This document shows positions 1-64,000 of a stretch of DNA of 64,000 nt, one piece after another; position 1 is the stretch's first letter; each line of letters begins with the position of its first letter. A program made the translations under genes and the position numbers. The stretch is taken from positions 99,946 through 163,945 of the forward strand of contig JABISL010000050.1 of the NCBI GenBank assembly GCA_018700055.1. The letters are read 5' to 3'. This stretch comes from a bacterium. Lineage in GTDB: Bacteria > Margulisbacteria > Marinamargulisbacteria > UBA817 > JABISL01. The notes beneath the pieces were generated by a model that ran no database searches, was not told where the DNA came from, and worked only from the letters and a program-made list of their open reading frames with translations.

Positions 1-1
1 A

Positions 2-1930
2 TGTGTTTTAGCGACCCAGAAGGCGCTGAATCTAGAAGATACAATTTATGGGCGTCGATTTGAGTACTCTGCAGAAAATTCTGGGTTTTCAGCGACCAAA
101 GCCGTTGATAAATTAAGTGCCGAAGAACGCCATCTATTTCTGTATGGTGAGAAACAACAAGACGTTTACTTTAAGAAGCGTGGTGGTATGGTGCGCAAGA
201 TTGTCCCTAAGTATTGGGAAGGCGTCATTGGAAACTTAAAGCGTCGGTACCATCAAACCAATAGCGAAGGAATGCGATCCTGGTTCCGAAGTATGATGGC
301 TGCCAAAACGTGTGAATCCTGTAACGGTTATCGCCTAAAACCGGAGGCCGTTGGCGTTACTATTGGCAAAAAAAATATTGCGGAATTAGGCGGACTACCG
401 ATTTCAGAAGCAGTTACGTTCATGGAGACTCTCAAGCTCACCAAAAAAGAACTAGAAATCGCCAACTTAGTATTGAAGGAGGTCCAAGACCGCCTAAGCT
501 TCCTGGACAATGTCGGGCTCACTTATTTGAGCCTGGATCGAAAAGCCAATACGCTTTCTGGGGGAGAACTTCAACGGATTCGACTGGCTACTCAGATTGG
601 TTCCGGCCTCACCGGCGTACTGTATGTATTAGACGAGCCAAGTATTGGCCTTCATCAACGGGACAACCAACGATTATTGGTTACATTGCGACGCTTGAGA
701 GACTTAGGGAATACCTTAATCGTCGTAGAACATGACGAAGAAACTATCCAAGAAGCAGACTATGTTGTGGATATAGGACCAGAGGCCGGACGTAATGGTG
801 GCAACATTGTGTTTGCTGGCACTGTCCCTCAACTACTCAAGTCCAAAACCGTTACTGCGCAATATATAAACGGCGAGAAAGAAATTGCCATTCCTAAAAA
901 AAGACGCTCGGGCTCTGGTAATAGCCTTGTGGTTAAAGGTGCTCAGGCTAACAACCTACAAGATGTCACTCTTACGTTACCTCTGGGTAAGTTGGTTGCG
1001 ATTACTGGTGTGTCTGGCTCTGGAAAAAGCACCCTAATCAATGAAATACTGCATCGAGCACTGATGAAACATTTTCATAAGAGCAAAGAGCGCCCGGGGA
1101 AATTCAAATCCATGAAAGGCCTTGAATACATCGACAAGGTAATCACGATCGATCAGTCGCCAATCGGAAGAACGCCTCGTTCTAATCCTTCCACATATAC
1201 CGGTATGTTCACTCCAATTCGAGAGTTATATGCCCAAACACGTGAAGCGCGTATTAATGGATTCAAAGCCGGACGATTTAGTTTCAATGTTAAAGGTGGC
1301 CGTTGTGAAGCTTGCCAAGGTGATGGTCTCGTAAAGATTGAAATGCACTTCTTATCCGATGTTTATGTCACCTGTGACCTCTGTAAAGGTAAACGGTACA
1401 ACGATCAGACATTAGCCGTGAAATTTAAGGGGCATAGTATCTCTGATGTCCTGACCATGACTGTCAATCAAGCCGCAGAAGTATTTGTAAATATTCCTGC
1501 TATATTTAGTAAGCTACAAACATTACAAGAAGTGGGTCTGGGCTATATCGCTGTGGGGCAAAGCGCAACAACACTAAGTGGGGGCGAGGCGCAGCGAATT
1601 AAATTGGCCAAAGAACTATCCAAACGAAGCACTGGAAAAACATTGTACTTATTGGATGAACCCACCACAGGACTTCATTTTGAAGATATCCAAAAACTGC
1701 TGGGGGTGGTAAACCGTTTGGTTGATGCGGGCAACACCGTTCTAGTTATTGAACACAACCTTGATGTAATCAAAACGGCTGACCATGTAATTGACTTGGG
1801 CCCAGACGGTGGGTCTGGTGGTGGCCAGATTGTAGCGGAAGGCACGCCAGAGACTGTCGCCAAAGCTAAGGGATCATACACTGGATCATTTCTAAAAGAA
1901 TTATTGGGGAAAAAGAGAGTTAAGTCATGA
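2..1930 (+). CDS. uvrA: Excinuclease ABC subunit A (UvrA), 5'-truncated by window edge; the reading frame is open from nt 2
   Basis: Frame 2 is open from the window start into the 188..1930 ORF. Two ABC signatures are present ([24 protein letters not shown]), plus Walker [10 protein letters not shown] and Zn-finger Cys pairs (CESCNG, CEAC..CDLC) typical of UvrA. Confidence 0.9.
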
Positions 1931-2214
1931 AGGCTGTAAAAGTAACGTATACCGTTAAGCCAGAGTACGTCTCCACGAATCAACAAAATATAAAAGCCGT
2001 TATGGACTATTTAGAAGCCAACCCGATTGAGGGCATGGATTATAACGCCTACTTATTGGAAGACGGTCAGAGCTTCATGCATATTAACGTCGCCAAAGAT
2101 GAGGCGACCATGAACCAATTGTTAAGCGTTGACGCGTTTAATGCGTTTCGTATGGCACTCAAGGCTAGTGAGCCAGTGAGTCCTCCTAAATCAGAAGTCT
2201 TAGATAAGATTTAG
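1927..2214 (+). CDS. Small ABM/Dabb-like (antibiotic-biosynthesis-monooxygenase fold) protein, 95 aa
   Basis: Size and alternating hydrophobic pattern ([22 protein letters not shown]) fit the ABM alpha/beta-barrel family. ATGA overlap with the uvrA stop suggests translational coupling. Confidence 0.4.
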
Positions 2215-3407
2215 GACTGAATCGGTTTGATCCGACGAATCAAAAATACCGCGATAACATTCGCAACAATCGCTATATACCCAACGGTTGGATAATGTAG
2301 AAAATGACCGGTGGCCGATTGAACTACAATGGCGCCGCCAATGAATGCTCCTGCCCCAGCGGCCAATTGTTGAACTGACGTAATTAAACTCATAAACCCT
2401 GCTCGGTTTTGATCACTTGCAGTCGCAGTAATCAAGGCCATGGCAGGGACCATTCTAGCAATCATCAATACGAACATTGCTGTTGATACTATCAATGGGA
2501 GCCACATCGGTGATGGGCCTAAATGAGTCAATATCAAAATAGGCCCTATGACCAAAAGAACTGCTGCCGTAAATACTTGGGGTTTGCCAAATCGATCGGC
2601 CAAATATCCTATTGGGGTCGATGCCACTAAGGTTCCCACACCACCAAATAAGTAGACTAGCGTAAGCTGAAGTTCTGAGAACCCCACATTGGCCACTAAA
2701 TAAGGGCTAATAAATGGAACCATTACAAACTGTCCAAACATCATTATGCTAATCAATAATAGTGCGGATCTCTGGCTTGGGTTTTTGAGGATATCCAAAA
2801 AATTAGTGTATATCTTAGTGTTCTCAGCCGCCGTCATATGAGCCGTCATCTTGGGAAGACAAAAGACAATCCCAGCCAGAATTATAAGCGCTGCTCCTGA
2901 CAAGAAAAAGAAAGGGGTATTCCATCCATACTGAGTTCCCACCCACAGGCCAAAGGGGACACCAAAAACGGTCGCGGCAGCAAACCCTGACATCACAACC
3001 CCCATTGCCTTGCCTCTGCGCTCAAAAGGAATCACGTCCCCTATAACCGACATAATTAGACCAGATAAAAGCCCCCCAAACATTCCTGTTATTATTCTAG
3101 CAATCAATAATGTGGCGTAGGTCGGGGAAACGGAACAAAGAAAGGTCCCGAGAGCAAAGCCAATATAGGCCCCCATAACGGCCTTTTTTCGATCCAGTCG
3201 ATCTAGAAAGAATGCCCCTGCAAATCCTACTGCTCCCGCACTTAATGAATACGCCGCTACTAAAATCGCAAATTGTTGCGAGTTGATATTAAAGACTCTC
3301 ATCAACTGAGGACCCAATGGCATTAGAATCATAAAATCCACCACATGGGTAAACTGAATGGCTGCTAATGTGACTAGTATTAATCGTTCCTGAAGGTTGC
3401 TGTGCAT
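2211..3407 (-). CDS. MFS transporter
   Basis: 398 aa with ~12 predicted TM helices and an MFS-like loop motif (GAFFLDRLDRKKAV). Confidence 0.7.
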   Translation of the reverse strand: MHSNLQERLILVTLAAIQFTHVVDFMILMPLGPQLMRVFNINSQQFAILVAAYSLSAGAVGFAGAFFLDRLDRKKAVMGAYIGFALGTFLCSVSPTYATLLIARIITGMFGGLLSGLIMSVIGDVIPFERRGKAMGVVMSGFAAATVFGVPFGLWVGTQYGWNTPFFFLSGAALIILAGIVFCLPKMTAHMTAAENTKIYTNFLDILKNPSQRSALLLISIMMFGQFVMVPFISPYLVANVGFSELQLTLVYLFGGVGTLVASTPIGYLADRFGKPQVFTAAVLLVIGPILILTHLGPSPMWLPLIVSTAMFVLMIARMVPAMALITATASDQNRAGFMSLITSVQQLAAGAGAFIGGAIVVQSATGHFLHYPTVGYIAIVANVIAVFLIRRIKPIQS

Positions 3408-3806
3408 AGGAGTAGTATAGGTGTCTTATCCGGTATATGAAACCTCTAGATCAAGCCTTGGTGGGTTTAAATACATCCGCCAAAGACTGGTATAGTTTAT
3501 CTATATTTAGTGGCTTGGTCACACGCTGAAATCTCTATAATCGGATTTTTCTGTATCAATCGGATCGATCACTTGTCTTCCTGTTAAATCTTGTATCACC
3601 ATCATACATACCTCTTCTGCGAGCAGCTTCTTTAGTGCATACAAATTGAGGCATCCTCAGCCAGCTTTGTTTCACCTTGTAAATCACTTATCGATCGTCT
3701 TTGATACATATTACGTTTATCAGATATTGAGGTTTTCTGAGGGACCTTCAGATACTGGTCGCGTAGTAATGTGCATAGCCAGGCAGGAATGCTATACTAA
3801 TCGGCT

Positions 3807-5165
3807 ATGGAAGAACGTATACCACCACAGGATATGGAAGCTGAGCAATCTGTGCTTGGCGCCATGATGTTATCTAAGGAAGCAATCGCTGCTGTTCTAG
3901 ATAAAATCAAGCCGGATGATTATTATCGAGATGGTCATAAGTTCATCTTTGAAGCCATGATCGCTCTATATCAGCGAAACGAACCTATCGACCTTGTTAC
4001 TGTCTCTGCCGAGCTAAACAAGCAGGATAAATTGGATGGCGCAGGTGGCAAGACCTATCTAATTGATGTCGTTAACTCGGTTCCTACTGCTGCCAACGTT
4101 GAACATTACGCTGGAATCGTCCGCGAAAAGTCTATTCTTCGTCGATTAATTGATACTGGTACTCATATTGTTAGTGACTCATTTGATGACAACCTTGAAG
4201 TCGACATGATCCTAGGCGATGCGCAACGCGAAATCATGGAAATCTCCAAGGATACTTCGGGCGACGAGTTTGCTCGACTTGGAACTGTTGTGGAGTCTGT
4301 CTGGGATCAAATTAGTGAATCCTACGGGACTGATGACCAGATTTTGGGTGTTCCTACTGGATTCAAAGACCTTGATCAAATGACATCTGGATTCCAACCT
4401 TCTGAATTAATTATCTTGGCCGCTCGTCCCTCCATGGGAAAGACTACTTTGGCAATGAACTTCGCTGTTAATGCGGCATTTAACCACGGTAAAACGGTAG
4501 CTGTATTTAGCTTGGAGATGCCTAAAGAACAGTTGGCGTTGAGAATGTTGTCATCCGAAGCAAAAGTGGATATGGCACGTCTGAAAACAGCTAACATCCA
4601 TGAAAATGAATATAAAGGCATTGCGAAGGCACTCGGCAAATTATCCGAAGCCAATATTTATATAGATGACACTCCGGGAATATCGCCTTTGGCAATGCGT
4701 GCCAAGTTGCGTCGTCTGGAAATGGAAGGGCCGATAGACTTGGTCTTGATTGATTATCTTCAGTTAATGCGCATTGGCAAAAAGAAAATCGAAAGTCGAT
4801 TCCAAGAGGTCTCCGAGATTGTTCGAGAAGTCAAAGGGTTGGCCAAAGAGGTGAATGTTCCGATTATCGCCTTGTCTCAGTTAAGTCGAGATGTAGAGAA
4901 ACGGGGTGGGGATACCATTCCTAAACTGAGTGACTTGAGGGAGTCTGGGGAGCTTGAGCAAACCGCTGATCTCGTTATGTTTATCCATCGTGAAGACTAT
5001 TATGATGGGACAAATTCCAATAAAACCAGTCTTACAAATCTTATTATTTCTAAGCAACGTAACGGTCCCACGGGGAGGGTTGAACTTGTCTTCCGTAAAG
5101 ATGTCTCTCGATTTGAAATGGCTAGCAGTGTTATGCCAGCGAAGTCTCCGCAGTCTACTCCTTAG
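3807..5165 (+). CDS. dnaB: Replicative DNA helicase DnaB
   Basis: N-terminal DnaB domain (QDMEAEQSVLGAMML), Walker A ARPSMGKTT, and RecA-like C-terminal domain. Confidence 0.9.
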   Translation: MEERIPPQDMEAEQSVLGAMMLSKEAIAAVLDKIKPDDYYRDGHKFIFEAMIALYQRNEPIDLVTVSAELNKQDKLDGAGGKTYLIDVVNSVPTAANVEHYAGIVREKSILRRLIDTGTHIVSDSFDDNLEVDMILGDAQREIMEISKDTSGDEFARLGTVVESVWDQISESYGTDDQILGVPTGFKDLDQMTSGFQPSELIILAARPSMGKTTLAMNFAVNAAFNHGKTVAVFSLEMPKEQLALRMLSSEAKVDMARLKTANIHENEYKGIAKALGKLSEANIYIDDTPGISPLAMRAKLRRLEMEGPIDLVLIDYLQLMRIGKKKIESRFQEVSEIVREVKGLAKEVNVPIIALSQLSRDVEKRGGDTIPKLSDLRESGELEQTADLVMFIHREDYYDGTNSNKTSLTNLIISKQRNGPTGRVELVFRKDVSRFEMASSVMPAKSPQSTP

Positions 5166-6669
5166 CAGCCTACTTATAGGGCTTTTTCTATGTAGCTCCC
5201 CTCTTTCCGCCTTTGAAATCGAAGGGCTGCCTTTGGTATTGGAAGCCAATGAAGTGGCGTATGACAATGACACCAAAGATGTGTTTGCTACAGAAAATGT
5301 TCGGATAGACTATGCTCCCTATGTCATCACCTCCGATTATTTCGAGTATGTTGCTCAAGATCGACGTCTACTTTTCAAAGGCAATGTGGTTGTTAAAGAA
5401 AAAGGTAGAACCTTTCAATCTAGGGCCTTTGAATTCGATTTTGATACCCAAAAAGGGATCGCACATGACATCAAATCTACTGTGGACGGCACTATCATTA
5501 AAGGAAAACGTTTATCTGTAACCGCCACTGAAACCACCGTCGATGAAGTAGGGTTTACCACCTGTAGTTTGGATGAACCACACTATGTTTTTCAAGCTAA
5601 TAAGGTCCGTATCTACCCCGAAACCGGTGATTTTGTCGCCAATCATAATACGGTCAATTTATTTGGGGCGCCTATTTTCTATTTCCCTACCTATGTCCAC
5701 AGCTCCAAATCCAGAACGGTGAAGCAAAACTCAACGATTCCAGAGTTTGGCTACAATCGTATAGACGGTACTTTTTTCAAACTTAACTATGCTTATTTTA
5801 TGTCGCCTCGTTCCAATGGCACGATATCTATAGGATCAACTACTTTTCGTGGCAACTTATACGGATTTAATCACCGCTTGGGACTGCACCCCGACCATCG
5901 TTTATTTATCAAAGCCTATGATGTTCAAGACACTGGGTTTGAAGGGGGATTAATCTATGAATGGGATCTTATGCGCCCCAAGGGCGGGACTTATGCTAAC
6001 AGTTTTTTTGATCAACTCTACTCCGTTTTTGCCACCAATGATCAAAGTCGAATGAGCTCTAATTTCACAGCACATTATGTCTATAATGAATCTATTAACT
6101 ATCATTTAGTGGATTACTTACCGATGGTTCAGTGGGACGTAGACCATATTCAACTTCCTTACGATTGGCAGCTCTCAACTGAGGTCTCATCCGGAGAGGT
6201 GCGCGACTCTCAAGCCAGTACCGATAGAAGTGAAGGGATTGGCGTTCTTAGTCATGAGTGGACTCTGACTGAAGACTGGTCCATGGCATCTACGTTTACC
6301 CAGTATCGAAGCTATTATGGGACAGGGGATCGATGGGAGCGTATATTGGGCACTCTAAGTTTTTCATATGAGTCGGCTCTTTTTAAGCCGGAGATCTCTT
6401 ACACCCGCTTATTTTCCGATACTGGAGGAAGCCCTTTTCTCTATGATTCCGAAAATGTCATCGCCTCTGATGAAATTGGCTTGAAACTTACTTCGAATTT
6501 GTGGGGTAAATATTTGGCTCTGGACGTCGATTATGATTTGAATGACCAATCTCTACGGGACGCCACTATAACCACCGGTCTCAAGCAGCATTGTTGGATG
6601 TTAATGGTGAGTTGGAACATGGTTTGGCAAGAATTTCGCTTGGGTGTTTCTGTTATTCCCCACGAATAG
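5101..6669 (+). CDS. LptD/OstA-like outer-membrane protein (OstA N-terminal domain), shorter than canonical LptD
   Basis: Long signal peptide (MSLDLKWLAVLCQRSLRSLLLSSLLIGLFLCSSPLSA) followed by an OstA-N-like region (VAYDNDTKDVFATENVRIDYAPYVITSDYFEY..LLFKGNVVV). The start at 5101 was chosen over 4954 because 4954..5100 lies inside dnaB. Confidence 0.5.
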   Translation: MSLDLKWLAVLCQRSLRSLLLSSLLIGLFLCSSPLSAFEIEGLPLVLEANEVAYDNDTKDVFATENVRIDYAPYVITSDYFEYVAQDRRLLFKGNVVVKEKGRTFQSRAFEFDFDTQKGIAHDIKSTVDGTIIKGKRLSVTATETTVDEVGFTTCSLDEPHYVFQANKVRIYPETGDFVANHNTVNLFGAPIFYFPTYVHSSKSRTVKQNSTIPEFGYNRIDGTFFKLNYAYFMSPRSNGTISIGSTTFRGNLYGFNHRLGLHPDHRLFIKAYDVQDTGFEGGLIYEWDLMRPKGGTYANSFFDQLYSVFATNDQSRMSSNFTAHYVYNESINYHLVDYLPMVQWDVDHIQLPYDWQLSTEVSSGEVRDSQASTDRSEGIGVLSHEWTLTEDWSMASTFTQYRSYYGTGDRWERILGTLSFSYESALFKPEISYTRLFSDTGGSPFLYDSENVIASDEIGLKLTSNLWGKYLALDVDYDLNDQSLRDATITTGLKQHCWMLMVSWNMVWQEFRLGVSVIPHE

Positions 6670-6751
6670 GTGTGGTTCACGGATTACTAAGATATAATAC
6701 TTTTGTTGCAATTTCGCGACTCTTTGAATCGATAATTAACAAGGACATTTC

Positions 6752-8932
6752 ATGACAAATACACTAAACCCGGATCAAAAAAAAGCTGTCGCTCATTCTG
6801 AGGGGCCACTCCTTGTTATTGCGGGTGCTGGTTCCGGAAAAACCAGGGTCCTTACCCAAAAAATTTCTCATTTAATTCATTTTAACGGAATCCCACGGGA
6901 TCAAATCCTTGCAATTACGTTCACCAATAAAGCAGCCAAAGAAATGAAGGCTCGTGTCATTGAATTAATTGGAAAAGAAGCGCTCATGCCCACTGTTGGA
7001 ACCTTCCATTCGGTTTGTGCCATGATTCTACGCGATGAGTTTCATCTATTGGGTCGGTCTAGTCATTACATTATTTATGACTCTGGAGACCAGCTCTCTC
7101 TAATGCGTCAGTTGATCAAATCACTGAATCTCGGCGAGCGGTTTAAGCAACCTCAAGAAGCCTTAAGCTTAATTTCTAAGCTTAAGAATAATTTGATTGG
7201 GCCCGAAAATCTAGTGAGTTCCCACCCCAACTATTCCGATCACCTCAAGCAAATTTATACGGCTTATCAAAATGCACTCAAATTAAATAATGCGATCGAC
7301 TTCGATGATATGTTGTTTTTCGTCATTCAATTATTTGAGACCCAGCCTGCTGCGTTAAAAAAATATCAAGACAAATACCAATACGTCTTAATTGATGAGT
7401 ACCAAGATACCAATCATGCTCAGTATTTCCTGTGCAAACTCCTCACTCAGACGCACAATAATATTTGTGCTGTAGGAGACTTCGATCAAACCATTTACTC
7501 ATGGCGTGGTGCTAAACTCCAGAATATTTTACAGTTTGAACAAGACTTTCCGGGCACCAAAACTATTGCATTGGAACAAAACTATCGGTCCACCGGGCAT
7601 ATTCTAGGGGCCGCAAACGGTGTAATCAAAAATAATTCGCAGCGACGTCCTAAAAACTTATGGACAGAGAACAATGATGGCGAGCCTGTCACAGTTTATT
7701 TCGCCTATGATGAAGTTGAAGAAGCGACCTTTGTGGCCGACCAACTTCGAACACTCAAACAAGACAAAGATTTCTCCTTTAATAACTGCGCAATTCTCTA
7801 CCGTACAAATGCTCAGAGTCGCATTATTGAAGAGGTCTTTAATCGTCAAAACATTCCTTACCGTTTAGTCGGCGGGGTGCGATTTTATGCCAGACAAGAG
7901 GTCAAAGACATCGTGTCTTACCTTCACCTTGTCGAAAATATCCATGATAATTTGGCACTCGCTCGTGTGGTTCAGCGACCAACACGAGGTGTAGGTCAAA
8001 CGTCGATAGAAAAAATGGTTGCCTTGTCTCAAGAGACTGGCAAGTCAATCGTTACTTTGTCGGATGAAGGACTACTTCCTGTATCTCAAAAACAAACGTT
8101 CGCGATGAAAGCACTTTTTGACATGATTCGAGCCGTTCAACAAGTCTATGCCACCAGTCCTGAAAACAAGATTTCTAACTGTGTCCATGCGCTAATTGAG
8201 CTATCTGGATATAAAGGAATGTTAGAATCAGACTCTTCTGACAATGCTATGGAACGACTAGAAAACCTCATGGAGTTTGCTAGCATCAGTGAAGACGACA
8301 CGAAAGAACTTGGTGACTTTTTGAACGACCTCTCGCTAATGTCCGTTCTGGATGCCACGAAGGACTCTGGTGATGCGGTCACGCTAATGACCCTCCATCA
8401 TGCGAAAGGGCTTGAATACCCTATCGTCTTTATCGTCGGGGTTGAAGATGGATTACTTCCTTATTTTCGAACTAAGGGAGACGCTGAAGGAATGGAAGAA
8501 GAGCGTCGTTTAATGTACGTTGGAATCACTCGTGGAGAGGAACGCGTTTACCTTGTGGCTACTAATCAACGAACACTCTTTGGAGATCTTTGGTTCCATA
8601 ACGTCTCTCCTTTTATTAAAGAGCTCCCTAAAGAACACTCTAGGGTATTAGTATCGGAACGTGTGGTTGACCAAAATGGGGCTATCCTTGATAAGCTTCG
8701 CGAATCCGGAATCGCGTACGACACGTTGTTTGCTGCAGGAAAACCAATTATTGGCGCCACCTCCGTAGGTATTACATCATTAGCCACCGGCGATGTCGTT
8801 AAACATAAGGTTTGGGGCACGGGCGTCGTAAAAGCCGTCGAGGGTGCGGGCGAAAAAATGATGGTGAAGGTAGGGTTCTCAGATGAGACTCGTAACCTGA
8901 TGACCAAGTATGCACCGCTAGAAAAGCTATAG
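6752..8932 (+). CDS. pcrA: ATP-dependent DNA helicase, UvrD/PcrA/Rep family
   Basis: Walker A AGAGSGKT, motif II VLIDEYQDTN, and UvrD-like C-terminal domain. Confidence 0.85.
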   Translation: MTNTLNPDQKKAVAHSEGPLLVIAGAGSGKTRVLTQKISHLIHFNGIPRDQILAITFTNKAAKEMKARVIELIGKEALMPTVGTFHSVCAMILRDEFHLLGRSSHYIIYDSGDQLSLMRQLIKSLNLGERFKQPQEALSLISKLKNNLIGPENLVSSHPNYSDHLKQIYTAYQNALKLNNAIDFDDMLFFVIQLFETQPAALKKYQDKYQYVLIDEYQDTNHAQYFLCKLLTQTHNNICAVGDFDQTIYSWRGAKLQNILQFEQDFPGTKTIALEQNYRSTGHILGAANGVIKNNSQRRPKNLWTENNDGEPVTVYFAYDEVEEATFVADQLRTLKQDKDFSFNNCAILYRTNAQSRIIEEVFNRQNIPYRLVGGVRFYARQEVKDIVSYLHLVENIHDNLALARVVQRPTRGVGQTSIEKMVALSQETGKSIVTLSDEGLLPVSQKQTFAMKALFDMIRAVQQVYATSPENKISNCVHALIELSGYKGMLESDSSDNAMERLENLMEFASISEDDTKELGDFLNDLSLMSVLDATKDSGDAVTLMTLHHAKGLEYPIVFIVGVEDGLLPYFRTKGDAEGMEEERRLMYVGITRGEERVYLVATNQRTLFGDLWFHNVSPFIKELPKEHSRVLVSERVVDQNGAILDKLRESGIAYDTLFAAGKPIIGATSVGITSLATGDVVKHKVWGTGVVKAVEGAGEKMMVKVGFSDETRNLMTKYAPLEKL

Positions 8933-8964
8933 CTAATTTTCTTTACTTAAGCAAAGAAAATTAG
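8933..8964. repeat. Perfect 12-bp inverted repeat (ctaattttcttt / aaagaaaattag) with an 8-nt loop, immediately after the pcrA stop
   Basis: Seen directly in the sequence. The stem is AT-only, so it may be a weak terminator or an operator overlapping the next promoter. Confidence 0.3.
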
Positions 8965-8988
8965 ACAAATATTGCAATAAACTATAAA
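8961..8988 (+). promoter_or_regulatory. Candidate sigma70-like promoter (TTAGAC-16 bp-TATAAA) upstream of the 9002 ORF
   Basis: Hexamer match and spacing read by eye. No experimental support. Confidence 0.25.
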
Positions 8989-9001
8989 ATAGCCTTATAT
9001 T

Positions 9002-10354
9002 ATGAAGGTATTTCCCCCTACTTTTGTATCTTATAAGGTAATAGCAGCTTTTCCCGAAAGTTGTGTTTTCGCACTTAATCTATTAGATACCTGCTTAAAC
9101 CCTCCTCTCAAGGGTATTTTAAAATACCCTCATCGAGACTCTTCAGGGTCTCTCTCAAGCGCCAACACAACTGTCGCCGACAACACTTCTATGTCTTCTC
9201 GGGAGGGATTAGTCCTAGATGATGTATCTGATGTAAGCACTGAAGTTCTTTCTGAGTCGGGCGAATCTTTCAACGTCCCTGCCAAAGAGACTGAATTTTT
9301 ACCGAGTCCTAACGCAAAGGGACATAATGTTTTCTTTGGGGAAGACCTCATTGAGTCCGTTGATAATTATGCCAACCTCTATCCAGAATTATTTCGAAAA
9401 GATCCGACATTGATCTCCCCAACCTATTTTAGGTCGGACTTTTTCTGTGATGAGCTTAACTACGTTGGTGCAGATGTCACAGAATCGAAAGATGTCGTCC
9501 CCCCACAGTTACGCGTCGCTGAGGAACCCCTGCTACGGACTCCCTTTCAAAGGTCACGAAGTCAAAGTCATAACTTAAGTGATTTTATGACTCAATCAAA
9601 TATCGCTATCGCTCCTCCCCCCGCCCCAATACTACCTCAAGCCGAATTAGCACTAGGCAAACTAGTCAGCGCCTATAAGGAGTTTGCTAAGAATCATCCT
9701 GGCACTGACTTATCAAGTCGAGATTTACTCACCAATGTTTCCACAATGGCAAAAACGGCTGATGGATTGACTCAATTAGTTGCTCTTTCAGATCCTACTA
9801 TTGGGGACATATTGCATACCAAAGGACTCTCGCTAACGACTGATGATCAAGACAATGCTAGAAAGTGGTTGGCTGCCGTTGTCAAAATTGGAAAGGGTGG
9901 CGGTTTGGGAGAAACTCAGCTCAATCAATCACGGGCCATTTCATTCGATTCTATGAGAACGGCTATTACGAATATCCTCTTTCACTCGCCCTCTCAAAAA
10001 ACGTTTATATTCGACCTAAACTTGATCGCAAATACTGTAGAGGGATATAAGACTATTCTTATGACCCCCAGCTATTCCGAACTGTTTCATGAGGACTGTG
10101 AGTCCACGTTGTTAGATACTCCCGAAATGAGAGTCCAGTTTTTACACGCTGTCTCACAAATTGTTCGGATGAAAAGTGAGTCCACTACAGCCCTGATCCG
10201 TCAAAAAGGGTTCCAATCAACGCTAGCTACTGTTGTTACCCTCCTTACTAGTCTTGATAGGAAAGCAGACGAAATCGCTCCGATATTAGACACCATCCGA
10301 GCTAAATCCTCTACCTTGAATACAATATTAACTGAAACTTTTGGCTGCTTCTAA
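9002..10354 (+). CDS. Hypothetical protein, 450 aa, Ser/Pro-rich N-terminal half with no signal peptide
   Basis: Long ORF with consistent coding bias. No recognisable catalytic motif. Confidence 0.55.
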   Translation: MKVFPPTFVSYKVIAAFPESCVFALNLLDTCLNPPLKGILKYPHRDSSGSLSSANTTVADNTSMSSREGLVLDDVSDVSTEVLSESGESFNVPAKETEFLPSPNAKGHNVFFGEDLIESVDNYANLYPELFRKDPTLISPTYFRSDFFCDELNYVGADVTESKDVVPPQLRVAEEPLLRTPFQRSRSQSHNLSDFMTQSNIAIAPPPAPILPQAELALGKLVSAYKEFAKNHPGTDLSSRDLLTNVSTMAKTADGLTQLVALSDPTIGDILHTKGLSLTTDDQDNARKWLAAVVKIGKGGGLGETQLNQSRAISFDSMRTAITNILFHSPSQKTFIFDLNLIANTVEGYKTILMTPSYSELFHEDCESTLLDTPEMRVQFLHAVSQIVRMKSESTTALIRQKGFQSTLATVVTLLTSLDRKADEIAPILDTIRAKSSTLNTILTETFGCF

Positions 10355-10366
10355 ACGATATTTACT

Positions 10367-12220
10367 ATGAGTCATTTTTCCAGCTATATATCCCATTCCA
10401 GCAATGGGCGTTCGTTCGTCCCAGGGGGACTTTACGAAAATCAAGCGGAGAATCAGCCTATTGTACTCCCTCTGTCACAGTCTCAAAACAGATCGGCTCA
10501 GGCTGCAGCTCAACAAGCAACGAACGTTCCATCAGGGCAACGCCCTATTGTCCTACCTAGATCCAGGGCCGCTGCTTGGCAACCAGACTACCAACACCAT
10601 TCTCACCCCTTTCCTTTGCCACCTCATTTCCAACCGCCTAAAACGACTCCAGATTCTATTGCGCATCAAACTAAAAATGCCATTATCGACGCGCTGACGC
10701 CCCCTTACGTTCGCGATAAACTAGTGTCTTTACCACATCATTTTTCAACCTTAACACAGCTAGTTCACCACCTCCCTCTAAATGATCGAACTCTATTGTT
10801 ACGCTCAATTGATCAAACACTATCTACAGAGGAAGGGCGAAACTGTCTGACATCCTATCATTTTACTTCGCCTACGATAGCTTCTTTCTTAGCGACTCTG
10901 GGTCGAACCTTAGACCCTGCAGACCATTCTTTATTATCCCCCTCTATTGAGACTCTATCTCTATCCCCCGAAGGTCTAAAACAGCTCATTCATAAACCAT
11001 TTTTTACACCTCTATTCCAAAATAATCCCCAAAATTCTTTTATGTTTAATACCCCTGAAAAACGACAGATTATTCTACAAACACTCGGCGAGGCCTTTCA
11101 AACTGGATCATCTCACAGAGAGCGTTTCTCTCAAGCCCCCTTTAAAGACCTGGTTATTGAGATCGCAAAGTACACTAAAAAGAATACCCCCGAATTATTT
11201 AAGCCTATGAAGATTCATGTTCTACAGTTAGCGAATTCCGTTCCTGAGATTGGAGAAGCATTGCTACGAGCCGGTGTTATTCATCGTCACCAGCCGCCTG
11301 TTCAGGCGCCACCCTCCTCAGTAGCTGCAATTCGAAACAGTTTAATCCGTACCATTGAGAATAATCCCTCTCAGTCTATTTCTGATCAACCTCAGGAAAC
11401 TGCAGCACCTCCACTAACTCTTTCTGCTGCAATGCAGGCCTTGTTGGGGCCCCCAACTATTCGACCTTTAACTAGTTCTGCGCGCTCATCATCTAACACA
11501 CAGCCCTCTCATGCACTAAGAGCATCTCCTATTACTACGTCATCATCACATGAAGTTGTCCCACCGACACTCTCTCAAACAGAAATAGAAGCCCAACGAA
11601 ACAACTCTATTGATAGTGCTATTGAGAAGAGTGCTCGACACTTTAAAAACATAAAGAACTGTTGTCAGCATATCGTTAATTTTATTGTCTTATCGACTTT
11701 GGGGTTAGAAGAGCATGCCAATCGAATTCCTAAGAAACCATGTAACAATACCTATGATATTAAACATTATCCCACCCCCGTTAAAAGAGAAGGGGGGCTA
11801 CCTCAATACCTTGCGAATACTACTGAAGTCGTTAGTAATATTTCCTTAACACGTTATTCCCCATACGGAACGACGTGGACCATTGATTTGACAGGTGATG
11901 TCCCCGAAGAATCCTACCACCATCATACTCAGTCTATTGCAAAAGCATGGCCCTATTATTCTGTTGATAATGCTGACGACGTTTTGACAGAAATGTTACA
12001 AAAATATAATCATTGCTCATTCGTTATTGTTGAAATTGGGGCGTCTGGATCCCTAGGAGGTCATTCACTCTTGTGTGTTAAAAATGGATCATCTCTCTAT
12101 CTAATAAATAATGGGGCTAAAGTCCTTCAAAAATCCCCCTCTCACCTTGAACTATCCGTTTTCCTCAAAAAGGAAGATTTTAATGTTATGGGGTTAAGGG
12201 TGCTCCACAGCGAAACCTAA
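10367..12220 (+). CDS. Hypothetical protein, 617 aa, Pro/Gln/Ser-rich N-terminal region with a repeated PIVLP motif and a globular C-terminal ~200 aa
   Basis: Long ORF. Low-complexity effector-like N-terminus. The C-terminal region has a Cys..His..Asn spacing loosely reminiscent of papain-fold enzymes (weak). Confidence 0.55.
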   Translation: MSHFSSYISHSSNGRSFVPGGLYENQAENQPIVLPLSQSQNRSAQAAAQQATNVPSGQRPIVLPRSRAAAWQPDYQHHSHPFPLPPHFQPPKTTPDSIAHQTKNAIIDALTPPYVRDKLVSLPHHFSTLTQLVHHLPLNDRTLLLRSIDQTLSTEEGRNCLTSYHFTSPTIASFLATLGRTLDPADHSLLSPSIETLSLSPEGLKQLIHKPFFTPLFQNNPQNSFMFNTPEKRQIILQTLGEAFQTGSSHRERFSQAPFKDLVIEIAKYTKKNTPELFKPMKIHVLQLANSVPEIGEALLRAGVIHRHQPPVQAPPSSVAAIRNSLIRTIENNPSQSISDQPQETAAPPLTLSAAMQALLGPPTIRPLTSSARSSSNTQPSHALRASPITTSSSHEVVPPTLSQTEIEAQRNNSIDSAIEKSARHFKNIKNCCQHIVNFIVLSTLGLEEHANRIPKKPCNNTYDIKHYPTPVKREGGLPQYLANTTEVVSNISLTRYSPYGTTWTIDLTGDVPEESYHHHTQSIAKAWPYYSVDNADDVLTEMLQKYNHCSFVIVEIGASGSLGGHSLLCVKNGSSLYLINNGAKVLQKSPSHLELSVFLKKEDFNVMGLRVLHSET

Positions 12221-12261
12221 TTCCTTCTCCTGATCATCACTAACTTTGCTATAATAAGTCG

Positions 12262-13803
12262 ATGTCTATCAAACCACGAAATGAAGATCCAGGGCTCATG
12301 GACCTAAAAGCCTTGGCGAATGCCGCGCCCAACTTAAAAACGATCTTAAATGAAAAGCGTATTAATGCCGCTATTGTTGAGGCTAGTCCGTTACAGTTTT
12401 CTTACGCCTGCTCGCAAGTGAATGATGCTGTGATTAATCAATTCCAAACGCTCTCTGATGACTGGAAAATCCTGGGACATTATGACGAAGTACTGGCAGG
12501 AAAAGCTGTGAATCAAACAGAGGCGCGTTCTGTCTCTCATCATGGACTTCGCGATCCTCAAAATAAAGAAGCCATTGCCAGTCATAGCGATATTACTGAG
12601 TTTGTTTCTCGAATACATGATGGGGATTTACTCGGATATACCGACATGCCTTTTGATACCGTCGTTCAAATTGGAATCGGAGGGTCAGAGCTAGGCGTTC
12701 GTGCCGCTTATGAAGCGTTAGTTCCTTATGCCACCACTCAAAATGGGCATCTTATGGAAGCCGATTTTGTAGGTAATATCGACCCGGATGGATGTGCCAT
12801 TACATTGGGAAGCGTCGACTGGGATAGCACCTTATTTATTATCGTATCCAAAAGCGGTAATACTCTTGAGACTCAAGCCAATTTGGCGTATCTAAAAGCC
12901 TCTTTGAGGGATGATGGCATCGATGTTGATGCATACCTTAAGCAGCATTGTGTTGTTATTACAGGTAATGGGAGCATTTTAGATCGTCCCAATACTTATC
13001 TAAAAACCTTTTCTCTTTCAGATTCTATCGGTGGTCGTTTTTCAGTGATGAGTCCCGTAGGGTTGGTTCTTCTGAGTTTGGCATTTGGCTCAGAAATAGC
13101 TCTATCTCTACTATTGGGAGCCGCTAAAATGGACCAAAACGCCCATGCCAAAGACGTCAAAAAGAATGCCTCACTTATGGCTGCCTTTATTGCCTACTGG
13201 GAACGTGTCTGCTTGGGGTATGAAGCTGTAGCAATTGTTCCTTATTCCGAATCACTTCGATCCTTTCCTTTCCATCTGCAGCAATTGTTATGTGAGAGTA
13301 GTGGAAAAAGTGTCACGGTTGATGGAAAACCAATTCATACTCCTACGAGTCGTGTTGTATTTGGAGGTGCAGGAACATCATTACAACACTCCACTTTTCA
13401 AATGCTCCACCAAGGCCCCGATACTATTCCGGTTCAATTTATTGGATTCCGGAACAGTGTTTGCTCGGATTCTCCTGACATTCATGACAAAAACCATGAC
13501 GCATTATTACAAAATCTTGTGGCTCAAATGACTGCTTTGGCCGTTGGAAATGACTCTAATGACCCCCGAAAACGTCATGACGGTCATCGCCCATCGTCTT
13601 GTATTATTGCCGAAGCCCTTACACCAGATGTTGTGGGCGCTCTTTTTGCCTTTTACGAAAACATGGTGATGTTCACGGGTGCGTTATTTGACATTAACAC
13701 CTACGACCAACCCGGCGTAGAGTATGGTAAACTCCTCGCAAAAGACTGTGAAGGATCCGTGTCAGACACTCGTCTTCAAGCATTCTTGGGACTGTTTACG
13801 TAA
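12262..13803 (+). CDS. pgi: Glucose-6-phosphate isomerase
   Basis: PGI signature DSIGGRFSVMSPVG and overall SIS-domain layout. Confidence 0.85.
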   Translation: MSIKPRNEDPGLMDLKALANAAPNLKTILNEKRINAAIVEASPLQFSYACSQVNDAVINQFQTLSDDWKILGHYDEVLAGKAVNQTEARSVSHHGLRDPQNKEAIASHSDITEFVSRIHDGDLLGYTDMPFDTVVQIGIGGSELGVRAAYEALVPYATTQNGHLMEADFVGNIDPDGCAITLGSVDWDSTLFIIVSKSGNTLETQANLAYLKASLRDDGIDVDAYLKQHCVVITGNGSILDRPNTYLKTFSLSDSIGGRFSVMSPVGLVLLSLAFGSEIALSLLLGAAKMDQNAHAKDVKKNASLMAAFIAYWERVCLGYEAVAIVPYSESLRSFPFHLQQLLCESSGKSVTVDGKPIHTPTSRVVFGGAGTSLQHSTFQMLHQGPDTIPVQFIGFRNSVCSDSPDIHDKNHDALLQNLVAQMTALAVGNDSNDPRKRHDGHRPSSCIIAEALTPDVVGALFAFYENMVMFTGALFDINTYDQPGVEYGKLLAKDCEGSVSDTRLQAFLGLFT

Positions 13804-14505
13804 TTAAAGAAACTGTTTTCGAAATCGAAAAAGTATTGGCAGGCGTTTGATACGACTTGGCGAGACAATGAGTCTGTACAACCATTCGATGCCTAAGGAT
13901 TGAGTCCATTTTGGAGCGCGACGTTTAGCTCCAGAAAGTACATCTATCGCGCCACCACATCCAATACCAATACCTCTCTGCAGATTATTCTGACAGTGGA
14001 TCAAAAACTGCTCTTGTTGAGGAAATCCCATCGCGGCGATCACTAGATCTGGATCTGCATCCTTTATCGCATGAATCACTACGGGAAGATCGTCTGTCTC
14101 ACTGTACCCATGATGAAAATAAACCCATTTGCATTTGGGGTACTTGGCCTGAAGCACCTTTTTTCGCTGATATATCTCATTGGGTTTTCCGCCAACTACA
14201 GCTACCTTTATCTTGGGAATACTAAGCAAATCATCTACCACTTCCACGCCTGGATAGGGTGATAAGGGGGCGTTGACTCTTCGCTTTAATGCACGGATAA
14301 CTCCAACTCCATCTGGGATTATAAACTTGGCTCTCTGAATCCATTTGGTGGTTTGGGAAGACTCTAGGGCTGTCATCATTATCTCGGGATTAAGCGTTAC
14401 TATCCGATCAAAATTAGCGGTGTCGATAGCCTCTCGAACGGCTTTTAAAATACGCTTTCGTGACTCAATACAAATATGAAACGGTCCTAAAAGAAGTGTC
14501 TTCAT
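13804..14505 (-). CDS. WecB/TagA/CpsF-family glycosyltransferase (GT26)
   Basis: 233 aa. Family-typical motifs (TLNPEIMM..., DGVGVIRALK, GGAIDVLSG..WLYRL). Confidence 0.7.
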   Translation of the reverse strand: MKTLLLGPFHICIESRKRILKAVREAIDTANFDRIVTLNPEIMMTALESSQTTKWIQRAKFIIPDGVGVIRALKRRVNAPLSPYPGVEVVDDLLSIPKIKVAVVGGKPNEIYQRKKVLQAKYPKCKWVYFHHGYSETDDLPVVIHAIKDADPDLVIAAMGFPQQEQFLIHCQNNLQRGIGIGCGGAIDVLSGAKRRAPKWTQSLGIEWLYRLIVSPSRIKRLPILFRFRKQFL

Positions 14506-15497
14506 CCAATAAGACCCTTCGCTCGTTCCAAAGGATTTTGAACCAGTCGGATTAATTCAGTCTGGTAATGTGTTCTTTGTTTGGCAAAGTCATTCCAAAT
14601 ACTCGGTAAGTCTTGCGTTGCCCTAGGTGATCGAAGATCTAGAAAAGGTTGTCCGCAATCTTTCGCGAGCGATATCAGCTTTTCATCTGATGCCAACGCT
14701 AAAAACGGAATGCCATGAAGAGCAGCGTATGCGGCTGCATGATATCTCATCGTTATCATTCCCTTTAAAGGTAATTCTCCATCTAGACCAATTGTGTTCA
14801 TATCCGATAAAGATAGCGTTTGATCTTGAAATATATGACGTGTAAATGGAATATCCCATTTTGGATGCATCGCTAATAGCTTCTTAGGAGAGACTATCTT
14901 ATTTAATAATTTAGATAGTACTTCTTTAAGAGAAGGAGGCATATCCATCGGCCTAAGCGAAATACCAATATTAGTAGCCACTTTCGGGGTAGTCATTTTT
15001 CCCTTATAAAATACTAGATCACTGACCAAGTAACTCCTGGTAACGCCTAGTGCCCCAAGTGCTTCTTGGCTACAAGTATCTCTTACAGAGACCGTCACAT
15101 TGGCATGAGACAAAAGATTAGCGAGCCAACGCCCCAATCTAGGGGATCGAATCGGCCCAATTCCTTGAGCTAACAATGTGACAGACTTGGTCGTCTTAGT
15201 CGCTCGCCACAAAATAGCTAAATAGTACAAAAAACTACGCCTAGAACTACTATCTTGAAACAGTCCTCCTCCACCAAAAACCACATGGTCTGATTGATTG
15301 ATCGCGCGAGCCAATGCCCTTATCGACCACCGATCAACAGATGTGAAACCGACATAATTGGGTGCTGTTTTGGGCAGGCTAATCTGAATATGGGCATCCG
15401 GATAGTGATCCCGAACCCAGCGAATACTTTGATTCAAAAGCCATTCATCGCCGGCGTTCTGGAAGCCGTAATACCCAATCAGAAGGACTGTTGTCAC
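14502..15497 (-). CDS. Polysaccharide pyruvyl transferase family protein (CsaB-like)
   Basis: N-terminal GYYGFQNAGDEWLL motif typical of the family. 4-nt overlap with the downstream GT26 gene. Confidence 0.55.
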   Translation of the reverse strand: MTTVLLIGYYGFQNAGDEWLLNQSIRWVRDHYPDAHIQISLPKTAPNYVGFTSVDRWSIRALARAINQSDHVVFGGGGLFQDSSSRRSFLYYLAILWRATKTTKSVTLLAQGIGPIRSPRLGRWLANLLSHANVTVSVRDTCSQEALGALGVTRSYLVSDLVFYKGKMTTPKVATNIGISLRPMDMPPSLKEVLSKLLNKIVSPKKLLAMHPKWDIPFTRHIFQDQTLSLSDMNTIGLDGELPLKGMITMRYHAAAYAALHGIPFLALASDEKLISLAKDCGQPFLDLRSPRATQDLPSIWNDFAKQRTHYQTELIRLVQNPLERAKGLIG

Positions 15498-16687
15498 GCC
15501 AATGCGGTTTTGGTAGTCTCGAATCGGATGTTATGCGTCTTCATTCGTCGAATCGCTTCTTCTAGCCTTTCGTTAGGCGTAGTGATTGAGATTCGGAAAT
15601 ACCCTTCCCCATTCTCACCATAGCCTGTCCCAGGAACGACTAATATTCCAGCTGTTTCCAACATGAAGATAGTGAATTCTTGCGAAGTATATCCAGCAGG
15701 TATTGGTGCCCAGATGTAATACGTTGCTCTAGGGTAGTCCAAGTTCCATCCTTGCTCATTTAGTCCGTCTACAATAATGTTCCTACGAACTTTTAGTAGG
15801 TCGTTTTGCTCTTGAATAAACGGTTGGTCGTTATCCAGCGCATGAATAGCTGTTTCTTGAATTGCCTTAAATACACCGGAGTCTACATTGGTTTTTATTT
15901 TGCCAAGAATTTGAATCGCTTCGGCATTACCTACGGCCATTCCAACGCGCCACCCTGTCATGTTGAATGTCTTAGAAAGACTATGAAATTCAATACAAAT
16001 ATCCATGGCACCTTCAAATTCCAATATGCTCCGAGGTTTGTCATCAGCATCAAAATATACTTCGGAATAAGCCAAATCCATGCATATTAAGACATCATTA
16101 GTCTTCGCCCATTTAATTGCCTTTTCTAAAAAGGCATCTCTTGCCAGGGTTCCTGTAGGGTTTCCTGGATAGTTAAGAAACAACATTTTGGACTTCGCTA
16201 GGATATCCGCTGGAATTCCGTCCAAATCGGGTTCGTAGTTATTAGCTTCATCAACATTAAGCTTGTAAGGTTCACCGCCAGCAATCAAAACCCCTGTTTG
16301 ATATGCGGGGTACCCTGGATCAGGCAATAATGCCACATCGCCTGGGTCTAGAAATGAAAGGAACGAATGAACGATTCCTTCTTTGGATCCAATCAATGAA
16401 ATAACTTCATTTTCTGGGTCTAGCGTCACACCAAAACGTTTTTTGTACCATCGTGCTACAGCTGTACGATAATCTTTGGTTCCTTGGTAAGGGGGATAGT
16501 CATGATTAGCTGGGTTTTGAACGGCTTCAACCATTTTATCAACGATAAACTTAGGTGTGGGTAGATCAGGATCGCCAATTCCTAGGTCGACAACGTCGAT
16601 TCCTTTGGCTTGGGCTTCTGCTTTCTTCTTATCAATTACCGCAAAGATATAAGGTGGGATGCGGTCGATTCGTGTAGATTTTTTCAT
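15494..16687 (-). CDS. dapL: LL-diaminopimelate aminotransferase (class I PLP aminotransferase, DapL-type)
   Basis: PLP-lysine motif FHSLSKTFNMTGWRVG. N-terminus (RIPPYIFAVIDK..VVDLGIGDPDLPTP) resembles DapL. Adjacent to dapF. Confidence 0.6.
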   Translation of the reverse strand: MKKSTRIDRIPPYIFAVIDKKKAEAQAKGIDVVDLGIGDPDLPTPKFIVDKMVEAVQNPANHDYPPYQGTKDYRTAVARWYKKRFGVTLDPENEVISLIGSKEGIVHSFLSFLDPGDVALLPDPGYPAYQTGVLIAGGEPYKLNVDEANNYEPDLDGIPADILAKSKMLFLNYPGNPTGTLARDAFLEKAIKWAKTNDVLICMDLAYSEVYFDADDKPRSILEFEGAMDICIEFHSLSKTFNMTGWRVGMAVGNAEAIQILGKIKTNVDSGVFKAIQETAIHALDNDQPFIQEQNDLLKVRRNIIVDGLNEQGWNLDYPRATYYIWAPIPAGYTSQEFTIFMLETAGILVVPGTGYGENGEGYFRISITTPNERLEEAIRRMKTHNIRFETTKTALA

Positions 16688-16770
16688 AATAATAACTCCT
16701 TAAGGTGGCAACTGCCCCTTCAATTCGAGGCTATATTATAGCTGGAAACTGAGGTTATTTATAGTCATGT

Positions 16771-17655
16771 TCAAGCGTGAACTGAAAGAGCGACAGTCCC
16801 AGTGTATGACAAAGTAGCGGACCCCGTCATAAATACATGATTACTACTTAAGTCCCAGTCGATATCGAGGGGGCCGCCAGGAAGATTAACGCGAACCTGG
16901 CGATTCATTTTGTCATTAAGAACGCCGGCTACGCCAATGGCACAAGCGCCGGTTCCGCAAGCTAGCGTTGGTCCAGCACCGCGCTCCCAAACTTTCATTG
17001 TGCATTCGGATGGGCTGTTGATCTCGACAAACTCAGTATTAATTCCTTCTGGAAATGCTGCGTTTCTCCCGAATTCTGGGCCCAACTGAGCAAATGGAAG
17101 AGCCTCTAATTGGTCTACAAAAACTACCGCGTGAGGATTTCCCATTGATACCGCTGTGAATTCATATTCTGTTTCTGAAACCGTAATGGCTTCTGCTATC
17201 ACGGAATCATTGGGCACCCCTGAAATGGGAATAGCATGACGATTTAGAATAGGTTCGCCCATATCAACTTTTACATTCGCCACATCTTTTGAGTTGCTAA
17301 GTATTTCAGGAATAATCGGTCCGGCCAATGTCTCTATCGTCATTTTTGGGCCGTCTAAAATCTCATTATCCACTACATATTTGGCAAAACACCTGATGCC
17401 ATTGCCACACATCTCCGGCTCAGAGCCATCGGAATTAATGATTCTCATTTTGATATCCGCCGTATCTGAAGGTAATGCCAAAATAACACCATCGCCACCA
17501 ATCCCAAAGTGTCGATCACAGAGTTGAACGGCTGCTTTGCAAATCGCCTCTTCATCTATTGCGCGTGTAATTCCATCAATGAGAATAAAGTCGTTTCCCA
17601 AACCGTGCATTTTTGTAAAGTTAATCATGGGATTAGTATACAAGATCTTGGACAT
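16771..17655 (-). CDS. dapF: Diaminopimelate epimerase
   Basis: HGLGNDFILID start. Both catalytic Cys motifs are present (CGNGIRC and CGTGACA). Confidence 0.85.
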   Translation of the reverse strand: MSKILYTNPMINFTKMHGLGNDFILIDGITRAIDEEAICKAAVQLCDRHFGIGGDGVILALPSDTADIKMRIINSDGSEPEMCGNGIRCFAKYVVDNEILDGPKMTIETLAGPIIPEILSNSKDVANVKVDMGEPILNRHAIPISGVPNDSVIAEAITVSETEYEFTAVSMGNPHAVVFVDQLEALPFAQLGPEFGRNAAFPEGINTEFVEINSPSECTMKVWERGAGPTLACGTGACAIGVAGVLNDKMNRQVRVNLPGGPLDIDWDLSSNHVFMTGSATLSYTGTVALSVHA

Positions 17656-17672
17656 CTATTACACTGGGAAGT

Positions 17673-18254
17673 ATGTGGAAAATGATTAAATCTCGTTATG
17701 CGAAATGGGTCGACTATAAGGCCAAAATCAAAGCTGAAAGTGCGATAAAATACTTCATCTTAGACGGTGTCGAAAGTATTATTGTGGCTTTGGGAATGGC
17801 GTTAGTCATCAAAACCTATATTCTCCAAACATCATTAGTCTATTCCGGGTCTATGATCCCTACTCTTGGGATCAATGATCGATTGATCGTTAACAAGGTC
17901 ATCTATCATACTCGTGCCCCAATACGCGGTGAAATTGTCTTGTTTGAATCACCTTATAAAGATAAAAAGGAATTCGTAAAACGACTTATTGCTTACCCAG
18001 GTGAATTGGTTGAAGTTAAGCGAGGCATCATCTATATCAATGGAACGCAGCTAGTTTTAGCCGGTGTAAATGTTCAGCGTGATTACAGTTATTACGGTCC
18101 CGAAACGGTTCCCGAAAACTCATACTTTGTTATGGGTGATAATCGTGGAAATTCAGCCGATTCTCGTGTTTGGGGGTTTGTTCCAAGAAATGAGCTCATT
18201 GGCAAAGCGATTTTTACCTTTTGGCCTCCCAGCCGTGTTCAAGTTCTACACTAG
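17673..18254 (+). CDS. lepB: Signal peptidase I
   Basis: Catalytic Ser box SGSMIPTL and the C-terminal GDNRGNSADSRVWGFV box. Confidence 0.8.
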   Translation: MWKMIKSRYAKWVDYKAKIKAESAIKYFILDGVESIIVALGMALVIKTYILQTSLVYSGSMIPTLGINDRLIVNKVIYHTRAPIRGEIVLFESPYKDKKEFVKRLIAYPGELVEVKRGIIYINGTQLVLAGVNVQRDYSYYGPETVPENSYFVMGDNRGNSADSRVWGFVPRNELIGKAIFTFWPPSRVQVLH

Positions 18255-18260
18255 CCAGTC

Positions 18261-19094
18261 ATGAACCTAACCGTTAACGGCGACCCAATGGATGTGGCGG
18301 CTTCTAACCCCACGGTCGCAGATGTTGTGTCTCAACTTAAGTTAAACCCGGCTCATATTGTCGCGGAACATAATGGTGAGGTGCTTAGCTCGGAGCGCTT
18401 TGGTACACCCGTCTATGATGGTGATAAGCTCGAACTCGTTCGGTTTATGGGTGGTGGTGCTATCACAGCACCAGATCACTTTGAGACTCAGTGGGATAAC
18501 ATTGCCAAGTCTTCCCCAAAAGAAAATATGGCCTATGACGCCCAGTTACTGGAAACTCTCTCCGACTCTACTCGAGTGTTTCGTCTCTACCAATGGCCCA
18601 GCCCAGGAATAACTTATAGCTACAAACAAACATTACCTGAAACGTTACAATCCCAAGCCAATAGCTCCCGAATCACTGGTGGCGGGGTTGTGTTTCATGA
18701 GACTGGCGACGGGCTATTCACCGCAATCGGTTGGTTAACAGACCCGATGTTTCCCAAACGTCTCAAAGATAAAATGGCCTTTTTTAGCGACCAGTTACAT
18801 GACGCCTTTTTAAAAATAGAAATCCCTCTCGACGCCAATGAATCAGAGGGGCCAATCGACAGAGACTACTGTAAGCAATACCCCAACCCTTTTGAGCTAT
18901 CCTTGAATGGCGAAAAAATTGTGGCGTTAACACTTAGACGGTTTAAGGATCGGTTTATTATGCAAGGCATATTGCATTTACATTCCATTGACTCAAATGT
19001 ATCTTGGCAAGCCTTAAGTGAGGCAATTCAGTCCAGCTTTACTGGACTGAAGACAACGATCGAAGAAGAGACGGAAGCTCCGTCAAATCTTTGA
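18261..19094 (+). CDS. Fusion protein: N-terminal ThiS/MoaD-like beta-grasp domain (~65 aa, internal GGG) plus lipoate/octanoate-protein ligase (LplA/LipB/LipM) catalytic domain
   Basis: N-terminus (MNLTVNGDPMDV..VVSQL..GDKLELVRFMGGG) matches ThiS-like proteins. The C-terminal domain carries the BPL/LPL signature (RITGGGVVFHETGDG, equivalent to RRSSGGGAVFHD) and the conserved Lys region (GEKIVALTLRRFKDRFIMQG). Confidence 0.55.
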   Translation: MNLTVNGDPMDVAASNPTVADVVSQLKLNPAHIVAEHNGEVLSSERFGTPVYDGDKLELVRFMGGGAITAPDHFETQWDNIAKSSPKENMAYDAQLLETLSDSTRVFRLYQWPSPGITYSYKQTLPETLQSQANSSRITGGGVVFHETGDGLFTAIGWLTDPMFPKRLKDKMAFFSDQLHDAFLKIEIPLDANESEGPIDRDYCKQYPNPFELSLNGEKIVALTLRRFKDRFIMQGILHLHSIDSNVSWQALSEAIQSSFTGLKTTIEEETEAPSNL

Positions 19095-21372
19095 TAATAA
19101 GAACATTAAGCTGGGAAGGAATGGAAATTTCTTCTTCCTCAAAATTCCAAGCGCTAGCTACTACTGTAGTAATTCCCAACTGAGACGCAGCCAATAGCTT
19201 TTGTTCCAATGCTTCTGTGGGAAGCACCTTTCCTAATAGTGATATTTGACCTGCAAACGCGACAGTGGCCTGCAAAGGCAAATCAAGAATAGCCGATAAA
19301 ATAGCCGTAAATACAGCTAACCCCCACCCCTCACCTTTCTTTTCTAACTGCTGCTTGTGAAAATGAACATGCACATCCTGAGACGTTAGTATTTCGGCAG
19401 ATAACCCAAATTCTTTATGGTGGGTCTTAATATAGGAAATCGTCGTTTTGATTGTTTCTTGAAGAAGTGGATCTATATTCCCCGTTGCCAAAATTTGTCC
19501 CGTTCCTGAATAAACTGCCGCTTCAATAGGCAAACAGTTACCAATCATACCCACCGTATAGAGCGCAACCGATCTACCTGAACGCGGTTCGGTTGAGAAA
19601 TTGGGCTTGGAAATCCCTGGCCCCAAGAACTCCTGAATAGTCGTTTCACTTAACTCCGCAGGCAATGGTTCTCCGGACACCTTTTTGAGGGCCAGTTTTC
19701 TTAATAATCGCTGAAAACACCGGTCCAATTCACGCAACCCAACATCTGCTGTGTAGTGTGCGATTAAATGCTCAAGAAATGCACGATTCATCTTAATTTT
19801 AAGTTTGCTAAGCCCATGAGCCTTAATCTGTTTGGGCAAAAGATAATGCTGCGCCAATTCAATTTTTTCGGACAGTGTATACCCAGAGATCTGAATAATT
19901 TCTAATCGATTCAGAAGTGGAGCGGGGATATCACTCATGTTATTGGCCGTACAAATAAATAAGGTTTGGGAAAGGTTAAATGGCACTTGGATATAATGAT
20001 CCATAAATGTGTCATTCTGCTCCGGATCAAGGATTTCCAATAGGACGGAAGAAGGGTCTCCTTTAAATCCAGACGCCATTTTGTCTATCTCATCCAAGAG
20101 TATTACCGGATTGATAGACTGTGCCTTATAGATAGCCGAAATAATTTTGCCTGGTAAGGCGCCAACATACGTCCGTCGATGTCCACGCAAGTCCGCTTCA
20201 TCACGAATCCCACCTAAGGCAATCCGATAGTACTTGCGGTCCAAAGCCTTAGCGACACTTTTTACCACAGATGTTTTACCCACACCTGGAGGGCCAACCA
20301 AACACAAAATATTAGAGGTCGGATTCTTGGATAATTTCTTAACCGCTAGGTATTCAAGGATACGTTCTTTGACATCATCCAATCCAAAATGACGCTTACT
20401 AAGCGTTTCTCTTACCTTATTAATATTCAATCGATTGCGCGTTTGCTTACGCCAAGGAAGGTCCAATACAAAATCTAAATGGGCACGAATTACGCCGGCT
20501 TCAGTGGATTCATCCGGGGACCGTTCCAGTTTATTGATTTCTTTTTCGATCTCTAAATGGGCATCGCTCGTTAGCGCCAGTTCACGAAGTCGCTCTCTAT
20601 ACCGATTAATTTCTTCTTCTTGTGAACTCTGCCCCAACTCCATCTGAATCGCACGGAGCTTGGCCTTTAGCAACATTTCCTTCCGCTCAGTTTCTACATT
20701 ACTCTGTACTATCCCATCAATGCTCTGTTCCAAGTTGGCATCAATAATCAATTGGTTAAGATGGCTCAAAACCTTTTCTAATCGACTACTGACAAGTGTT
20801 TCTTCTAGAATTTCTTGCTTTTCACTAAGATTCAAGTCCAAGTAAGATCCTATAAGATCTGTCAGCTCTGCAGGTTTATCAACGTCCAGAATGGCTAGAA
20901 TCGTATCATCTAAAACCTCTCCTGCCGCATTTAAATGTTCTTTAAATCGTTGGTATACCGTATTGGTTTGAGCGCTTAGGTCTTCAGGTTCTACTTGATC
21001 AAAAACAGGCTCAATATCTGCCAAAAGAATCCCATCGTCAGATAGGTGAATGTTCTTTACCCAGACCTTTTCTTGGCCCTCAACTAAAAGTCGTGCTGGG
21101 CCATCTACTTGATCCTGAAATTGAACGACCTCACAACGGACGCCAATATCATGAAGTTCCTCTTCTGAGATTTGGTCCAAAGTTGTATTGCTACCAATGG
21201 GTCTTTTGGGCAAAACGATAACGCACTCTTTGGGTCCGCCTTCAGGGTCTTCTAGGCTATCATTTGGACAAAATTGAGTTTGGATCTGCTGAACAGTGTT
21301 TGGAAAAACAAACCCTTGTTCGATAGGTACTACAAATCTGGTTGTTGTTGGGGTTTTGGCCACTGGGCTCAC
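19039..21372 (-). CDS. lon: Lon-family AAA+ protein (LonA architecture) with a substituted protease catalytic dyad
   Basis: LAN domain, Walker A GPPGVGKTS, Walker B ILLDEIDK. The protease domain aligns to E. coli Lon, but Ser679 (DGPSAG) reads GEGWGL and Lys722 (GGLKEK) reads EALEQK. Confidence 0.8.
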   Translation of the reverse strand: MSPVAKTPTTTRFVVPIEQGFVFPNTVQQIQTQFCPNDSLEDPEGGPKECVIVLPKRPIGSNTTLDQISEEELHDIGVRCEVVQFQDQVDGPARLLVEGQEKVWVKNIHLSDDGILLADIEPVFDQVEPEDLSAQTNTVYQRFKEHLNAAGEVLDDTILAILDVDKPAELTDLIGSYLDLNLSEKQEILEETLVSSRLEKVLSHLNQLIIDANLEQSIDGIVQSNVETERKEMLLKAKLRAIQMELGQSSQEEEINRYRERLRELALTSDAHLEIEKEINKLERSPDESTEAGVIRAHLDFVLDLPWRKQTRNRLNINKVRETLSKRHFGLDDVKERILEYLAVKKLSKNPTSNILCLVGPPGVGKTSVVKSVAKALDRKYYRIALGGIRDEADLRGHRRTYVGALPGKIISAIYKAQSINPVILLDEIDKMASGFKGDPSSVLLEILDPEQNDTFMDHYIQVPFNLSQTLFICTANNMSDIPAPLLNRLEIIQISGYTLSEKIELAQHYLLPKQIKAHGLSKLKIKMNRAFLEHLIAHYTADVGLRELDRCFQRLLRKLALKKVSGEPLPAELSETTIQEFLGPGISKPNFSTEPRSGRSVALYTVGMIGNCLPIEAAVYSGTGQILATGNIDPLLQETIKTTISYIKTHHKEFGLSAEILTSQDVHVHFHKQQLEKKGEGWGLAVFTAILSAILDLPLQATVAFAGQISLLGKVLPTEALEQKLLAASQLGITTVVASAWNFEEEEISIPSQLNVLIIKDLTELPSLLRSLSSVQ

Positions 21373-21404
21373 TTCCCTTTTTGCTTTCGGTCTTATTACG
21401 GTCT

Positions 21405-22718
21405 CTAAGCGGCTAATTTTGCTTTCGTCTCACTTTTATTATCGATCTCTTTGAGTAATTCTTCACTCAATTCCGTGGACAACTTGTCCTTAATATATTG
21501 AGTGACATTATCTTTAGTAATCGTAATTTTTTTGGCCTTCCCATCTTCTGGGATATTGTACATATGATCCATCATGATTTCTTCGACAATACTTCTTAAG
21601 GCACGGGCCCCAACCTTGCGCTTAATCGCGATCTTGGCTATGAGTACCAATGCATCATCCTTAAACGTTAAGTCTATATTATCCATCTTCATTAGTTTTT
21701 GAAATTGCTTGGTCAAAGCGTTTTGGGGATCCTTGAGGATTGAGAGCAATGCCGTTTCATCCAATTCATGCAGCGGCGCCAAAATTGGTAACCGTCCAAT
21801 AAACTCTGGAATGAGTCCAAATTTCAATAAATCTTCTGGCTGAATCTGCTCAAAGATTGTTTCTCTTTCAGCCGTCACTTCTTTTTGACCGTCTTCGGTC
21901 AAAAAGCCCATAGATCGTTTGTTAATTCGTTTTTCAATTATCTCTTCAACGCCATGAAACGCTCCGCCGGCAATAAACAAGATATTGGCTGTATCTAAGA
22001 GTACAAATTCTTGCTGTGGATGTTTTCGTCCGCCACGTAATGGAACGTTTACCTTGGACCCTTCCAAAAGTTTGAGTAAGGCTTGTTGAACCCCTTCGCC
22101 AGAAACATCTCTTGTAATGGATGCGCTTTCGGATTTTCGAGTAATCTTATCAATTTCGTCCAAATAGATAATGCCTCTCTCTGCTTTTTTCACATCATTA
22201 TCGGCAACCTGAAGCAGGCGCAACAACATGCTTTCCACATCTTCTCCGACATACCCAGACTCGGTAAGTGTCGTGGCATCCGCTATCGTAAACGGCACGT
22301 TCAGTAGCTTGGCTAAGGTCTGAGCAATAAGCGTCTTGCCTGTTCCTGTAGGACCAACCAACATGATGTTACTCTTCTGAAGCTCAGTATCCGGATACGC
22401 ATCGGTCTTTTTGAAAATTCGTTTGTAATGGTTATATACACCAACTGAAATGACTCGTTTAGCGATATCTTGCCCAATAATATGTTTGTTTAGCCACTCA
22501 TTAATTGCCTTAGGCTTGGGAAGAACCATTTGCTCAGCGTCGTCAGCGACGTCGACCGTCTCCGCCTTTTTTTGGCTCTCTTCTTCATGGATAACCGTTG
22601 CGCAAACGTCTATACACTCATCACAAATGTATATGCCTGGACCAGCAACAAGTCGAGTCACTTGGTCTTGGTGCTTGTTACAAAACGAACATACTATCGG
22701 GTCTTTTTCTTTTGTCAT
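21405..22718 (-). CDS. clpX: ATP-dependent Clp protease ATP-binding subunit ClpX
   Basis: N-terminal C4 zinc finger (CSFCNK..CDEC). Walker A GPTGTGKT. Confidence 0.9.
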
Positions 22719-22741
22719 TTAAGGTCGCTCACTAAAGGGGG

Positions 22742-23413
22742 TTATTTAGAGCCCTTTTTATTCTTTTTTTTCTTTTCATCCAAATCATGTTTAGTGATTA
22801 CTTGATCAATAAGGCCATAGCTTACTGATTCTTCGGCACTTAAGAAGAAGTCACGGTCCGTATCTTCTTGAATCTTCTTCATTGGTTGTCCCGTTTGATT
22901 CACAAGGATTGTGTTCAATGAATCCTTAAGGCGTTGAATCTCTTGGTTTTGGATTTGGATATCCGATGCTTGTCCTTGTGCGCCACCTAGGGGTTGGTGA
23001 ATCATCACTCGCGCTTGAGGTAAGGCAAACCGTTTTCCCTTTTCGCCTGCTGTAAGTAACAACGCACCCATCGAAGCCGCTTGTCCCATACATATCGTAG
23101 AAACATCACACTTGATATAGTTCATTGTGTCATAAATTGCCAAGCCTGCTGTTACTACGCCGCCCGGACTGTTGATATAGAGGTAAATGTCCTTTTCAGG
23201 GTCTTCCGCTTCTAGAAAAAGCATCTGCGCCACAATGAGGTCGCCCATATTCTCTTCTACCTGTCCTGTTAGAAAAATAATCCGTTCTTTTAAAAGACGA
23301 GAAAAAATATCGTAAGATCTCTCTCCGCGTCCAGTTTGCTCAACAACCATTGGTACTAAACCTGACATAGTATTTATTTTTTTAGACATATTATTCCCTT
23401 TCGTTTCACCCAT
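22742..23413 (-). CDS. clpP: ATP-dependent Clp protease proteolytic subunit ClpP (start may be an internal Met; Lys-rich C-terminal tail)
   Basis: Ser-His-Asp triad context is conserved ([21 protein letters not shown]). Confidence 0.85.
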
Positions 23414-23476
23414 TAAATTTGTCCCCCCAAGGCTTTCTACATTTTACCTTGGGCGGGATTTAGAAACAATCGATCT

Positions 23477-24763
23477 CTACTTAACTTTGGCTGTTGAAAC
23501 CAACAACTCAATTACTTTTTCTTCTTTGATGGCCGCTTTGACGTTATCCAAATCATATTGAGGACTTTTTTCAAGGTCCGCAACAGTATTGATATCTTTG
23601 ATATTCCATTTGGCCAATGTTGCTTCGATGTCTTCGTTAGAAGGCTCAATTTTTTCTTTTTGAGCCACTTCTTTAAGGACCAATGTGGACTTCACTCTTA
23701 GTTGAGCTGCCTCACGTGTCTCATTACGGATATCATCCATAGTCTTTTGTGTGAATTGCGCATACTGCTCCAGAGTTAACCCTGAATGCTTAAGGTTATG
23801 CTCCATTTGATGCATCGCCATATCCATTTCACGTTGAATCATCGCTTCTGGAATAGTAATCGTCACATTGTTAGTGACCTCAGTAATGATGGCTTCTTTT
23901 AGCTTCGTTTCAGATTCTTTGTCACGGGTTTCTTGTAAGTTCCCTTTGATTTCTGTTTTAAAAAGAGCAACATCTTTTTTCTCACCTGATATTTTTTCGA
24001 CGATCTCTTCCGTTAGTTCAGGAAGTTGTTTTTCACGGATTTCACTAATCTCGATATCAAAGTCTACCGTTTTGCCAGCTACTTCAGGAATATTGAAATC
24101 ATCTGGGTAAGCTACAGTAAATGCTTTTTGAGCACCTGTTTTCAAACCAGTTACTTCGACATCAAACTCAGGTCCGTAATAAGCAGCGCCAATACGTGCG
24201 CCAGAGTTTTCGCGTGTCCATTGCTCATATGCAACGCCATCAATCGTAGCCTTCAAGTTGAATCGAAGAATATCTTCGTCCTTGGCTTCACGAGTAACTT
24301 CATTATATTCCGCATGGTTTTCGCGTAATTTGTCCAATTCCGCTTGAAGATCTTCATCCGTAACCGTTGTAGGTTCTTTGACGACCTTCACACCTTTATA
24401 TTTACCCAATTTAACAATTGGCTCTACTTCCACATCCAGAGTGAATCGAATAGGTTTGTCTTCTTTATATGTTGTAAAATCAACGTTCTGTGGGTAGTCC
24501 ACAACGTCCAACTTAAGTTCTGTAATGGCGTCTTTATAAGCGTCATTAGTTAAGAAGCCTAGTGCCTCTTCCATCAATGGGCCTTTTCCATAGTTTTTTT
24601 CAAATATTACACGGGTTATTTTTCCAGGACGAAATCCAGGAATCTTGGCGTGTTTTTTGACCTTGTGAAAGGCTTTGTCCATACAAGCATCTAGCTTGCT
24701 GTGATCTTCTTCGATCTCAAGACTTACAATGTTTTCTTTACGTTTTGATTTAATTACTTTCAT
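23477..24763 (-). CDS. tig: Trigger factor
   Basis: N-terminal ribosome-binding region with GFRPGK motif. The start was set at MKVIKSK (24763) rather than the ORF-track Met 20 codons upstream. Confidence 0.8.
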   Translation of the reverse strand: MKVIKSKRKENIVSLEIEEDHSKLDACMDKAFHKVKKHAKIPGFRPGKITRVIFEKNYGKGPLMEEALGFLTNDAYKDAITELKLDVVDYPQNVDFTTYKEDKPIRFTLDVEVEPIVKLGKYKGVKVVKEPTTVTDEDLQAELDKLRENHAEYNEVTREAKDEDILRFNLKATIDGVAYEQWTRENSGARIGAAYYGPEFDVEVTGLKTGAQKAFTVAYPDDFNIPEVAGKTVDFDIEISEIREKQLPELTEEIVEKISGEKKDVALFKTEIKGNLQETRDKESETKLKEAIITEVTNNVTITIPEAMIQREMDMAMHQMEHNLKHSGLTLEQYAQFTQKTMDDIRNETREAAQLRVKSTLVLKEVAQKEKIEPSNEDIEATLAKWNIKDINTVADLEKSPQYDLDNVKAAIKEEKVIELLVSTAKVK

Positions 24764-24885
24764 GGTATATCTCCTTTCAAATAGGACATCAATTATGTCG
24801 GTTAGAGATTGTACCACGCGCACGAGTTTGAGGCTATAGATTTGGGCCTATTTTGATTTGGAAGACACTTGTTCTAGGCGCTTAC

Positions 24886-24942
24886 TTCTTAGACTTTTTT
24901 GAGAGACGGCTCTCATCCACTGCCTTCTCTCATTTAATTTGG
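24886..24942. repeat. 57-bp direct-repeat copy A (1 mismatch to copy B), duplicating the 3' end of the tfoX-like gene
   Basis: Seen in sequence: aggcgcttacttcttagNcttttttgagagacggctctcatccactgccttctc at 24886 and 25012. Confidence 0.7.
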
Positions 24943-25011
24943 AGTCCATCAGCCTTTAAGGGCTGAGATCCTCCGCGTTCGGACTGGCAAAGCCAGCTCC
25001 TCTCTCAGCCG

Positions 25012-25068
25012 CAGGCGCTTACTTCTTAGGCTTTTTTGAGAGACGGCTCTCATCCACTGCCTTCTCAA
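25012..25068. repeat. 57-bp direct-repeat copy B, overlapping the 3' end of the tfoX-like CDS
   Basis: See copy A. Confidence 0.7.
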
Positions 25069-25363
25069 TCCATGAGCGGATTTCGTCGGGGTCTTCTAGG
25101 ACTTCTTCGGGGACCTTCCAATAGGACATTGTAACTGGCTTGTTCTTCCCTTCGTATACAAAAGGTTCTGACTCTGCGGATTCATAGTCAGCTCTATTTC
25201 CATCGCCCACTTTGAAGTAAAGCTCATCGTCTATCACGATGGCAAAAAACATGTCGTATTGATACAAGCCAAACCCGCCAAACATCGCCCTGTGTCGAAT
25301 GCCAGGGATATGAGAAAATCGGTCTTCTAGAATATAGTCTAAATAGTCACTGGTTTTGGGCAT
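25019..25363 (-). CDS. TfoX/Sxy N-terminal-domain protein (competence-regulator family)
   Basis: 114 aa with a TfoX_N-like pattern (HRAMFGGFGLYQYDMFFAIV..ELYFKV). Confidence 0.5.
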   Translation of the reverse strand: MPKTSDYLDYILEDRFSHIPGIRHRAMFGGFGLYQYDMFFAIVIDDELYFKVGDGNRADYESAESEPFVYEGKNKPVTMSYWKVPEEVLEDPDEIRSWIEKAVDESRLSKKPKK

Positions 25364-25449
25364 GGGGGTAATATTACAAGAAATCGGGCATTTGAATAGG
25401 ATATTCCCAAACTATAGGCCCTAGTGATATAGTATGTGGCACAAAGCAT

Positions 25450-25525
25450 GCGGGATTAGCTCAGTTGGTAGAGCGCAACCTTGCCAAGGTTGAGGTCGTC
25501 GGTTCGAACCCGATATCCCGCTCCA
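25450..25525 (+). tRNA. tRNA-Gly (anticodon GCC)
   Basis: Folded manually into a cloverleaf: acceptor GCGGGAU/AUCCCGC, anticodon loop UUGCCAA, T-loop GGUUCGAACC, 3' CCA. Confidence 0.9.
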
Positions 25526-25557
25526 TTAGATTAGCTCCGCTTTGGCCTTCGGCGAAG

Positions 25558-25791
25558 ATGGAGCACTTGATGACTAACAAGCCAGATAATCTTACGTTAA
25601 GTGAAAAAATATGTGATGAAAAAGTTTTTTACCACTATATTGAATTTGACCATTTCAAAACATCCTTGAAAGATCAAAAACTGCGTTTCAAAGATATTGT
25701 TGATTTTGAAGATCGAGAGTTTCTTAAGAAGAAGAATCTAAACGGGACTATCGTTAATGGTGTTCATAAATTTTCTATTAACGAAATCTGA
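25558..25791 (+). CDS. Orphan small ORF in an AT-rich region downstream of tRNA-Gly (uncertain)
   Basis: ORF-track entry 25465..25791 is trimmed here to the first Met after the tRNA. No homology recognised. Confidence 0.25.
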   Translation: MEHLMTNKPDNLTLSEKICDEKVFYHYIEFDHFKTSLKDQKLRFKDIVDFEDREFLKKKNLNGTIVNGVHKFSINEI

Positions 25792-25835
25792 AAATCTGTT
25801 CCATAAAACGTCCAGGTTTTGCATATGAAAATGAA

Positions 25836-26081
25836 GTGCGGCTTATTTGTTGTAAGAAAAATATTATCGAACAAAACAAATCTGTTTTATGGCTAAACTA
25901 CGATAAAGCTCTGTTAGAAAATATCAAATTTGATCCTAAGACTTCGGATTGTAGGTTTAATTATTATAGAAAGAAAATTGAGTCTTTGTACATGAAATTT
26001 GCTCCATATATCGTAAAGTCAGACCTATATGATAAAAATGCCCGCTATACCCAATATGTTAGCCCAAACGAAGTGACGTAA
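25836..26081 (+). CDS. Orphan small ORF (uncertain), AT-rich, in a different frame from the preceding ORF
   Basis: ORF only. May be a gene fragment. Confidence 0.2.
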   Translation: MRLICCKKNIIEQNKSVLWLNYDKALLENIKFDPKTSDCRFNYYRKKIESLYMKFAPYIVKSDLYDKNARYTQYVSPNEVT

Positions 26082-27191
26082 TTACCTCAAAAAGACAGTC
26101 GCAGCCTGGTCATAGAGATCAGGATTGGCAGGTAATGTATCCGATAGTGTCTTAAGTTGAGATTGCGCCGCTTTGTAGTCGTCTTCAGAAGAGATTATCG
26201 ATAAAATTTTGTTGGCTATTTTTTTGGGGCAAATATCATTCTGGCGATACTCAGGAACGACTTCGCTTCCCATAATAATGTTAGGTAACCCTATAAAAGG
26301 AAACTTGAATCTTAATAGGTACGTGACAATCAAATAGGAAATCGGCGAAAGGGCACCCATGATCACTTGAGGAATACCTAAAAGTGCCGTTCTGAGGGTC
26401 GCCGTTCCCGCAAAATTAACCACAAAATGGGCACGTGACTCCCAAGGTGTTTCAGAGTCCCACACTGCGATAATATCATCGTGGTTTTTCATAAGGTCCT
26501 CAACTATAGGACGCAGTCTGGTATTGGGACAAACTACCCAACATTTAATAGATTGGTCCGTACTTAATCGTTTGGCAATCTTGCACATCTGAGGGAACAA
26601 GCGTTTAATTTCGGTTTCTCTTGTTCCGGGATTAAAAATAATTACTTTTTGCTCATGTTTAGAGGGAAGTTTGGGATATTTTGGGGTTAGATCCAATGTC
26701 AGTGGGTGACCAAAATAATGACAGTTTGTGGCGCCTAACCCTTCATAAAATTTCCTCTCAGACTCAAATATTGTCACTATTTCGTTGCTGTAGCTAGCTA
26801 GCTTCCGACCCCCACGCTTGTCATTCCAAATCCAAAAATTGGGAGTAATGAGTGTGGATATTGAAATATTGAGCGCTTGCAATGTCTCAGCAATTGCCAA
26901 GTTCATATGCGGATAATCAATAATGATAGCCTTTCTAACGAAGCGTCCTTTTCCAAATTTATGTATCGTATCGAGAAGCTGCTTTTTTTTGTCCTTCTTA
27001 CCCCAGTTTTCGGTAATTCCCACAGCATGACTGTAAGCTGTTTCCATTAAAAAATCATCGGCAACGCCCTGCAGTTTGGCACCGCCAATCGCCGCTATTC
27101 GAGTGTTGGGAGACTTCTTTTTGATTGCCTTTACTAGCTCAGCTCCATAATGGTCTGATGACATTTCACCGGCAATAACCAGGATACTCAT
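26082..27191 (-). CDS. lpxB: Lipid-A-disaccharide synthase
   Basis: N-terminal ILVIAGEMSSDHYGAEL plus GT19-family layout. Confidence 0.85.
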   Translation of the reverse strand: MSILVIAGEMSSDHYGAELVKAIKKKSPNTRIAAIGGAKLQGVADDFLMETAYSHAVGITENWGKKDKKKQLLDTIHKFGKGRFVRKAIIIDYPHMNLAIAETLQALNISISTLITPNFWIWNDKRGGRKLASYSNEIVTIFESERKFYEGLGATNCHYFGHPLTLDLTPKYPKLPSKHEQKVIIFNPGTRETEIKRLFPQMCKIAKRLSTDQSIKCWVVCPNTRLRPIVEDLMKNHDDIIAVWDSETPWESRAHFVVNFAGTATLRTALLGIPQVIMGALSPISYLIVTYLLRFKFPFIGLPNIIMGSEVVPEYRQNDICPKKIANKILSIISSEDDYKAAQSQLKTLSDTLPANPDLYDQAATVFLR

Positions 27192-27193
27192 AT

Positions 27194-28453
27194 CTAGTCT
27201 GTTTCAGATTCTTCGATAGAGGTTTTTTTGGATATGCCTCGAGAAGATCCTTCCTTAAGGAACTCTATTAGCAATTTGATTTGATCGGTTTCACAAGCGC
27301 CTGTTTCGATTTCTTCCAATGCTTGTTTGATATTCATACTGGATCGATAGAGTAGTTTGTAGGCGTTTTTGAGTTCTTTTAACTCTGTCGCTGAGAGTCC
27401 TGCACGACGCAAGCCAACCACATTAAGATTGCGAACATACGCAGGGTTTCCATCACACAACATAAAGGGAGGGACATCTTGAATTAGTCGGGAATACCCG
27501 CCAGACATTGACCCGCGACCTACTCGAACGAATTGATGAACCCCGGTTAAACCACCAATTATCGCCTTATCATCAATCACCACATGGCCGCCAACATGCA
27601 CCATATTAGCTAACGTAGTACTGTTACCCACCACGCAATTGTGTCCAATATGAACATTGGTAAGGAACATATTGTCACTTCCGATTTGAGTGACTTCATT
27701 CTTGCCTGTAGCTCTATTAATCGTTACGTATTCACGAATTTGATTACGATCACCAATTACCACCCAAGATTTTTCGCCCTGATACTTCATGTCTTGTGGA
27801 CCAGATCCAATGACTGAGCCGAAATGAATATGGTTTTCTTCGCCAATCTTGGTCCATTTTTCAATATACACATGAGCTTCTATTCTGGTCTTGTCGCCAA
27901 TCTGAACGTTCTCACCAATGATACTATAAGGGCCAACTATGACGTCCTTTCCTAATATCGCGGTGGGATGAACCGATGCAGTTGGGTGAATCTGAGCCTT
28001 AGTAGGTTGCTGAGTAAGTGTAAAAAGAAGTCCGCCTTCACAAACAATCGCGTCGTTGCATAAGACTTTGCCTTCAAATGTGATGGTTTCTTCTTTGCGT
28101 TTGGTTACTTCTACTTCTATACGAAGTTGATCGCCAGGATTTACATCGCGATGAAACTCTATCTTCTGCGCTTGGGAAAATGTTGGGCGTTGGCCAGACA
28201 AGTCCTTGTTACTCAATAGTATTGTAGTAGCCGCCTGCGTCATGGTTTCTAAGATCAATGCACCGGACATTACGGGACTAGACATTCCATCATCCTGGAA
28301 AAAAGGATCGTTACTACTTACAGATTTGATTGCAATAATACGTTCATTGGGAACCAATTCTAAAATACGATCTAGTAAAAGATGAGGGGTGCGTTGCGAT
28401 AAAACATCTTGCACGTCTGTTGCTGTCATGGGCTTATTATAGTTGATTGCCAC
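27194..28453 (-). CDS. lpxA: Fusion protein: FabZ-like hotdog domain (catalytic His replaced) plus UDP-GlcNAc acyltransferase LpxA
   Basis: N-terminal ~150 aa aligns to FabZ (TPHLLLDRILEL..NDPFFQDDGMSSPVMSGALILETMTQAA), but GHFPG reads DDGMS. The C-terminal left-handed beta-helix has hexapeptide repeats and the LpxA catalytic His context (VHIGHNCVVGN). Confidence 0.8.
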   Translation of the reverse strand: MAINYNKPMTATDVQDVLSQRTPHLLLDRILELVPNERIIAIKSVSSNDPFFQDDGMSSPVMSGALILETMTQAATTILLSNKDLSGQRPTFSQAQKIEFHRDVNPGDQLRIEVEVTKRKEETITFEGKVLCNDAIVCEGGLLFTLTQQPTKAQIHPTASVHPTAILGKDVIVGPYSIIGENVQIGDKTRIEAHVYIEKWTKIGEENHIHFGSVIGSGPQDMKYQGEKSWVVIGDRNQIREYVTINRATGKNEVTQIGSDNMFLTNVHIGHNCVVGNSTTLANMVHVGGHVVIDDKAIIGGLTGVHQFVRVGRGSMSGGYSRLIQDVPPFMLCDGNPAYVRNLNVVGLRRAGLSATELKELKNAYKLLYRSSMNIKQALEEIETGACETDQIKLLIEFLKEGSSRGISKKTSIEESETD

Positions 28454-28737
28454 TATACGGGGTAGTGAAAACCATTTTCCGTCACAATAAGCTTGTCTTC
28501 TACCGTCTGCATTTGAGCCATTGGGGAGTTCTTGCGTTTGCGACGCATAAGCTCATTACGGTATTTGGTGTAGCCTGTCTCTTGAGCACCAATATTGCCA
28601 CTAACCGCCGTTACAGCATCAAAAAGCAGCATTTGATTCTGCAATACCTGATCAAACCCACCTGAACTGTTGAGTTGCGGAATGGATCGTGTAGATTGGG
28701 CTTCCCATAGTGATTTAATTTTTTTGAGTTGTTTCAT
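28453..28737 (-). CDS. Hypothetical protein, 94 aa
   Basis: ORF only. Confidence 0.3.
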   Translation of the reverse strand: MKQLKKIKSLWEAQSTRSIPQLNSSGGFDQVLQNQMLLFDAVTAVSGNIGAQETGYTKYRNELMRRKRKNSPMAQMQTVEDKLIVTENGFHYPV

Positions 28738-28821
28738 AGTGATTTGTCCTGTTTTTAGTCATCACTATATTATCGAGTTGAAACTGGAAAAATTTCAAAA
28801 AATTACTAACCGCTTTCAATA

Positions 28822-29655
28822 CTAACTATATCTGCGTCGTTTCCCTGCTGGTTTGTCCTCAAAACTTTCTTTTAAAGACTCTATTATAATCTTGATTACT
28901 TTTTTTTGATCTTCGGCAGAAATCTTCCCATAGGTCCCTTCTCCCGACAATATTTCTTTTGCTTGTTCTACAGTGTCCTCGGCAGTCATCGAGGGCATTA
29001 TCTCTCTCATAATCTGTGCTATTGCCGAATACGGTGAGACAGATCCAGCATAAGTCTTCTCGTTAAAGTTAAACAGTAAAAAACTTATCACTTCAGTATA
29101 TAAAGGGTGTCGGTAAGTCTCTGATAGGCTCCCCGAGTCAATAACAGCTTTTAAAAACTCCGAAACCTCTTCTGCATTCATATCCTCTATATATGGCGAA
29201 ACTCTGGCTTTACTTATATCTGTTACCAATTCAAACCTTTCTGTTTCACCAATCACCCCTAGTTCAATGACTACATTTAAAAAAGATTTCATTTCCATCA
29301 TTTTTTCGATCACTGTTTCGTGAGGTTCCCTCATCATTGCATCTAGCGCAATAAAAACAACTTCTGTTCCGTATTCCTTAAATACACCTTTATCAGTGAG
29401 GTCCTTCAGCAGTTCCCCCAAAAGGTCTATCGTGCCGACATGGTTTTCTATCAACTCAGAAAGAGACTCCCAGTCGGTTTCTGTTGGAGAACCCTCCTCT
29501 TCGCAGGGCGCATCTATATTAATTAGGCTCTCAAGAAATAATAACCACTCGTTTTCCTCTGAAGTATCATCTAAAGAATCAGCCGAAGACTTTGAGGAAC
29601 TTTGTTCAAATGCTATTACTTTATATAACGTTGTTATAGAAGAAAGATTTATCAT
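28822..29655 (-). CDS. Hypothetical acidic protein, 277 aa
   Basis: Long ORF. Strongly acidic (Glu/Asp-rich). No motif recognised. Confidence 0.5.
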   Translation of the reverse strand: MINLSSITTLYKVIAFEQSSSKSSADSLDDTSEENEWLLFLESLINIDAPCEEEGSPTETDWESLSELIENHVGTIDLLGELLKDLTDKGVFKEYGTEVVFIALDAMMREPHETVIEKMMEMKSFLNVVIELGVIGETERFELVTDISKARVSPYIEDMNAEEVSEFLKAVIDSGSLSETYRHPLYTEVISFLLFNFNEKTYAGSVSPYSAIAQIMREIMPSMTAEDTVEQAKEILSGEGTYGKISAEDQKKVIKIIIESLKESFEDKPAGKRRRYS

Positions 29656-29770
29656 AATATTCGTCCTTTTATTAATTTTCAGTACATATTAAGTATTTTA
29701 TATCTTATTTTACAATTATTTAGTCTTTTATACACTTATTTTATTAGTCGCGATTTTTCAACCAAAACTG

Positions 29771-29822
29771 TCACCCTCTTTTTTGAAAAGTTTCTTAATG
29801 TCGATTTTTGAGGCAAGGGTGG
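29771..29822. repeat. 52-bp direct-repeat copy 1 with 7-bp inverted termini (ccaccct..agggtgg) and an internal cttttttgaaaag palindrome
   Basis: Exact duplicate of 29909..29960, seen in sequence. Confidence 0.8.
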
Positions 29823-29908
29823 GCGGATTGCATTAGATTCACTTCGTTCTCAACGAAGATGAATCACGGAATCCCGAATCAAGTTCGATGATTCCTCAAC
29901 TAAAGCTG

Positions 29909-29960
29909 CCACCCTCTTTTTTGAAAAGTTTCTTAATGTCGATTTTTGAGGCAAGGGTGG
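29909..29960. repeat. 52-bp direct-repeat copy 2
   Basis: Identical to copy 1. The period is 138 bp. Confidence 0.8.
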
Positions 29961-29975
29961 CACCTTTTAGCCTCA

Positions 29976-29988
29976 GGTGCCTGGCACC
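29976..29988. promoter_or_regulatory. 13-bp perfect palindrome GGTGCCTGGCACC upstream of the addB-like gene, followed by a TATATATA box
   Basis: Seen in sequence. Candidate dimeric-regulator operator. Confidence 0.3.
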
Positions 29989-30032
29989 CTGGCTTTCGAC
30001 TATGTAGAGTTTTATATATACTGAGTACGCTC

Positions 30033-32699
30033 ATGACTACAATAACCACTAATACCACTCACTCCGTCCAATTATCCAATTTAAGGACATCCATATGGAC
30101 ATTGTTTCGTCCCTTACTAACACCCAATAGTCTGATTATTGTGGGGTCGTTGGCGCAAAAAAATCACTTAACACAAGACTGGTTAACTCACACTCCTGAT
30201 GCCGCTTGCCCCGATATTGTTACCTTGGATGATCTCGTGGTCTCTCATCGAGCCAAACCATTAATTACTCAAGAAGGCCTGGCCAAATGGGCCCTAAAAA
30301 CAACCTTGTCCGAAATCAAACCTCAAACGATCCCCTTATCCATTTGGAAATCAAGTGGGTTCGGCATGACTATCTTTCAGTATATCCGCCAAAGAGAGCG
30401 TTATGGGGTTACCACCCCTAGTGATTATCCCGAAATTGAATCCGCCATTCAGGCGTTTGGGCCGGCCAAGAAAAAGGTCGGGTTTGAAGATATCCAAGAC
30501 TATTATGTTGAAAGCCTTTCTGCTGATTCCGCGTATTGGCAAAAATTTGTATCGAACCGGCCGTTAATTTTGTTCGGGTTCTTTGATGTACCTCAAGCGA
30601 TGCGGCAATTTATGGCGCTATTAAAGGAAGCAGCACCTCGTTCGGATACCTTTGTTATGGATACACTCCCCACCGTATTCGACACAGGTCATGTATCCAT
30701 CACTAAGTACCCCAATCCCCAAGAAGAATGGCATGGGGTTGTGGCACAGCTTAAGGACTTGGCTCATTCGGGAGCGGCTTTGTCTGAGATCACTGTTATT
30801 CTTCCCGATCTGCAAGACTCACTATTGGCCCTAGAGCCACTACTTCAGCATTATGGAATACCCTATACATTGCCCGTAGGAAAAGCCCTTCTGGACACGG
30901 GTCTAGGGCAATGTTTTCGAGACTTTTTATCGGTCGTTCAATTCCAAAATGTCGCAGCGGTTACCCGTTTCTTTCAATCGCCGATCATTCAAGATAAGCC
31001 GTTAGAAGACCGTCAAAGCGGTCTGTTTTTGGCCCAAATATCTCGTATCGTAGATCAGCCAACTCCAGGCACATTTGCCTCGGCTATCAAAGAAACCTTC
31101 CAATATTGGGTCTCAGAAGACACAAGGTCTCAATGGCGCGCCGAATGGATCGTGTGTAATGGGGTGATTGAGGAGTATGAGCAGATATTTGGGAATCAAC
31201 GAATGACCCATGAGGCGCGCGTCTCAGCCCTGCAAATGGTCTATGCCGATGTCCGTGTTAATGCGCTAGATGTAGTTCAACCGGGGGTAAAAGTGATGGG
31301 TCCACGTGCGGCATTTGGCGCCCGAACAACTCACTTACTCATGCCACGATTCACCGCAACATCTTGGGGAATCAAAGACACCCAAACGCTATTTATGTCC
31401 CCTGAGTCTGCCAAATCTGTTGGTATTCCTGGGCTCATCGATCGCTTACGTGATCACGAAATGATATTCGCGGCATTACTGCATTCGGCTAAACACGTTC
31501 ATGTTTCGTATCCCAAAAAATCAGGGGATGGGCCTATTGTTCGTCATCACTACTGTGATCAATACCTGTCTAATCTCCCCATTCAAGAAGGGAGAGGAGT
31601 TGATAAACGTTTCTCAGGACAACTTACTCTTGCTGCCTCTCGACCCGAAGGGATCGATGTCATTAACGTGGCTTATCCTACAGAACTACCTAGTCTCAAT
31701 CATCAACTTCAGGCCAATGACCTCCGTCAAAAAGGCGGCCTTACCAACCCCTATACAGGCTATGTTCCGGATGCCAGTCCCTCTCAACCCAATCCCGTCT
31801 ATCGACACTCTCCTACCGAACTCGAGCTCTATCAACGTTGTCCTCAACGGTATTATTTACAAAAAGTCTTGGGCGTAAGATCACCTAAAAGAGATGCCGA
31901 CTTGGACCTTCAAAGTGTTTGGGGATCCGTAGTGCATCATTTTTTTATGACCCTCTTTCGGCAACGTATTGCGATTAATCGCGATACACTTCCTGCCATA
32001 CATCAGGTCGCTCAAGACTCTGTCAAAAGCTACTCCAAACGTCCCAGTATGGCTGCCCTTTTTTCAAATTGGTTCTTAGGACTGGGCGAACAAACCGGAT
32101 TAATTGAGCAGTTGATCACTGGCTTTGAAGGCCGGCCTTACCCAATCGATCAACTCACTGCTGAGACCCCATTCGGAGAAGAAGGCTCTGAGTGTGCAAT
32201 AGCGCTTCCGAATGGATCCATCGTAGAATTACATGGACAAATCGATGCCGTTCTTGGCGATTCCAAAGGGTTTATTATCGTGGATTTCAAAACGGGAGAA
32301 TCCGTTCCCAAGCTAAGCGACGTCAAATCAGGAGCGAGTTTACAGCTGCCGTTATATCTCTTGGCCTATAGTCGAATCACGCCCAACCTTGAGCCATTAG
32401 GCGCAATGATCTATCAGCTACATCCCATTAAAGGAGTCAGAGAACACCTCTATATAAGTACCAAAGAGGCCAAAAAAGAAGTCTTCGAAGCGGGACGAAA
32501 ACAGCCCCAATTATTGGATGATCAATGGGAATCTGTTTTGCTCCATCAATTATCTAAATGTGTAGACTCGATTCATTCCGGAGCCTTTTCCCCTATGGCA
32601 TGGCCTGAATTGGAACCGGTTCGTAAATCCGCTTGTAGCTACTGCCCTTATTCCAGCGCTTGCCGCTATGACAAGCGATTCGAAGGATTCCGTCTCTGA
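30033..32699 (+). CDS. addB: AddB/RexB-like helicase-nuclease subunit (RecB-type nuclease plus 4-Cys Fe-S staple; no Walker A)
   Basis: C-terminal PD-(D/E)xK nuclease motif (GQIDAVLGDSKGFIIVDFKTGE) flanked by Cys (CPQRYY ... CSYCPYSSACRY), as in AddB. The start was chosen at MTTITTN (30033). Confidence 0.65.
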   Translation: MTTITTNTTHSVQLSNLRTSIWTLFRPLLTPNSLIIVGSLAQKNHLTQDWLTHTPDAACPDIVTLDDLVVSHRAKPLITQEGLAKWALKTTLSEIKPQTIPLSIWKSSGFGMTIFQYIRQRERYGVTTPSDYPEIESAIQAFGPAKKKVGFEDIQDYYVESLSADSAYWQKFVSNRPLILFGFFDVPQAMRQFMALLKEAAPRSDTFVMDTLPTVFDTGHVSITKYPNPQEEWHGVVAQLKDLAHSGAALSEITVILPDLQDSLLALEPLLQHYGIPYTLPVGKALLDTGLGQCFRDFLSVVQFQNVAAVTRFFQSPIIQDKPLEDRQSGLFLAQISRIVDQPTPGTFASAIKETFQYWVSEDTRSQWRAEWIVCNGVIEEYEQIFGNQRMTHEARVSALQMVYADVRVNALDVVQPGVKVMGPRAAFGARTTHLLMPRFTATSWGIKDTQTLFMSPESAKSVGIPGLIDRLRDHEMIFAALLHSAKHVHVSYPKKSGDGPIVRHHYCDQYLSNLPIQEGRGVDKRFSGQLTLAASRPEGIDVINVAYPTELPSLNHQLQANDLRQKGGLTNPYTGYVPDASPSQPNPVYRHSPTELELYQRCPQRYYLQKVLGVRSPKRDADLDLQSVWGSVVHHFFMTLFRQRIAINRDTLPAIHQVAQDSVKSYSKRPSMAALFSNWFLGLGEQTGLIEQLITGFEGRPYPIDQLTAETPFGEEGSECAIALPNGSIVELHGQIDAVLGDSKGFIIVDFKTGESVPKLSDVKSGASLQLPLYLLAYSRITPNLEPLGAMIYQLHPIKGVREHLYISTKEAKKEVFEAGRKQPQLLDDQWESVLLHQLSKCVDSIHSGAFSPMAWPELEPVRKSACSYCPYSSACRYDKRFEGFRL

Positions 32700-35692
32700 T
32701 GCAACTTACTCAAGCCCAACAAGATTCCTTATTATTGGACAAGCCTATTCTAGTTGAATCCTGTGCGGGATCTGGCAAAACAACGATGTTGGTTCAGCGC
32801 ATTTTAAAGATACTCAGAGAAAACCCTGATATTCCCCTGGATACTATTTTGGCGATCACTTATACCAACAAAGCTGCCAACGAAATGCTACAGCGGCTGC
32901 ATGAAGCTGCGCTTGCGGAAGGGACTGACTCGCCTCTATATCACCGGGTAGTCTCTCAGTTGGGACGCTCCTCGATTGGGACGATTCATTCCTTTTGTTT
33001 TCGAATCGCGATGGCCTACCCTTTTGCGTTTGGTTGTTCGCCAATGGCTCAGATAATGGATGAGAGTCAGCGCCAATGGGCGATTCAAAAATCACTGGAT
33101 CATGTGATGGATACTCCCAACCCTTCGGAATCCCTCTCCCAATTATTGTTCTATTGGAGCCCTCGACAATGTCGTAGACATCTACGCACCTGTTTTGATA
33201 ATGCCGACCTGGCATTGAAATGGCTGGCGGACCCGGTGGGATTAGCTGTTCCTACTGCTCCCGTTACAGAAGTAGAAGATGATGAAGCCGCTACCGTGAT
33301 TGCTGAAACGTTACGTCGGACCTTATATGGCGTGTTTGAGAAATGCTGGACCCATTATACGTCGCTTAAAACTCGTAATGAATGGCTAGACTATGACGAT
33401 TTAATCCAAGGCACAGAGCGCATGCTTGCTACTAACCCAACGATTTGCAACGAGCTACAGACCCGATACCGATTCATTCTCGTGGACGAGTTCCAAGATA
33501 CCGATTCTGGCCAATGGGCCATTATTCAATATTTGTGTAAGTATGATGGTCACGATTCCAAGCTCTTTTTGGTGGGGGATCGAAATCAATCCATCTATTC
33601 ATTTAGAGGGACACACCCTACTCTATTTAAGGATATCCGGCAGTCTTTTTCACAATCAGATGCTCGCGTCATCGTTGCGAATGACAACTTTCGGTCTAGC
33701 GCGGCATTGCTCTCCTTTTTAAACCCTTTATTCCAAACACTATTTGATGATGCCTCGGAGCCATTCCATCCGTTGATTGCTCACAAACCTATTGAATCGG
33801 GATCAGGTCCTGTTTTTGCTGTTTTTCCATCTGAAACACCTTCCACTATGGTTGACCAAGCGCATTTCATGGCGCAATGGATTCTTACGAATCAGACGGC
33901 ACATCCCGATCGGGATTGGTCTGACTACGCGATTCTAATGCGGCGGCGTAAGGGGATGACGCTTATTCAGGATATCTTTGGCCAATACGGTATCCCGGCT
34001 GTTGTTCATGCCAACTCTAGTTTATTTGAACGCGATGATATTCAAGATTTAGTTCACGTGGCTCAATTATTAGTTGAACCAGAGTCCAACTTATCATGGA
34101 TCACCGTACTACGTTCTCCTTTATTCGGAGTAAGTGATGCTGGTATATTTGCATTACAAACCCATTTTTCCGATCGGCCCTGGATGGATATCCTCTTAGC
34201 TATTCCTGAGCTGACGTACGCCGATTGGTCTCAAATTGATGTCTCTGAATTGGATCATGACCTATTACGAGTGGCCGCATCTCGTTTAAATACACTTCGA
34301 AAACAAGCCCCCTCTATGCCATTATCCAAAAGTATCCGAAACCTACTCTCTCACCAAGGCGGCTGGTTGATATACACTCAAATTCGATCCGATTCAAGTC
34401 AGGCTATCGACCGGCTATTGGTCTTGTTGGATCGCTATGCCAATGATGGATCTCTGGGCTCTGACTCACTAATTGATTACTTGGATCGATTGGCCGACTA
34501 TGTCACCGTCTCCAACTCCGATAATGAAGATGCTCAGCAAGGCGTTCAGCTTATGACGATCCATAAGTCTAAAGGACTCGAATTTCCTGTAGTCCTACTC
34601 CCGGAGCTTGAGACTGGGTTCCAATTTGGAGATACGGATACGTTGGCCTTCTCCCATGCAAATGGGGTGGCTATTAATCCGCCTGTCGCATCTGGCAAAA
34701 ACACCCTTCGTGAATCATTTAAAATGGCTCAAAAAGAGAGTGTTCTGGATGAGGCCAAACGACTCTTTTATGTAGCTTGTACACGTGCCCAAGAACAGCT
34801 GGTATTTGTAAGTAAAGAACCCAAACGCGCCAAACCTTCTTTCTATCATTTCCTTACTGATAACGCCGACAGATCCATTGAAGACGGCACTATCTCTTTT
34901 GCCTTTTCAGAGCAACCCCAATCCTTCCCCTGTACAGCTTCCCTACCCGATCGATCTCTTGGTCGTGACACATCGCTAGGACAGCCTTCCCCCAAACCCA
35001 GCCCAGACTTAATATCTGTTATTAAGCCAAACACCTCACTTACGCCATCTGGGCCCGTGACTATTTCTGTGTCTGACGTAGCCTCTCTGATAAACTCACC
35101 TGAAACGTTTTTTGAGAGTCGTTCCAAAGCCTCGTTTCAGTGGACCCAAAACTCCAGTAAGCCGGATTATACATCGGCGACATTTGGTTCATTGGTTCAT
35201 AGTCTGATTCATCGCAGTATCGTTATGGGGTGGCCGCTCTCTAATGCGGACATTGATCGATTCTGTGACCGCTATGGCGTACCTCGTTCCGATGCGGCCC
35301 ACCAAGATGTCCAAGCGCATTTGGCACGGGCCTGGATGGCGATAGAAATACCCCTTGGCCAATCCCATTGGTCAGTAAGTGAAGGCGGGGTCACTTGGGG
35401 ACAATCTAATCTCATTATAAAAGGGCGTGTAGATTTGGCTTGGCATGATGAAACTACCCTGACTATTACGGATTTCAAAACATCCAAGGGGGGGGCAAGC
35501 TTGGAGCGATATCGTACTCAATTTGCCTGCTACGCATTGGCGTTTCGGAATCAGTTTCCTGAGTTATCACTGGCGATAAAAGGACAGTTGATCCATACCA
35601 ACACTGGGAATATTGACTCGATCCCTTTTTCGAATGAGACACTCGATCAGTTTCAGTCTGAGTTAATGACAAATTGGCAAGCTGCTCAGTGA
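32699..35692 (+). CDS. addA: AddA/RecB-like helicase-nuclease (UvrD-like SF1 helicase plus C-terminal RecB nuclease)
   Basis: Walker A CAGSGKTT, motif II LVDEFQDTD, and C-terminal nuclease motif GRVDLAWHD..ITDFKTSKG. Confidence 0.8.
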   Translation: MQLTQAQQDSLLLDKPILVESCAGSGKTTMLVQRILKILRENPDIPLDTILAITYTNKAANEMLQRLHEAALAEGTDSPLYHRVVSQLGRSSIGTIHSFCFRIAMAYPFAFGCSPMAQIMDESQRQWAIQKSLDHVMDTPNPSESLSQLLFYWSPRQCRRHLRTCFDNADLALKWLADPVGLAVPTAPVTEVEDDEAATVIAETLRRTLYGVFEKCWTHYTSLKTRNEWLDYDDLIQGTERMLATNPTICNELQTRYRFILVDEFQDTDSGQWAIIQYLCKYDGHDSKLFLVGDRNQSIYSFRGTHPTLFKDIRQSFSQSDARVIVANDNFRSSAALLSFLNPLFQTLFDDASEPFHPLIAHKPIESGSGPVFAVFPSETPSTMVDQAHFMAQWILTNQTAHPDRDWSDYAILMRRRKGMTLIQDIFGQYGIPAVVHANSSLFERDDIQDLVHVAQLLVEPESNLSWITVLRSPLFGVSDAGIFALQTHFSDRPWMDILLAIPELTYADWSQIDVSELDHDLLRVAASRLNTLRKQAPSMPLSKSIRNLLSHQGGWLIYTQIRSDSSQAIDRLLVLLDRYANDGSLGSDSLIDYLDRLADYVTVSNSDNEDAQQGVQLMTIHKSKGLEFPVVLLPELETGFQFGDTDTLAFSHANGVAINPPVASGKNTLRESFKMAQKESVLDEAKRLFYVACTRAQEQLVFVSKEPKRAKPSFYHFLTDNADRSIEDGTISFAFSEQPQSFPCTASLPDRSLGRDTSLGQPSPKPSPDLISVIKPNTSLTPSGPVTISVSDVASLINSPETFFESRSKASFQWTQNSSKPDYTSATFGSLVHSLIHRSIVMGWPLSNADIDRFCDRYGVPRSDAAHQDVQAHLARAWMAIEIPLGQSHWSVSEGGVTWGQSNLIIKGRVDLAWHDETTLTITDFKTSKGGASLERYRTQFACYALAFRNQFPELSLAIKGQLIHTNTGNIDSIPFSNETLDQFQSELMTNWQAAQ

Positions 35693-36252
35693 CGGCTCTT
35701 TATCTGACCTCGGATCAACGTAAATGGGTGATTGTTTTTTGTGGGGTACTATTGGTGGGTGCACTGACTATCACACTAAGAACATGGTTTACCCCTATCG
35801 TTCCCGAGGTGGTTTCTACCCCGCTTGTTGCACCCAATGACTCTACTCAGCCAATGGTTTGGGTACATGTCGCTGGTGCCGTACACCATCCGGGTGTTTA
35901 TACCGTATCTCCCAATGCCCGTGTACTAACAGCTATTCAACTGGCTGGAGGACCCTCTCCCGCAGCAGATCTCGATGCTATCAACTTAGCCGCTCGGGTC
36001 AAAGATGGGCAACGCCTGCTAGTTCCTAGTTTGAGACCACAAGGTGCTGAGTCCGGTACCGCCAGCGCTTCTATCAATCAGGGTAGCGCCTCGTCTCTTA
36101 CTCAGATTAGTGGCATTGGGCCATCAATGGCGAATCGAATTGTGGCCTACCGTAATGCAAATGGGGCCTTTCAATCTGTTGATGATTTGGTAAAAGTCAG
36201 TGGTATTGGACCCAAAACGCTAAGTAAACTCAGAGACCAAATTCGCTTATAA
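35674..36252 (+). CDS. comEA: ComEA-family DNA-binding competence protein (SLBB plus tandem helix-hairpin-helix)
   Basis: C-terminal HhH motifs (LTQISGIGPSMANRIV, LVKVSGIGPKTLSKL). N-terminal TM/signal anchor. Confidence 0.75.
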   Translation: MASCSVTALYLTSDQRKWVIVFCGVLLVGALTITLRTWFTPIVPEVVSTPLVAPNDSTQPMVWVHVAGAVHHPGVYTVSPNARVLTAIQLAGGPSPAADLDAINLAARVKDGQRLLVPSLRPQGAESGTASASINQGSASSLTQISGIGPSMANRIVAYRNANGAFQSVDDLVKVSGIGPKTLSKLRDQIRL

Positions 36253-36543
36253 TGGGTCGGCTGGATACTCTTTATTGGGATCAAGGATTCGTTTAATGAT
36301 TAATGTCTCTCCATCCAAATCAATCTCAAATCGTTTATCTACCCAATTGATCAACGGAAAGCCCATGCGCTCATCATAGAGGTCGATAGCCAAGTCTTTT
36401 GGAATAATTAAGGCACCTATACGAGTGTCTTTTTTGGCCTTCACGTGTTTTTGGTCCGCGTCCAAATCAAATAAATCTGCAAATCCAGTGTTCATAGGAG
36501 TATTATAGCGCAAAGTGGTTGGGATACGAGGGATTTGATACAC
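36247..36543 (-). CDS. Hypothetical protein, 98 aa
   Basis: ORF only. Confidence 0.3.
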   Translation of the reverse strand: MYQIPRIPTTLRYNTPMNTGFADLFDLDADQKHVKAKKDTRIGALIIPKDLAIDLYDERMGFPLINWVDKRFEIDLDGETLIIKRILDPNKEYPADPL

Positions 36544-36550
36544 TGGGTCC

Positions 36551-37537
36551 GTGAGTTTGCGACGTATAATTTGTGGGATGGCTATCGGGGTCTTGATGGG
36601 AACTGTTCCTGTAACCTCTAGCTCAACACAGCATGTTCAAACTATTGTATTTGAACATTACTTCACCTCTGATAATGGCACAATCGGTATGGGGGGATTC
36701 ACTTTTGATACCTTTCTCAATGACTCATTATTCTATCGACTGTCTGTTCTGGAGGCTGTCGGAGGTGTTAATCGTGCAGGTTATGCAGTGGCTGGATTTG
36801 GGGTTGGTTGGCTTACACCAGTCGCTCCGCGCTGGAATTGGACGGGCGCACTGGAAGTCGGTGCTGGTGGTGGCGGCCATTTAACAGAAGGTACCGGGGG
36901 GGGATTATCATTCAAATATCAAACCGGACTCCACTATTCCATCAACCCAGAATGGGGATGGGCCGTCTCAATGGGTTGGCTAGATTTTCCTGATGGGACA
37001 CTCCATACACCAATAGTAAGCACAGGTCTCACTTGGCGCCATTGGGATTACCGCAACACTGATACTGATGCTGTTCCGAAGGAAGCTATCAAAAGTGTTC
37101 AAGTCCTTACGCTTGACCACAAATCCTTTATATACAATCAAGATTCCGGCGAAACCATTTCGTTGATTGGAGGTCGCTTTCGCAAGTTCATCACGCCGAC
37201 CATCTATTGGGGGGAAGCTGGATATGCGGCTATAAGCGGCAAACGTCATGGCTATATTGAAGGCGCACTTATCGGAGGCATTCGGTCTATATTTATGGAC
37301 CGTTTGGTCTGGGACCTTGGGGTTGGCATAGGGGCAGGTGGAGGGGGCGGGGACTCAAGAGAAGGGGACGGATTAATGGTTCAGACTTATGCGGAACTGG
37401 GTTATTCCCTTACAGATCGTTGGGCGCTGTCGTATCAAGTCGGCACGATGTCGTTTGTGAATGGGGACATCAACAGCACCGTTTCGGGACTTAATTTGGG
37501 ATACACCCTTTGGTCTGTTCAAGGCGCAGCTAAATGA
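36551..37537 (+). CDS. Glycine-rich secreted protein containing two copies of a ~130-aa module; putative small beta-barrel/outer-membrane protein
   Basis: Signal peptide. Internal duplication. Aromatic-Gly alternation (GYAVAGFGVGW..VGAGGGGHL..GWLDF). Confidence 0.55.
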   Translation: MSLRRIICGMAIGVLMGTVPVTSSSTQHVQTIVFEHYFTSDNGTIGMGGFTFDTFLNDSLFYRLSVLEAVGGVNRAGYAVAGFGVGWLTPVAPRWNWTGALEVGAGGGGHLTEGTGGGLSFKYQTGLHYSINPEWGWAVSMGWLDFPDGTLHTPIVSTGLTWRHWDYRNTDTDAVPKEAIKSVQVLTLDHKSFIYNQDSGETISLIGGRFRKFITPTIYWGEAGYAAISGKRHGYIEGALIGGIRSIFMDRLVWDLGVGIGAGGGGGDSREGDGLMVQTYAELGYSLTDRWALSYQVGTMSFVNGDINSTVSGLNLGYTLWSVQGAAK

Positions 37538-38028
37538 AAATTATCTCACTGGCACTAATCTTTTCTGCCTCGATTTTACTCACTCCTTTAATAGGCACGG
37601 AACGCCATATTGAGCATTTTTATTATGAAAATTATTTGGGTGATAACCAAGGCCTAACCGGGTTAATTGGGTATTATCATGACACCTATATAAGCCCCCA
37701 TGTGTACTTCACTGTGGGAACGGCCTGGGCCACAACTGGGTTTCATGGCGGATATGGGACAGCGGCATTAGGTCTAGGGTATTCGGCGCCATTAAATGCT
37801 GACCTGGAATGGGACGCTAAGGTTATGGTCGGCGCTGGCGGACACTTTTTAATTGAAGCGGGCGGCGGAATTTTGACCCAGTGGCAAACAGGGCTACGCC
37901 ATCGTTTAGCAGATCATTTTTATGGAGAGATTCGCTACGGTGGGCTAAATTACCCGAATGGAAACTACTCTGTGAATACACTCAGTTATGGTGTTGCTGT
38001 AGATTACTCGGTATTAACATGGAAATAA
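37534..38028 (+). CDS. Single-module paralog of the preceding glycine-rich protein
   Basis: Signal peptide. Clear homology to each module of the 328-aa neighbour (VGAGGHFLIEAGGGILTQWQTGL). ATGA start/stop overlap with the upstream gene. Confidence 0.55.
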   Translation: MKIISLALIFSASILLTPLIGTERHIEHFYYENYLGDNQGLTGLIGYYHDTYISPHVYFTVGTAWATTGFHGGYGTAALGLGYSAPLNADLEWDAKVMVGAGGHFLIEAGGGILTQWQTGLRHRLADHFYGEIRYGGLNYPNGNYSVNTLSYGVAVDYSVLTWK

Positions 38029-38822
38029 GCACCGAAGTCATTATTCGATTGGGCGGATTTCTTACTGTGTTGATTGGCATAAGTATTTTGGAATTGGTTT
38101 TTCCAAGACAGACTAGAAAACCACATCATTGGCGACGGTGGTGGAACAACCTGGGACTCTCAACGTTTAATTCACTCTTGATGCGCTTTGTATTCCCATG
38201 CGCTGCTGTTTGTACCGCTATTGTTTGTGAACAAAAGGGAACTGGGTTGTTTTATCAGATTTCTGTTTCGAGCTGGGTCCATATAGGTGTTTCTTTATTA
38301 CTTTTAGATCTCGCTATTTATTGGCAGCATGTCTTAGTACACAAGGTGCCATTTCTTTGGCGATTCCATAAGGTTCATCATGCGGACACCTTTATGGATG
38401 TGAGTACGGGAACGCGTTTCCACACCATCGAGATATTAACATCTATGGGTCTAAAGCTAATCCTTGTCGCCTTAATCGGCGTAGCCCCCATTGGGGTTTT
38501 GCTTTTTGAGTTGGGGTTAAACTTAGGTGCCATGTTTAATCACAGTAATATTCACCTGCCGTATTGGATAGACCGTGTTTTGCGTTTGATTATCGTAACA
38601 CCAGACATGCATCGTATTCATCATTCGGTTCATCGAGCTGAGCATGACAGCAATTACGGATTCAATCTGTCGTTGTGGGACTATTTATTCCGTACTTATA
38701 CGCCTGCACCAAAAGAAGGGCAAGAAAAGATGGCCGTTGGTTTGCATAAATATCGAAGTCATCAGTGGATGAGTATCTGGCCATTATTTACATTGCCCTT
38801 TCGAAAACCCGATTCTGAATAA
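38019..38822 (+). CDS. Fatty acid hydroxylase / sterol desaturase superfamily membrane protein
   Basis: Histidine boxes (HKVHHAD, MHRIHHSVH). Four TM helices. The start was chosen at MEISTEV (38019), because the upstream part of ORF 37881 lies inside the previous gene. Confidence 0.65.
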   Translation: MEISTEVIIRLGGFLTVLIGISILELVFPRQTRKPHHWRRWWNNLGLSTFNSLLMRFVFPCAAVCTAIVCEQKGTGLFYQISVSSWVHIGVSLLLLDLAIYWQHVLVHKVPFLWRFHKVHHADTFMDVSTGTRFHTIEILTSMGLKLILVALIGVAPIGVLLFELGLNLGAMFNHSNIHLPYWIDRVLRLIIVTPDMHRIHHSVHRAEHDSNYGFNLSLWDYLFRTYTPAPKEGQEKMAVGLHKYRSHQWMSIWPLFTLPFRKPDSE

Positions 38823-39072
38823 GGTCTGTTTTTTTTAAAGCTTCCGGCGGCCTGGTTAAGATACTATTCTTAAACTGAATTGACGTATCGATATTAGCCT
38901 CTTGAGTCACTTGTGATACGAACTGATCATATAGCATCTTGTAAGCCCCCGCTGTCTCAATCCAAAGTTCCCCAAACCCTTTTTTCATGTCATTTATCTT
39001 CTTATCCATTTTTGTCCCCCTAACTATCCCAGTATTGTTCCCCCCCTGCTCGCTATATAATGCAATATTCAT
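38788..39072 (-). CDS. Hypothetical protein, 94 aa (uncertain)
   Basis: ORF only. Overlaps the 3' end of the hydroxylase gene. Confidence 0.2.
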   Translation of the reverse strand: MNIALYSEQGGNNTGIVRGTKMDKKINDMKKGFGELWIETAGAYKMLYDQFVSQVTQEANIDTSIQFKNSILTRPPEALKKTDLIQNRVFERAM

Positions 39073-39273
39073 GCCAACCGAGTGCAGACATTTGGATTAC
39101 ACGGGTATCTGAAGCCCTCATTGATAGCGGTTTTCAGTAAAAATAATTGTATTTTCTGCAATCGCGTTGCATTTAGTGCATTAGATCACCGACGACACGC
39201 CTACTTACGCGTGCCAATAAATATACAGGCACTGTTTTATATTTCATCCTTGAGTTAAAATCGGGGGTAATGT

Positions 39274-39350
<77 letters not shown>

Positions 39351-39441
39351 ATAGTTAGGGTCGAAATTGATTGGGGGACTGATGCGGGGAGTTTTTCTTC
39401 TACCCTTTTTCTACCCGGATGCATTTAACTAGGAGGCTGTT

Positions 39442-39777
39442 TTGTTAACAAAACAAGGAACCCAAAGACTTCATGACAAGCTAAATAAGAAGGGTCTAGA
39501 TGAAGTTGAAATCGAATTGGAAAGTGGTGCTTATCGTGGACCAAAGAAAATCATCGTTTGTTCTTGGATAAAAAAAGAAAAAGAAAAGAAAGCGGGGGAA
39601 ATTCGCCTAGATAAACAAGATGCTAGGGAAGAAGAAAACCTAGCAATTAATAAACAGCAATTAGTCATTAACAAGATCGCAATTTCGAAATCAAACACTA
39701 AAGCAAATTTGGCAATCGGTATCTCCATTGGACTTCCCATAATTCTTAAAATTATTGATTACTGTTTTTTTAAATAG
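39442..39777 (+). CDS. Small Lys/Glu-rich protein with a C-terminal TM helix (element cargo, uncertain)
   Basis: ORF only. Confidence 0.3.
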   Translation: MLTKQGTQRLHDKLNKKGLDEVEIELESGAYRGPKKIIVCSWIKKEKEKKAGEIRLDKQDAREEENLAINKQQLVINKIAISKSNTKANLAIGISIGLPIILKIIDYCFFK

Positions 39778-39786
39778 CGTTTGATT

Positions 39787-40242
39787 CTATTCAACGATTT
39801 TACATGTCCCATTATATTGTGACGTCATTGGATCAATTAATGTTAGATGTCGTGAATAGACCATTGGGTATTGTTGGGTATTTGTTAAAGGCTTTGAAAA
39901 TACAGTAAGTATATTAATCCCACCCCCAGTATATTCAGCAAAAGTAATGCCCTTGCTAATTTTGATTGCCTGAACATCTGTTGATCCACTTCCGATCAAC
40001 CGAGCCGTGCCATTTTTAAGGTCGATAGAATCAAATATTAACGTGGAATCCTCCTTAGACTTAGACCATGTGCTGGCTTTCATACTGGGCCCGTTCTTAT
40101 CCCAAACAGTGAACATTCCCTTGCCTATCTGGCATTTTATTGTTGTCGCTGTTATTAATTCATTGCCTTTAATATTCCCTAAACAGACATTTGAAAAGAC
40201 TATTAATAGAACCAAAACGAGTTTCGTTTTCCATATATCCAT
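39787..40242 (-). CDS. Secreted hypothetical protein (signal peptide), element cargo
   Basis: The internal Met gives a typical signal peptide (MDIWKTKLVLVLLIVFSNVCLG). No homology recognised. Confidence 0.4.
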   Translation of the reverse strand: MDIWKTKLVLVLLIVFSNVCLGNIKGNELITATTIKCQIGKGMFTVWDKNGPSMKASTWSKSKEDSTLIFDSIDLKNGTARLIGSGSTDVQAIKISKGITFAEYTGGGINILTVFSKPLTNTQQYPMVYSRHLTLIDPMTSQYNGTCKIVE

Positions 40243-40298
40243 ACCCCTGCGCCTCATCAAGAGCGGCGCATCAGTGGGTGTGGGGATGTGTGTAAACA

Positions 40299-40502
40299 CT
40301 AACAGTGCATATCCTTCTCAATAGTGATCTTGTAGCCAATCACCTTAAGGATTTCTTTTAGCTCGGCATATTTAATGGAGCCGCGAGCGATTTTTTGGTT
40401 GAGGTTTTGGGTGCTGGTGCCAAGTAATTCGGCAACCTTCGCGACAGTAAATCCTGCCCCGTAAATAATCCCTTTAATCTCGTTTTTGATTTCGTCTGTC
40501 AT
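40299..40502 (-). CDS. XRE/Cro-like helix-turn-helix DNA-binding protein, 67 aa
   Basis: HTH region VAKVAELLGTSTQNLNQKIARGS. Confidence 0.6.
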   Translation of the reverse strand: MTDEIKNEIKGIIYGAGFTVAKVAELLGTSTQNLNQKIARGSIKYAELKEILKVIGYKITIEKDMHC

Positions 40503-40749
40503 AGGCGCTCACTTTATCATAGTTCACTTCAATAAACTAAACTGTTTATAGAAGATGCTTGACTGTTTATTCATAAGTATTTATACTATAAATGTATTCG
40601 TTTATTAGATAAATCTTTTAGTGGAGCGGGGTGATAAAACAAATAACAAATCAGGATGGGTGAAAAGAACGGACTCTCGCTTAAAAGGCCAATCCTTTTG
40701 CACCCGTCCTAAGCATATCAAAAACAAACAATTCTGCTTAGGAGCATCT

Positions 40750-40947
40750 ATGGAACTATTAACCAAACAAGAACTAGCCAACTATCTAAAGGTACGGGTC
40801 AAAACAGTCTGTTACCTTCTCTATTCCAAACAACTACCCAAAATCAAAGTGGGCAGAGAATACCGATTCATCAAAACAGACATCGATAAATGGATCGCAT
40901 CGCAACGACAAGAAGTACGAACCTACTCCTTCAAAGGCATCCATTAA
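40750..40947 (+). CDS. xis: Excisionase / AlpA-like HTH (Xis)
   Basis: MELLTKQELANYLKVRVKTVCYLLYSKQLPKIKVGREYRF matches the excisionase HTH_17 pattern. TAATG overlap with the int start. Confidence 0.6.
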   Translation: MELLTKQELANYLKVRVKTVCYLLYSKQLPKIKVGREYRFIKTDIDKWIASQRQEVRTYSFKGIH

Positions 40948-42065
40948 TGGCCTTCCTTAAAGAAGTCCCAGGAAAAAACAAACCCACCTTTTACATCATC
41001 TACAAACAACCGGTACGCCAACCGAACGGTACCGTTATTAATAAAAAGAAATGGCTCAACGTAGGGCACGTTAAATCAAACGCCCACCAAGCACTACGAG
41101 CCTTTAAGAAAGAGTACGACGCCAACCGAAGTAAGTTCACACTCACGCAAACAGTCCTCTTCTCTACCTTCGTAAACGAGTCATTCCTCCCCTGGTGCAA
41201 ATCCAGAAAAAACGAAAAAGAATATGCCAGGACCTGTCATTCGATATGTTTGATGGTGGGGTTCTTTGGGCCCATTCGACTCAATGACCTTACGACAAAA
41301 ATGATTGAAGACTATGTCACATGGCGAAAAGAACGAAAGACACGTGACAAGAGTATTTCCAATCGAACAGTCAATATTGACCTCATTTACCTATCCCAAT
41401 GCTACAACAAAGCTATCGAATGGGAAGTTGTAGAGAATAATCCCTGCAAAAAAGTATCGAGATTAAAGGAGCCCAAAAGTCGTGTGCGTTTCTTTAGTGT
41501 TGAAGAAATAGGCCATCTCATCTTTGCGGCGAACCCGTATATCAAACGGTTCTTGATCGTCGGTCTCTCTACGGGCATGCGACATAGTGAGTTGTTGAAT
41601 CTAAAGCTCTCTCAGATCGATATGGTTAACCAAACCATCCACATCACTAACGATGAGACGTTTCAGACGAAGAGTGGGAAGAATCGGGATATTCCCATCT
41701 CGTTCTTTCTCATGGATCACCTCGTCCAAATGATGAAAACATGGGCCCACCCTATCACCTGTGAAGTGCGACCTCGCACGTCAGCGCAATCGACTTATTT
41801 GTTCTGCAACGAGAAGGGAGAACCTCTCAAGAGCTTTAAGCGATCGTTCTATTCATTGCTTGCCCATGCCAATGTCTCAAACGCCACCGTCCACACCATG
41901 CGCCATACATTCGCCTCTCATCTCGTGATGAAAGGCGTGAGTATCCGAACGGTTCAAGAGCTGCTTGGACACTCTTCAATCAGTGTTACGGAGATGTATG
42001 CCCATTTGAGCAGTGGGTTTAAGAAGAAGGAGATTGATTTGCTGGATTACGGGGGCTTGGGCTAA
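40947..42065 (+). CDS. int: Tyrosine-type site-specific integrase
   Basis: C-terminal catalytic region (HTMRHTFASHLVMKGVSIRTVQELLGHSSISVTEMYAHL) with R..H..R..Y signature residues. Confidence 0.85.
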   Translation: MAFLKEVPGKNKPTFYIIYKQPVRQPNGTVINKKKWLNVGHVKSNAHQALRAFKKEYDANRSKFTLTQTVLFSTFVNESFLPWCKSRKNEKEYARTCHSICLMVGFFGPIRLNDLTTKMIEDYVTWRKERKTRDKSISNRTVNIDLIYLSQCYNKAIEWEVVENNPCKKVSRLKEPKSRVRFFSVEEIGHLIFAANPYIKRFLIVGLSTGMRHSELLNLKLSQIDMVNQTIHITNDETFQTKSGKNRDIPISFFLMDHLVQMMKTWAHPITCEVRPRTSAQSTYLFCNEKGEPLKSFKRSFYSLLAHANVSNATVHTMRHTFASHLVMKGVSIRTVQELLGHSSISVTEMYAHLSSGFKKKEIDLLDYGGLG

Positions 42066-42108
42066 TTGTGCAATTTATTGCGAGTGAAAGTTGCACAATT
42101 ATGCACAA
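42066..42108. promoter_or_regulatory. Operator-like repeats TTGTGCAA-N17-TTGCACAA plus a third half-site, upstream of the RhuM::Doc gene
   Basis: 8-bp inverted repeat seen in sequence, followed by an additional tgcacaa half-site at 42102. Confidence 0.3.
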
Positions 42109-42202
42109 TTAGGAAAACCACCTCTCACATGGACAATGATGTGAGTGTAACGTAAGATAATTACTATTTTATTTATTTATTGACGTAACTAGGAGAAACA
42201 CC

Positions 42203-43237
42203 ATGAAAACTACAAAAGAAAACCAAATACTGATTTTTAAATCCGACACCGGACCGGAAGTCGATGTGACACTTATTGATGAAAACATATGGCTCACACA
42301 AGCGCAAATGGCGGAGTTGTTTGAGAGAACAAGAGAAAATATAACCTTGCACATTAAAAATATTTTTAATGAGGAAGAATTGGATGAAAAAGTGGTATGT
42401 AAGGAATCCTTACATACCACTCAACATGGTGCTTTAAAGAAAAAAACACAAACTAGCACCGTCAAACTCTACAATCTTGATGTCATCATTTCAGTGGGTT
42501 ACCGCGTTAAATCCAAACGTGGGACGCAGTTCAGGATATGGGCCAATCGGGTTCTCAAGGACTATTTGATTCAAGGGTATGCCGTCAATGAGAATAAGCT
42601 CAAAGGCCAGACCCAAAAGATTAAACAGCTTGAAGCGACGATACAATCAATCGTGTCAGCGTCAGACCAAAAAGAGTTAACGAATACTGAGGCCAAGGGT
42701 GTATTGAGGGTAATTCAGGACTATACCCTGGCATTGGACCTATTGGACCAATACGACCATCAAAAACTTCAAATAGAGAATACAAATAAACAGACCGGAA
42801 CTGTGATTAGCTATGAAGAGGCGATGAATGCCATCGCGACATTAGAGCAGAAGTTCCGAACCGATGGGGAATCTGTAGGGTTCTTTGGAAAGGAAAAAGA
42901 CGATTCATTCCGCAGTTCCATTGCTACGATATACCAGACCTTTGATCAGAAAGAGCTATACCCAAGCATCGAAGAGAAGGCAGCGCATCTCTTGTATTTC
43001 GTTATCAAGAACCACTCGTTTGTTGATGGGAATAAGCGAATCGCAGCGTTTGTGTTTGTTTGGTTCTTAGAACGAAATGATTACCTATATGCCCCTGATG
43101 GTAGACGCAGGATCGAAGATAACGGTCTTGTTGCACTCTGCTTATTGGTAGCTCATAGCAAACCGGATGAAAAAGACGTCTTCGTTAAGTTGATCGTGAA
43201 CTTGATTAATAAGCGGAATGGAGGGAACAACGGATAG
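42203..43237 (+). CDS. RhuM-family N-terminal domain fused to Doc/Fic-family domain (HxFx(D/E)GNKR motif)
   Basis: RhuM-like N-terminus (ITLHIKNIFNEEELDE..YNLDVIISVGYRVKSKRGTQFRIWANRVLKDYLIQG). Doc-type motif HSFVDGNKRIAAFVF near the C-terminus. Confidence 0.75.
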   Translation: MKTTKENQILIFKSDTGPEVDVTLIDENIWLTQAQMAELFERTRENITLHIKNIFNEEELDEKVVCKESLHTTQHGALKKKTQTSTVKLYNLDVIISVGYRVKSKRGTQFRIWANRVLKDYLIQGYAVNENKLKGQTQKIKQLEATIQSIVSASDQKELTNTEAKGVLRVIQDYTLALDLLDQYDHQKLQIENTNKQTGTVISYEEAMNAIATLEQKFRTDGESVGFFGKEKDDSFRSSIATIYQTFDQKELYPSIEEKAAHLLYFVIKNHSFVDGNKRIAAFVFVWFLERNDYLYAPDGRRRIEDNGLVALCLLVAHSKPDEKDVFVKLIVNLINKRNGGNNG

Positions 43238-43318
43238 TTAACCACAATTCCACATTTGCTACGGCGCTCCCTTGATGGGCGCCGTGGTGGATTTGATGGA
43301 TAACTTTGAAGCTTTCAA

Positions 43319-43642
43319 TTGAAAAGAATAGTGTTCCGTAGAATAATACTTAGCATGCATAAAAGAATCGAAACTAACGATGACGTTACTATTATTTTTA
43401 AATATTACCCCTTGTTCTATCTTTGTTTTATAGGGTTATTAATTTCCGAATTTTTCCCTCCTACTATTGGTGGAATAATTTCAATCGCTATAACTCTATT
43501 ATTTAGTATATATATTCTCGGCAACATTAAAGTATGGTTTGAAATTAGAAAAGCTATGAAAGTTGGCGATGTAAAGATATCAGGTAGCAAATTCTCATTT
43601 TCTAATCCATTAACCTTCGTAATAAAAAAACAACAGAAATAG
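43319..43642 (+). CDS. Small membrane protein (2 TM), element cargo (uncertain)
   Basis: ORF with two hydrophobic helices. Confidence 0.3.
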   Translation: MKRIVFRRIILSMHKRIETNDDVTIIFKYYPLFYLCFIGLLISEFFPPTIGGIISIAITLLFSIYILGNIKVWFEIRKAMKVGDVKISGSKFSFSNPLTFVIKKQQK

Positions 43643-43783
43643 AAACAATAAGATCTATCCATCACTAATTTCTTCTACCTTTTTCTACCCACTTCAACTT
43701 AAACCAACAAACCCGTACGCACAAACAGTGGAATGAACGAAAAGGTGGAATATCAAAATACGTGCGTGGAGAGTGGTGGGGGA

Positions 43784-43831
43784 AGGACTTCTAATCCGTA
43801 GGTCAGTGGTTCGAATCTACTCGGGCGCACC
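43784..43831. repeat. attR core (displaced partial tRNA-Arg 3' end)
   Basis: Exact duplicate of 39303..39350. No 5' half of a tRNA is present. Confidence 0.85.
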
Positions 43832-43901
43832 AATTAGATAAGATTCACTTGCTCTACGCCCAAGATGAATCACGGAAACTCGAAATAAATTCGATCCTAT
43901 A

Positions 43902-44606
43902 TTAAGCCGAAGGGGTTCTTTTTTCGTTTGAAAGAGCTAATGTTTGCAGAACTCTTAAGTACTCATCGGGCATATAAGATGACCCGTCACCGGCAGAACA
44001 CGCCTCATTGTCATATAGAAATGGTACATCAAAGTGTTTTGACCAATCCAATACCATTTTCGACGCCCGGTGTCTCTCTTTTCCATTACCAACAATCAAT
44101 GTCTGGCCGTCCTTCTGATGGTCATAGTCCTTCAATGGCATTAGTCGATCTGTAGTAAAAATAAGCATGTTTTCTTGGTCTTGATCTTTAACAATATCAG
44201 CTGGATTCAGCAGAATGCCATTATAGTCTTGCTCTACAGGAACCTCCCTTTGTACCCGATGCCCGATAAGTTTGTCGTTAGAATCAAAAACAGGTGTGCC
44301 AAATCCCCCTAAGTTGGCATGTGCGGGGACAAACATTGATACCATCTGTACGTCTCCCTGAGAAGGAATCCCTTCTAAAAGGTCTAAGACCTTCTCTTCA
44401 TTGAAAAGGTCCCAATTAGATTGATTTCCTGTAAGCAGTTGATGCGTTGTAAAATTCCCTCGTTCACTACTGAGGAAGGCATTCAAATCGGCCAATTCTT
44501 GAATTTTTTGGTGTGATGTATAGTCAAAGTCCATGATAACTCTACGGTCATCTAGGCTTACGATAAGGTAATCGTGAAAGGCCTCACCTTTTTCATTTAA
44601 GGACAT
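43902..44606 (-). CDS. C-terminal fragment carrying the His/Asp part of a transglutaminase-like cysteine-protease core; probably the downstream half of the preceding gene, split by a frameshift
   Basis: AFHDYLIVSLDDRRVIMDFDYT resembles the TGase-like H..(G)W..FDPT segment. 10-nt out-of-frame overlap with the upstream ORF at an A6 run. Confidence 0.5.
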   Translation of the reverse strand: MSLNEKGEAFHDYLIVSLDDRRVIMDFDYTSHQKIQELADLNAFLSSERGNFTTHQLLTGNQSNWDLFNEEKVLDLLEGIPSQGDVQMVSMFVPAHANLGGFGTPVFDSNDKLIGHRVQREVPVEQDYNGILLNPADIVKDQDQENMLIFTTDRLMPLKDYDHQKDGQTLIVGNGKERHRASKMVLDWSKHFDVPFLYDNEACSAGDGSSYMPDEYLRVLQTLALSNEKRTPSA

Positions 44607-47600
44607 CTTTTTTCTGTTTCAAACCCTAACGCCGAAAAGATAATCCGTCCTAGCTCAGCCTGATGACGACAAACGCCCTTTTGAAAATAAAGCGAGTCAT
44701 ACAAAAGGTTTCCTGTCTTCTGGTCAGCCGGACTATCCATCTCCATAAACCCGTCAAAGTAAGTAAAGATACCTGCCAACATATCGGTCTGTGACACCCC
44801 ATCCTGAATGAGTATATTTAATGCGATTAAAAGACTCTCTTTTGTATAGTTCGCAGGCACTAACTTGGCATGTATAAATCGTTTAAGAATGTCATTCAGA
44901 TCGATCAATTCTTCATTCAATATATCCAAATTGCGTTGGCCTTCTTGCTTAAACAACGGAGTTGATCGCAACTCAGAATAGAGAGGCAGTGGATCGTCGA
45001 ATGTTACATCTACGGTTAATGACTGTGACTTTGCGTTAAAGATTACTCGTTCTTTTCTATCAAACATCTGCTCACATTCATTTGGTGGGCACTGTAAGGC
45101 GTAACCTGCTTCGTTATACAACGACATGGTGGCCTGGTTACTTCCCATAAGACTAGGGACTAGAAGCGTTTCGCCTGGCGCCAAAGTTGCACTAATCGTG
45201 TTTGGAGTAGTCACGCGTTCAGGTATTTGGGACATCTTAACCATTAAGTCAGCCGCGTACTCCAAAAAAAGTGCCTTCGTGCCAGTCCAATTCCTTTTGG
45301 GCGTAGCCTCTCCAGGTATTAGGTCATATCGACGTGCTGCAGCCGCCTTCTCTTCCATCTGATTCAGATTACTAAGAGTTAAAAATGAGCCTTCACGACG
45401 TGCCACAGCCGCTTTCCTTTCCGTCTGTATCTTCTCTTTTATCGGATTCACATTACCTAGGGGAGATAAGGGGGCTTGAGGGGGGGTAGGAGGAACGTTT
45501 CCAGGTAATGAGTCATAACGACGTGACGCAGCCACTTGCTCTTCCATCTCTGCCTTCTCTTCCATCTGATTCAGGTTATCAAGGGATAAGGGCGTTGGAA
45601 GACCGTTTCCAGGTGTCGCTGGAATCGCCTCTCTTTCAAATTTAACCGGCTTTAGCTGAATTGTTTTTCTGTGCCTAAAAAAAACGGCGTTTAATAAATG
45701 GTGTGCCGATTTTTCTGCACGTTCCAACCCTTCTTCTTGAATCTTCTGTCCCAGTTTTTTGGCAAACAAGATCAATTGTCTGGGGGTCGGAGGGTTATTA
45801 ACATCTTGAATATTCTCGTCGATGTAGAGGTCGGCGAATACGACTACTGCCCACTTCAGGGGGACCTCATATTTGGCACTTGCCCAGTCTATTAATCCCT
45901 TCATGTACTCCGTTCTATCCCTCTTACCCGTGGGTGACGTAAGATGTACCGTTGAAAAAGTCTGCTCATTTAATTTAAAGCGATTACTAATTTGAGACTG
46001 CGCGTTTTGAGTCCCAATGATTTTGATGTTTTTACCTTGTATAAAATGAAATATTTCATTGAGCTGTGCGGGTGAGATTAAATTAATTTCCGATATTTGA
46101 AAAACAATATTCTTGCCTGGGTGTTGTTCATGAGTATCGACGATTTGTTCCAGTAGTGGCTGATCTGGTGCCGAAGTAATTTCTTCGACATGAATATTGT
46201 CAGCGTTCTGGCCTAGCATCTTTAAAAAGTGCTTAGTAAGCGCATCTTTTCCAAGACCGGGGGCGCCTTCTAATATAAGCCATTGTGGGTCATTCGTTGC
46301 AAACTCAGAAAGGGCGTCAAATACCTCTCTAGCGATATCATTATCCATATATAAAGAACTGTCATTAAAATAATCTTGCTTGAGAAGCTCAGGGCTAACT
46401 ATATTCAGGTGCGTAGGGGTCGATGACTTGTGTGTCGGTGCGTGTGTTTGAATGCCTTTTACTTGATACCAGTTGTCACGATATTGCAGTTTCCATTTCC
46501 CCATATGTTTCTTAAAATTGGCAACAATATCTAACTTGGGTTTTGTTGGGATCCTTATGACTTGGTCTTTGAGATACTCTTCAATTTTCTGTGTGTCTTC
46601 ATTATGGATCCCTTGTTGAGACAACTGGCGGTCTATGTTTTTTCCAAAGTCACTCAAATACTGATATATCACGACATCAGATTCTTTAGTCGAATGTTTT
46701 TGATATACCTCGTCTGGAAGACGGGTTAATAAATATCGATGCGGCGGTTTGTCTGTAGATGAAACAGCGTTTAATTCACCATCGCTTTGGACTACAACAA
46801 GTTCGTTTTGAGACACGTTGTGTTTACTCTTCTGTTCTAGTGTAATTATATCTAATTCTAGTGCCTGAACGGTCGTTATACGTGATAATTGTTTATACCG
46901 TAATTGGTCCGCTCCTAACTCATCGGTCTTAGGTGAAGATGGCTTATTTTGGTACTGCAGTGAATACTCATCTATATAATCACTGTCAATTCGATTTTGG
47001 ACATCTTTGGTTAGGTCATTATAGTGGCCTACAACTATGATTTTAACGTGGTCGGAAATCTTTCTGCCTAACCAGCGTCGATCTTGTAATAAGTCATTGT
47101 GTCCCGAATTAATATCATCTGTAGGGATAATAAGTACTGTAGGAAGTGTTGTGCCATACAATGTTTGCTGGGTATCCAGATCTTGGCCTGTCTCTTCTGT
47201 ATGTTGCTTGTACAAACTACTCGGTGTAATCCTTTGAATGTTTTTTGACCCTAGATCCCTTAAAAATTGAGGTAGAAATTGGTCTGGGTTTGTTTCTATA
47301 AACGTAAACTCAAAGGAAAGTAAGTCAGAAAGTTTAAAAGACTCATTTGCCATCACATCCTCACGACTTACAAACGGAGTGTGTTTCATCACCTGTTCTG
47401 TGAAGCTAGGCGACCACTTCTCACAAGGAATATGTTTTATAAGGGCGTTAACTACGTTTATAGGTATAGTCATATGGAAAGAGTAGGACTTCTGATTATG
47501 ATTAATAACCTTGATAACATCCGTAAAGTCGGCATGCTGATTAATGGCCTCGGCAACCTCCTTGTTATCTAATAATTCCTGGGAGAATTTGGATAAGTCA

Positions 47601-47995
47601 CGATACCCGCCTTCTATGGCCTTAACTGCGAACGGTACATTATCTCGCGTAATCACCAGGGATATTTCAGGCCAATACTCAGGGTGTTGAGTAATCACTT
47701 TCATCCAAAAATCCCGATCTTCCCGAAGAGGGCTCTTTATCATGGTTCGCCATTTTATGTCTTTAGATATAACTGCTAAGGCAAGGTCCTCATTACTCCT
47801 AAGTCTATTAGAAGCGAGAAAGAAAGAGTGGGGGTCTTTCTGAATTGCAGCCAGAACACACTCATACCTATCCCTATCGCTGTCTGGTAGCGGGGTTCTG
47901 TGCGATAATTCCTTACAGCCTGGTTGATGAACGGGTTCTCCACGGACTTGAGTCGCGGCATATGTTGTTGCTGCTAATGTTATTAAACGAATCAC
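44597..47995 (-). CDS. Large secreted protein (1,132 aa) with degenerate P-loop (GAPGLGKD), internal ~45-aa tandem repeat, and C-terminal TGase-like Cys motif (GVCRHQ) truncated by the stop
   Basis: Signal peptide. P-loop-like motif. Repeats (LDNLNQMEEKA..RRYD..PG). The TGase-like catalytic Cys motif lies ~8 aa before the stop. Confidence 0.6.
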   Translation of the reverse strand: MIRLITLAATTYAATQVRGEPVHQPGCKELSHRTPLPDSDRDRYECVLAAIQKDPHSFFLASNRLRSNEDLALAVISKDIKWRTMIKSPLREDRDFWMKVITQHPEYWPEISLVITRDNVPFAVKAIEGGYRDLSKFSQELLDNKEVAEAINQHADFTDVIKVINHNQKSYSFHMTIPINVVNALIKHIPCEKWSPSFTEQVMKHTPFVSREDVMANESFKLSDLLSFEFTFIETNPDQFLPQFLRDLGSKNIQRITPSSLYKQHTEETGQDLDTQQTLYGTTLPTVLIIPTDDINSGHNDLLQDRRWLGRKISDHVKIIVVGHYNDLTKDVQNRIDSDYIDEYSLQYQNKPSSPKTDELGADQLRYKQLSRITTVQALELDIITLEQKSKHNVSQNELVVVQSDGELNAVSSTDKPPHRYLLTRLPDEVYQKHSTKESDVVIYQYLSDFGKNIDRQLSQQGIHNEDTQKIEEYLKDQVIRIPTKPKLDIVANFKKHMGKWKLQYRDNWYQVKGIQTHAPTHKSSTPTHLNIVSPELLKQDYFNDSSLYMDNDIAREVFDALSEFATNDPQWLILEGAPGLGKDALTKHFLKMLGQNADNIHVEEITSAPDQPLLEQIVDTHEQHPGKNIVFQISEINLISPAQLNEIFHFIQGKNIKIIGTQNAQSQISNRFKLNEQTFSTVHLTSPTGKRDRTEYMKGLIDWASAKYEVPLKWAVVVFADLYIDENIQDVNNPPTPRQLILFAKKLGQKIQEEGLERAEKSAHHLLNAVFFRHRKTIQLKPVKFEREAIPATPGNGLPTPLSLDNLNQMEEKAEMEEQVAASRRYDSLPGNVPPTPPQAPLSPLGNVNPIKEKIQTERKAAVARREGSFLTLSNLNQMEEKAAAARRYDLIPGEATPKRNWTGTKALFLEYAADLMVKMSQIPERVTTPNTISATLAPGETLLVPSLMGSNQATMSLYNEAGYALQCPPNECEQMFDRKERVIFNAKSQSLTVDVTFDDPLPLYSELRSTPLFKQEGQRNLDILNEELIDLNDILKRFIHAKLVPANYTKESLLIALNILIQDGVSQTDMLAGIFTYFDGFMEMDSPADQKTGNLLYDSLYFQKGVCRHQAELGRIIFSALGFETEKRCP

Positions 47996-48433
47996 TGATT
48001 AATCCTTTGAATATAACTATATTTGTTTTCGTACTGCCTACATATAGTTATCGGATTTTTTTTGAATGAATTTCAAAAAATAAGGCTGCCGATAGACTAG
48101 AACTCTTTTTCTCTATCGATGAAGGGGCCGCATTCCCCAGCCAATATGTTGAGCTACTTTTTCAGGTGATAAATTTATTTATATTCACTCCTTCGAAATC
48201 TTTACGGCTCAATATTTCAACCATGATAAGGCCAGGCCAAGTGTTGGATTACTAACATTAGATATCATTCCTAAGACTTTCCAACCGGTTTCATATTGGC
48301 TCTGTACCAACGATCCACCATATCGATATCCTGAACCCCTTTATTAGTAGTGGGCCACTGTTATACCTTGACCCAACTACTCCTCTACTTAACTGGGATA
48401 CGGGCCGTAGTAAATGCCCCCCTCCTCGTCCGA

Positions 48434-49012
48434 TCATTCGAATCGTTTCTGAAGGGTTGCCTTGATCATAGGCCAGTCATCCTGGGTGATGCTAAACATA
48501 ACAGTGTCGCGGACGTAGTTGCCTTGGACGATCTTATGTTTGCGAAGTATGCCTTCATTGGTGGCGCCGAGGTAGGTCATGGCTGAGATAGATCGATCGT
48601 TGCGAGTATCTACATGAAATCCGACTCGATTCCATTGAAGGGCTTCGAAGGCTTGAGAGAGTAAAAGGAACTTGGTCTCGGGATTAATTCCTGATCCCCA
48701 AACGCTGGGTTGGTACCAAGTGAATCCGATGCAGAGTCGTTTATCTGAAGGGGCTACTTCGTAGTACCTGGTAGATCCTAATATGGTCTTGGTCTTGTTA
48801 TCAATAACTACATACGCAAAGGGATCTCCACCTTGGTGGTTCTTAGTCATAGCCTCGATATAAGCCGTGATGAATGACTCTAAATCTTGGTTGACCGGCT
48901 TAGCCCACGTCCAAATATCATCATGAGATGCGGCTTCGGTTAACCTTTCTAAATGATGGGGAGCTAGTTGTTCTAAGGTGATATTGGGGCCTTTGAGGGC
49001 TTTGCTAAACAT
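48434..49012 (-). CDS. GNAT-family N-acetyltransferase (RimL/RimJ-like)
   Basis: GNAT motif-A region (LCIGFTWYQPSVWGSGINPETKFLLLSQAFE). Confidence 0.65.
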   Translation of the reverse strand: MFSKALKGPNITLEQLAPHHLERLTEAASHDDIWTWAKPVNQDLESFITAYIEAMTKNHQGGDPFAYVVIDNKTKTILGSTRYYEVAPSDKRLCIGFTWYQPSVWGSGINPETKFLLLSQAFEALQWNRVGFHVDTRNDRSISAMTYLGATNEGILRKHKIVQGNYVRDTVMFSITQDDWPMIKATLQKRFE

Positions 49013-49123
49013 AGCTGAATTTTATCACGGAAGCGCCAAAATAAGTGGGGATAATCAATCCTATGTCCTCAATAACTGTATATTTTATGTAAATTACGTA
49101 AAATAAATGAAATTTATACGGTC

Positions 49124-52100
49124 ATGTGCACGATAATTAGCATGAACAAACAAATAAGCCCATTTATCGTATTAATGATGATCATTGGAATTTTCCTATT
49201 AAATCCAACAGCGACATTTGCAGGGTTTTCTAAAACTAACGCGAAAACTGCGTTGATGGCACAGTCTAAACAAGTCATATCATTACGCTATACATCTAAT
49301 AGTAAGACCCCTTCCTTTGTAAAAGGAAAATTTGCCTTTTCTCGTTTTCGAACTAAACAAAGTGTGGCGAAAGCCTTTATGGGATCTACATTGCCCAAGG
49401 CTTTGGGTTTAAAAAATGTGCGGTCTAGAAACTTTAAGCAAATCCGACAAATTCGTGATGCTCATAAACAACGTACTATTGTTCGGTTAAAACAAGACTA
49501 CGAAGGCATTCCTATTTTTGCCAGTGACGTCGCTGTACATATTTCAGATCAAAATGAAGTACTACTAACATCAGGACAGTTTCATGACATTCGATTGAAG
49601 ACTACCCGCCCCAAGATTTCAGGTCTTGATGCAACGAATATTAGTAACGGCTTGATCGGTAAATCCGGTAAGTCCGATCCTGCAACACTAGAAATATATA
49701 CGATTAATGGGAGTTCCCAATTAGTATGGCATGTCGTCACCAAGATCTCAGACCCCGTTGAAGAATGGCACTATTTAATTAATGCAGAAACGGGTAAGCG
49801 CGTTATCTTTTATAACAATATTCAAGACACCAAGCATCGCAAGACGCATGACGCCAATCATGGCTCATCCTTACCCGGAACATTGATCCTAGATGAAGAT
49901 CAAGGGACCTCCACTGATAACGAAATCAATACCGCTCATGATCATATGGGAACCACCTATGACTACTTTAAGGATACCTTTGATAGAGATAGTTATGATG
50001 ATAACGGGGCTATATTATCAACAACCGTTCATTATGGATCCAACTATGTAAATGCCTATTGGAATGGATCTCAATTAGTATTTGGGGATGGGAGTGGGAA
50101 TGTAGGTCCCCTCGGGAACGCGCTAGATATCGTCGCTCATGAATTGGGCCATGCGGTAACCTCACGAACAGGGAATATGACTTATTACAGTCAACCAGGG
50201 GCACTCAACGAATCCATGAGTGATTTTTGGGGGGCTATGGTGGATAGAGATGACTGGAATATGGGTGAAGATGCTTGGAGTCCGAATGACCCAAGTATAG
50301 CGCTGCGATATTTCGAAGACCCTACTCTAGGAAATCAGCCTGCTCATATGGATAATTACTATACCGGAACTGGTGATAACCAAGGTGTTCATATTAATAG
50401 TGGCATCCTAAACAAAGCGGCCTACTTAGTTGCTACCGCTATTACCAGAGAGAAAGCCGAAACAATCTACTACAGAGCGTTAACCACTTATTTCACTCAG
50501 AGCACTAATTTTTTGCAGGCCCGAACAGCACTCGAACAATCCGCAATCGATCTGTATGGGGATAACAGTTCCGAGTTACAGGCTGTGACGACTGCATTCG
50601 AAGCGGTAGGCATCATTCCCCCACCACCCCCAGCAGGTGATTTTGAAGGGATTTATTTTTCAGATCCTTATTCAACGCCTCACCCTTATACCGATAATAC
50701 AACGTACACGAAAACATACACTCACCCTGGCGCAGCGGCGATGAAGGTAGTGTTTACGAATACCAATGTTGAGGCAAACTATGACTTCATCCGAATAAAA
50801 AATGCGGATGGTCAGACAATCTATACCTATGATGGCAATTTAGGAGACTTTACCACCGGGCCTGTGAGTGGCGACACCATTACCGTTGAATTTATAACCG
50901 ATTATAGCGTTACCGGTTATGGATTTGATATCACTGGCTACCATGCGGACCTATCAATAGGAGATATGATTGATCCTGTGACTGACTTCAGTGCCATATC
51001 CACTGGAAATGTCGTCGACTTAACGTGGACTCTTCCAAGTAGCCCTATTTTAAATAATGTAGAGTTGAGACGAAAAACAAACGCAGACCCTGATAATCAT
51101 GGAACGAAGGTATTCGAGCAACTAACGTCAAATTTCACCGACGGCCCTTTAATTGAAAACACTACCTATTATTATGAGATTTATGCAGTGACAACCGCCA
51201 AGGATTATTCTGTCATTACTACTCTGAATGTTACGACGGTAAATAGGCCTCCCGCGGCACCTATAATGGCCATCGTAGAAACAAGTACGCGCAACGTGTC
51301 TCTGTCATGGACGAACCCTGAAGACCTCGACTTTAGAACTGTGGTTATTCGACGCAGTACCACTCACTCGCCTACATCCCTTACTGACGGAACGCATGTC
51401 AGTGAAGTGTTCGGAAACATCATTATCGACCATGGCCTGGACCCTGGTACCGACTATTTTTACAGTATCTTCGCCAAAGATGCGGGAGACCTCTATTCCA
51501 TTCCAGCAACCGCAAGTGTGACTACGCTTGGCATCAAGATCCCTGTACCTGAGAGTCCTGAATCTGAGCCTATTGAAATCGGCCAGATAAAACTCAATGG
51601 CGTAGACTTCACTGGTCAATCAAATGTCATCTCTACATTACCGAAAATCGAGTTTGATTTAAACTATCCTATAGATACAGCAATTGACGTCACCGTGCGT
51701 GTAAGAATTATGAAAGAGTCGTCACAAACACAGGCGCGGGCCTTTATGATTCAATCTACAAGCCCCCAAAAAATCACTCTAGATTTGAATGAGAACCACG
51801 GACTCGAGTTTAGTACCACGGCTCTAAATGACGCCTTGAAACCGAATACGGCCTATTATCTTGAAATCGATGTTGAGGACACCACTGGTATCCAACTAAC
51901 CTTCAGAACCAGCGCCTTTCAAACAGCAGCAGATATATTATCCGTAACCAATTTGTTAAATGGTCCCAATCCGTTTAACCCAAGTGCGGAATCTACAACC
52001 ATTCAATTCGAACTGGCCAAACAAGCCGATATATCTCTCTACATCTACAGCCTTAGTGGCCAACGGTTATGGACCAAAGAGATCTCTCAAGCAAACACCA

Positions 52101-52243
52101 TAATTGGAATGAATACGATCGATTGGAATGGAAAAGACCAAAGTGGACAGTATGCACCGAACGGAATGGTTGTTCTTTACTTCATCGCCAAAAATGAGAC
52201 CAAGACGATCAAACGAAAACTTAAAATAGGGGTCTTACGATGA
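49124..52243 (+). CDS. Secreted M4 (thermolysin-family) zinc metalloprotease with FN3/Ig-like repeats and a type-A T9SS-style C-terminal sorting domain
   Basis: HEXXH (VAHELGHAV) plus third-ligand box (NESMSDFWG). The C-terminus (NGPNPFNPSAESTTIQF..ISLYIYSLSGQ..TIDWNGKDQSGQYAPNGMVVLYFIA..KRKLKIGVLR) matches the Por-secretion CTD consensus. Confidence 0.8.
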   Translation: MCTIISMNKQISPFIVLMMIIGIFLLNPTATFAGFSKTNAKTALMAQSKQVISLRYTSNSKTPSFVKGKFAFSRFRTKQSVAKAFMGSTLPKALGLKNVRSRNFKQIRQIRDAHKQRTIVRLKQDYEGIPIFASDVAVHISDQNEVLLTSGQFHDIRLKTTRPKISGLDATNISNGLIGKSGKSDPATLEIYTINGSSQLVWHVVTKISDPVEEWHYLINAETGKRVIFYNNIQDTKHRKTHDANHGSSLPGTLILDEDQGTSTDNEINTAHDHMGTTYDYFKDTFDRDSYDDNGAILSTTVHYGSNYVNAYWNGSQLVFGDGSGNVGPLGNALDIVAHELGHAVTSRTGNMTYYSQPGALNESMSDFWGAMVDRDDWNMGEDAWSPNDPSIALRYFEDPTLGNQPAHMDNYYTGTGDNQGVHINSGILNKAAYLVATAITREKAETIYYRALTTYFTQSTNFLQARTALEQSAIDLYGDNSSELQAVTTAFEAVGIIPPPPPAGDFEGIYFSDPYSTPHPYTDNTTYTKTYTHPGAAAMKVVFTNTNVEANYDFIRIKNADGQTIYTYDGNLGDFTTGPVSGDTITVEFITDYSVTGYGFDITGYHADLSIGDMIDPVTDFSAISTGNVVDLTWTLPSSPILNNVELRRKTNADPDNHGTKVFEQLTSNFTDGPLIENTTYYYEIYAVTTAKDYSVITTLNVTTVNRPPAAPIMAIVETSTRNVSLSWTNPEDLDFRTVVIRRSTTHSPTSLTDGTHVSEVFGNIIIDHGLDPGTDYFYSIFAKDAGDLYSIPATASVTTLGIKIPVPESPESEPIEIGQIKLNGVDFTGQSNVISTLPKIEFDLNYPIDTAIDVTVRVRIMKESSQTQARAFMIQSTSPQKITLDLNENHGLEFSTTALNDALKPNTAYYLEIDVEDTTGIQLTFRTSAFQTAADILSVTNLLNGPNPFNPSAESTTIQFELAKQADISLYIYSLSGQRLWTKEISQANTIIGMNTIDWNGKDQSGQYAPNGMVVLYFIAKNETKTIKRKLKIGVLR

Positions 52244-53151
52244 GATATTATAAGCCTCTACTAGCCGCAATCCTGATCCTAAGTACCATCATCGCACCTG
52301 TATCAGCTGAGTCTAATGCGGCTGCGTTTCTAGATAAAAGCTCAACTGCCAGAGCCGCAAGTCTCGGTATGGCGTATGTAGCCATTGCAAATGACAATGC
52401 CTCAATCTATCTAAATCCAGCCGGTCTCAGCAATTACAAAGGAAAGTTCGGTTTGCATGCCATGGTCTTCGAGTCCATAGAAACAACCTACAGTTCTGTA
52501 GAATACATCCAGGATTTTGTGTTGGGTTCTAAACTAGGAATTGGGTATATCGGGGCTCGAATTGACGGGGCCATGCTCACCAGTTATGACGATTCTTCTA
52601 ACCAATATGTCGATACCGGCGAGTCTTTTGGTTATACCGGAGACGCCCTCCATCTAACGCTAAGCAAACAACTATTGAAAAAACTCCATGTCGGTGTAAC
52701 CGCTAAGGCAATCAGAGAAACTCTATTTAACAGTGAAGCCTTTGGGGTAGGTGCCGATGTCGGTGTGTTGTACATTCACCCCAAAAGCACTCTGCAAGTA
52801 GGAGCAACCCTACGAAACGCGATTGCACCTCAATTAAAATGGGATACCGGCACAACCATTTCGGCACCCCAAACCTTAGCAGTAGGGGCAAGTTACCGAC
52901 TGCTTAAAGACCAACTTCTAGTCAGTGCGGAACTCCAAAAACAAAATGATTTAGACCCTACACTCCACATCGGATCAGAGTATTTTATCAGTCCTTCTCT
53001 ACCGATTCGAGCAGGTATTAACGATAAAGATATCTCCCTAGGCGTTGGTGTAATAGTAGATGCCTTGTTATTCGATTATGCACTACTCATTCCAAATGAT
53101 GGCGATATCGTCGGAAACGAATCTAGGTTCTCAATTGGACTTAATCTATAG
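52240..53151 (+). CDS. FadL/PorV-like outer-membrane beta-barrel protein (303 aa), translationally coupled to the protease gene
   Basis: Signal peptide. N-terminal FadL-type motif (ARAASLGMAYVAIANDNASIYLNPAGLS). ATGA overlap with the upstream stop. Confidence 0.45.
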   Translation: MRYYKPLLAAILILSTIIAPVSAESNAAAFLDKSSTARAASLGMAYVAIANDNASIYLNPAGLSNYKGKFGLHAMVFESIETTYSSVEYIQDFVLGSKLGIGYIGARIDGAMLTSYDDSSNQYVDTGESFGYTGDALHLTLSKQLLKKLHVGVTAKAIRETLFNSEAFGVGADVGVLYIHPKSTLQVGATLRNAIAPQLKWDTGTTISAPQTLAVGASYRLLKDQLLVSAELQKQNDLDPTLHIGSEYFISPSLPIRAGINDKDISLGVGVIVDALLFDYALLIPNDGDIVGNESRFSIGLNL

Positions 53152-53164
53152 GTTTTATCGGTCT

Positions 53165-56100
53165 CTACTGATACCCCGCTCTGTTACGTCCACCAAGAGC
53201 GGCTGAGCCAGGTCGCACCATCTTCAACTTAGAGGGATCTACACTTTGTAGATCCACAAACTGTGTATTATGTTGAGCGGCTTGCTGCTGCTGAGCAAAT
53301 TGCTTTGTGTAAAACTGATCAGAAGAAGGTGTCTGGGCATGTCCTTTTACTCCTCCCAATGTATTAGGGGCATGAAAGGTCTGTCCCGTTTGCGCCGCTC
53401 GCAAATCAGCTGCTGTTCGTTTTGCATCATCTATTGATACACCTGATCTGCCAGGAGCTGATCCGAGAGTATTAAGGCGTCGAGTTGCGCTCATGGCCGC
53501 ATCACCTTGTTGATTTGCACCAAGTACACTTCCTGCCTGTTTTACACTTATCTTAGATGGACGCGTAGCATTAGGATTACTCAAAGAGTTATTGGGTAAT
53601 CCCCCCTCAGATTGGGAGTTCATCATTCCTTGGTTATTGGAATGATTCACTACAGGTGTTTTCGTTGGGATCTGTCGAGGTGTCGTCTGAGGAGACGGTT
53701 GCGAGGACGCTGACTGACTACTCGCCTCTGGAATAACCACCGGGGCGGGTACCGTTGGTACAGCACCTGGTGACTGGCCATTACTCACCCGTTTAAGATA
53801 GTCCACTTGAGCCTTCATATAACCTTTCGCCCATCCATCACTTTTGTCTGAGTTGCCACCTCTTCTTTCAAGGGTATTGGTATAGCTATTATGTAACAAA
53901 TAGATCGGGAGCGGCTCCAGTGGGATATCGTACTCATCCCCTTTGTAGCTTGTGTTTGACGGGTTCGGTTTCATGTCCCTAACCTCTAGTCCCACATAGT
54001 TGCCGCCCAATTCCTCATTCTTGTTAACCTCAACCAGGGCATACTGCCTAAAATTTTCTCGTTGTCCTTTCTTAGTAAGCGAATATGTAATGGCAGTCAT
54101 TCTTTTTTTATTAATGTTGAGCTTTATGTTCACCGTTAACGTTCGGCTTTCATCTCTGTTATGGAGTCCCGATACATTTCCATCGAGGCCATTAGCTTTT
54201 AAATAGGCGCGTTGATTATCGATGGCCTGAATTGATTCGTTGCCCCAATCCGTTAACCAAGGTGCCCCTGTCGCCATGTCTGATTGATTGAGACGTCCCG
54301 CAAAAAGTAGAATTCGTTGCCACGTGGCTTCGTGATTATCATATTCTGTTCTTAGTGCAGAGGCCACTTTCCATCCAGGCACATTTTCTTCTTTCGCTTG
54401 ATAGGCTTTCTTATACTCATTTTCTGCTGTTTGTTTTGCTGTGCTAGCAGCATTAAAAATATTCTCTGGGTTTTTTTCGCCTTTTTTTCGCGATTGTCCC
54501 CGGTTATTGTCTTCTAGGTTTCTACCCACATTATCATTATAAGCTTTGTGTACCTCTTTAGCTTCCTCAAATTTACGGTTCGCACTCATCATTGTCGCGT
54601 GTGCTTGCTTGTAGTTGGCAACAACGTTGTTATGGGCTCTTTCCTTCTCTGAATCAACTTGCGGTCGTCCTCCTATACTCTTAATCCAGTCGCTCCACTC
54701 GAAGGGCTTGCCTATGGCTGAAGGGTCATCCGATTTGAGAATGCATCGCTCTTGGATGTCGATCAGTGATAGTCCTTCTGGAAGCGTCTCTTGATCAATC
54801 AATGAACTGGCTTCTCGTGGCGATAATAAGACCATTTTGATTGGGTTTCCGCCATTTTTTTTATCCTCTCGTTTGTCCATTAGTAAATATCGAGGTGTGG
54901 CTACGATAGCATCACTCTCGGCTAAATCTGCGAATGACTTGGAAACAGCAAAGTCGTTTAATTCTTCGAATCTAAAAGCGCTACCCCCTATTTGGGATAA
55001 TCGTTGGTGCCCAAATACATTTTTGGAATGACCATTCAGCCCCAATATACTTATTTGTGCATTTCGCACGTTCACTACTTTTCCCCCGGTTTTGGCAGTA
55101 ATCGGTACCATAGGTCCAAACAGGCTGTCTTGGGATAAGGGCCTCTCTGCGTGTGGAACGCCCTCTATAGACCTCGGTGAGTCGCCAAAGATGTCTAGAC
55201 TTTGTTGGTTCTGCACCTGGGTTTCCATTTGCTCCTGAGTTTGACCCATCGCTTCCTGTTGCGTCTCAACTTGAGTTACGGCTTCTTGGGTTGTATCCAG
55301 TTCCAACTCTTGCTCCTGCCCCTCTTGTTCCTGGACCTGCTCTTGAGTCATCTTAGGGGTCCCGTCATCTTTCATGCGCTCATTCAGCAATCCTTGCTCT
55401 TTTAATTTTTTCTCTCGATAATTCAAAGCTTTGTTCATTTCAGTCATAAACCTTTGTTGGTCTGATTGGGTTACGTTTAGCGCTTTAATTTTTTCTGTGT
55501 ATTTGGCTTTTAGCTTGGTCATCAGGCTCGCATAGGTTGGGGGTTGATTAACCGTTTGATAGGCCTCAAAGGCATCCTCTGAGTAGGTCGAAAATTGAGA
55601 TTGCTCGTTAGAATAATCGCCCTCTACGTTAGTGGCTCTAGACTCTCCAGCCACCTTCAAAAATAAGGCTTCTAAAACCGGTTCCGTCTCCCGCATCATA
55701 TGGTTGGTTCGCAGTACCTTCTGACTATTGATGGCTGCTGCAGCAATAAGGTTTCCTCTTGTCAGACCTTTTCCTGCTAAGCCTTGCAGTGTCTTAAGGG
55801 TACTATTGGGCACTATAAACTCATACATGGCATGAGTCTGCCCTCTTTTTTTGTCCATACGGCCGGCTCGGCCCATCATTTGATTAAGCTCATCCTGTGA
55901 AAGGGTCTCCATATCGCAGTTGGCCAATAGTCGATGATTCATTTGAAGCACTTCTGGCGCACTAAATCCGCGAGTCGCCTTGGGGCCACCAAAGATAATA
56001 TAGTTTTGTTTTTTGGGATCAAAATCGGGGTCTTTTCTCCCGAGTAGTGTTTTGTAGTCAATGACCTCATAGGTCACCTGCCCATTATTGCCCCTTTTAG

Positions 56101-59100
56101 GGATCACTACCTTTTTAATGGCCTCGCCGCCTTCGGGAGGGACATAACGAATCACAACGCCATCTAACTTGATTCTATTATTTGTCCCATTTAGCAACTG
56201 CAAAAACGCCTTGGCCATGTCTTCGTCACTCTTCGCAAATGACTTGCGAGCATCTAAGACCACTTGGATTGGATGGTCTGTCCCAAAGCTCTCACTCACT
56301 CGTGTTGCCATATTATTGAATAATGTTTGGCTATCATAGTTGTCGTCTACAGCGGTAAGCGTCTCCGTTCTATTATTATTATTTGTCCTTAACAGATCCA
56401 TTCGCTCAGCGGCACTAGTATCTTCCGCTACTTCACGATCATATTCTTGAAGAAGATCTCCAGTGGCAGTCAGTCCATAATCAGCCTTCACCATATGTCG
56501 CATATCATTCGGAGTGGTTACAAACACCCGTTTGGATCGAGGGATACCTGTCTTGATGATGGTCTCCCAAACCACACGGAGGGCCGCGGGGTCTTTATTT
56601 AATTCGGGCAATATTTCTTGTTTCATCGCCGGAGTCATCATCATCTTGATGATGTCGGAGGTCTCAGAAGCGGTAGCCTCGATCTGCTCATTAATTTGCT
56701 CTGCAATGGATACGATCATAGGATTAGGGTGATTAAGATAGGCAACATATTCCTCTGCCATATAACCAATAAAGTGCTTATATTGGGCATCGGTAGTAAT
56801 TCCTTTCGCCATTAGTGAATTGAACGTAGCAAAGGCTACATCCTCAATCTCACTATATTGATTGGCTGTTTTTTCACCCCCATCCAGGCCGGTAGCATAG
56901 ATCTGGTCTCTTACCCCATAATGTCGATCCACTTCTTGTCCCAATTGCGAGGTTAATGACTTGATGGATGCGATAGCAAAAAGCACTTGTTCTTTGATTT
57001 GTTTTAATTGGGGATTGTTTGGTCCCATCACATCTTTGAATAGTGTCTCTTCAATGAACGACGTTTCATTGTCAGATAACTTTCTACCTCTACCTTGAGC
57101 GGTTACTAAGGTTCCTGTCATGAGAGCCGTGAATAAGTCTTTTAAGGTAACATTATTAAGTGAGCCTACGTCTTGTTTCATTAACCCATCGACAGTGGTG
57201 TTGGCCAATCCACTATGAATAGTCGGCAGCATATCGTTAAAAAGAGCCTCCTGTAATTGGGTCACGGCTTGCGGGTTCCCTGGCATTAGTCGATATCCAC
57301 TGCCAGGTGTTGCTATGATTCTGTGCTGTTTGGCTCGGGCAGTAAATTGATCAACTAACCCACTAAGAATAGAGGCTTGGTCCTGATTTAAATTGGATGG
57401 CTCTCTACTCTGAGCATCATTATATGTTTCTCTTAAGGTCTGAGTTGCGGCATTCACTGCATCCGCTTCATCGGTGATTAGTGTGGTATTTTTTAGTGCC
57501 ACCATAATCTCTCCAAGTAACTTGGCCGCCTCTGTTCCAGCGCCAGTTTTATTCTTTTCATGAAGGATAATATTGTTGAGATTATTTAGTGATTTGAGTG
57601 CCGTTGGCGCCATGGCATACGAGAATCCAGCATCTCTTACAAACAGACTATGCAGGTGCCTGATATAGGGTAACGATCTTTTGGCGTCTGATTTGGATGG
57701 CGGAGCGATGCTTATGACCTCCAAATGTCTAACGAGACCCTTCGTATTTTCATTGATTTCTTGTGCGGTCACATCGGCTAGCGGGCTAATTAGAATGCTC
57801 CGTTTATGAGCAGCAAGAAGTGCTGGTACCGCTTGGGAGGATTTTCCGGACCCCGTCCCTGCAATCCCAATATCTACTTGAGAAGAGCTGCTCGAGGGGT
57901 CGGTGAGTAAATATTGAAAGTCATCCACCGCGCCAGCGACTAAACGAATCACTAAGGCCGCTTGTTCTGGTGTTCCTCGGAACCCATTGGCATGTTCCAT
58001 CCCCATAAACGACAAAAGTAGCTTCTGCATAACGGGGTCATCGCCGCGTTCCAACAATCGATCTAGTCGATATCCTCGTGGCCTATCCAAGTACTGATTG
58101 AGTTCGGTGTGCGCTTCGTTAGATACTACATTCTGAAAAACCGATGGCGGTGCAATAAGCCGGTCTACTTGTGATATACACTGCTTCCTATGATTGTGGT
58201 CCGTATCTACAATGAGGTATCGCATAGCAAGGTTTACAACCCGTTGGCGATCTTGATCATGCAACACTAGTGTAGGATCAAGTTCCCAAAGCCCTTCTTC
58301 CTCTCTGAGGACAATTTTGAGAATATCATCGATGGACCACTCTTTTTTCTGGGCATTGCTGGTCACAGCCGCTACACTCAGAATCGCCTTCATGTCTGCT
58401 TCTATTCGTCCTTTTTCTTCCGTTTCTAAAGCCCCTTGCTTAGTGAGTTCTGACTTCATCCCTTTTAATTGGGCCTGACTATAGTTAGTCTGGCTAGTCC
58501 ATCCAGGAATTCCAGTGAGCGCTGTTGCCACCGTCCTAGTGTACCCTTCTGCCCATGTGAGTAGGCCTTCATTCCGAGGTGCGTCCGTTCCTGTATTCTG
58601 TTTTAGCTCTGATGTTTTTCCAGCAATATAACGGTTTACATCATTTTGATATTTAATATCCGGGTCTATTGGATCTGACGTATAGGGCATGATCTCAAGT
58701 TGGCTATTATTGGATAGCCATTCACCCATCTGAACCAGCATTTTTAAATCCAGCTTAGTACTGGCTGAGTCACGTAGGTCCTCTTTCCCATAATTTGCTA
58801 CAACCGCTACAAAATGATTCTTCGCTGCATCAACAATTTGTTGGCTTGGTAGTGCCTGGGTATAGTTACGGTGTAATAGTTGTGAAAAAAACTGGAGCAT
58901 CATTTTGGAATGATCTATGCCGGAACCAATATTTGATAAGGACATTACCCATTCTTCCTCTGTCTCGTTTAAGGAACGAGTAGCCCAATTAGCCATCAAT
59001 TGGTCGGTATGCCCTTTCCAATCTGGAGTACCGCCATTATCAATAACCTGACCTAATTCTTTGTTAATTGTTCGCCATTTACTTAGGCGGGATCCTTGAT

Positions 59101-62100
59101 TAGTTGTGTATCCCTGGATAGTTTTTAGGTTTTCTAATTTGCTCGGATCCAATCCCAAACAGTCTCCAAACTCAACCAAGACACCTAGTCCTTGAGCCTT
59201 GGTAGTTGCCCACTGGTGGTCTCTTAGCGCTTGGTACATATCTCCGTTTTCACCATTTTTTTCGTCCTTAAGGACTGTATTACACACCATGTAAATCGCG
59301 AAGCCATTCAGTGCTTTGAGCTGTTTCTCGGAATTATATAACGCCCCTTGAGATAGCGCTTTAAAAACGATCATGGCCACCATCGCTTGGTATTGAACCG
59401 GTTTAGATCCACTTGTTGTAGCTAGATTATTAATCCAATCGATCTCCTCTGTCGTCAACTTGCGATTGGTAGGAGTGCTCGATAGACACTTGAGGGCCTC
59501 TGTTATTCCGCCATCTTCGGCCAATATCTGGGCTACTTCCCATTGCTGGACGCGTGAACTACTCTGAAGTCGATCCACTTGAGTCGCACTGCCATTATAA
59601 GTCCATAACTTGGGTGGGTTCCCTTTAACATTGGGAATCAGAGTCCGTTTTGCATGGCTAACAGTATTCTCCAAAGAAATCATGGCTGGACCATCCTTAA
59701 GATGGATTTCCGTTACGCTCTCATTAACTTGCGCCCCTGTTTTGGGATCTTGAGTGACTCTGAGTAATTGCGTTCCGTTTACCAAAAATCGTTCCTTGAG
59801 ACGTGGTAGCAAAACCTCCGTTGGCGTGTTTCCAGGAGGCTGCCATACTTGAATATTCGACAGCTCACGTTCTATAGTACGCATCACTTTTATGGCTAGT
59901 GCGTCAGGGTTCGTGGTTTGCAAGACAGCGCCATCTTCGGCACGTCTTATTACCCCATCGTCTGAAATAGCGTAATCGACCTGTGCATTCGGCCCGGCCT
60001 GTTTATCCATTAAAATTATTCTAGATCCAATATTGGGATCCACTACCTTCCAACAATGATGGGTATCTAGAATGGATTGGGGAATGCCTGGAGGATGGTC
60101 TTTTGGGGCCATAAATTGTATATCACCAAAAGAAGCATAGGTTCGTTGGATAACTAGTTCACCATCGGCAGCGTTTAGGGGACTATAAAAAAGAGTGTCG
60201 TTATCCTTGGCTCTATATAAGTTAAATCTAGCCGCATCCGTATTGGGTTTGGCATATCCACGTGCCAAAGGAATTTTTTTATTGCCATACAATGCCTTAT
60301 AGACGGCGCTATTAGTCACTTCCAGTGGCGGACGAGTGAGTGGTCTACCATCCACTAATAGTCCATCGTAGATATTCCAAACTAAGCTCCCTTTATTTGC
60401 CGAAAAGACCCCGGATCCAAGATTGGTCCATTGATTGCTACTTGAGGTATTCACTGGTAATTCAATGCCGTTAATGGCCGCTAGCGGAAGTGCTTTATTT
60501 AGCAAGTCCGTATTCGTAAGTATCTTCGCTTCCACAATTTTACTCAGCATCGGCTCTAATCTAGTGAAGGCCATTGTCGCTTGAGCCGCCAAGTGCGCTA
60601 GTTCTTTGGGTAGACTACCTGTTTTCGGATCTATTAATTCATCTCTACTGGCTTCTATGTTTTCTTTGGCTTTTAGGATCTGCATCGTGATGTCTACTCG
60701 TTCTCCGACAGTGGTTTCTTGATTTACTAACTGATGCGACAGATCCATGAGTCTATAGGTTCCTTGCAAGAACTGAGCCTTCCCCCCACTTTTCCTAGCC
60801 AATGTTGTCATGACTTGATTCCATTCTGCGTTAAATTTTCCTAGCGCATTTAGCGCAATATGTCGGACATTACCATTGGCAGACTGCATTCCCTTCTGGC
60901 AAGCCAGTTTGGCAAAATACAAGGTCTGCAGTGCCTTAGAATAGTTACCCGCCATATTGATGGGTATCGCATTGTCACATACCTCTACTAAAGCTGACAT
61001 TGTGTAGGGGGTAAGCTCATTTGAATTGCCCAAGATGTCGTTTTCGGTCATTTTTTGAAAAAACATCTCTGCGATATCTAGTTTCTTCATATCTTGCGGG
61101 TTGGCTTTGGCCCACGACACTAACTCATGCAGAACTAATCCCTTGTTGGTTGTATTAAAAAAGGCGATCTTGGCGGACTGAACGCCCAATCGTTTGAGAA
61201 AAATTTCCATCGAGTGACTATCACTAAAATGGCCTAGTTGCATTAAGATCTCGGGGTTCGCAGTTAGTGTGTCTTCATCATATTTAACTCTGTACGCCCC
61301 CTCTTTTTGAGTCACTCTTATATTATTTGGGATGTAGGCTTTATTCCCTACTTGGATGCGAACGCCCTTCTCAAAGTTGGTGACTATGGAGAGGTCTCTC
61401 GCCATGGGAACTAGCTGAACGTCCTTCTTATAATTATCGCTCCATTTTATAAAAGGATCTGAGAGAAGTATTGCCGCTGTTGTCATCTGGCTCATTTTTG
61501 TTCCATATAATAACAACCCATCAACTCTATTAACCTTTTGTTGTGTAATAGCTTCTATTTCTGCAAAGCTTGCGGCTTTATTTAGCGCCTTTGTATTAGT
61601 GCGAAGTTGATCTATATCTTTTTGGGAATTGGCTTTGATCGGACCCACAATGTCATTATAGGAAGGAATTCTGGCTGCCCCCTCCATTGCCACTCTTATC
61701 CGCTCACCGGAAAAGGATGTTCTGGGAAGTTGGTCCAGTTGGGCAAGTATGTGCGCTATCCCTAGAATCTCAACCTTATGTTGGATACAAAAGGCTAGGG
61801 TTAGTAGGTTTTGTTGGTACGTTACTGTGTTTTTTAACGCACTATCCGATCCGTTAAATTCCGCTCTATAGTTGAAATGTATTTGGGTTATGGTTTGTTG
61901 AAGCTGTTGAAATTCGGACGTTAGGTCCATTTCAACCCATTCTGATTGCAATCCAGACGCCTCTTCTATTAGTGTTTCTGTCAGTCGAGTTATCGCTCCC
62001 ATGGCGGCTTGAAGCTGATCTGGTTTCTGAGCTGACTTTTTTAAGTGTTGGGTCATGGATGACATATAAGCTTTTATATCCGCCTTATGTGCCGCAACAT

Positions 62101-64000
62101 GTTGATCATATTGTTTAATCTCTTTTGAATAATCTGGGCCAAGTTTTTCATACGCTGCAATCGCGGCTTCTCCTTCTCTTCTGACCTTTATGAGTTCTTG
62201 ATTGACCGCTTTATGTTTAGGGGTGCCTTGCTTGCACCCGTCTAACCTTTTCGATAATAGATCCGCCCTTTCATGAGATTTTTTAATCTCGGCCTTTAGC
62301 GTTCTAGCCGTATCATTATAGGTTCTAATCAGCCCTTTAAGGTTTTGCATATCCTGTCCGTAAGAAATCCTGATCTGAGGCTCTACGTTTTGTTCTGGGC
62401 GACGAACTGTCTTGGATCTAATCACAGTTGTTGAATAAAGAGTCGATGCCGGACGGGGCCTAGCACTAGTAATATTTTGTGCCTGAGTGGCTTTGCCTGG
62501 CGCCACTGTTATTTGTAATGCGGTTGCCTGATACGTAGATTGATAAGTGCTTAGTTTGGCTGTTGGATATTGATCTAATTGGCGCTTGGCCTTCTGTTCC
62601 GCCTTGGTTAGCGGCGAAGAGACACGCTTCGATTTTTTTACCCCAACTACTTGGGTTGCACTCTTTATCATATTGAGTCGGTTATTTGCGACGCCTTGTA
62701 GTGCCGGGAGGACGTCCTCTTTTGGTATGTAGTATTCAGCATTAACTCTACGTGAGACATTATGCTTCTCAACAAATTTTCCCTTTTCGCTAAGTCCATT
62801 TAAAGTAGCCCCATCCCCATATTGAGTCTGAATATATTGGGAAAAGGACTCACGAATGCTCAGTCCTTTGGCCAGCTCATGAGGGGTATAAGGTTGCCCG
62901 TTTTTATCTAGAAGGGAGGGCACAATTACTTGGTCAATATCAGCGTTCTTTAGCAACCCATTTAACTCGGCGAGTGGGAGTGTTTTCACCCAACCTTCCA
63001 TCACCCTTACTTGCTCATTAACGACCACCTGTTCAGCCTTCTCATAACTCGTAATGGCTTGATTGATTTGAGCGCTTTGGGTTCGTGCTGCTCCGGCATA
63101 TCTATCATGTTTATCCTTTATAAGTCCCCATTTTCCTTTTCTGTTGGATGAAATCTTAAATGTATTCAAATCCAAAACAGGACTAGTTAACGTATCGAGA
63201 ACCGTTGGTTCTGGCAGGGCCTGATCATGCTTGGTATTTGCAACCTCAGTGATTTTGGTTTTGATCTCATCAAGTTTGGCTTGTTTGAGTTCCGCGAACT
63301 GCTGGCTGTTGGTTTTGAATTCTTGGATAGCGGCTCGTTTATCTTTCAAAAGAACTGAATCTTCCTCATTCTGAGCCGCCAATTCTTGAGCCGTGACGTT
63401 AAGTTGGGCGAGTACATCTTTCATATTGGCTAGACCGTGAATCACACTCTCCCACTGATTTTCACAACCCGTATATGTTGCAAGTGTTTCCTGTAATGCA
63501 TCGAGTTGGTCGGATATCGTTTTTTTGGTTTCTATGGGCACTTGGTTATGCCGAGCCAAAAGATTGTTCTTATAGGTATTAAGTGCATTTACTGTATCGG
63601 CAAGCTCTAGATTAAGCTTGGGGTTTGGTGGAGGAGTTATAAAAGACTCGGCTGTAGTAATCAAGTCATTAAATGCGACAATTTCCCGCTTTATCCTTAT
63701 TTGCACACCCTTATGACCTTGTATTTCTTGTTCAAAATGGCTTAATCCGTCTTCTGCCGACTGAATATCGGCATCCGAGATGGTAGGGGCGGGGGCGTTA
63801 TTGATTGCATTCATCTGATCAGATAATTGAGTGAGTAATGTGGATTTTTCTTGGAATCGATTATGGGCAGCTTTTTGCTCATCTACAGTCTGAGTAGCCT
63901 TTGCATGATCTGAGAGAAATGTTGCCACTCTCGATTCATAATCGCTCTTTTTCGTTAAGAATACTTTGGCTTCGTCCGCATTGTTAAATGTCTGCCATGT
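53165..64000 (-). CDS. Giant multidomain protein (>3,587 aa; N-terminus lies beyond the window) with coiled-coil N-terminal region, embedded SF2 helicase-like ATPase core, Gln/Glu-rich tract and Ser/Pro/Gln-rich C-terminal tail
   Basis: The frame stays open from 63928 to the window edge (the ORF-track start is a GTG, not a true N-terminus). Walker A GIAGTGSGKSS, DEAD box LITDEADAVN, motif VI QMMGRAGRMD. Confidence 0.7.
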   Translation of the reverse strand, partial: TWQTFNNADEAKVFLTKKSDYESRVATFLSDHAKATQTVDEQKAAHNRFQEKSTLLTQLSDQMNAINNAPAPTISDADIQSAEDGLSHFEQEIQGHKGVQIRIKREIVAFNDLITTAESFITPPPNPKLNLELADTVNALNTYKNNLLARHNQVPIETKKTISDQLDALQETLATYTGCENQWESVIHGLANMKDVLAQLNVTAQELAAQNEEDSVLLKDKRAAIQEFKTNSQQFAELKQAKLDEIKTKITEVANTKHDQALPEPTVLDTLTSPVLDLNTFKISSNRKGKWGLIKDKHDRYAGAARTQSAQINQAITSYEKAEQVVVNEQVRVMEGWVKTLPLAELNGLLKNADIDQVIVPSLLDKNGQPYTPHELAKGLSIRESFSQYIQTQYGDGATLNGLSEKGKFVEKHNVSRRVNAEYYIPKEDVLPALQGVANNRLNMIKSATQVVGVKKSKRVSSPLTKAEQKAKRQLDQYPTAKLSTYQSTYQATALQITVAPGKATQAQNITSARPRPASTLYSTTVIRSKTVRRPEQNVEPQIRISYGQDMQNLKGLIRTYNDTARTLKAEIKKSHERADLLSKRLDGCKQGTPKHKAVNQELIKVRREGEAAIAAYEKLGPDYSKEIKQYDQHVAAHKADIKAYMSSMTQHLKKSAQKPDQLQAAMGAITRLTETLIEEASGLQSEWVEMDLTSEFQQLQQTITQIHFNYRAEFNGSDSALKNTVTYQQNLLTLAFCIQHKVEILGIAHILAQLDQLPRTSFSGERIRVAMEGAARIPSYNDIVGPIKANSQKDIDQLRTNTKALNKAASFAEIEAITQQKVNRVDGLLLYGTKMSQMTTAAILLSDPFIKWSDNYKKDVQLVPMARDLSIVTNFEKGVRIQVGNKAYIPNNIRVTQKEGAYRVKYDEDTLTANPEILMQLGHFSDSHSMEIFLKRLGVQSAKIAFFNTTNKGLVLHELVSWAKANPQDMKKLDIAEMFFQKMTENDILGNSNELTPYTMSALVEVCDNAIPINMAGNYSKALQTLYFAKLACQKGMQSANGNVRHIALNALGKFNAEWNQVMTTLARKSGGKAQFLQGTYRLMDLSHQLVNQETTVGERVDITMQILKAKENIEASRDELIDPKTGSLPKELAHLAAQATMAFTRLEPMLSKIVEAKILTNTDLLNKALPLAAINGIELPVNTSSSNQWTNLGSGVFSANKGSLVWNIYDGLLVDGRPLTRPPLEVTNSAVYKALYGNKKIPLARGYAKPNTDAARFNLYRAKDNDTLFYSPLNAADGELVIQRTYASFGDIQFMAPKDHPPGIPQSILDTHHCWKVVDPNIGSRIILMDKQAGPNAQVDYAISDDGVIRRAEDGAVLQTTNPDALAIKVMRTIERELSNIQVWQPPGNTPTEVLLPRLKERFLVNGTQLLRVTQDPKTGAQVNESVTEIHLKDGPAMISLENTVSHAKRTLIPNVKGNPPKLWTYNGSATQVDRLQSSSRVQQWEVAQILAEDGGITEALKCLSSTPTNRKLTTEEIDWINNLATTSGSKPVQYQAMVAMIVFKALSQGALYNSEKQLKALNGFAIYMVCNTVLKDEKNGENGDMYQALRDHQWATTKAQGLGVLVEFGDCLGLDPSKLENLKTIQGYTTNQGSRLSKWRTINKELGQVIDNGGTPDWKGHTDQLMANWATRSLNETEEEWVMSLSNIGSGIDHSKMMLQFFSQLLHRNYTQALPSQQIVDAAKNHFVAVVANYGKEDLRDSASTKLDLKMLVQMGEWLSNNSQLEIMPYTSDPIDPDIKYQNDVNRYIAGKTSELKQNTGTDAPRNEGLLTWAEGYTRTVATALTGIPGWTSQTNYSQAQLKGMKSELTKQGALETEEKGRIEADMKAILSVAAVTSNAQKKEWSIDDILKIVLREEEGLWELDPTLVLHDQDRQRVVNLAMRYLIVDTDHNHRKQCISQVDRLIAPPSVFQNVVSNEAHTELNQYLDRPRGYRLDRLLERGDDPVMQKLLLSFMGMEHANGFRGTPEQAALVIRLVAGAVDDFQYLLTDPSSSSSQVDIGIAGTGSGKSSQAVPALLAAHKRSILISPLADVTAQEINENTKGLVRHLEVISIAPPSKSDAKRSLPYIRHLHSLFVRDAGFSYAMAPTALKSLNNLNNIILHEKNKTGAGTEAAKLLGEIMVALKNTTLITDEADAVNAATQTLRETYNDAQSREPSNLNQDQASILSGLVDQFTARAKQHRIIATPGSGYRLMPGNPQAVTQLQEALFNDMLPTIHSGLANTTVDGLMKQDVGSLNNVTLKDLFTALMTGTLVTAQGRGRKLSDNETSFIEETLFKDVMGPNNPQLKQIKEQVLFAIASIKSLTSQLGQEVDRHYGVRDQIYATGLDGGEKTANQYSEIEDVAFATFNSLMAKGITTDAQYKHFIGYMAEEYVAYLNHPNPMIVSIAEQINEQIEATASETSDIIKMMMTPAMKQEILPELNKDPAALRVVWETIIKTGIPRSKRVFVTTPNDMRHMVKADYGLTATGDLLQEYDREVAEDTSAAERMDLLRTNNNNRTETLTAVDDNYDSQTLFNNMATRVSESFGTDHPIQVVLDARKSFAKSDEDMAKAFLQLLNGTNNRIKLDGVVIRYVPPEGGEAIKKVVIPKRGNNGQVTYEVIDYKTLLGRKDPDFDPKKQNYIIFGGPKATRGFSAPEVLQMNHRLLANCDMETLSQDELNQMMGRAGRMDKKRGQTHAMYEFIVPNSTLKTLQGLAGKGLTRGNLIAAAAINSQKVLRTNHMMRETEPVLEALFLKVAGESRATNVEGDYSNEQSQFSTYSEDAFEAYQTVNQPPTYASLMTKLKAKYTEKIKALNVTQSDQQRFMTEMNKALNYREKKLKEQGLLNERMKDDGTPKMTQEQVQEQEGQEQELELDTTQEAVTQVETQQEAMGQTQEQMETQVQNQQSLDIFGDSPRSIEGVPHAERPLSQDSLFGPMVPITAKTGGKVVNVRNAQISILGLNGHSKNVFGHQRLSQIGGSAFRFEELNDFAVSKSFADLAESDAIVATPRYLLMDKREDKKNGGNPIKMVLLSPREASSLIDQETLPEGLSLIDIQERCILKSDDPSAIGKPFEWSDWIKSIGGRPQVDSEKERAHNNVVANYKQAHATMMSANRKFEEAKEVHKAYNDNVGRNLEDNNRGQSRKKGEKNPENIFNAASTAKQTAENEYKKAYQAKEENVPGWKVASALRTEYDNHEATWQRILLFAGRLNQSDMATGAPWLTDWGNESIQAIDNQRAYLKANGLDGNVSGLHNRDESRTLTVNIKLNINKKRMTAITYSLTKKGQRENFRQYALVEVNKNEELGGNYVGLEVRDMKPNPSNTSYKGDEYDIPLEPLPIYLLHNSYTNTLERRGGNSDKSDGWAKGYMKAQVDYLKRVSNGQSPGAVPTVPAPVVIPEASSQSASSQPSPQTTPRQIPTKTPVVNHSNNQGMMNSQSEGGLPNNSLSNPNATRPSKISVKQAGSVLGANQQGDAAMSATRRLNTLGSAPGRSGVSIDDAKRTAADLRAAQTGQTFHAPNTLGGVKGHAQTPSSDQFYTKQFAQQQQAAQHNTQFVDLQSVDPSKLKMVRPGSAALGGRNRAGYQ

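What the first reader, a model, noticed from the sequence alone, without database searches (positions are those of the whole stretch)
19039..21372. Lon homolog in the conserved tig-clpP-clpX-lon cluster has lost both protease catalytic residues
The LAN domain and the AAA+ module (GPPGVGKTS, ILLDEIDK, arginine-finger region) are well conserved. In the protease domain the Ser679 equivalent reads GEGWGLAV instead of DGPSAG, and the Lys722 equivalent reads EALEQK instead of GGLKEK. The DNA confirms TGG at the Ser codon. This predicts an ATPase or unfoldase-only pseudo-protease, possibly acting as a chaperone or adaptor, with an active Lon encoded elsewhere.
Basis: partly seen in the sequence, partly recalled or inferred. 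Interest (0 to 1): 0.55.

Follow-up and report, generated by a model that had tools for sequence, protein, structure and literature searches.

The report
Natural serine-less Lon protease homolog
The lon gene in this uncultured aquatic bacterium (probably Margulisbacteria) sits in its usual place after tig-clpP-clpX but has lost the serine that cuts proteins while keeping an intact ATP motor, and the change is conserved in a small ancient clade, so it looks like a natural "unfoldase-only" Lon.

Summary
ORF 19039-21372 (-) is a full-length LonA (N domain, AAA+, lid, Lon_C) directly after tig-clpP-clpX. The nucleophile Ser (EcLon S679) is Gly682 (GGG). The TGG Trp is the next residue, not the Ser codon.

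This is not an error or a decaying gene:
- The K-x-G-x-G-W-[GD]-L motif is shared by a monophyletic clade (99-100/100 bootstraps).
- The clade has about 7 representatives among 1.84 billion and 3 of 185,579 GTDB species, and always follows tig-clpP-clpX.
- Canonical Lons of related lineages occupy the same slot, so it is the positional ortholog.
- All motor motifs are intact.
- The dead P domain is under strong purifying selection (pN 0.035-0.077 with pS saturated), although P and N domains diverged faster over the long term.

Best reading: a natural LonA pseudoprotease acting as an ATP-driven unfoldase or chaperone. No second Lon was found, but whole genomes could not be searched. No prior description was found.

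The parts
19039..21372 (-). lon* : full-length LonA homolog without the catalytic Ser. It is 777 aa from GTG 21372; the probable true start is GTG 21363, giving 774 aa. The stop codon is at 19039-19041.
   Evidence: ORF list. TIGR00763 635 bits and the Pfam four-domain architecture. 100% identical to database protein P0001 / NCBI MBT5856470.1. Shine-Dalgarno spacing favours 21363.
20443..21372 (-). N-terminal region (residues ~1-310): Lon substrate-binding N domain plus long helical/coiled-coil region. This is the fastest-evolving part. The canonical PLR and VGR invariants are lost and there is a small insertion near residues 56-63.
   Evidence: Pfam PF02190 matches only residues 62-207. Clade-versus-canonical column comparison. 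About 30% identity within the clade against 48% for canonical pairs at equal ClpX divergence. AF2 pLDDT mostly above 85.
19603..20442 (-). AAA+ module plus lid (residues ~311-590) with intact Walker A (360-368), pore-loop-1 Tyr402, Walker B D427/E428, sensor-1 N477, Arg finger R489 and sensor-2 R547.
   Evidence: Motif alignment of the clade against canonical Lon. Normal evolutionary rate of 56% against 58%. Foldseek TM 0.88-0.90 to LonA AAA+/P structures.
20269..20295 (-). Walker A motif GPPGVGKTS (residues 360-368).
   Evidence: Identical in canonical Lon.
20080..20103 (-). Walker B motif ILLDEIDK (residues 424-431).
19042..19602 (-). Lon_C (S16) protease-fold domain, residues ~591-777. It is catalytically degenerate but under purifying selection.
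   Evidence: Pfam PF05362 111 bits, profile positions 3-183 of 205. AF2 pLDDT 81-95. pN 0.077 and 0.035 in two clade pairs with saturated pS.
19321..19341 (-). Degenerate nucleophile motif K678-K-G-E-G682-W683-G684, replacing canonical K-D-G-P-S-A-G. G682 (GGG, 19327-19329) occupies the Ser position; W683 (TGG, 19324-19326) occupies the Ala position.
   Evidence: phmmer alignment to MtaLon and its S678A mutant. MAFFT of 120 sequences. Codons. G and W are invariant in all clade members and fragments.
19252..19254 (-). Ala707, replacing the invariant Thr of the canonical M-T-G-E motif (AFAGQ here).
   Evidence: canonical T in 100% of sequences, clade A/S/M. An activity-important Thr is mentioned in PMC6722904.
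19198..19215 (-). E720-A-L-E-Q-K725, replacing canonical G-G-(L/V)-K-E-K. K725 (AAG, 19198-19200) is the retained catalytic-Lys equivalent (Ser position + 43).
   Evidence: Dyad spacing from PMC9569914. K725 lies in predicted helix 722-731, as the catalytic Lys does in canonical Lon.
21405..22718 (-). clpX, 32 nt upstream of lon* on the same strand, with no terminator in the gap.
   Evidence: The same adjacency occurs in all clade loci, with gaps from -4 to 52 nt.
22742..23413 (-). clpP with an intact Ser-His-Asp triad (GQAASMG, IHQP, DTDRD).
23477..24823 (-). tig (trigger factor), the first gene of the conserved tig-clpP-clpX-lon array.

Best explanation
lon* is a naturally proteolysis-dead LonA (a pseudoprotease) that descends in situ from the ordinary lon of the tig-clpP-clpX-lon cluster.

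Shown:
- The nucleophile Ser is Gly. The LonA-defining Pro before it is Glu. The MTGE Thr, the GG pair and most residues that are invariant around the canonical active site and substrate groove are replaced.
- The replacement motif K-x-G-x-G-W-[GD]-L-x-[IV]-F is fixed in a monophyletic clade.
- The AAA+ motor motifs and the LonA fold are intact.
- The P domain is under strong purifying selection.

Inferred:
- The protein still forms the Lon hexamer, binds and hydrolyses ATP, and threads polypeptides with its pore-loop Tyr, but cannot cleave them.
- It therefore works as an ATP-dependent unfoldase, chaperone or remodeller. It would release or pass on substrates instead of degrading them, as engineered Ser-to-Ala Lon does.
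- The remodelled P-domain ring is kept as the hexamerisation scaffold and exit chamber. The invariant Trp at the N-cap of the former active-site helix is part of a new conserved surface.
- Faster change in the N (substrate-selection) domain suggests a changed clientele.
- Bulk ATP-dependent proteolysis in these cells would fall to the intact ClpXP encoded immediately upstream, and to proteases encoded elsewhere.
For: - Architecture and family.
- Dyad mapping: with spacing and the Pro-Ser rule from PMC9569914.
- Clade-wide fixed substitutions at about 25 canonical-invariant P-domain positions.
- Motor motifs all intact in 10 clade members.
- Fold: AF2 pLDDT 88, with G682/W683 at the N-cap of helix 684-696 and K725 in helix 722-731. 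Foldseek TM 0.88-0.90 and rmsd 2.3-3.0 Å to LonA hexamer chains.
- Selection: pN in the P domain is 0.077 and 0.035, no higher than the AAA+ module (0.077, 0.106), clpX (0.083, 0.059) or clpP (0.050), with pS about 0.72-0.76.
- Monophyly: 99-100/100 bootstraps.
- Positional orthology: Ser-less loci and canonical loci all read tig-clpP-clpX-lon.
- Adjacent ClpP triad intact.
- Precedent: LONP1 S855A keeps ATPase-dependent anti-aggregation activity while Walker mutants lose it (PMC8368198). Non-catalytic Lon-like domains serve as oligomerisation scaffolds in RadA and ComM (PMC11612176).
Against: - No biochemistry exists for any member. ATPase activity, hexamer formation and lack of peptidase activity are all inferred from sequence.
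- Lys725 is conserved in most members, which could hint at residual chemistry rather than a purely structural role.
- P-domain conservation between close relatives is as strong as in the motor, which is more than a bare scaffold might need.
- Whether an active Lon exists elsewhere in these genomes is unknown, so a role as a subunit of a mixed complex is not excluded.
- Expression was not examined.
Confidence: 0.62

Rival explanations
1. lon* is a non-catalytic subunit that co-assembles with, or regulates, an active Lon paralog encoded elsewhere in the genome. This would be analogous to ClpR with ClpP or FtsHi with FtsH, and it is the reader's 'active Lon elsewhere' idea.
For: - Dead paralogs of AAA+ proteases commonly work in mixed rings (FtsHi, PMC8197885).
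- LONP1 S855A forms mixed oligomers with the wild type (PMC8368198).
- Strong purifying selection on the P domain would fit a conserved inter-subunit interface.
Against: - lon* is the positional ortholog of the ordinary lon, not an added paralog (against 13, 19, 40).
- There is no second Lon in the 64-kb window.
- The nearest canonical Lons belong to other genomes.
- None of the unclassified canonical hits had accessions near those of the Ser-less MAGs.
- This negative is weak, because complete MAGs could not be searched.
Confidence: 0.15
2. lon* is still a peptidase that uses a non-canonical mechanism. Examples would be the retained Lys725 activating water, or a different nucleophile recruited into the remodelled site.
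For: - Lys725 is conserved in most members.
- The remodelled site is itself highly conserved, with G682, W683, L685 and F688 invariant.
- The P domain is under selection as strong as the motor.
Against: - No Ser, Thr or Cys replaces the nucleophile: the position is invariably Gly.
- The activity-linked Thr, the Pro-Ser, the GG pair and the substrate-binding strand residues (canonical G-L-A-W-T) are all lost.
- Lys is Arg or Ser in clade members P0010, P0022 and P0407.
- A review of more than 21,000 Lon-family members states that only A- and B-type active centres are known (PMC9569914).
Confidence: 0.08
3. lon* has been repurposed as a nucleic-acid-directed ring motor or DNA-binding factor. This would resemble other ATPases that carry a non-catalytic Lon-like domain (RadA/Sms, ComM, BrxL).
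For: - Non-catalytic Lon-like domains in RadA and ComM are needed for oligomerisation and DNA translocation (PMC11612176).
- Weak NCBIfam and PDB similarity of the P domain to RadA and BrxL.
- By my own knowledge, canonical Lon binds DNA.
Against: - The ATPase is a typical Lon-type AAA+ with the polypeptide pore-loop Tyr and flanking GHRR-x-Y-[VI]-G motif conserved.
- Scores for RadA (21 bits against a cutoff of 403) and BrxL (40 against 628) are far below threshold.
- The genomic context is proteostasis (tig-clpP-clpX), not recombination or defence.
Confidence: 0.06
4. The substitution is an artefact or the gene is a decaying pseudogene.
For: - One relative (L004) has a frameshift.
- Several database entries are short fragments.
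Against: - The same motif occurs in intact ORFs from many independent assemblies and samples, from JGI, NCBI, ENA/TARA and Logan.
- pN is far below pS.
- The fragments come from a noisy long-read assembly in which every gene is broken, and L004 is a very low-coverage contig.
Confidence: 0.02

Closest known systems
LonA ATP-dependent protease (MEROPS S16.001; E. coli Lon, Meiothermus taiwanensis LonA, human LONP1)
   Same: - Same domain order and fold: N domain, long helix, AAA+, lid, Lon_C.
- 35-40% identity to solved LonAs.
- All motor motifs are present.
- Same genomic slot after tig-clpP-clpX.
- The catalytic-Lys equivalent is retained.
   Different: - The nucleophile Ser is Gly and the 'always Pro' residue before it is Glu.
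- The MTGE Thr, the GG pair and about 25 canonical-invariant P-domain residues are replaced.
- The N-terminal PLR and VGR motifs are lost.
- P and N domains evolve faster than in canonical Lon.
Engineered proteolytically inactive Lon (EcLon S679A, MtaLon S678A, LONP1 S855A, yeast Pim1 Ser mutant)
   Same: No nucleophile but an intact ATPase. S855A LONP1 keeps ATPase-dependent chaperone-like anti-aggregation activity (PMC8368198). This is the functional model for lon*.
   Different: Those are single-residue laboratory mutants with an otherwise native active site. lon* is a natural, anciently fixed variant whose whole active-site neighbourhood has been remodelled around an invariant Gly-Trp.
Pseudoproteases derived from AAA+ or self-compartmentalising proteases (plant FtsHi, cyanobacterial/plastid ClpR)
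   Same: Homologs of active proteases that lost catalytic residues yet are conserved and functional. FtsHi keeps its AAA+ module (PMC8197885).
   Different: FtsHi and ClpR are extra paralogs that coexist and co-assemble with active paralogs. lon* occupies the ancestral lon locus and no active Lon partner has been found. It also belongs to a different protease family (S16, versus M41 and S14).
Non-catalytic Lon-like domains in other ring ATPases (RadA/Sms, ComM, BrxL, YifB/Mg-chelatase ChlI-type)
   Same: The Lon_C fold is kept without proteolysis and used as a ring or oligomerisation scaffold (PMC11612176).
   Different: Those proteins have RecA- or MCM-type ATPases, act on DNA and have different architectures. 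lon* is a bona fide LonA in every other respect. NCBIfam scores for RadA and BrxL are far below their cutoffs.
LonC (Meiothermus taiwanensis LonC, MEROPS S16.007)
   Same: A Lon sub-family in which one of the two activities has degenerated (PMC9569914).
   Different: It is the mirror image: LonC lost essential ATPase residues but keeps an active Ser-Lys protease, whereas lon* keeps the ATPase and lost the protease Ser.

Membership tests
LonA (endopeptidase La, TIGR00763 / MEROPS S16 subfamily A) | N-terminal Lon substrate-binding domain plus long helical region | tested here: met
   PF02190 87.6 bits over residues 62-207. AF2 beta-rich N domain and a long helix at 194-245. The first ~60 residues are divergent.
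LonA (endopeptidase La, TIGR00763 / MEROPS S16 subfamily A) | Single uninterrupted AAA+ module with Walker A/B, sensor-1, Arg finger, sensor-2 and pore-loop Tyr | tested here: met
   All motifs are present and conserved across the clade. PF00004 and PF22667 hits.
LonA (endopeptidase La, TIGR00763 / MEROPS S16 subfamily A) | C-terminal S16 (Lon_C) fold | tested here: met
   PF05362 111.5 bits. Foldseek TM 0.88-0.90 to LonA AAA+/P chains.
LonA (endopeptidase La, TIGR00763 / MEROPS S16 subfamily A) | Catalytic Ser in the A-type centre, preceded by Pro (D-G-P-S-A-G) | tested here: not met
   K-G-E-G682-W-G: Ser is Gly and Pro is Glu. The rule comes from PMC9569914.
LonA (endopeptidase La, TIGR00763 / MEROPS S16 subfamily A) | Catalytic Lys 43 residues after the Ser | tested here: met
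   K725 = 682 + 43 in an ungapped alignment. It is lost in clade members P0010 (Arg), P0022 (Ser) and P0407 (Arg).
LonA (endopeptidase La, TIGR00763 / MEROPS S16 subfamily A) | Curated HMM score above the cutoff | tested here: inconclusive
   TIGR00763 scores 635.2 against 608.05, passing narrowly. NF008053 scores 487 against 891 and fails.
LonA (endopeptidase La, TIGR00763 / MEROPS S16 subfamily A) | ATP-dependent endopeptidase activity | not testable with these tools
   Requires purified protein. It is predicted absent from the missing nucleophile.
Pseudoprotease of an AAA+ protease family (FtsHi/ClpR-like category) | Clear homology to an active protease, with the catalytic residue substituted | tested here: met
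Pseudoprotease of an AAA+ protease family (FtsHi/ClpR-like category) | Substitution evolutionarily fixed and the gene under purifying selection (not a pseudogene) | tested here: met
   Monophyletic clade, invariant G-W and pN far below pS.
Pseudoprotease of an AAA+ protease family (FtsHi/ClpR-like category) | Coexists or co-assembles with an active paralog | tested here: inconclusive
   None in the 64-kb window and none identified among candidates. Complete genomes were not searchable.
RadA/Sms, ComM, BrxL (ATPases with a non-catalytic Lon-like domain) | Family HMM above cutoff, with a RecA- or MCM-type ATPase and a zinc finger | tested here: not met
   TIGR00416 scores 21 against 403, TIGR02653 scores 40 against 628 and TIGR00368 scores 19 against 362. 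The ATPase is Lon-type.
LonB / LonC / LonBA | Family HMM above cutoff; membrane insertion in the AAA+ module (LonB) or a degenerate ATPase (LonC) | tested here: not met
   TIGR00764 scores 62 against 517, and TIGR02902/TIGR02903 are far below their cutoffs. The ATPase motifs are intact.

The most novel reading that the evidence does not exclude
In this clade of uncultured aquatic bacteria the only Lon is a dedicated, non-proteolytic ATP-driven unfoldase. The ancestral housekeeping protease would have been converted in place into a chaperone or remodeller with a new conserved Gly-Trp surface inside the former proteolytic chamber. Degradation would be left to the co-transcribed ClpXP. That would be a natural separation-of-function experiment on Lon's long-debated chaperone activity.
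Probability: 0.35. Interest if true: 0.7.

Novelty: new variant of a known kind. Interest (0 to 1): 0.55.

Why it matters
Whether Lon has a physiologically important chaperone or unfoldase role independent of proteolysis has been argued for decades, almost entirely from engineered Ser-to-Ala mutants. A LonA that evolution has kept for a long time without its nucleophile would show that the non-proteolytic activity alone can be worth maintaining. The relevant features here are an intact motor, a selected and remodelled P domain, and residence in the ancestral tig-clpP-clpX-lon slot. It offers a ready-made natural protein for biochemistry and cryo-EM, for example to ask what happens to a translocated chain when it cannot be cut and what the invariant Trp does. 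It also warns that automatic 'endopeptidase La' annotations (such as MBT5856470.1) can be functionally wrong. The practical reach is limited: the clade is small, uncultured and uncharacterised.

Tried and rejected
1. dN/dS on the six P0009-type loci (L008-L013). The genes are identical at the DNA level, so they carry no information. I replaced them with the P0003/P0005 and P0007/P0008 pairs. There dS is saturated, so only pN and an upper bound on dN/dS are meaningful.
2. The first tree attempt with Biopython BLOSUM distances timed out. I redid it with Kimura distances. The deep placement of the clade is unresolved because of its long branch.
3. Search for a second Lon. phmmer of canonical Lon and of its P domain against all six-frame ORFs of the window hit only lon*. 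The best canonical hits (P0011, P0012, P0112) proved to be orthologs in other genomes. Unclassified '[bacterium]' canonical Lons had MFH accessions, not MBT ones. This is a weak negative only.
4. The short 'P-domain-only' proteins on 250-315 kb contigs could have been stand-alone dead protease domains. I rejected that idea because L022 shows every gene fragmented in a noisy long-read assembly.
5. The apparent ClpP triad loss in L008 was a regex artefact; the triad is intact.
6. The CIRCE heat-shock operator search found 0 matches. The promoter and terminator scan was not above shuffled expectation.
7. Literature searches for a described natural LonA pseudoprotease, or for Lon in Margulisbacteria, found nothing relevant.
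8. An alternative alignment placing Trp on the Ser position was rejected. The K, G and G anchors of K-x-G-x-x-x-G and two independent ungapped alignments fix the register.


Full report
**1. What is at the coordinates**

The window has a 777-aa ORF at 19039-21372 on the minus strand. It lies 32 nt downstream of clpX (21405-22718), which follows clpP (22742-23413) and tig (23477-24823).

A Shine-Dalgarno-like AAGGGAAG lies about 8 nt before the second GTG (21363). This supports the 774-aa start used by JGI and NCBI for the identical database protein, P0001 / MBT5856470.1 'endopeptidase La [bacterium]'. I number residues from 21372.

Pfam finds LON_substr_bdg (62-207), AAA (356-494), Lon_lid (517-568) and Lon_C (575-755, 111 bits). 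NCBIfam TIGR00763 'endopeptidase La' scores 635 bits against a cutoff of 608. The enterobacterial-type model NF008053 scores 487 against 891. The best solved relatives are Meiothermus, E. coli, Thermus and Bacillus LonA and human LONP1, with E down to 1e-143.

**2. The catalytic residues, re-mapped**

- The ungapped phmmer alignment to MtaLon puts query K678-K-G-E-G-W-G684 on K-D-G-P-S-A-G. In the S678A mutant chain (7ypj/7ypk) that stretch reads DGPAAG, which marks the Ser position experimentally.
- The Ser equivalent is therefore Gly682 (GGG, 19327-19329). Trp683 (TGG, 19324-19326) replaces the following Ala.
- PMC9569914 gives the EcLonA dyad as Ser679/Lys722 and stresses that the Ser-Lys distance is identical in other Lons (445/488). 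That distance is 43 residues, so the second K of GG(L/V)KEK is catalytic.
- In the query 682 + 43 = Lys725, the last residue of E-A-L-E-Q-K. There is no indel in between in either phmmer or MAFFT. The catalytic Lys is therefore retained. What is lost is the GG pair (E720, A721) and the first K (E723).
- The same paper states that the residue before the Ser is 'always a proline' in LonA. Here it is Glu681.
- The invariant Thr of M-T-G-E is Ala707.

**3. It is a conserved sub-family, not a lesion**

- Among the best 120 homologs, 11 share K-x-G-x-G-W-[GD]-L-x-[IV]-F (P0001-P0010, at 43-59% identity, plus the degenerate P0022). All the others carry KDGPSAG...GGxKEK.
- An exhaustive HMM search was run with the clade's P-domain profile against 1.84 billion 50%-identity representatives. 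There is a sharp score gap (at least 171 bits, then at most 142). Only about 7 representatives carry the G-W motif.
- A motif scan of one genome per 185,579 GTDB species found just three loci. One is labelled Candidatus Margulisiibacteriota/Margulisbacteria by its submitters; the others are labelled 'bacterium'.
- Sources are aquatic or marine: TARA, Saanich Inlet, the Caspian Sea and a lagoon.
- Of 331 full-length LonA-type sequences gathered, 311 have the full dyad, 18 are this clade, and 2 have isolated Lys changes.
- Gly and Trp are invariant in every member and fragment. The +43 Lys is kept except in P0010 (Arg), P0022 (Ser) and P0407 (Arg).
- A neighbour-joining tree on the AAA+ module recovers the clade in 99/100 bootstraps, and in 100/100 on the full length. 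This implies a single origin. The deeper placement is unresolved.

**4. It is the ancestral lon, changed in place**

Every Ser-less locus with enough flank reads tig-clpP-clpX-lon*, with clpX-lon gaps from -4 to 52 nt. This holds for the window and for L001/L003, L008-L013, L018, L019, L021 and L022. Downstream genes differ between loci.

Canonical Lons occupy exactly the same slot in their own genomes. These include P0112 from a Margulisiibacteriota MAG and P0011/P0012, the best-scoring canonical hits to lon*. lon* is therefore the positional ortholog of ordinary lon, not an added paralog.

The neighbouring ClpP keeps its Ser-His-Asp triad in all these genomes. No terminator or above-chance promoter separates clpX and lon*, and no CIRCE element is present.

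**5. What is conserved and what is not**

- Intact in all clade members: Walker A (GPPGVGKTS), the pore-loop-1 motif GHRR-x-Y-[VI]-G, Walker B (LDE[IVL]DK), sensor-1 Asn, the Arg finger and the sensor-2 Arg.
- Replaced: about 25 positions that are at least 90% invariant in canonical P domains. These include the G-L-A-W-T substrate strand, G634, P-E-G 672-674, D679, P681, S682, A683, M706, T707, E709, T711, R713, GG 720-721, K723, E724 and P740. Many of the replacements are fixed within the clade.
- The N-terminal PLR and VGR invariants are also gone.
- Canonical Margulis/Saganbacteria Lons are 60-65% identical to each other but only about 38% identical to lon*.

Domain identities at matched ClpX divergence of 55-59%:

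| Pair type | N domain | AAA+ | P domain |
|---|---|---|---|
| canonical vs canonical | 48% | 58% | 59% |
| Ser-less vs Ser-less | ~30% | ~56% | ~40% |
| Ser-less vs canonical | 22-34% | 49-56% | 26-34% |

The motor keeps its normal rate. The cleavage and substrate-selection domains shifted and evolve faster over long times.

Between close relatives the P domain is strongly constrained. Its pN is 0.077 (P0003/P0005) and 0.035 (P0007/P0008) with pS about 0.72-0.76. This is equal to or lower than the AAA+ module (0.077, 0.106), clpX (0.083, 0.059) and clpP (0.050). Because dS is saturated, only an upper bound can be given, but dN/dS is clearly far below 1.

**6. Structure**

AlphaFold2 with a 61-sequence alignment gives mean pLDDT 88 and pTM 0.63. 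P-domain blocks score 81-95, except the loop at 671-680 (68) just before the former nucleophile.

G682/W683 cap helix 684-696 and K725 lies in helix 722-731. This matches the canonical arrangement, with the Ser just before α3 and the Lys within α4 (PMC9569914).

Foldseek aligns the AAA+/P body to LonA hexamer chains with target-normalised TM 0.88-0.90 and rmsd 2.3-3.0 Å (4ypl_F, 6u5z_A, 6on2_D). Model coordinates could not be inspected, so the orientation of Trp683 is unknown.

**7. Interpretation**

- Shown: a natural, anciently fixed, purifying-selected LonA without its nucleophile and with a remodelled active-site region. It has an intact motor and sits in the ancestral operon position.
- Inferred: it hexamerises, hydrolyses ATP and threads polypeptides but does not cleave them. 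It would act as an unfoldase, chaperone or remodeller.
- Model for this inference: LONP1 S855A retains ATPase-dependent anti-aggregation activity, whereas Walker A/B mutants do not. Proteolytically inactive yeast Lon supports complex assembly (PMC8368198).
- Retention of a non-catalytic Lon-fold ring as an oligomerisation scaffold has precedent in RadA and ComM (PMC11612176).
- I put about 0.85 on 'not a Ser-Lys peptidase' and about 0.6 on the full unfoldase/chaperone statement.

**8. Rivals**

- (a) Subunit or regulator of a mixed ring with an active Lon elsewhere (0.15). This is not excluded, because whole MAGs could not be searched, but nothing supports it.
- (b) Residual or novel peptidase chemistry around Lys725 (0.08). 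The invariant Gly and the loss of every auxiliary residue argue against it.
- (c) A DNA-directed motor like RadA, ComM or BrxL (0.06). The Lon-type pore loop and the proteostasis context argue against it.
- (d) Artefact or pseudogene (0.02). This is refuted by multi-source conservation and selection. The fragments are explained by a noisy long-read assembly (L022) and one frameshifted low-coverage contig (L004).

**9. Novelty**

Searches of 8 million full texts found no description of a natural LonA lacking the Ser, or of Lon in Margulisbacteria. [quoted passage not shown]

Pseudoproteases derived from AAA+ proteases are an established concept (FtsHi, PMC8197885; ClpR by my own knowledge). Inactive Lon mutants are well studied. 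I therefore class this as a new variant of a known kind. It is moderately surprising to a specialist and experimentally attractive, but confined to a small uncultured clade and so far supported by sequence inference only.

Noticed in passing
window 39274-47995: tRNA-Arg(tct) at 39274-39350 is followed by a phage-type integrase (40890-42065), a RhuM/Fic protein (42203-43237) and a 1132-aa DUF4116 protein (44597-47995). GC dips to 0.39-0.43 in this region. It is probably an integrated mobile element at the tRNA.
   Followed up: partly
window 53165-63928 (-): A giant 3587-aa ORF has no Pfam match at E<=1e-5. It fills the last 10.8 kb of the window.
   Followed up: partly
window 49124-52243 (+): A 1039-aa thermolysin-like (M4) metallopeptidase carries an FTP propeptide, fn3 and FlgD-Ig-like domains. 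It is likely a secreted or surface protease.
   Followed up: no
window 18261-19094 (+): A ThiS-like domain is fused to a lipoyl-protein-ligase (LplA/B) catalytic domain. The gene converges on lon* and overlaps its 3' end by 56 bp. The same neighbour occurs next to lon* in L018, L004 and L021, and as two separate genes in L019.
   Followed up: partly
window 27194-28453 (-) and 26082-27191 (-): A FabA/FabZ-like dehydratase domain is fused to LpxA (hexapeptide plus Acetyltransf_11) in one 419-aa ORF, next to lpxB. These are lipid-A genes, consistent with a diderm envelope.
   Followed up: no
window 4954-6669, 9002-10354, 10367-12220 (+): Three sizeable ORFs (571, 450 and 617 aa) have no Pfam match. 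The 10-12 kb stretch also has an unusually negative GC skew (-0.24).
   Followed up: no
L004 7477-9776: The lon* ortholog on this very low-coverage Caspian MAG contig is split by a single frameshift within the sensor-2 region. It is either a sequencing error or a real disruption. Its P domain still reads KKGEGWGLAIFA...NDIDLK.
   Followed up: partly
L022 (ENA smallLagoon contig, 315 kb): All genes (tig, clpP, clpX, lon*) are fragmented into short ORFs in this pilon-polished long-read contig. This explains the short 'Lon_C-only' proteins in the databases (P0403, P0405, P0406, P0408, P0136).
   Followed up: yes
proteins P0177, P0182, P0347: There are isolated dyad anomalies outside the clade. 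P0177 is a 281-aa fragment reading RDAAGAG, with Gly at the Ser position. P0182 has Lys replaced by Arg, and P0347 has GGLKET, with Lys replaced by Thr. These may be independent losses or errors.
   Followed up: no
window 21363 vs 21372: The ORF-finder start (GTG 21372) is probably not the real one. The Shine-Dalgarno spacing and the database models favour GTG 21363, which gives a 774-aa protein.
   Followed up: yes

Follow-up and report, generated by a model that had tools for sequence, protein, structure and literature searches.

Fusions that carry a β-grasp sulfur carrier at the N-terminus of an enzyme are already known for ThiS-ThiG and MoaD-MoaE (PMC1779556), and cleavage of such carrier fusions after their Gly-Gly has been shown experimentally (PMC4326299, PMC8832034). 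MoaX, the MoaD-MoaE protein of M. tuberculosis, is cut between Gly82 and Ser83, and DR2607, the MoaD-MoaE protein of D. radiodurans, is cut by a JAMM protease. The protein described here resembles MoaX, DR2607 and ThiS-ThiG in that an N-terminal β-grasp carrier is followed by an enzyme domain directly after its Gly-Gly, and, as at Gly82/Ser83 of MoaX, the residue that follows is small. It departs from them in its partner, as the enzyme in the known systems is the functional partner of the carrier, whereas the LplA-like domain found here has no known relation to ThiS; likewise, cleavage is an experimental fact for MoaX and DR2607, while for the present fusion we infer it from these precedents. 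Literature searches for ThiS fused to a lipoate ligase returned nothing relevant, and the β-grasp survey of Iyer et al. 2006 (PMC1779556) makes no mention of lipoate or LplA.

The fusion ORF lies in a 64-kb stretch of DNA from an uncultured marine bacterium, the whole of which was analysed and is referred to here as the window, and its features are collected in Table 1. An in-frame stop stands 6 nt 5′ of the ATG, with the stop-to-stop ORF running from 18255, and the ThiS match already starts at residue 3 of the protein; therefore, the start is not mis-called and the N-terminal domain is not a spurious 5′ extension, a pitfall against which the sequence-only reading of this locus had cautioned. 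The same 277-aa product, identical in sequence, occurs on three to four contigs from three independent samples, and GC content is uniform across the locus. Separate production of an Lpl protein from an internal promoter or start codon was considered and rejected, as the linker between the domains holds no ATG, GTG or TTG and the region between the ThiS and Lpl-like domains contains no promoter-like site. M90 is part of an N-M-x-x-D motif that is invariant in the family alignment and lies inside the Lpl-like domain.

Table 1 Features of the fusion locus, in window positions
Feature	Position	Strand	Support
lepB (signal peptidase I), 6 nt upstream of the fusion	17673..18254	+	TIGR02227, 146.8 bits
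ThiS-linker-Lpl-like fusion ORF, complete, 277 aa + stop, ATG start	18261..19094	+	
ThiS β-grasp sulfur-carrier domain, residues 1-66, ending RFMGGG	18261..18458	+	TIGR01683, PF02597, 1tyg_B, fold match
Linker AITAPDHF, residues 67-74, reaching from the GGG to the first Lpl-like strand, predicted cleavage region Gly66/Ala67	18459..18482	+	
Minimal LplA/LipB-fold catalytic domain, ~residues 75-258	18483..19034	+	
Loop R137-ITGGGVVF-H146, cf. RRxxGGGxVxH lipoate-binding loop of LplA	18669..18698	+	invariant residues
Cys204 (TGT), candidate acyl-thioester nucleophile	18870..18872	+	invariant in 37 sequences
Lys219 (AAA) in GEKIVAL, cf. conserved catalytic Lys of LplA/LipB	18915..18917	+	invariant
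lon, convergent, 3′ end overlapping the fusion ORF by 56 nt	19039..21372	-	

The N-terminal domain is a ThiS domain, as the sequence-only reading had proposed. It scores 39.5 bits against PF02597 (cut-off 22.5, E 8e-10; Pfam) and 56.5 bits against the thiS equivalog model TIGR01683 (cut-off 37.45, E 2.6e-15; NCBIfam), which it matches over the full length of the model (positions 1-64). When the clade's ThiS domains are combined into a profile, it matches B. subtilis ThiS (1tyg_B) with an E-value of 2.5e-17, and the GGG aligns with the C-terminal end of 1tyg_B. Modelled with AF2 (pLDDT 88.9), residues 1-66 match ThiS structures in Foldseek, namely Geobacter ThiS 3cwi (TM 0.83, with 48% identity in the structural alignment), B. 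subtilis ThiS 1tyg (TM 0.81) and E. coli ThiS 1zud (TM 0.79). Likeness to ThiS (TIGR01683/PF02597; 1tyg, 1zud, 3cwi) covers the β-grasp fold, the length and the signature, including the C-terminal F/V-GGG; here the domain's last residues are LELVRFMGGG. Five ThiS sequences are linked to the Lpl-like family in this clade, three of them in fusions, and N6, G7, D55, E58 and the GGG are invariant in all five. A [FY]-x-GGG ending is kept throughout, stand-alone members included, and each of the five passes the TIGR01683 cut-off at 40-56 bits (40.3-49.8 for the orthologous domains), below the 58-66 bits of ThiS from canonical operons. The ThiS domain has diverged about as much as the enzyme domain, and the ThiS part of the fusion looks functional.

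The fusion differs from ThiS proper in two respects. Its Gly-Gly is not C-terminal, since 211 residues follow the GGG (residues 64-66, nt 18450-18458) as encoded, and the unprocessed protein thus has no free C-terminal Gly-Gly carboxylate; the internal position of the motif had been pointed out from the sequence, together with the suggestion that thiocarboxylate chemistry would need proteolytic release, which appears reasonable given the precedent of the MoaD-MoaE fusions (PMC4326299, PMC8832034). Moreover, no thiF, thiG or thiH lies nearby, unlike in its nearest stand-alone relatives, P0138 (42% identity) and P0148 (49%), both of which sit inside canonical thi operons that hold thiG, thiH, thiE, thiF and thiD. 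We infer a thiamin role for ThiS in the source organism. Residues 65-69, which span the junction, have pLDDT values below 50 in the AF2 model. The linkers at the same place in the fused orthologues P0002 (STLTAS) and P0004 (TSTSA) are also short and also begin with a small residue. What follows the GGG varies among the clade's five ThiS, from a single A in locus L007 through SSPRV in L089 to an entire domain in each of the three fusions, and the first residue after it is always A, S or T, which fits a clade-wide processing step. Every ThiS found beside an Lpl-like gene in this lineage has its C-terminus blocked as encoded.

The assignment of the remainder of the protein to an LplA/LipB-type domain was likewise borne out. 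Residues 86-242 match PF21948 (LplA-B_cat) at 42-43 bits (cut-off 27, E 1e-10; Pfam), and the AF2 model of the domain has pLDDT >90, such that a catalytic-domain fold and an HMM score above the gathering threshold are found together. The match covers positions 2-148 of the 200 in the model, leaving its last quarter without a counterpart. Compared with LplA, LipB, LipM and LipL (PF21948/PF03099; 2ars, 2qht, 2p5i), the Lpl domain of the fusion is shorter and very divergent: its best PDB profile E-value is 9e-9, and none of the NCBIfam lipoate models comes near its cut-off with the window protein, TIGR00545 (LplA-type ligase) giving 12.6 bits against a cut-off of 280. About 58 residues remain after the catalytic Lys, and an LplB-type accessory domain is absent; T. 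acidophilum LplA requires LplB for lipoyl-AMP formation. The motifs cited in the sequence-only reading, RITGGGVVFHE and a GEKIVA box, are present, and an alignment of 37 family sequences shows no variation at their residues R137, G140-142, H146 and K219. The R137-H146 loop aligns with ARRYTGGGAVYHD of T. acidophilum LplA, the Lys box reads G217-EKIVALTLRRFKDR, and Lys219 aligns with the Lys of '...NDQKCSGSA' in PfLipL1.

Cys204 sits 15 residues N-terminal of Lys219, a C-x14-K spacing that recurs in short LplA-like proteins of more distant kinship; C150 and K165 of LipM stand equally far apart. Published work identifies C150 as the acyl-enzyme cysteine of LipL and Cys169/Lys135 as the pair of LipB. 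By analogy with C150 of LipL, Cys204 is a candidate acyl-thioester nucleophile. In PDB sequence searches LipM (2p5i) was out of reach, and the matches obtained left the Cys204 region uncovered; the NCBIfam LipL/LipM-type models gave no match to the window protein, and a literature search on C150/K165 returned nothing relevant. The Lpl-like domain probably transfers acyl groups (octanoyl or lipoyl) as a Cys/Lys enzyme, independently of ThiS.

The fusion is conserved. Its layout recurs in P0002 and P0004, orthologues about 45% identical to the window protein; identity is 40-45% for the ThiS domains and 43-53% for the Lpl domains. The neighbourhood of P0004 reads lepB-[fusion]-lon-clpX-clpP-tig, as in the window, and locus L004 is syntenic with the window despite deep divergence of its housekeeping proteins from their window counterparts (ClpX 63.5%, Lon 49%, Tig 44%). 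Split versions occupy the same kind of neighbourhood: in L007, lepB is followed by a separate thiS (65 aa) that shares 4 bp with lplX, and in L089 a lepB-thiS pair lies 1.4 kb upstream of lplX, with two opposite-strand genes in between. Given that lepB precedes thiS in all five ThiS-linked loci (the window, L004, L005, L007 and L089), it is likely an operon partner. On the other side, the synteny map shows lon as a conserved tail-to-tail neighbour of the Lpl-like family, with clpX, clpP and tig next to it. A neighbour-joining tree of Lpl domains is star-like with 0% bootstrap support, and the three fused proteins form no supported clade in it; fusion or fission may therefore have occurred more than once.

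As a whole, the Lpl-like family is overwhelmingly stand-alone. It comprises ~117 clusters at 50% identity (E <1e-10), its stand-alone members are ~190-215 aa long, and only three fused proteins are found among 1.84 billion cluster representatives. ThiS is missing from the vicinity in 21 of 26 family loci, and P0017 and P0003, which are close relatives of one fused member, are unfused with no ThiS preceding them. The Lpl domains that are linked to ThiS carry no specificity residues beyond one weak lineage-specific position. The family does not need ThiS, and the suggestion, made from the sequence, that the architecture couples sulfur-carrier chemistry to lipoyl or octanoyl transfer finds no support in these observations. 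The neighbours that recur in the family are limited to the convergent lon, clpX, clpP and tig, CFA-synthase-type genes and Band_7; none of these relates to lipoate, and no lipA, gcvH or E2 gene was found near any family member. The sole member with an organism-bearing NCBI name is P0037, a 'hypothetical protein' from a Candidatus Margulisiibacteriota MAG, and its locus shows no synteny with the window.

Thiamin and lipoate genes, an E1 and a JAMM protease were sought in the window with Pfam and NCBIfam models, applied to every ORF of 150 aa or longer and to a selection of smaller ones. These scans found no lipA, gcvH, E2 or ThiF/MoeB gene in the 64 kb, which again lends coupling no support. 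Neither in the window nor in the flanks of L004, L007 and L089 did the scans find a JAMM or other candidate for the processing protease, or thiF, thiG, thiH, thiC, thiD or thiE. An Rfam scan of the window gave two tRNAs only and no TPP riboswitch. A scan of genome contigs returned only an unrelated Omnitrophota thiS (L001), and a literature search on Margulisbacteria and thiamine proved uninformative.

The explanation that we favour, while giving it only an even chance of being correct, is that the protein is a genuine, old fusion of operon neighbours from which ThiS is cut free after the GGG, and whose Lpl-like domain works independently. The ancestral order in the lineage would have been lepB-thiS-lplX, with lon-clpX-clpP-tig running towards it; loss of the thiS stop codon in some descendants would then have placed thiS and lplX in one reading frame. 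The N-terminal module would be an ordinary thiamin-type ThiS sulfur carrier, and since a gene merger leaves its Gly-Gly internal, the end of the carrier must probably be freed before it can work: adenylation and thiocarboxylation of the Gly-Gly carboxylate would be possible only after a cut behind Gly66. By analogy with the MoaD-MoaE fusions, the protein may be made as a precursor that is then cleaved between GGG and A by a protease encoded elsewhere. The C-terminal module may carry out acyl (octanoyl or lipoyl) transfer via a thioester intermediate, like LipM, LipL and LipB, and would act independently of ThiS. On our best reading the fusion is old and has been maintained, and this retention over deep divergence is itself a point against the favoured explanation, being more than a neutral accident requires. 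The Rosetta-stone logic of the known ThiS and MoaD fusions also tells against it, as it argues for a functional link between ThiS and the Lpl-like domain. Further points against it are the failure to find a protease candidate or thi genes in the window and the related flanks, the star-like tree, and the absence of lipA, gcvH and E2 from the vicinity of family members.

That the fusion is an artefact, whether an assembly chimera, a frameshift that removed a stop or a mis-called start adding unrelated upstream sequence, might be suspected of any metagenome sequence, and in L007, where the genes are separate with a 4-bp overlap, a single-base error could join them; the replicate contigs, the two orthologues fused alike, the upstream stop and the uniform GC effectively refute this reading, to which we assign next to no probability. 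An unlikely alternative, akin to the targeting module that the sequence-only reading offered as its second option, is that the β-grasp domain is a permanent, uncleaved docking, solubility or regulatory module, for example one recruiting a partner that recognises ThiS-like folds, which no longer carries sulfur and whose GGG is only a flexible hinge. Uncleaved fusions of β-grasp domains to enzymes are common (PMC1779556), and an internal Gly-Gly, a very short linker (5-8 residues), the lack of a protease or E1 gene nearby and TIGR01683 scores below those of canonical-operon ThiS all fit such a module. A hinge, however, has no need of the full ThiS signature with its invariant [FY]-x-GGG, the curated equivalog cut-off is still passed by all five clade members, and ~45% identical stand-alone Lpl-like relatives work without such a module and show no compensating differences.

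A true functional coupling would make the C-terminus of ThiS the target of the Lpl-like Cys/Lys domain; we consider it improbable, and it can be imagined in two forms. In one, the Gly66-Ala67 bond would be cleaved in cis or in trans via a Cys204 thioester, by amide-to-thioester chemistry parallel to that of LipL on octanoyl-lysine, and ThiS would be freed as the acid, as a thiocarboxylate or conjugated to lysine, so that a ThiF-type E1 would be bypassed or replaced; in the other, ThiS-COSH would be the sulfur source when lipoyl is assembled on the Lpl domain's substrate. In favour of coupling, a functional link is classically signalled by a gene fusion, by an overlapping gene pair such as the 4-bp one in L007 and by long retention of the fusion, and in the known ThiS and MoaD fusions the carrier is joined to a functional partner (PMC1779556). 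Each clade ThiS also requires processing at its C-terminus, yet no JAMM gene was seen close by, and an invariant Cys/Lys pair suits thioester and amide chemistry. The same pair and the other invariant residues, however, are equally kept in ~100 stand-alone clusters with no ThiS nearby, ThiS-linked specificity positions were not found, and in L089 two opposite-strand genes separate thiS from lplX. For adenylation, LplA relies on an accessory domain and on a part of the catalytic-domain model that are both missing here, and lipoyl synthases are not known to employ a thiocarboxylate. The specific proposal that the Cys204/Lys219 domain attacks the Gly66-X bond of the fusion, or in the split versions the few extra residues at the C-terminus, yielding a ThiS-thioester that is converted to the acid, straight to a thiocarboxylate or transferred to a lysine, strikes us as highly improbable; if true, it would amount to E1-independent activation or conjugation of a bacterial ubiquitin-like protein by a lipoate-ligase fold.

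The gene should not be annotated as 'ThiS' or as 'lipoate-protein ligase A' alone. If the favoured explanation of a processed precursor is correct, ThiS would join the short list of bacterial β-grasp carriers that are made as cleavable precursors, with Gly-Gly precursor cleavage so far shown experimentally only for MoaD-MoaE, and the fusion would point to a processing protease in a poorly known, uncultured lineage. Should the two halves instead cooperate, they would represent a new route for ubiquitin-like protein activation. The locus also brings to light a so far uncharacterised family of minimal LplA-like proteins, whose Cys/Lys pair is invariant and which may provide the octanoyl or lipoyl transferase that is missing in these organisms.

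The sequence-only reading had described a ThiS-like carrier joined to an LplA/LipB catalytic domain, and this holds: both domains are confirmed in the 277-aa product, and four contigs, drawn from three samples, encode the identical protein, one of them a 228.7-kb JGI contig that shares the window's gene order. The stop-to-stop frame begins just 6 nt 5' of the ATG, and because the upstream lepB stops at 18254, a start further 5' is impossible. GC content around the locus is even (0.42-0.44), the linker between the domains contains neither a start codon nor a promoter-like site, and the C-terminal tail (residues ~259-277) is poorly conserved and modelled at low confidence. We regard an artefact as essentially excluded.

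Residues 1-66 (MNLTVNGDPMDV...KLELVRFMGGG) comprise a full-length ThiS. They score 56.5 bits against the NCBIfam equivalog TIGR01683 (cut-off 37.45), covering model positions 1-64 of 64, and 39.5 bits against Pfam PF02597 (cut-off 22.5); a profile of the fusion ThiS and its relatives matches B. subtilis ThiS from the ThiS-ThiG complex (chain 1tyg_B) at E 2.5e-17, with the GGG aligned to the extreme end of that chain. An AlphaFold2 model of residues 1-66 (pLDDT 88.9) superposes on Geobacter ThiS (3cwi; TM 0.83, 48% identity), as well as on the E. coli ThiS of the ThiS-ThiF complex and on B. subtilis ThiS, with TtuB, SAMPs, MoaD and ubiquitin ranking next. Because profiles and structures alike match ThiS, the earlier caveat that the N-terminal region might show no beta-grasp similarity can be set aside. 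The nearest stand-alone ThiS representatives, P0138 (42% identity) and P0148 (49%), both end exactly at GGG and lie in classical operons (tenA-thiG-thiH-thiE-thiS-thiF-thiD-thiE, and thiF-thiS), indicating that the domain derives from a thiamin carrier.

The LplA/LipB assignment of the C-terminal half stands on a match of residues ~75-258 to PF21948 (LplA/LipB catalytic domain) above its gathering score, at model positions 2-148 of 200 only, on an R-x-TGGG-x-x-F-H loop that aligns with RRYTGGGAVYHD in T. acidophilum LplA, and on an invariant Lys219 that aligns with the Lys conserved in PfLipL1. In sequence the domain is only remotely similar to lipoate enzymes with a solved structure or a curated model (best PDB profile E-value 9e-9; TIGR00545, 12.6 bits vs a cut-off of 280). 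M90, D93, Y110, W112, R137, G140-G142, H146, D150, C204, E212, K219 and Q235 are invariant in a 37-member alignment of the Lpl-like family, and Cys204 lies 15 residues before Lys219, a C-x14-K spacing also found in more distant short LplA-like proteins from metagenomes. LipB works with a Cys/Lys dyad, LplA with the Lys only, forming lipoyl-AMP (PMC9307952); the LipL acyl-enzyme is formed via Cys150 (10.1101/419234). Cys204 is a candidate equivalent of the LipM/LipL acyl-enzyme cysteine. The Lpl-like half has no accessory LplB-type domain, and the final quarter of the catalytic-domain model is missing from it; these absences favour a thioester-type acyl transferase as the more likely function over an ATP-dependent ligase.

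A HMMER search among 1.84 billion cluster representatives gave 879 matches at E <= 1e-3, 117 of them below 1e-10, nearly all stand-alone proteins of 190-240 aa covering residues ~80-250 only. Just three bear ThiS: P0001, a fragment of the window's own fusion protein, P0002 (254 aa, TARA Oceans) and P0004 (294 aa). The latter two keep the fusion as orthologues, with ...HFVGGG followed by a Ser/Thr/Ala linker of 5-6 residues, and the P0004 locus (L004) is syntenic with the window (dapF, lepB, a 223-aa ORF, fusion, lon, clpX, clpP, tig). Despite this synteny, protein identities point to a deep divergence between the two organisms (ClpX 63.5%, ClpP 70.7%, Lon 49%, Tig 44%, LepB 55%). Across the fusion proteins the ThiS domains are 39-45% identical and the Lpl domains 43-53%, and every ThiS domain of the group passes the TIGR01683 cut-off; with the host divergence, these values indicate an old fusion in which both halves are constrained.

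Coordinates and arrangement of features in the window and at loci of relatives
Locus	Position	Strand	Feature	Detail
Window	18261-19094	+	ThiS-Lpl fusion ORF	ATG start, 277 codons, single ORF
Window	19039-19094	convergent	fusion/lon 3' overlap	56 nt (~70 nt in L089, 4 nt in L004)
Window	4954-6669; 9002-10354; 10367-12220		ORFs	no Pfam match; examples of many
Window	26082-27191		lpxB
Window	27194-28453	-	apparent FabZ-LpxA fusion	419 aa; FabA/FabZ-type dehydratase, LpxA acyltransferase (Hexapep + Acetyltransf_11)
Window	39274-39350		tRNA-Arg(tct)
Window	40890-42065		phage-type integrase
Window	42203-43237		RhuM/Fic protein
Window	44597-47995	-	protein, 1132 aa	sole Pfam match DUF4116
Window	49124-52243	+	thermolysin-like M4 protease, 1039 aa	FTP propeptide, fn3, FlgD_ig-like domains
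Window	53165-63928	-	giant ORF, 3587 aa	no Pfam match at E <= 1e-4
L004 (P0004)			ThiS-Lpl fused
L005 (P0002)			ThiS-Lpl fused
L007	5807-6004		separate thiS, 65 aa	ends GGGA, stop; stop overlaps lplX start by 4 bp (GGGGCATGAGG)
L089	296-511		separate thiS	ends GGGSSPRV, stop; order lepB-thiS, two opposite-strand genes, lplX, lon
L001	10001-10207		stand-alone ThiS, Omnitrophota MAG	ends GGGCG, stop
L011	336-2905		Lpl-like gene downstream of clpP-clpX	same direction
L096	1-1800		protein, >= 708 aa	UCH domain (PF00443), a ubiquitin C-terminal hydrolase of eukaryote type; contig of P0037

A custom HMM separates the family (187-258 bits) from other short LplA-like proteins (<= 123 bits), and 26 distinct loci, including loci fetched later, were compared. 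Five of them link ThiS to the Lpl-like gene; lepB lies directly 5' of thiS in these, apart from L004, which has one ORF in between. Neither ThiS nor lepB occurs near the Lpl-like gene in the other 21, two of which end at the gene's 5' end, so that the upstream region is missing; P0017 and P0003, among these 21, fall with fused P0004 in a tree of poor resolution, and upstream of both lie in-frame stops and unrelated ORFs. Across the family, nearly every Lpl-like gene faces lon or clpX-clpP-tig tail-to-tail. On its upstream side the recurring genes are CFA-synthase-type (5/45 scanned ORFs), Band_7 (4), DUF1295 and DUF1365, with no lipoate or thiamin genes among those scanned. Against 26 others, the five ThiS-linked Lpl domains show one weak group-specific position, residue 99, from which the fusion's Lpl-like domain appears to do the same job as the stand-alone family.

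In one subgroup (L020, L021, L022, L024) the gene lies downstream of, and co-directional with, CFA-synthase-type genes (CMAS, DUF1365, DUF1295), and in L011 it follows clpP-clpX, while most other loci are convergent with lon or clpX; the co-directional settings may hint at a fatty-acyl link. P0037, the one family member whose recorded name includes an organism ('hypothetical protein [Candidatus Margulisiibacteriota bacterium]'), sits in a locus that shows no synteny with the window.

Within the window the fusion sits among housekeeping genes (pgi, wecG-like, csaB-like, dapL, dapF, lepB, fusion, lon, clpX, clpP, tig). When every larger ORF of the 64 kb and several small ORFs were scanned, no ThiF/MoeB, ThiG, ThiH, ThiC/D/E, JAMM, LipA, GcvH or E2 gene turned up, and no TPP riboswitch was found in the window. 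Elsewhere in it, the FabZ-LpxA ORF has an L004 counterpart of 410 aa with LpxA-type domains only, the strongly negative AT skew of the giant ORF suggests biased amino-acid composition or repeats, and 39274-43237 (GC 0.39-0.43, slightly lower) is probably a mobile element integrated at the tRNA.

In the lepB-thiS-lplX clade all five ThiS are encoded with a blocked GG terminus, and GGG is followed each time by A, S or T. MoaX likewise has a small residue there, being cleaved between Gly82 and Ser83, and cleavage is needed for its activity (PMC4326299); the Deinococcus MoaD-MoaE fusion, also a carrier with an internal Gly-Gly, is cut by a JAMM protease that exposes the C-terminal Gly (PMC8832034). 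With these precedents, the proteolytic release of ThiS envisaged earlier is plausible. Stand-alone ThiS with residues after Gly-Gly (L007, L089, L001) suggest that C-terminal processing may be commoner than assumed.

The simplest account fitting all of this, to which we give about an even chance, begins with an ancestral lepB-thiS-lplX operon in one lineage. The two neighbours would have become fused when the thiS stop was lost, a step for which an L007-type overlap needs just a 1-nt frame change; the fusion would have been tolerated and retained because this lineage's ThiS already had a blocked C-terminus, processed after Gly-Gly, and the Lpl-like half would keep working as the family's Cys/Lys acyl transferase. 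That the beta-grasp module instead stays permanently attached is unlikely, weakened as it is by the invariant ThiS signature. True cooperation between the halves, which Rosetta-stone logic and the lack of a visible protease would favour, we consider less probable still, since the family is mostly ThiS-free and the ThiS-linked Lpl domains lack specific adaptations; on the same grounds, the proposed coupling of sulfur-carrier chemistry with lipoyl or octanoyl transfer finds no support.

The catalogue of Iyer et al. 2006 contains ThiS-ThiG, ThiS-ThiF and MoaD-MoaE fusions and no lipoate-ligase partner (PMC1779556), and a full-text literature search for a ThiS-lipoate-ligase fusion found nothing. 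The architecture appears undescribed and rare, with three clusters among ~15 billion proteins and no source names for them. It extends the known theme of carrier-enzyme fusions with an internal Gly-Gly, the enzyme here coming from an uncharacterised branch of a known superfamily.

Follow-up and report, generated by a model that had tools for sequence, protein, structure and literature searches.

Covalent fusion of FabZ to an early enzyme of lipid A synthesis has been described for the genes lpxC and fabZ, which are fused in Bacteroidetes, Chlorobi and Verrucomicrobia (PMC3087551). In E. coli, a LapB-centred hub joins FabZ, LpxA, LpxC and LpxD non-covalently (PMC13477621). The protein presented here resembles both systems and differs from each of them. 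Like the bifunctional LpxC/FabZ (NF009667), it unites a FabZ hotdog domain and an enzyme of early lipid A synthesis in one polypeptide and corresponds to a fusion of neighbours in the lpxD-lpxC-fabZ-lpxA-lpxB cluster; however, its partner is LpxA instead of LpxC, the FabZ domain is located at the N-terminus here and at the C-terminus there, and the catalytic His has been lost. The NF009667 model matched our protein only via the FabZ part (profile positions 319-462) and with 104.3 bits, far below the cut-off of 465, in agreement with the initial annotation, which had set the protein apart from the LpxC::FabZ fusions. With the LapB hub it shares the physical coupling of two competitors for (R)-3-hydroxyacyl-ACP, but that coupling is transient, scaffold-borne and involves an active FabZ, whereas the one described here is covalent and involves an apparently dead FabZ part. 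In the literature searched, we found no description of a FabZ-LpxA protein fusion, and 'fabZ-lpxA' occurred only as operon or plasmid notation. No bifunctional FabZ/LpxA model was among the NCBIfam matches of the protein, and the sources name these fusion proteins only 'LpxA' or 'hypothetical protein'. The architecture, composed of two textbook families, thus appears to be undescribed, and the protein studied here is a catalytically degenerate representative of it.

The gene lies in a 64,000-nt stretch of DNA that was analysed as a whole (the window; features are compiled in Table 1), and its product corresponds to NCBI MBT5856477.1. The GTG start shares one base with the stop of the upstream ORF; most gene calls start at Met9 (ATG, 28427-28429), which yields a protein of 411 aa. 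Since the ORF has no internal stops and two independent ENA assemblies (L081 and L082) contain the fusion gene with 100% identical DNA, a missed stop as well as an assembly or frameshift artefact were ruled out, and neither the architecture nor the unusual residues can be explained in this way. The fusion is hence genuine, as had been assumed from the beginning.

Table 1 Features of the FabZ::LpxA fusion gene and its lpxB neighbour (positions in the window)
Feature	Position	Strand	Remarks
Whole ORF, FabZ-like domain + short linker + LpxA	27194..28453	-	419 aa from GTG
FabZ-like hotdog domain, catalytically degenerate	28010..28426	-	residues ~10-148; PF07977, NF000582, 6n3p
Asp55 codon GAT, position of the FabZ catalytic His	28289..28291	-	from alignments; E. 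coli His54 / H. pylori His58
Glu69 codon GAA, retained FabZ catalytic Glu	28247..28249	-	E. coli Glu68 / H. pylori Glu72
Inter-domain linker QPTKAQ	27992..28009	-	residues ~149-154
LpxA half (acyl-ACP--UDP-GlcNAc O-acyltransferase)	27224..28000	-	residues 152-410; left-handed beta-helix + C-terminal helical domain
His271 codon CAC, equivalent of the E. coli LpxA catalytic base His125	27641..27643	-	invariant in 120/120 family members
lpxB (lipid-A-disaccharide synthase)	26082..27191	-	starts 2 nt downstream of the fusion; Pfam LpxB 4.2e-51

Profile comparisons assigned the N-terminal half to the FabZ/FabA type of hotdog domain. The FabA-like Pfam model PF07977 matched residues 20-139 (1.3e-20; 73.9 bits, cut-off 23), and the NCBIfam FabZ model NF000582 matched residues 12-145 with 109.8 bits, slightly below its cut-off of 113; the FabZ equivalog TIGR01750 scored 102.4 bits, below its cut-off of 155.15. 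The top PDB sequence match of the domain was E. coli FabZ (6n3p, 4.4e-19). The N-terminal domain of our protein scored highest against the FabZ halves of the fusion family (up to 119 bits), followed by stand-alone FabZ proteins (up to 103 bits). A weak match to the Pfam 4HBT thioesterase family was also noticed (residues 61-134; 3.6e-5, 24.4 bits, cut-off 20.6). FabZ/FabA were at the top in Pfam, NCBIfam and the PDB sequence and fold searches, and a better-fitting hotdog subfamily was ruled out. In the alignment with 6n3p, the segment of our protein across the active site reads NDPFFQDDGMSSPVMSGALILETMTQA, and the shorter stretch opposite the 6n3p active-site segment is FFQDDGMSSPVMSGALILETMTQ, giving Asp55 and Glu69. 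The GHFP of FabZ has become DDGM (local reading QDDGMSSP), with Asp55 in place of the catalytic His, and both the GHFP and the MPG motif around the lost His are degraded. Glu69 is located within LILETMTQ, at the start of the central helix, and the alignment of the whole family gave the same two positions. The proposal of a FabZ-type hotdog that lacks the catalytic His and keeps the Glu was therefore upheld, and the assignment to FabZ stood up to the comparison with other subfamilies. Compared with E. coli FabZ (6n3p) and the H. pylori FabZ-ACP complex (PMC5143422), the fold, the Glu, K43/N44, PGDQ and G134 are shared; in contrast, Asp replaces His54/His58, and the domain is fused to LpxA whereas the described enzymes are free hexamers. 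Given these replacements, the FabZ half is predicted to be unable to dehydrate 3-hydroxyacyl-ACP. R111 and E113 (PGDQLRxE) were considered as a fusion-specific signature and rejected, as the majority of the retrieved stand-alone FabZ proteins share this motif.

The C-terminal half is a canonical LpxA with its catalytic His, encoded in the same ORF, which substantiates the first description of the gene. Over residues 152-410, the LpxA equivalogs NF003657 and TIGR01852 scored 352.4 bits (cut-off 226) and 314.1 bits (cut-off 231.05), respectively, and Pfam identified Hexapep repeats (2.4e-23) and the C-terminal domain PF13720 (6.2e-26). All checked key residues are present, namely Q220, D221, K223, H268, His271, H290, H306, N344 and R350, which are equivalent to Q73, D74, K76, H122, H125, H144, H160, N198 and R204 of E. 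coli LpxA, in this order. In the E. coli LpxA reference sequence used for this numbering, every checked position number matched the expected residue. In E. coli numbering, Q73, D74, H122, H125, N198 and R204 are invariant in all 120 family members, H144 and H160 are present in 117 and K76 in 107 of them.

An AlphaFold2 monomer model built on the 120 family sequences reached a mean pLDDT of 85.5 and a pTM of 0.65. The hotdog domain was modelled with high confidence (pLDDT mostly ≥95 over residues 30-148), and Foldseek aligned the N-terminal half to E. coli FabZ (6n3p_B) with an E-value of 2.7e-12, a TM-score of 0.89 normalised to the target and 30% identity, and to FabZ chains overall with TM-scores of 0.85-0.93, normalised likewise. 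The C-terminal half matched solved LpxA chains (TM 0.84-0.92 normalised to the target, 36-42% identity), and no PDB entry spanning both the FabZ and the LpxA half appeared in the Foldseek search. The linker region (residues 151-160) is the least confident internal stretch of the model, with pLDDT values down to 64, and the orientation of the two domains in the monomer is, with the pTM of 0.65, uncertain. Within the linker, Pro150 is conserved in 96% of the His-containing and in 79% of the His-less family members.

The ~410-aa FabZ::LpxA architecture was present in all 120 relatives listed, which are 45-59% identical to our protein and, where named, belong to Candidatus Margulisiibacteriota or Marinamargulisbacteria or to unclassified marine MAGs; even the nearest distinct relative among them is only 59% identical. 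Our protein has the traits of this family, that is, a single ORF of ~400-440 aa with FabZ, a linker of ~8 residues containing Pro150, LpxA and a downstream lpxB, which directly follows the fusion in each of the four contexts checked, namely in the window and in three relatives. We further explored the distribution by scanning species-representative genomes and checking the ORFs with home-made HMMs. Among these genomes, a single-ORF fusion was found only in nine loci (L001-L009), from Marinamargulisbacteria, UBP8 and unclassified MAGs. In Cyanobacteria, Nitrospira and others, fabZ and lpxA are separate but adjacent, with a stop between them, and Omnitrophota and Planctomycetes possess lpxD, lpxC::fabZ and then a separate lpxA. 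The genomes with separate neighbours agree with our locus in gene order and in the two encoded proteins, to which our protein is 36-44% identical end to end; they differ in the stop between the genes, often followed by a gap of a few nt, in a FabZ that is presumably intact and, compared with the surroundings of our fusion, which include neither lpxC nor lpxD, in the wider gene content. This arrangement in other phyla suggests that the fusion arose from such ancestral neighbours, and adjacent fabZ and lpxA genes would have fused in an ancestor of the Margulisiibacteriota/Marinamargulisbacteria-type lineage. The survey thus upheld one part of the initial annotation, a real fusion in a single ORF, and added what it had missed: the architecture belongs to a whole family, in which 92 of 120 members keep GHF.

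Those 92 members retain the motif as FFQGHF, and in the remaining 28 the His has been lost through 15 different substitutions or gaps, with S, Q, D, N, R, A and others at its position. P0005, the nearest relative by identity of the LpxA half, carries a Gln there. In a neighbour-joining tree calculated from the LpxA half only, our protein falls into a mostly His-less clade, and other His-less groups are scattered. Fitch parsimony on this tree required 11 state changes (9-14 over 30 bootstraps) compared with ~25 when the states were shuffled. The loss of the His therefore appears to be secondary and recurrent, with about ten separate inactivations, and the domain was never discarded. Because most family members keep an intact GHF, the protein is, judged from the sequences of its relatives, a secondarily degenerated member of the family and not a purpose-built binding module. 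His-containing FabZ::LpxA proteins of the family (for instance P0002, P0030, P0064 and P0079, from Margulisiibacteriota/Marinamargulisbacteria) share its architecture, linker, length and lpxB neighbour at 45-59% identity; they differ by keeping FFQGHFP as well as the basic and tunnel residues, whereas our protein has DDGM and a faster-evolving N-terminal domain. The His-containing members are presumably truly bifunctional.

The His-less domains evolve faster than the His-containing ones, yet their identity is far above chance: at equal divergence of the LpxA half (55-65% identity), the FabZ halves were 51% identical in His-containing pairs and 32% in His-less pairs, with 6.5% expected by chance. 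Columns that are relaxed in the His-less members cluster around the active site (P19, G54, H55, F56, P60, M62, L66 and I67) and also include L80, R88, G128, A130 and V137. Columns of the fold core, in contrast, are kept in 82-100% of the His-less members (D28, K43, N44, F52, P63, Q73, PGDQ at 106-109, R111, E113 and G134), and all 28 have retained the full-length domain. No conserved replacement His or Asp was found elsewhere in the domain across the columns of the His-less members. The pattern is that of a pseudoenzyme, in which catalysis appears to be gone and the fold kept under weaker but real constraint. At the Glu69 position, 26 of the 28 His-less members have an acidic residue (21 Glu, 5 Asp), a hint at a remaining importance of part of the active site. 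A comparable situation is known from the mycobacterial proteins HadA and HadC, non-catalytic hotdogs that pair with the catalytic HadB in HadAB and HadBC and shape its substrate pocket. By analogy, our domain would likewise be a retained hotdog of the dehydratase lineage without catalytic residues; the difference is that HadA and HadC have HadB as a catalytic partner, whereas our domain is fused to an acyltransferase.

Conserved basic positions, among them a putative ACP contact, are relaxed in the His-less members as well. The frequency of Lys or Arg decreased from the His-containing to the His-less members at positions 21 (0.91 to 0.39), 88 (0.92 to 0.36), 101 (0.51 to 0.14) and 125 (0.51 to 0.21), and columns at the tunnel mouth are relaxed. 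In H. pylori FabZ, Arg110 contacts ACP and phosphopantetheine and was described as indispensable for ACP binding (PMC5143422). According to a hand alignment, its equivalent in our protein is His101, that of Lys129, the second ACP-docking residue considered, is Lys120, and the gatekeeper Tyr100 corresponds to a Thr. The net charge of the FabZ-like domain is -7, compared with a mean of -2.5 in the His-containing members. Taken from alignment and charge, the relaxed basic and tunnel columns and the charge of -7 lean against ACP docking.

We also searched for another dehydratase. Home-made HMMs detected neither a second fabZ nor an lpxC or lpxD when applied to the 64-kb window and to 12 related loci, up to a distance of 10 kb from the fusion. 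No FAS II gene was found among the 35 window ORFs compared with Pfam or among the called genes with precomputed Pfam hits, which also covered ~8 kb to the left of the window. When protein collections were queried with FabZ domains, the stand-alone FabZ proteins obtained all came from other phyla or from unnamed sources; as none was attributable to Margulisiibacteria, this result is uninformative with regard to a paralogue. The papers on Margulisbacteria do not discuss lipid A, and fatty acids appear in them only as products of fermentation or as substrates of catabolism, whereas their synthesis is not addressed.

FabZ is a hexamer, built as a trimer of dimers, and LpxA is a trimer. We consider it the best reading, with a probability of roughly 55%, that the protein is a predicted active LpxA carrying a pseudo-dehydratase whose retention reflects a non-catalytic and probably structural role. 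The LpxA half would catalyse the first step of lipid A synthesis, in which UDP-GlcNAc receives the (R)-3-hydroxyacyl group of acyl-ACP, with lpxB in the same operon. The FabZ-derived half would not perform dehydration, and its retention at full length under purifying selection points to a pseudoenzyme with a non-catalytic role. Most likely, this role would be architectural: the hotdogs may dimerise or hexamerise as in FabZ and thereby tie LpxA trimers into a larger assembly, and a D3 particle in which two LpxA trimers cap a central hotdog core would be a geometrically natural form of it; alternatively, the domain may simply be required for the folding or stability of the fused protein. The architecture, the lost His, the intact LpxA residues, the recurrence of the loss and the continuing constraint on the domain are observed, and we infer from them the loss of dehydratase activity, a structural role and a cell that either has a further dehydratase or does not depend on one. 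Against a structural role speaks that the LpxA of other bacteria trimerises alone, so that a scaffold is not obviously needed, and that an acidic residue is kept at the Glu position in 26 of 28 His-less members. Moreover, an N-terminal domain is hard to lose without losing the translation start, and its persistence may be partly mechanical.

This mechanical aspect is taken furthest by the idea of a decaying remnant, a functionless domain that persists only as it lies upstream of and in frame with an essential LpxA, where frameshifts and large deletions would be lethal. The faster evolution of the His-less domains, the recurrent loss and the scores of our domain below the curated FabZ cut-offs fit this idea, but it is hard to reconcile with an identity of 32% against 6.5% by chance where LpxA itself is only ~59% identical, with about twenty columns conserved at 75-100%, with 28 of 28 domains at full length and with the confidently modelled hotdog fold; we regard it as quite unlikely. 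Another reading is a domain that still holds substrate. The dead FabZ would bind (R)-3-hydroxyacyl-ACP in its tunnel without dehydrating it and hand it over to LpxA, as suggested at the outset, or shield it from FabZ, in favour of lipid A. FabZ and LpxA share this substrate at the branch point of lipid A and phospholipid synthesis (PMC3087551; PMC13477621), the domain has kept its hotdog fold as well as the Glu and Q73, and the linker is short and conserved. However, the tunnel-mouth and basic columns are relaxed in the His-less members, the equivalent of Arg110 is His101, a net charge of -7 is poorly suited to docking the acidic ACP, and the high variety of the His replacements suggests loss of function and not redesign, which makes a substrate-holding role unlikely.

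The acid at position 69 has survived in 26 of 28 His-less members next to the relaxed L66 and I67. This could be understood if the Glu of the dead domain paired with a separate intact FabZ, as HadA and HadC do with HadB, the composite site tethering a dehydratase to LpxA. Composite sites consisting of His58 of one monomer and Glu72' of the other are documented (PMC5143422), and the repeated loss of the His implies another source of dehydratase. Such pairing is nevertheless improbable, given that the window, its left flank and the 10 kb around the relatives' fusions yielded no stand-alone fabZ, that none of the stand-alone FabZ from the protein searches was attributed to Margulisiibacteria and that a Glu at the start of the central helix may be kept for structure only. 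An enzymatic function of another kind, in which Asp55 and Glu69 act as a slow dehydratase or as an Asp/Glu hotdog-type thioesterase, would make use of the Asp at the former position of the catalytic His and of the weak 4HBT match at residues 61-134, a match that may be usual for ordinary FabZ too. But this Asp is not conserved, with varied residues at its position in the 28 His-less members and Gln in P0005, there is no conserved substitute elsewhere, and a thioesterase in the fusion would destroy the very substrate that the attached LpxA needs; residual chemistry of this sort is highly improbable.

Here, we present a natural protein in which FabZ and LpxA are covalently joined, providing gene-fusion evidence that the two enzymes can act as one physical unit. 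FabZ and LpxA compete for (R)-3-hydroxyacyl-ACP, and the balance between them, which determines the ratio of phospholipid to lipopolysaccharide, is tightly policed in E. coli via LapB, FtsH and LpxC. Our claim is based on uncultured organisms, and its practical reach will be modest until a protein has been expressed. With regard to annotation, the labels 'LpxA' and 'hypothetical protein' mean that pathway reconstructions for Margulisiibacteria will either miss FabZ in the His-containing members or wrongly credit the His-less ones with its function. The repeated loss of the chemistry with the domain kept constitutes a natural experiment that parts FabZ catalysis from any structural or regulatory role. 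We tentatively propose, as a possibility that we hold to be doubtful at present, that the FabZ domain of this lineage's fusion serves a further purpose besides catalysis, one that outlives the enzymatic function, be it the D3 assembly or a Glu-mediated pairing with free FabZ. If true, this would explain about ten losses of the His with the domain never dropped, and the fusion would represent a covalent form of the control at the phospholipid/lipid A branch point that is exerted via LapB in E. coli.

On its upstream side, the fusion gene, which joins a FabZ-like hotdog domain to LpxA, adjoins a 94-aa ORF whose stop codon overlaps the GTG start of the fusion by one base, with a 277-aa ORF lying beyond it; neither ORF has a Pfam match. 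These two ORFs fill the site at which lpxD/lpxC are found in other phyla. Among the relatives of the fusion protein, P0117 lacks counterparts of both ORFs at its fusion locus, and P0101, which is from GCA_964521915.1 and also lacks the catalytic His, has an unannotated 286-aa gene at the corresponding site.

Between the 277-aa ORF and an AddB-like gene, we noticed two intergenic direct repeats of ~71 nt each (29752-29822 and 29890-29960, ~93% identical), a region in which Tandem Repeats Finder reported no repeat. The ENA contig L081 lacks one repeat copy plus the spacer (138 nt) and is otherwise 99.8-100% identical, and thus the copy number of this repeat differs among assemblies.

When the 149-aa FabZ-like domain alone was used as the query in a protein search, only 74 candidates were returned, and these included neither the identical full-length protein P0001 nor any other fusion protein. 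Word searches with short queries apparently overlook long multi-domain targets in that protein collection, and absence from such a candidate list therefore carries little weight.

Features of the window outside the fusion gene
Feature	Position	Strand	Context
tRNA-Gly(gcc)	25450-25525		
94-aa ORF	28453-28737	-	adjoins fusion
277-aa ORF	28822-29655	-	upstream of fusion
tRNA-Arg(tct)	39274-39350		
170-aa ORF	39787-40299	-	~4.5-kb insert
Tyrosine integrase	40890-42065	+	~4.5-kb insert
RhuM/Fic-domain protein	42203-43237	+	~4.5-kb insert
M4 thermolysin-like peptidase with fn3 and FlgD-Ig domains	49124-52243	opposite to 3587-aa ORF	just upstream of 3587-aa ORF
3587-aa ORF	53165-63928	-	single ORF

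For the 3587-aa ORF, no Pfam match reached E <= 0.001, and the gene-position index contained no exact counterpart; a 303-aa ORF without matches lies, like the M4 peptidase gene, just upstream and on the opposite strand. Further long ORFs with zero or near-zero Pfam signal were observed at 4954-6669, 9002-12220 and 44597-47995. They comprise a 571-aa ORF that overlaps the end of dnaB (478 aa in the gene caller's version), ORFs of 450 and 617 aa, and a 1132-aa ORF whose sole match was the DUF4116 repeat. A 108-aa ORF (25465-25791), called by one gene caller and starting inside the tRNA-Gly(gcc) gene, is probably spurious.

The 3′ 50 nt of tRNA-Arg(tct) (39303-39352) recur as a perfect second copy at 43785-43834, and the two copies flank the ~4.5-kb insert, in which the 170-aa ORF has no Pfam match. 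The arrangement at 39274-43834 resembles that of a small integrated element and its att sites.

Follow-up and report, generated by a model that had tools for sequence, protein, structure and literature searches.

A gene for a transglutaminase-like protein split at a poly-A tract, a probable recent pseudogene in a small bacterial family

Two overlapping reading frames parted by one adenine

Two overlapping open reading frames in a Marinamargulisbacteria genome raise the question of whether they encode two proteins, a single protein produced by recoding, or the remains of one broken gene. They lie in a window of 64,000 nucleotides (the whole stretch of DNA that was analysed), and all features of the locus described below are on its minus strand. 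ORF1 (44597..47995, 1132 aa) represents the 5' part of the ancestral gene and comprises a weakly hydrophobic N-terminus, a DUF4116 repeat, AAA+ and beta-rich domains and the half of a transglutaminase (TGase)-like core that bears the Cys, ending at a premature TAA. ORF2 (43902..44606, 234 aa), the 3' fragment, is shifted to the -1 frame with respect to ORF1 and contains the His/Asp half of the core together with a conserved C-terminal alpha/beta domain. ORF1 ends in ...FQKGVCRHQAELGRIIFSALGFETEKRCP (followed by the stop) and ORF2 begins with MSLNEKGEAFHDYLIVSLDDRRVIMDFDYT. Their overlap spans 10 nt (ORF2 ATG at 44606..44604, ORF1 TAA at 44599..44597), an arrangement that could in principle allow ORF2 to be made separately by termination-reinitiation, as would not be expected of a pseudogene.

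On the coding strand, the junction reads GAA ACA GAA AAA AGA TGT CCT TAA, and the frame breaks at its A6 run (44608..44613, GAA AAA AGA), where a preliminary description of this DNA had placed the break in the 1,132-aa ORF. Adding one A to the run gives a single ORF reading ...ETEKKMSLNEKGEAFHDY..., which agrees with the one long protein proposed in that description, although the computed length is 1364 aa and not approximately 1,366 aa. Two of its distances needed correction: ORF1 stops 23 residues after the Cys, not 8 residues past the Cys motif (counting from the Cys or from the end of GVCRHQAEL does not give 8), and the spacing from Cys to His is +32 (Cys1109 to His1141), not +33. ORF2 contains no further stop codon or indel and keeps all family-invariant residues; a clean frame of 234 codons with these residues would also be expected from continued expression under selection. 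Judging from the sequences, the ATG of ORF2 is not a genuine start codon, because its Met is an internal residue conserved in relatives (KKM in P0002, KM in P0001).

The A6 allele was present in all five contigs that were read directly (99.97%–100% identical to the window), which derive from SPAdes-, MEGAHIT- and scaffold-type assemblies and include one (L001) with a low coverage of 3.35. Both ORFs also occur in two further assemblies, a JGI contig of 228 kb and an NCBI MAG (as MBT5856495.1, identical to ORF1, and MBT5856494.1), which by implication carry the A6 allele too. The junction is therefore not a random sequencing error. An intact allele was absent from the 90%-identity protein clusters of either ORF, and an exact DNA pattern with A5–A9 at the junction had no matches in JGI metagenome contigs, in a setting where consensus assemblies hide minority alleles. 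The copies of the window allele differ so little (0–2 differences in 3–6.7 kb) that they amount essentially to a single clone, which limits how far they bear on a pseudogene reading.

The same site in relatives

The preliminary description had proposed a comparison with orthologs, and all nine relatives covering the junction (P0001, P0002, P0004, P0005, P0008 and P0011–P0014) read through it in one frame, with the two-ORF layout in none of them. The same Cys, His and Asp segments are contiguous in these nine proteins, and their division between two frames in the window is therefore not due to chance. The repaired window reading aligns with close relatives without gaps and in perfect register at the junction, in agreement with the earlier proposal that an extra A restores a contiguous Cys-His-Asp domain. 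For example, the P0002 protein runs across the junction as ...VEKKMSNNPEGESFHDY, and its DNA (GTA GAA AAA AAG ATG TCG, A7) is exactly one A apart from that of the window (ACA GAA AAA AGA TGT CC). The tract is A8 in P0005 (GAA AAA AAA), and both relatives encode the conserved E-K-K. Given A7 in P0002, we infer that the window carries a deletion of one nucleotide. Tract length ranges from A5 to A8 among lineages with an uninterrupted run, a variation that appears compatible with a slippage hotspot.

Two segments that follow the frameshift are 50%–55% and 35%–42% similar between the window and its relatives, compared with 48%–58% and 38%–46% among the relatives themselves. Since these segments are no more diverged than between relatives, and ORF2 carries no second lesion, the event was probably recent.

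A transglutaminase-like core

The break falls between residues that resemble a TGase catalytic triad. The putative catalytic Cys1109 (GVCRHQ, codon at 44669..44671) opens a predicted helix and is invariant in all seven aligned members, while the putative His1141 (FHDY, 44574..44576) and Asp1156 (MDFDY, 44529..44531), both numbered on the repaired protein and encoded after the frameshift, are family-invariant. In the underlying alignment (A3), these residues correspond to C220, H252 and D267 (invariant in 7/7 sequences), and the predicted helix (220–233) begins at the Cys. The PF01841 superfamily likewise has a conserved triad in this canonical order, its Cys heading a helix.

A search of the repaired protein with the PF01841 model, which the preliminary description had put forward as a check, stayed below threshold. 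The full-length protein had no match at E ≤10, and the repaired 127-aa core scored 13.9 bits (E = 0.069) against a gathering threshold of 23 bits. Scores of relatives were also all below 23 bits (P0001, 15.1; P0005, 14.0; P0013, 14.0; P0012, 12.7), giving the window family a range of 12.7–15.1. The TGase-like nature of the core proposed in that description is supported by the invariant triad and by two further lines of evidence. By tblastn, 13 metagenomic loci were matched (E = 6e-8 to 6e-6), of which the one scanned (L092) passes PF01841 with 26.8 bits, and a profile-profile comparison (hhalign, A1 vs A2) links the family to genuine PF01841 proteins (probability 96.4%, E = 1.1e-9). Moreover, a predicted model of the repaired region has a TGase/papain-like fold and matches TGase-like cysteine proteases. 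Examples of the superfamily include Pseudomonas aeruginosa TgpA (6g49/6g4h), a putative Cytophaga protease (3isr), LapG (4fgo), PeiW/PeiP and arylamine N-acetyltransferases. A profile search of PDB sequences gave no matches. Metagenomic proteins that score above the PF01841 threshold also have the GVCRH motif (SQKGVCRHRAFAF...NEAHAWVEV...RIDLGG), whereas the window family differs from the superfamily in the context of its His (FHDY vs HAWxEV) and in the location of the domain within a 1250–1580-aa protein, behind DUF4116 and AAA+ modules.

Other domains and the family

Searches of the full repaired protein against Pfam and NCBIfam returned DUF4116 and weak AAA matches alone. The DUF4116 repeat (47759..47863, ORF1 residues 45–79) is the sole Pfam match above threshold, and the Pfam AAA score of 13.7 bits is below the cutoff of 21.2. 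The P-loop identity suggested in the preliminary description is nonetheless supported at the level of fold: a predicted model of residues 1–760 (pLDDT 80–88 over approximately 530–720) shows the alpha/beta plus lid fold of AAA+ domains and matches dynein AAA modules, Drg1, NSF, ClpC1 and Lon (E = 4e-7 to 1e-4). The predicted domain (45716..46408, residues of about 530–760) has an atypical Walker A motif (GAPGLGKD, 46244..46267) and a Walker-B-like strand (IVFQISE, 46088..46108) in place of the canonical GxxxxGK[ST] and hhhhDE, and both GKD (Lys-Asp) and SE(I/L)NL are conserved across the family. The conserved C-terminal domain (44004..44453), which lies wholly in ORF2 and has no assigned function, is marked by the motifs FGTPV, IGxRxQxEV and LIxGxGxxxxRA. 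The weakly hydrophobic N-terminus is not conserved in the wider family, and secretion, as suggested in the preliminary description, is thus poorly supported.

With 15 representatives in a set of 1.84 billion proteins, the family is very rare. Its architecture (DUF4116, atypical AAA+, beta-rich, TGase-like Cys-His-Asp, an optional hydrophobic hairpin and the C-terminal domain) was matched to no described family. When the family alignment was run against GTDB species genomes, no relative turned up, and PADLOC defence models gave no matches.

Lesions in other lineages

Inactivating lesions are not confined to the window. A CAA-to-TAA nonsense codon interrupts the AAA+ domain in one lineage (L006–L008), a frameshift near an A5 run was found in another (L010/L011), and in a third (L105–L108) the N-terminal module lies in an overlapping, out-of-frame ORF (counted as a frameshift). 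With the window included, four of five close lineages carry an independent young inactivating lesion, and the break points differ in every lineage. Because the nonsense codon of L006–L008 could not be bypassed by slippage, the family is evidently prone to inactivation. Long open fragments remain after the lesions in these other lineages too. Four young lesions in five close lineages are more than simple neutral decay would predict.

The remainder of the window appears intact. The ORFs at 3807..5165 and 4954..6669 were considered as a second frameshifted gene and rejected, as the first ends normally and the overlap reflects an upstream alternative start. A promoter and terminator scan around the split gene gave nothing above shuffled expectation, with no promoter-like site just upstream of ORF2. 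With ClpX as a taxonomic probe, the best match was no more than 60% identical and came from an unclassified MAG, ahead of matches in Rickettsiales, Bdellovibrionota and other groups.

Origin of the split

The locus is probably best explained as a gene that recently became a pseudogene at a poly-A hotspot, one of a rare family with recurrent inactivation, and not as a site of programmed recoding. Ordinary replication slippage would have deleted one A from an ancestral A7 tract (GAA AAA AAG, coding E-K-K), so that translation would stop three codons later and the catalytic Cys (ORF1) would be parted from the His, the Asp and the whole C-terminal domain (ORF2). The gene would then be a young pseudogene or, at best, the source of a truncated product with no catalytic activity. 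A trace of full-length protein (on the order of 1%) might arise by non-programmed slippage; non-programmed -1 suppression of about 1% has been documented in Escherichia coli (PMC10861913). The disruption of the frame is reproducible, homologues are intact and there is no secondary decay, as is expected of a recent pseudogene. Compared with homopolymer-indel pseudogenes, the window shares the single-base change in an A run, the in-frame tract in relatives and the premature stop a few codons on, and differs in nothing essential. What is unusual is that this small family has independent lesions in three further lineages.

Pseudogenisation was one of four mechanisms listed in the preliminary description, and the other three fare less well. 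A sequencing or assembly artefact, with A7 and an unbroken gene in the actual genome, is effectively excluded. Homopolymers are classic sites of base-calling error and the coverage of L001 is low, but an A6 run is short for a systematic short-read error and the allele recurs across assembler types and, through its two ORFs, in the JGI contig and the NCBI MAG. Slipped-strand phase variation, with the A6/A7 tract as a reversible switch and the sampled population in the OFF state, is improbable. It would fit a break in a homopolymer that varies among lineages, the second lineage frameshifted near an A run and the repeated recent inactivation in the family. However, A6 is the only allele in the five contigs and protein clusters hold no intact one (consensus sequences again hiding minority alleles), slippage could not reverse the nonsense codon seen in another lineage, and a tract of 6–7 A is short for a contingency locus. 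A functional split, which the preliminary description had not listed, is marginally less improbable: the frameshift would be tolerated or useful, a truncated DUF4116/AAA+ ORF1 product would act, ORF2 would be made by termination-reinitiation, and the pair might reassemble an active core. The overlap of ATG and TAA is compatible with translational coupling, ORF2 is fully open and conserved, and other lineages keep long open fragments. Yet the break divides the catalytic core, with Cys on one side and His on the other, the ORF2 Met is a conserved internal residue and not a dedicated start, neither a Shine-Dalgarno-like sequence within reach of the ATG nor a promoter-like site upstream was found, and the variation of break points by lineage means that no split architecture is conserved.

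Programmed recoding, in which -1 ribosomal frameshifting or transcriptional slippage on the A run would regularly give the full-length protein, fails the defining features of such sites and is very improbable. The -1 site of E. coli dnaX consists of A AAA AAG, an upstream Shine-Dalgarno-like element and a downstream stem-loop. The window site is similar in that an A run is followed by G, the needed shift is -1 on that run, and an AGGG lies 10 nt upstream, with a spacing like that of dnaX; a P-site tRNA-Lys could also re-pair from AAA to AAA, with AGA in the A site. However, the window heptamer does not fall in the zero frame, which reads GA A AAA AGA and offers no X XXY YYZ, and the tRNA that decodes AGA in the A site cannot re-pair on AAG. 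Folds of the downstream RNA do not exceed shuffled sequence in stability (z = -1.10 for 58 nt, -1.45 for 108 nt), so that a stimulatory structure is not supported, and the arrangement is not conserved: relatives lack the upstream AGGG (which codes for Leu-Gly) and the two-ORF layout alike. The dnaX heptamer A AAA AAG itself lies in the zero frame of P0002, inside an ordinary single ORF. Transcriptional slippage is known to rescue frameshifted genes, as in Thermus dnaX, IS elements and E. coli genes with 9A (PMC1088944), and one added A in the mRNA would similarly restore the frame in the window. Productive slippage is described at runs of nine A/T, sometimes eight (PMC1088944), whereas the window run is 6 nt.

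Implications for annotation and for the family

MBT5856495.1 and MBT5856494.1 are best annotated as two fragments of one frameshifted gene and not as two proteins, which also explains ORF2, currently annotated as 'hypothetical'. As a candidate for recoding, the window site is negative. Young lesions in four of five close lineages, beside intact neighbour genes where these were examined, could reflect antagonistic selection, in which an effector that is costly, or recognised by a host or phage, would be switched off time and again, with the poly-A tract at the catalytic core as a reversible or leaky switch and not a dead end; we regard this as unlikely. The repeated inactivation would be worth following solely if population data show switching or selection. 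The window brings to light a tiny undescribed family in which an atypical AAA+ module is coupled to a TGase-like cysteine-protease fold, and which appears to have been inactivated repeatedly.

Frameshift at a poly-A tract

The gene lies on the minus strand in two pieces, ORF1 (44597..47995; 1132 aa, GTG start, ending ...YFQKGVCRHQAELGRIIFSALGFETEKRCP*) and ORF2 (43902..44606; 234 aa, beginning MSLNEKGEAFHDYLIVSLDDRRVIMDFDYT), which is in the -1 frame and overlaps ORF1 by 10 nt. The coding strand at the junction reads GGG TTT GAA ACA GAA AAA AGA TGT CCT TAA, and the frame breaks in the A6 run (44608..44613, minus strand). Adding one A creates a single 1364-aa ORF (...ETEKKMSLNEKGEAFHDY...). The coordinates, motifs and one-A repair in the preliminary description all held on re-reading, as did the split at A6 and the contiguous repaired protein, with corrections to its size (given as ~1,366 aa), to the position of the ORF1 stop (23 residues after the putative catalytic Cys; given as 8 aa after the Cys motif) and to the Cys-to-His spacing (32 rather than 33).

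The exact ORF2 protein was present on six metagenome contigs with differing sample accessions and assemblers, each with an identical upstream ORF overlap. A6 occurred in all five contigs with readable DNA (99.97%–100% identity to the window over 3–6.7 kb), and NCBI holds the same ORF pair (MBT5856495.1, a "DUF4116 domain-containing protein" identical to ORF1, and MBT5856494.1). This recurrence excludes random error, and the sequencing error initially considered, or an assembly artefact, is therefore extremely improbable. All copies represent one clone and hence provide no evolutionary replication; no 1364-aa allele was found in the 90%-identity clusters of ORF1 or ORF2.

Relatives and age of the lesion

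The family is very small: the repaired C-terminal 463 aa retrieved two proteins in a word-indexed search, HMMER run exhaustively over 1.84 billion representatives retrieved 15, and no relative was found among GTDB species genomes. Every homolog covering the junction crosses it in one frame, in line with the single ORF expected of orthologs: P0002 (...ALDIPVEKKMSNNPEGESFHDY), P0001 (...GIPVEKMISPNHEGDPFHDY), P0004 (...GIHVGKIVSLNHQGVPFHDY), P0005 (...GIPVEKKHTLNYEGEPFHEY), P0008 and the more distant P0011–P0014. The junction is a variable poly-A tract coding for a conserved E-K-K, with longest runs of A8 in P0005 (GAA AAA AAA), A7 in P0002 (GTA GAA AAA AAG ATG TCG), A6, in frame, in P0001 (GAA AAA ATG) and A5 in P0004 (GGA AAA ATA), and an interrupted run in P0008 (GAA AAG AAA). 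The window carries A6 out of frame (GAA AAA AGA TGT CC), which is one A short of the P0002-type sequence. Judged from these alignments, the window allele is evidently a 1-nt deletion inside the tract.

Region by region, the sequence beyond the frameshift is no less conserved than elsewhere in the family. For the part of the TGase-like core that follows the frameshift, identity to relatives is 50%–55% (48%–58% among relatives), and for the C-terminal domain 35%–42% (38%–46%). Given this undiminished identity and the lack of any further damage in ORF2, the frameshift is recent compared with the divergence among lineages.

Three further close lineages are disrupted as well, by lesions that differ between them and recur in two to four contigs each. 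In metagenome loci L006–L008, a CAA-to-TAA change (L006 7995..7997) puts a stop codon in the AAA+ domain in place of a conserved Gln (GAC TAA TCG versus GAT CAA TCG in L109); in L010/L011, a frameshift lies near an A5 run (L010 about 690..720, near ACATAAAAATAAG); and in L105–L108, the N-terminal DUF4116 module occupies a separate ORF with a 46-nt out-of-frame overlap with the main ORF (L105 2634..2679). Only P0005 among close relatives retains an intact single ORF, as do the more distant P0011–P0014. Neighbouring genes appear intact in the window and in the other-lineage contigs.

Pseudogenisation versus recoding

Programmed recoding at the A-run would let the split gene yield full-length protein, but the features that define programmed -1 frameshifting are missing here. 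Read in the zero frame, the site is GA A AAA AGA and contains no X XXY YYZ heptamer; the RNA downstream shows no greater folding stability than shuffled controls (z = -1.10 and -1.45); the upstream AGGG codes for Leu-Gly and is missing from relatives; and no relative has the two-ORF layout. Such recoding is accordingly very unlikely. Transcriptional slippage is also unlikely, as productive slippage has been described at A/T runs of 9, sometimes 8 (PMC1088944), and the window run is 6. Leakiness alone would be left, and nothing suggests -1 suppression here above the roughly 1% of non-programmed suppression in E. coli (PMC10861913).

Phase variation between A6 and A7 is a slim prospect, as the tract is short and A6 alone was seen (in consensus sequences of one clone), and there is a small chance that the gene is functional as split or truncated. 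We therefore consider it probable that the gene was split, and recently pseudogenised, by a 1-nt deletion at a poly-A hotspot; among the options first raised, pseudogenisation is favored by the young lesion, the intact single-frame relatives and the failed recoding tests. Because the L006–L008 nonsense lesion could not be rescued by slippage, the lesions as a group are most simply explained by repeated loss of a gene that is dispensable or costly.

Domains of the repaired protein

Pfam identified only DUF4116 (residues 45–79) and a weak AAA match in the repaired protein. A PF01841 match, proposed as a check on the TGase-like core (Cys1109-His1141-Asp1156), was not obtained (13.9 bits, below the cutoff of 23); P0001, P0005, P0012 and P0013 have comparable sub-threshold matches in the same place. 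The TGase-like reading is supported by Cys, His and Asp being invariant in a seven-member family alignment and by a profile link to PF01841-passing proteins. A metagenome scan found 13 distant proteins sharing an SQKGVCRH motif. All seven that were translated read ...GIPTRMVxNEAHAWVEV...RIDLGG, and one that was scanned (L092) passes PF01841 (26.8 bits). Profile-profile comparison linked the family to these proteins (96.4% probability, E = 1e-9). The repaired C-terminal 475 aa, modelled with AlphaFold, gave a mean pLDDT of 69.8.

The P-loop assignment is supported by a predicted AAA+ fold at about 530–760 (model of residues 1–760), matching dynein AAA modules, Drg1, NSF, ClpC1 and Lon. Its motifs, GAPGLGKD (46244..46267) and IVFQISE (46088..46108), are atypical: the Walker A lysine is followed by Asp, not Ser/Thr, and the Walker-B-like strand has Ser-Glu, not Asp-Glu. 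The Lys-Asp and SE(I/L)NL core is conserved in all family members inspected, and the site may be either a degenerate or an unusual nucleotide-binding site. The C-terminal domain, wholly within ORF2, is conserved in the family and had no informative match. Several relatives have a 75–150-aa linker between core and C-terminal domain, which the window protein lacks (44454..44500); two hydrophobic, transmembrane-like segments lie within this linker in P0001, P0002 and P0008. The ORF1 N-terminus is only weakly hydrophobic and makes a poor case for the secretion suggested in the preliminary description. A segment, L(D/S)NLNQMEEKA...RRYD(S/L)(L/I)PG, occurs twice in ORF1 (45344..45583; residues about 805–835 and 874–895) in a region largely absent from P0001, and appears to have arisen by duplication within a low-complexity linker.

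Genomic neighbourhood and significance

A perfect 50-nt direct repeat (39303..39352 and 43785..43834), one copy forming the 3' end of tRNA-Arg(TCT) (39274..39350), flanks a 4.5-kb integrative element (about 39303..43834) encoding a tyrosine integrase (40890..42065), an HTH_17 excisionase-like gene and a RhuM/Fic protein (42203..43237). Counting downstream from the ORF2 stop, the element is reached after 68 nt, which places the frameshifted gene just outside it. Two genes from the frameshifted gene is a 1039-aa Peptidase_M4 (thermolysin-like) protein (49124..52243, plus strand), with faint fn3 and FlgD_ig-like matches at its C-terminus. A giant 3587-aa ORF (53165..63928, minus strand) has no Pfam domain at E ≤ 0.001, nor does an adjoining 303-aa ORF. 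The clpX gene (21405..22718) places the organism poorly: ClpX shares no more than 60% identity with any GTDB species representative, the top match being an unclassified groundwater MAG and the next ones Rickettsiales, Bdellovibrionota and others.

A homopolymer-deletion pseudogene is an ordinary phenomenon; the case is of mild interest for an undescribed AAA+/TGase-like family with repeated, independent and young inactivations.
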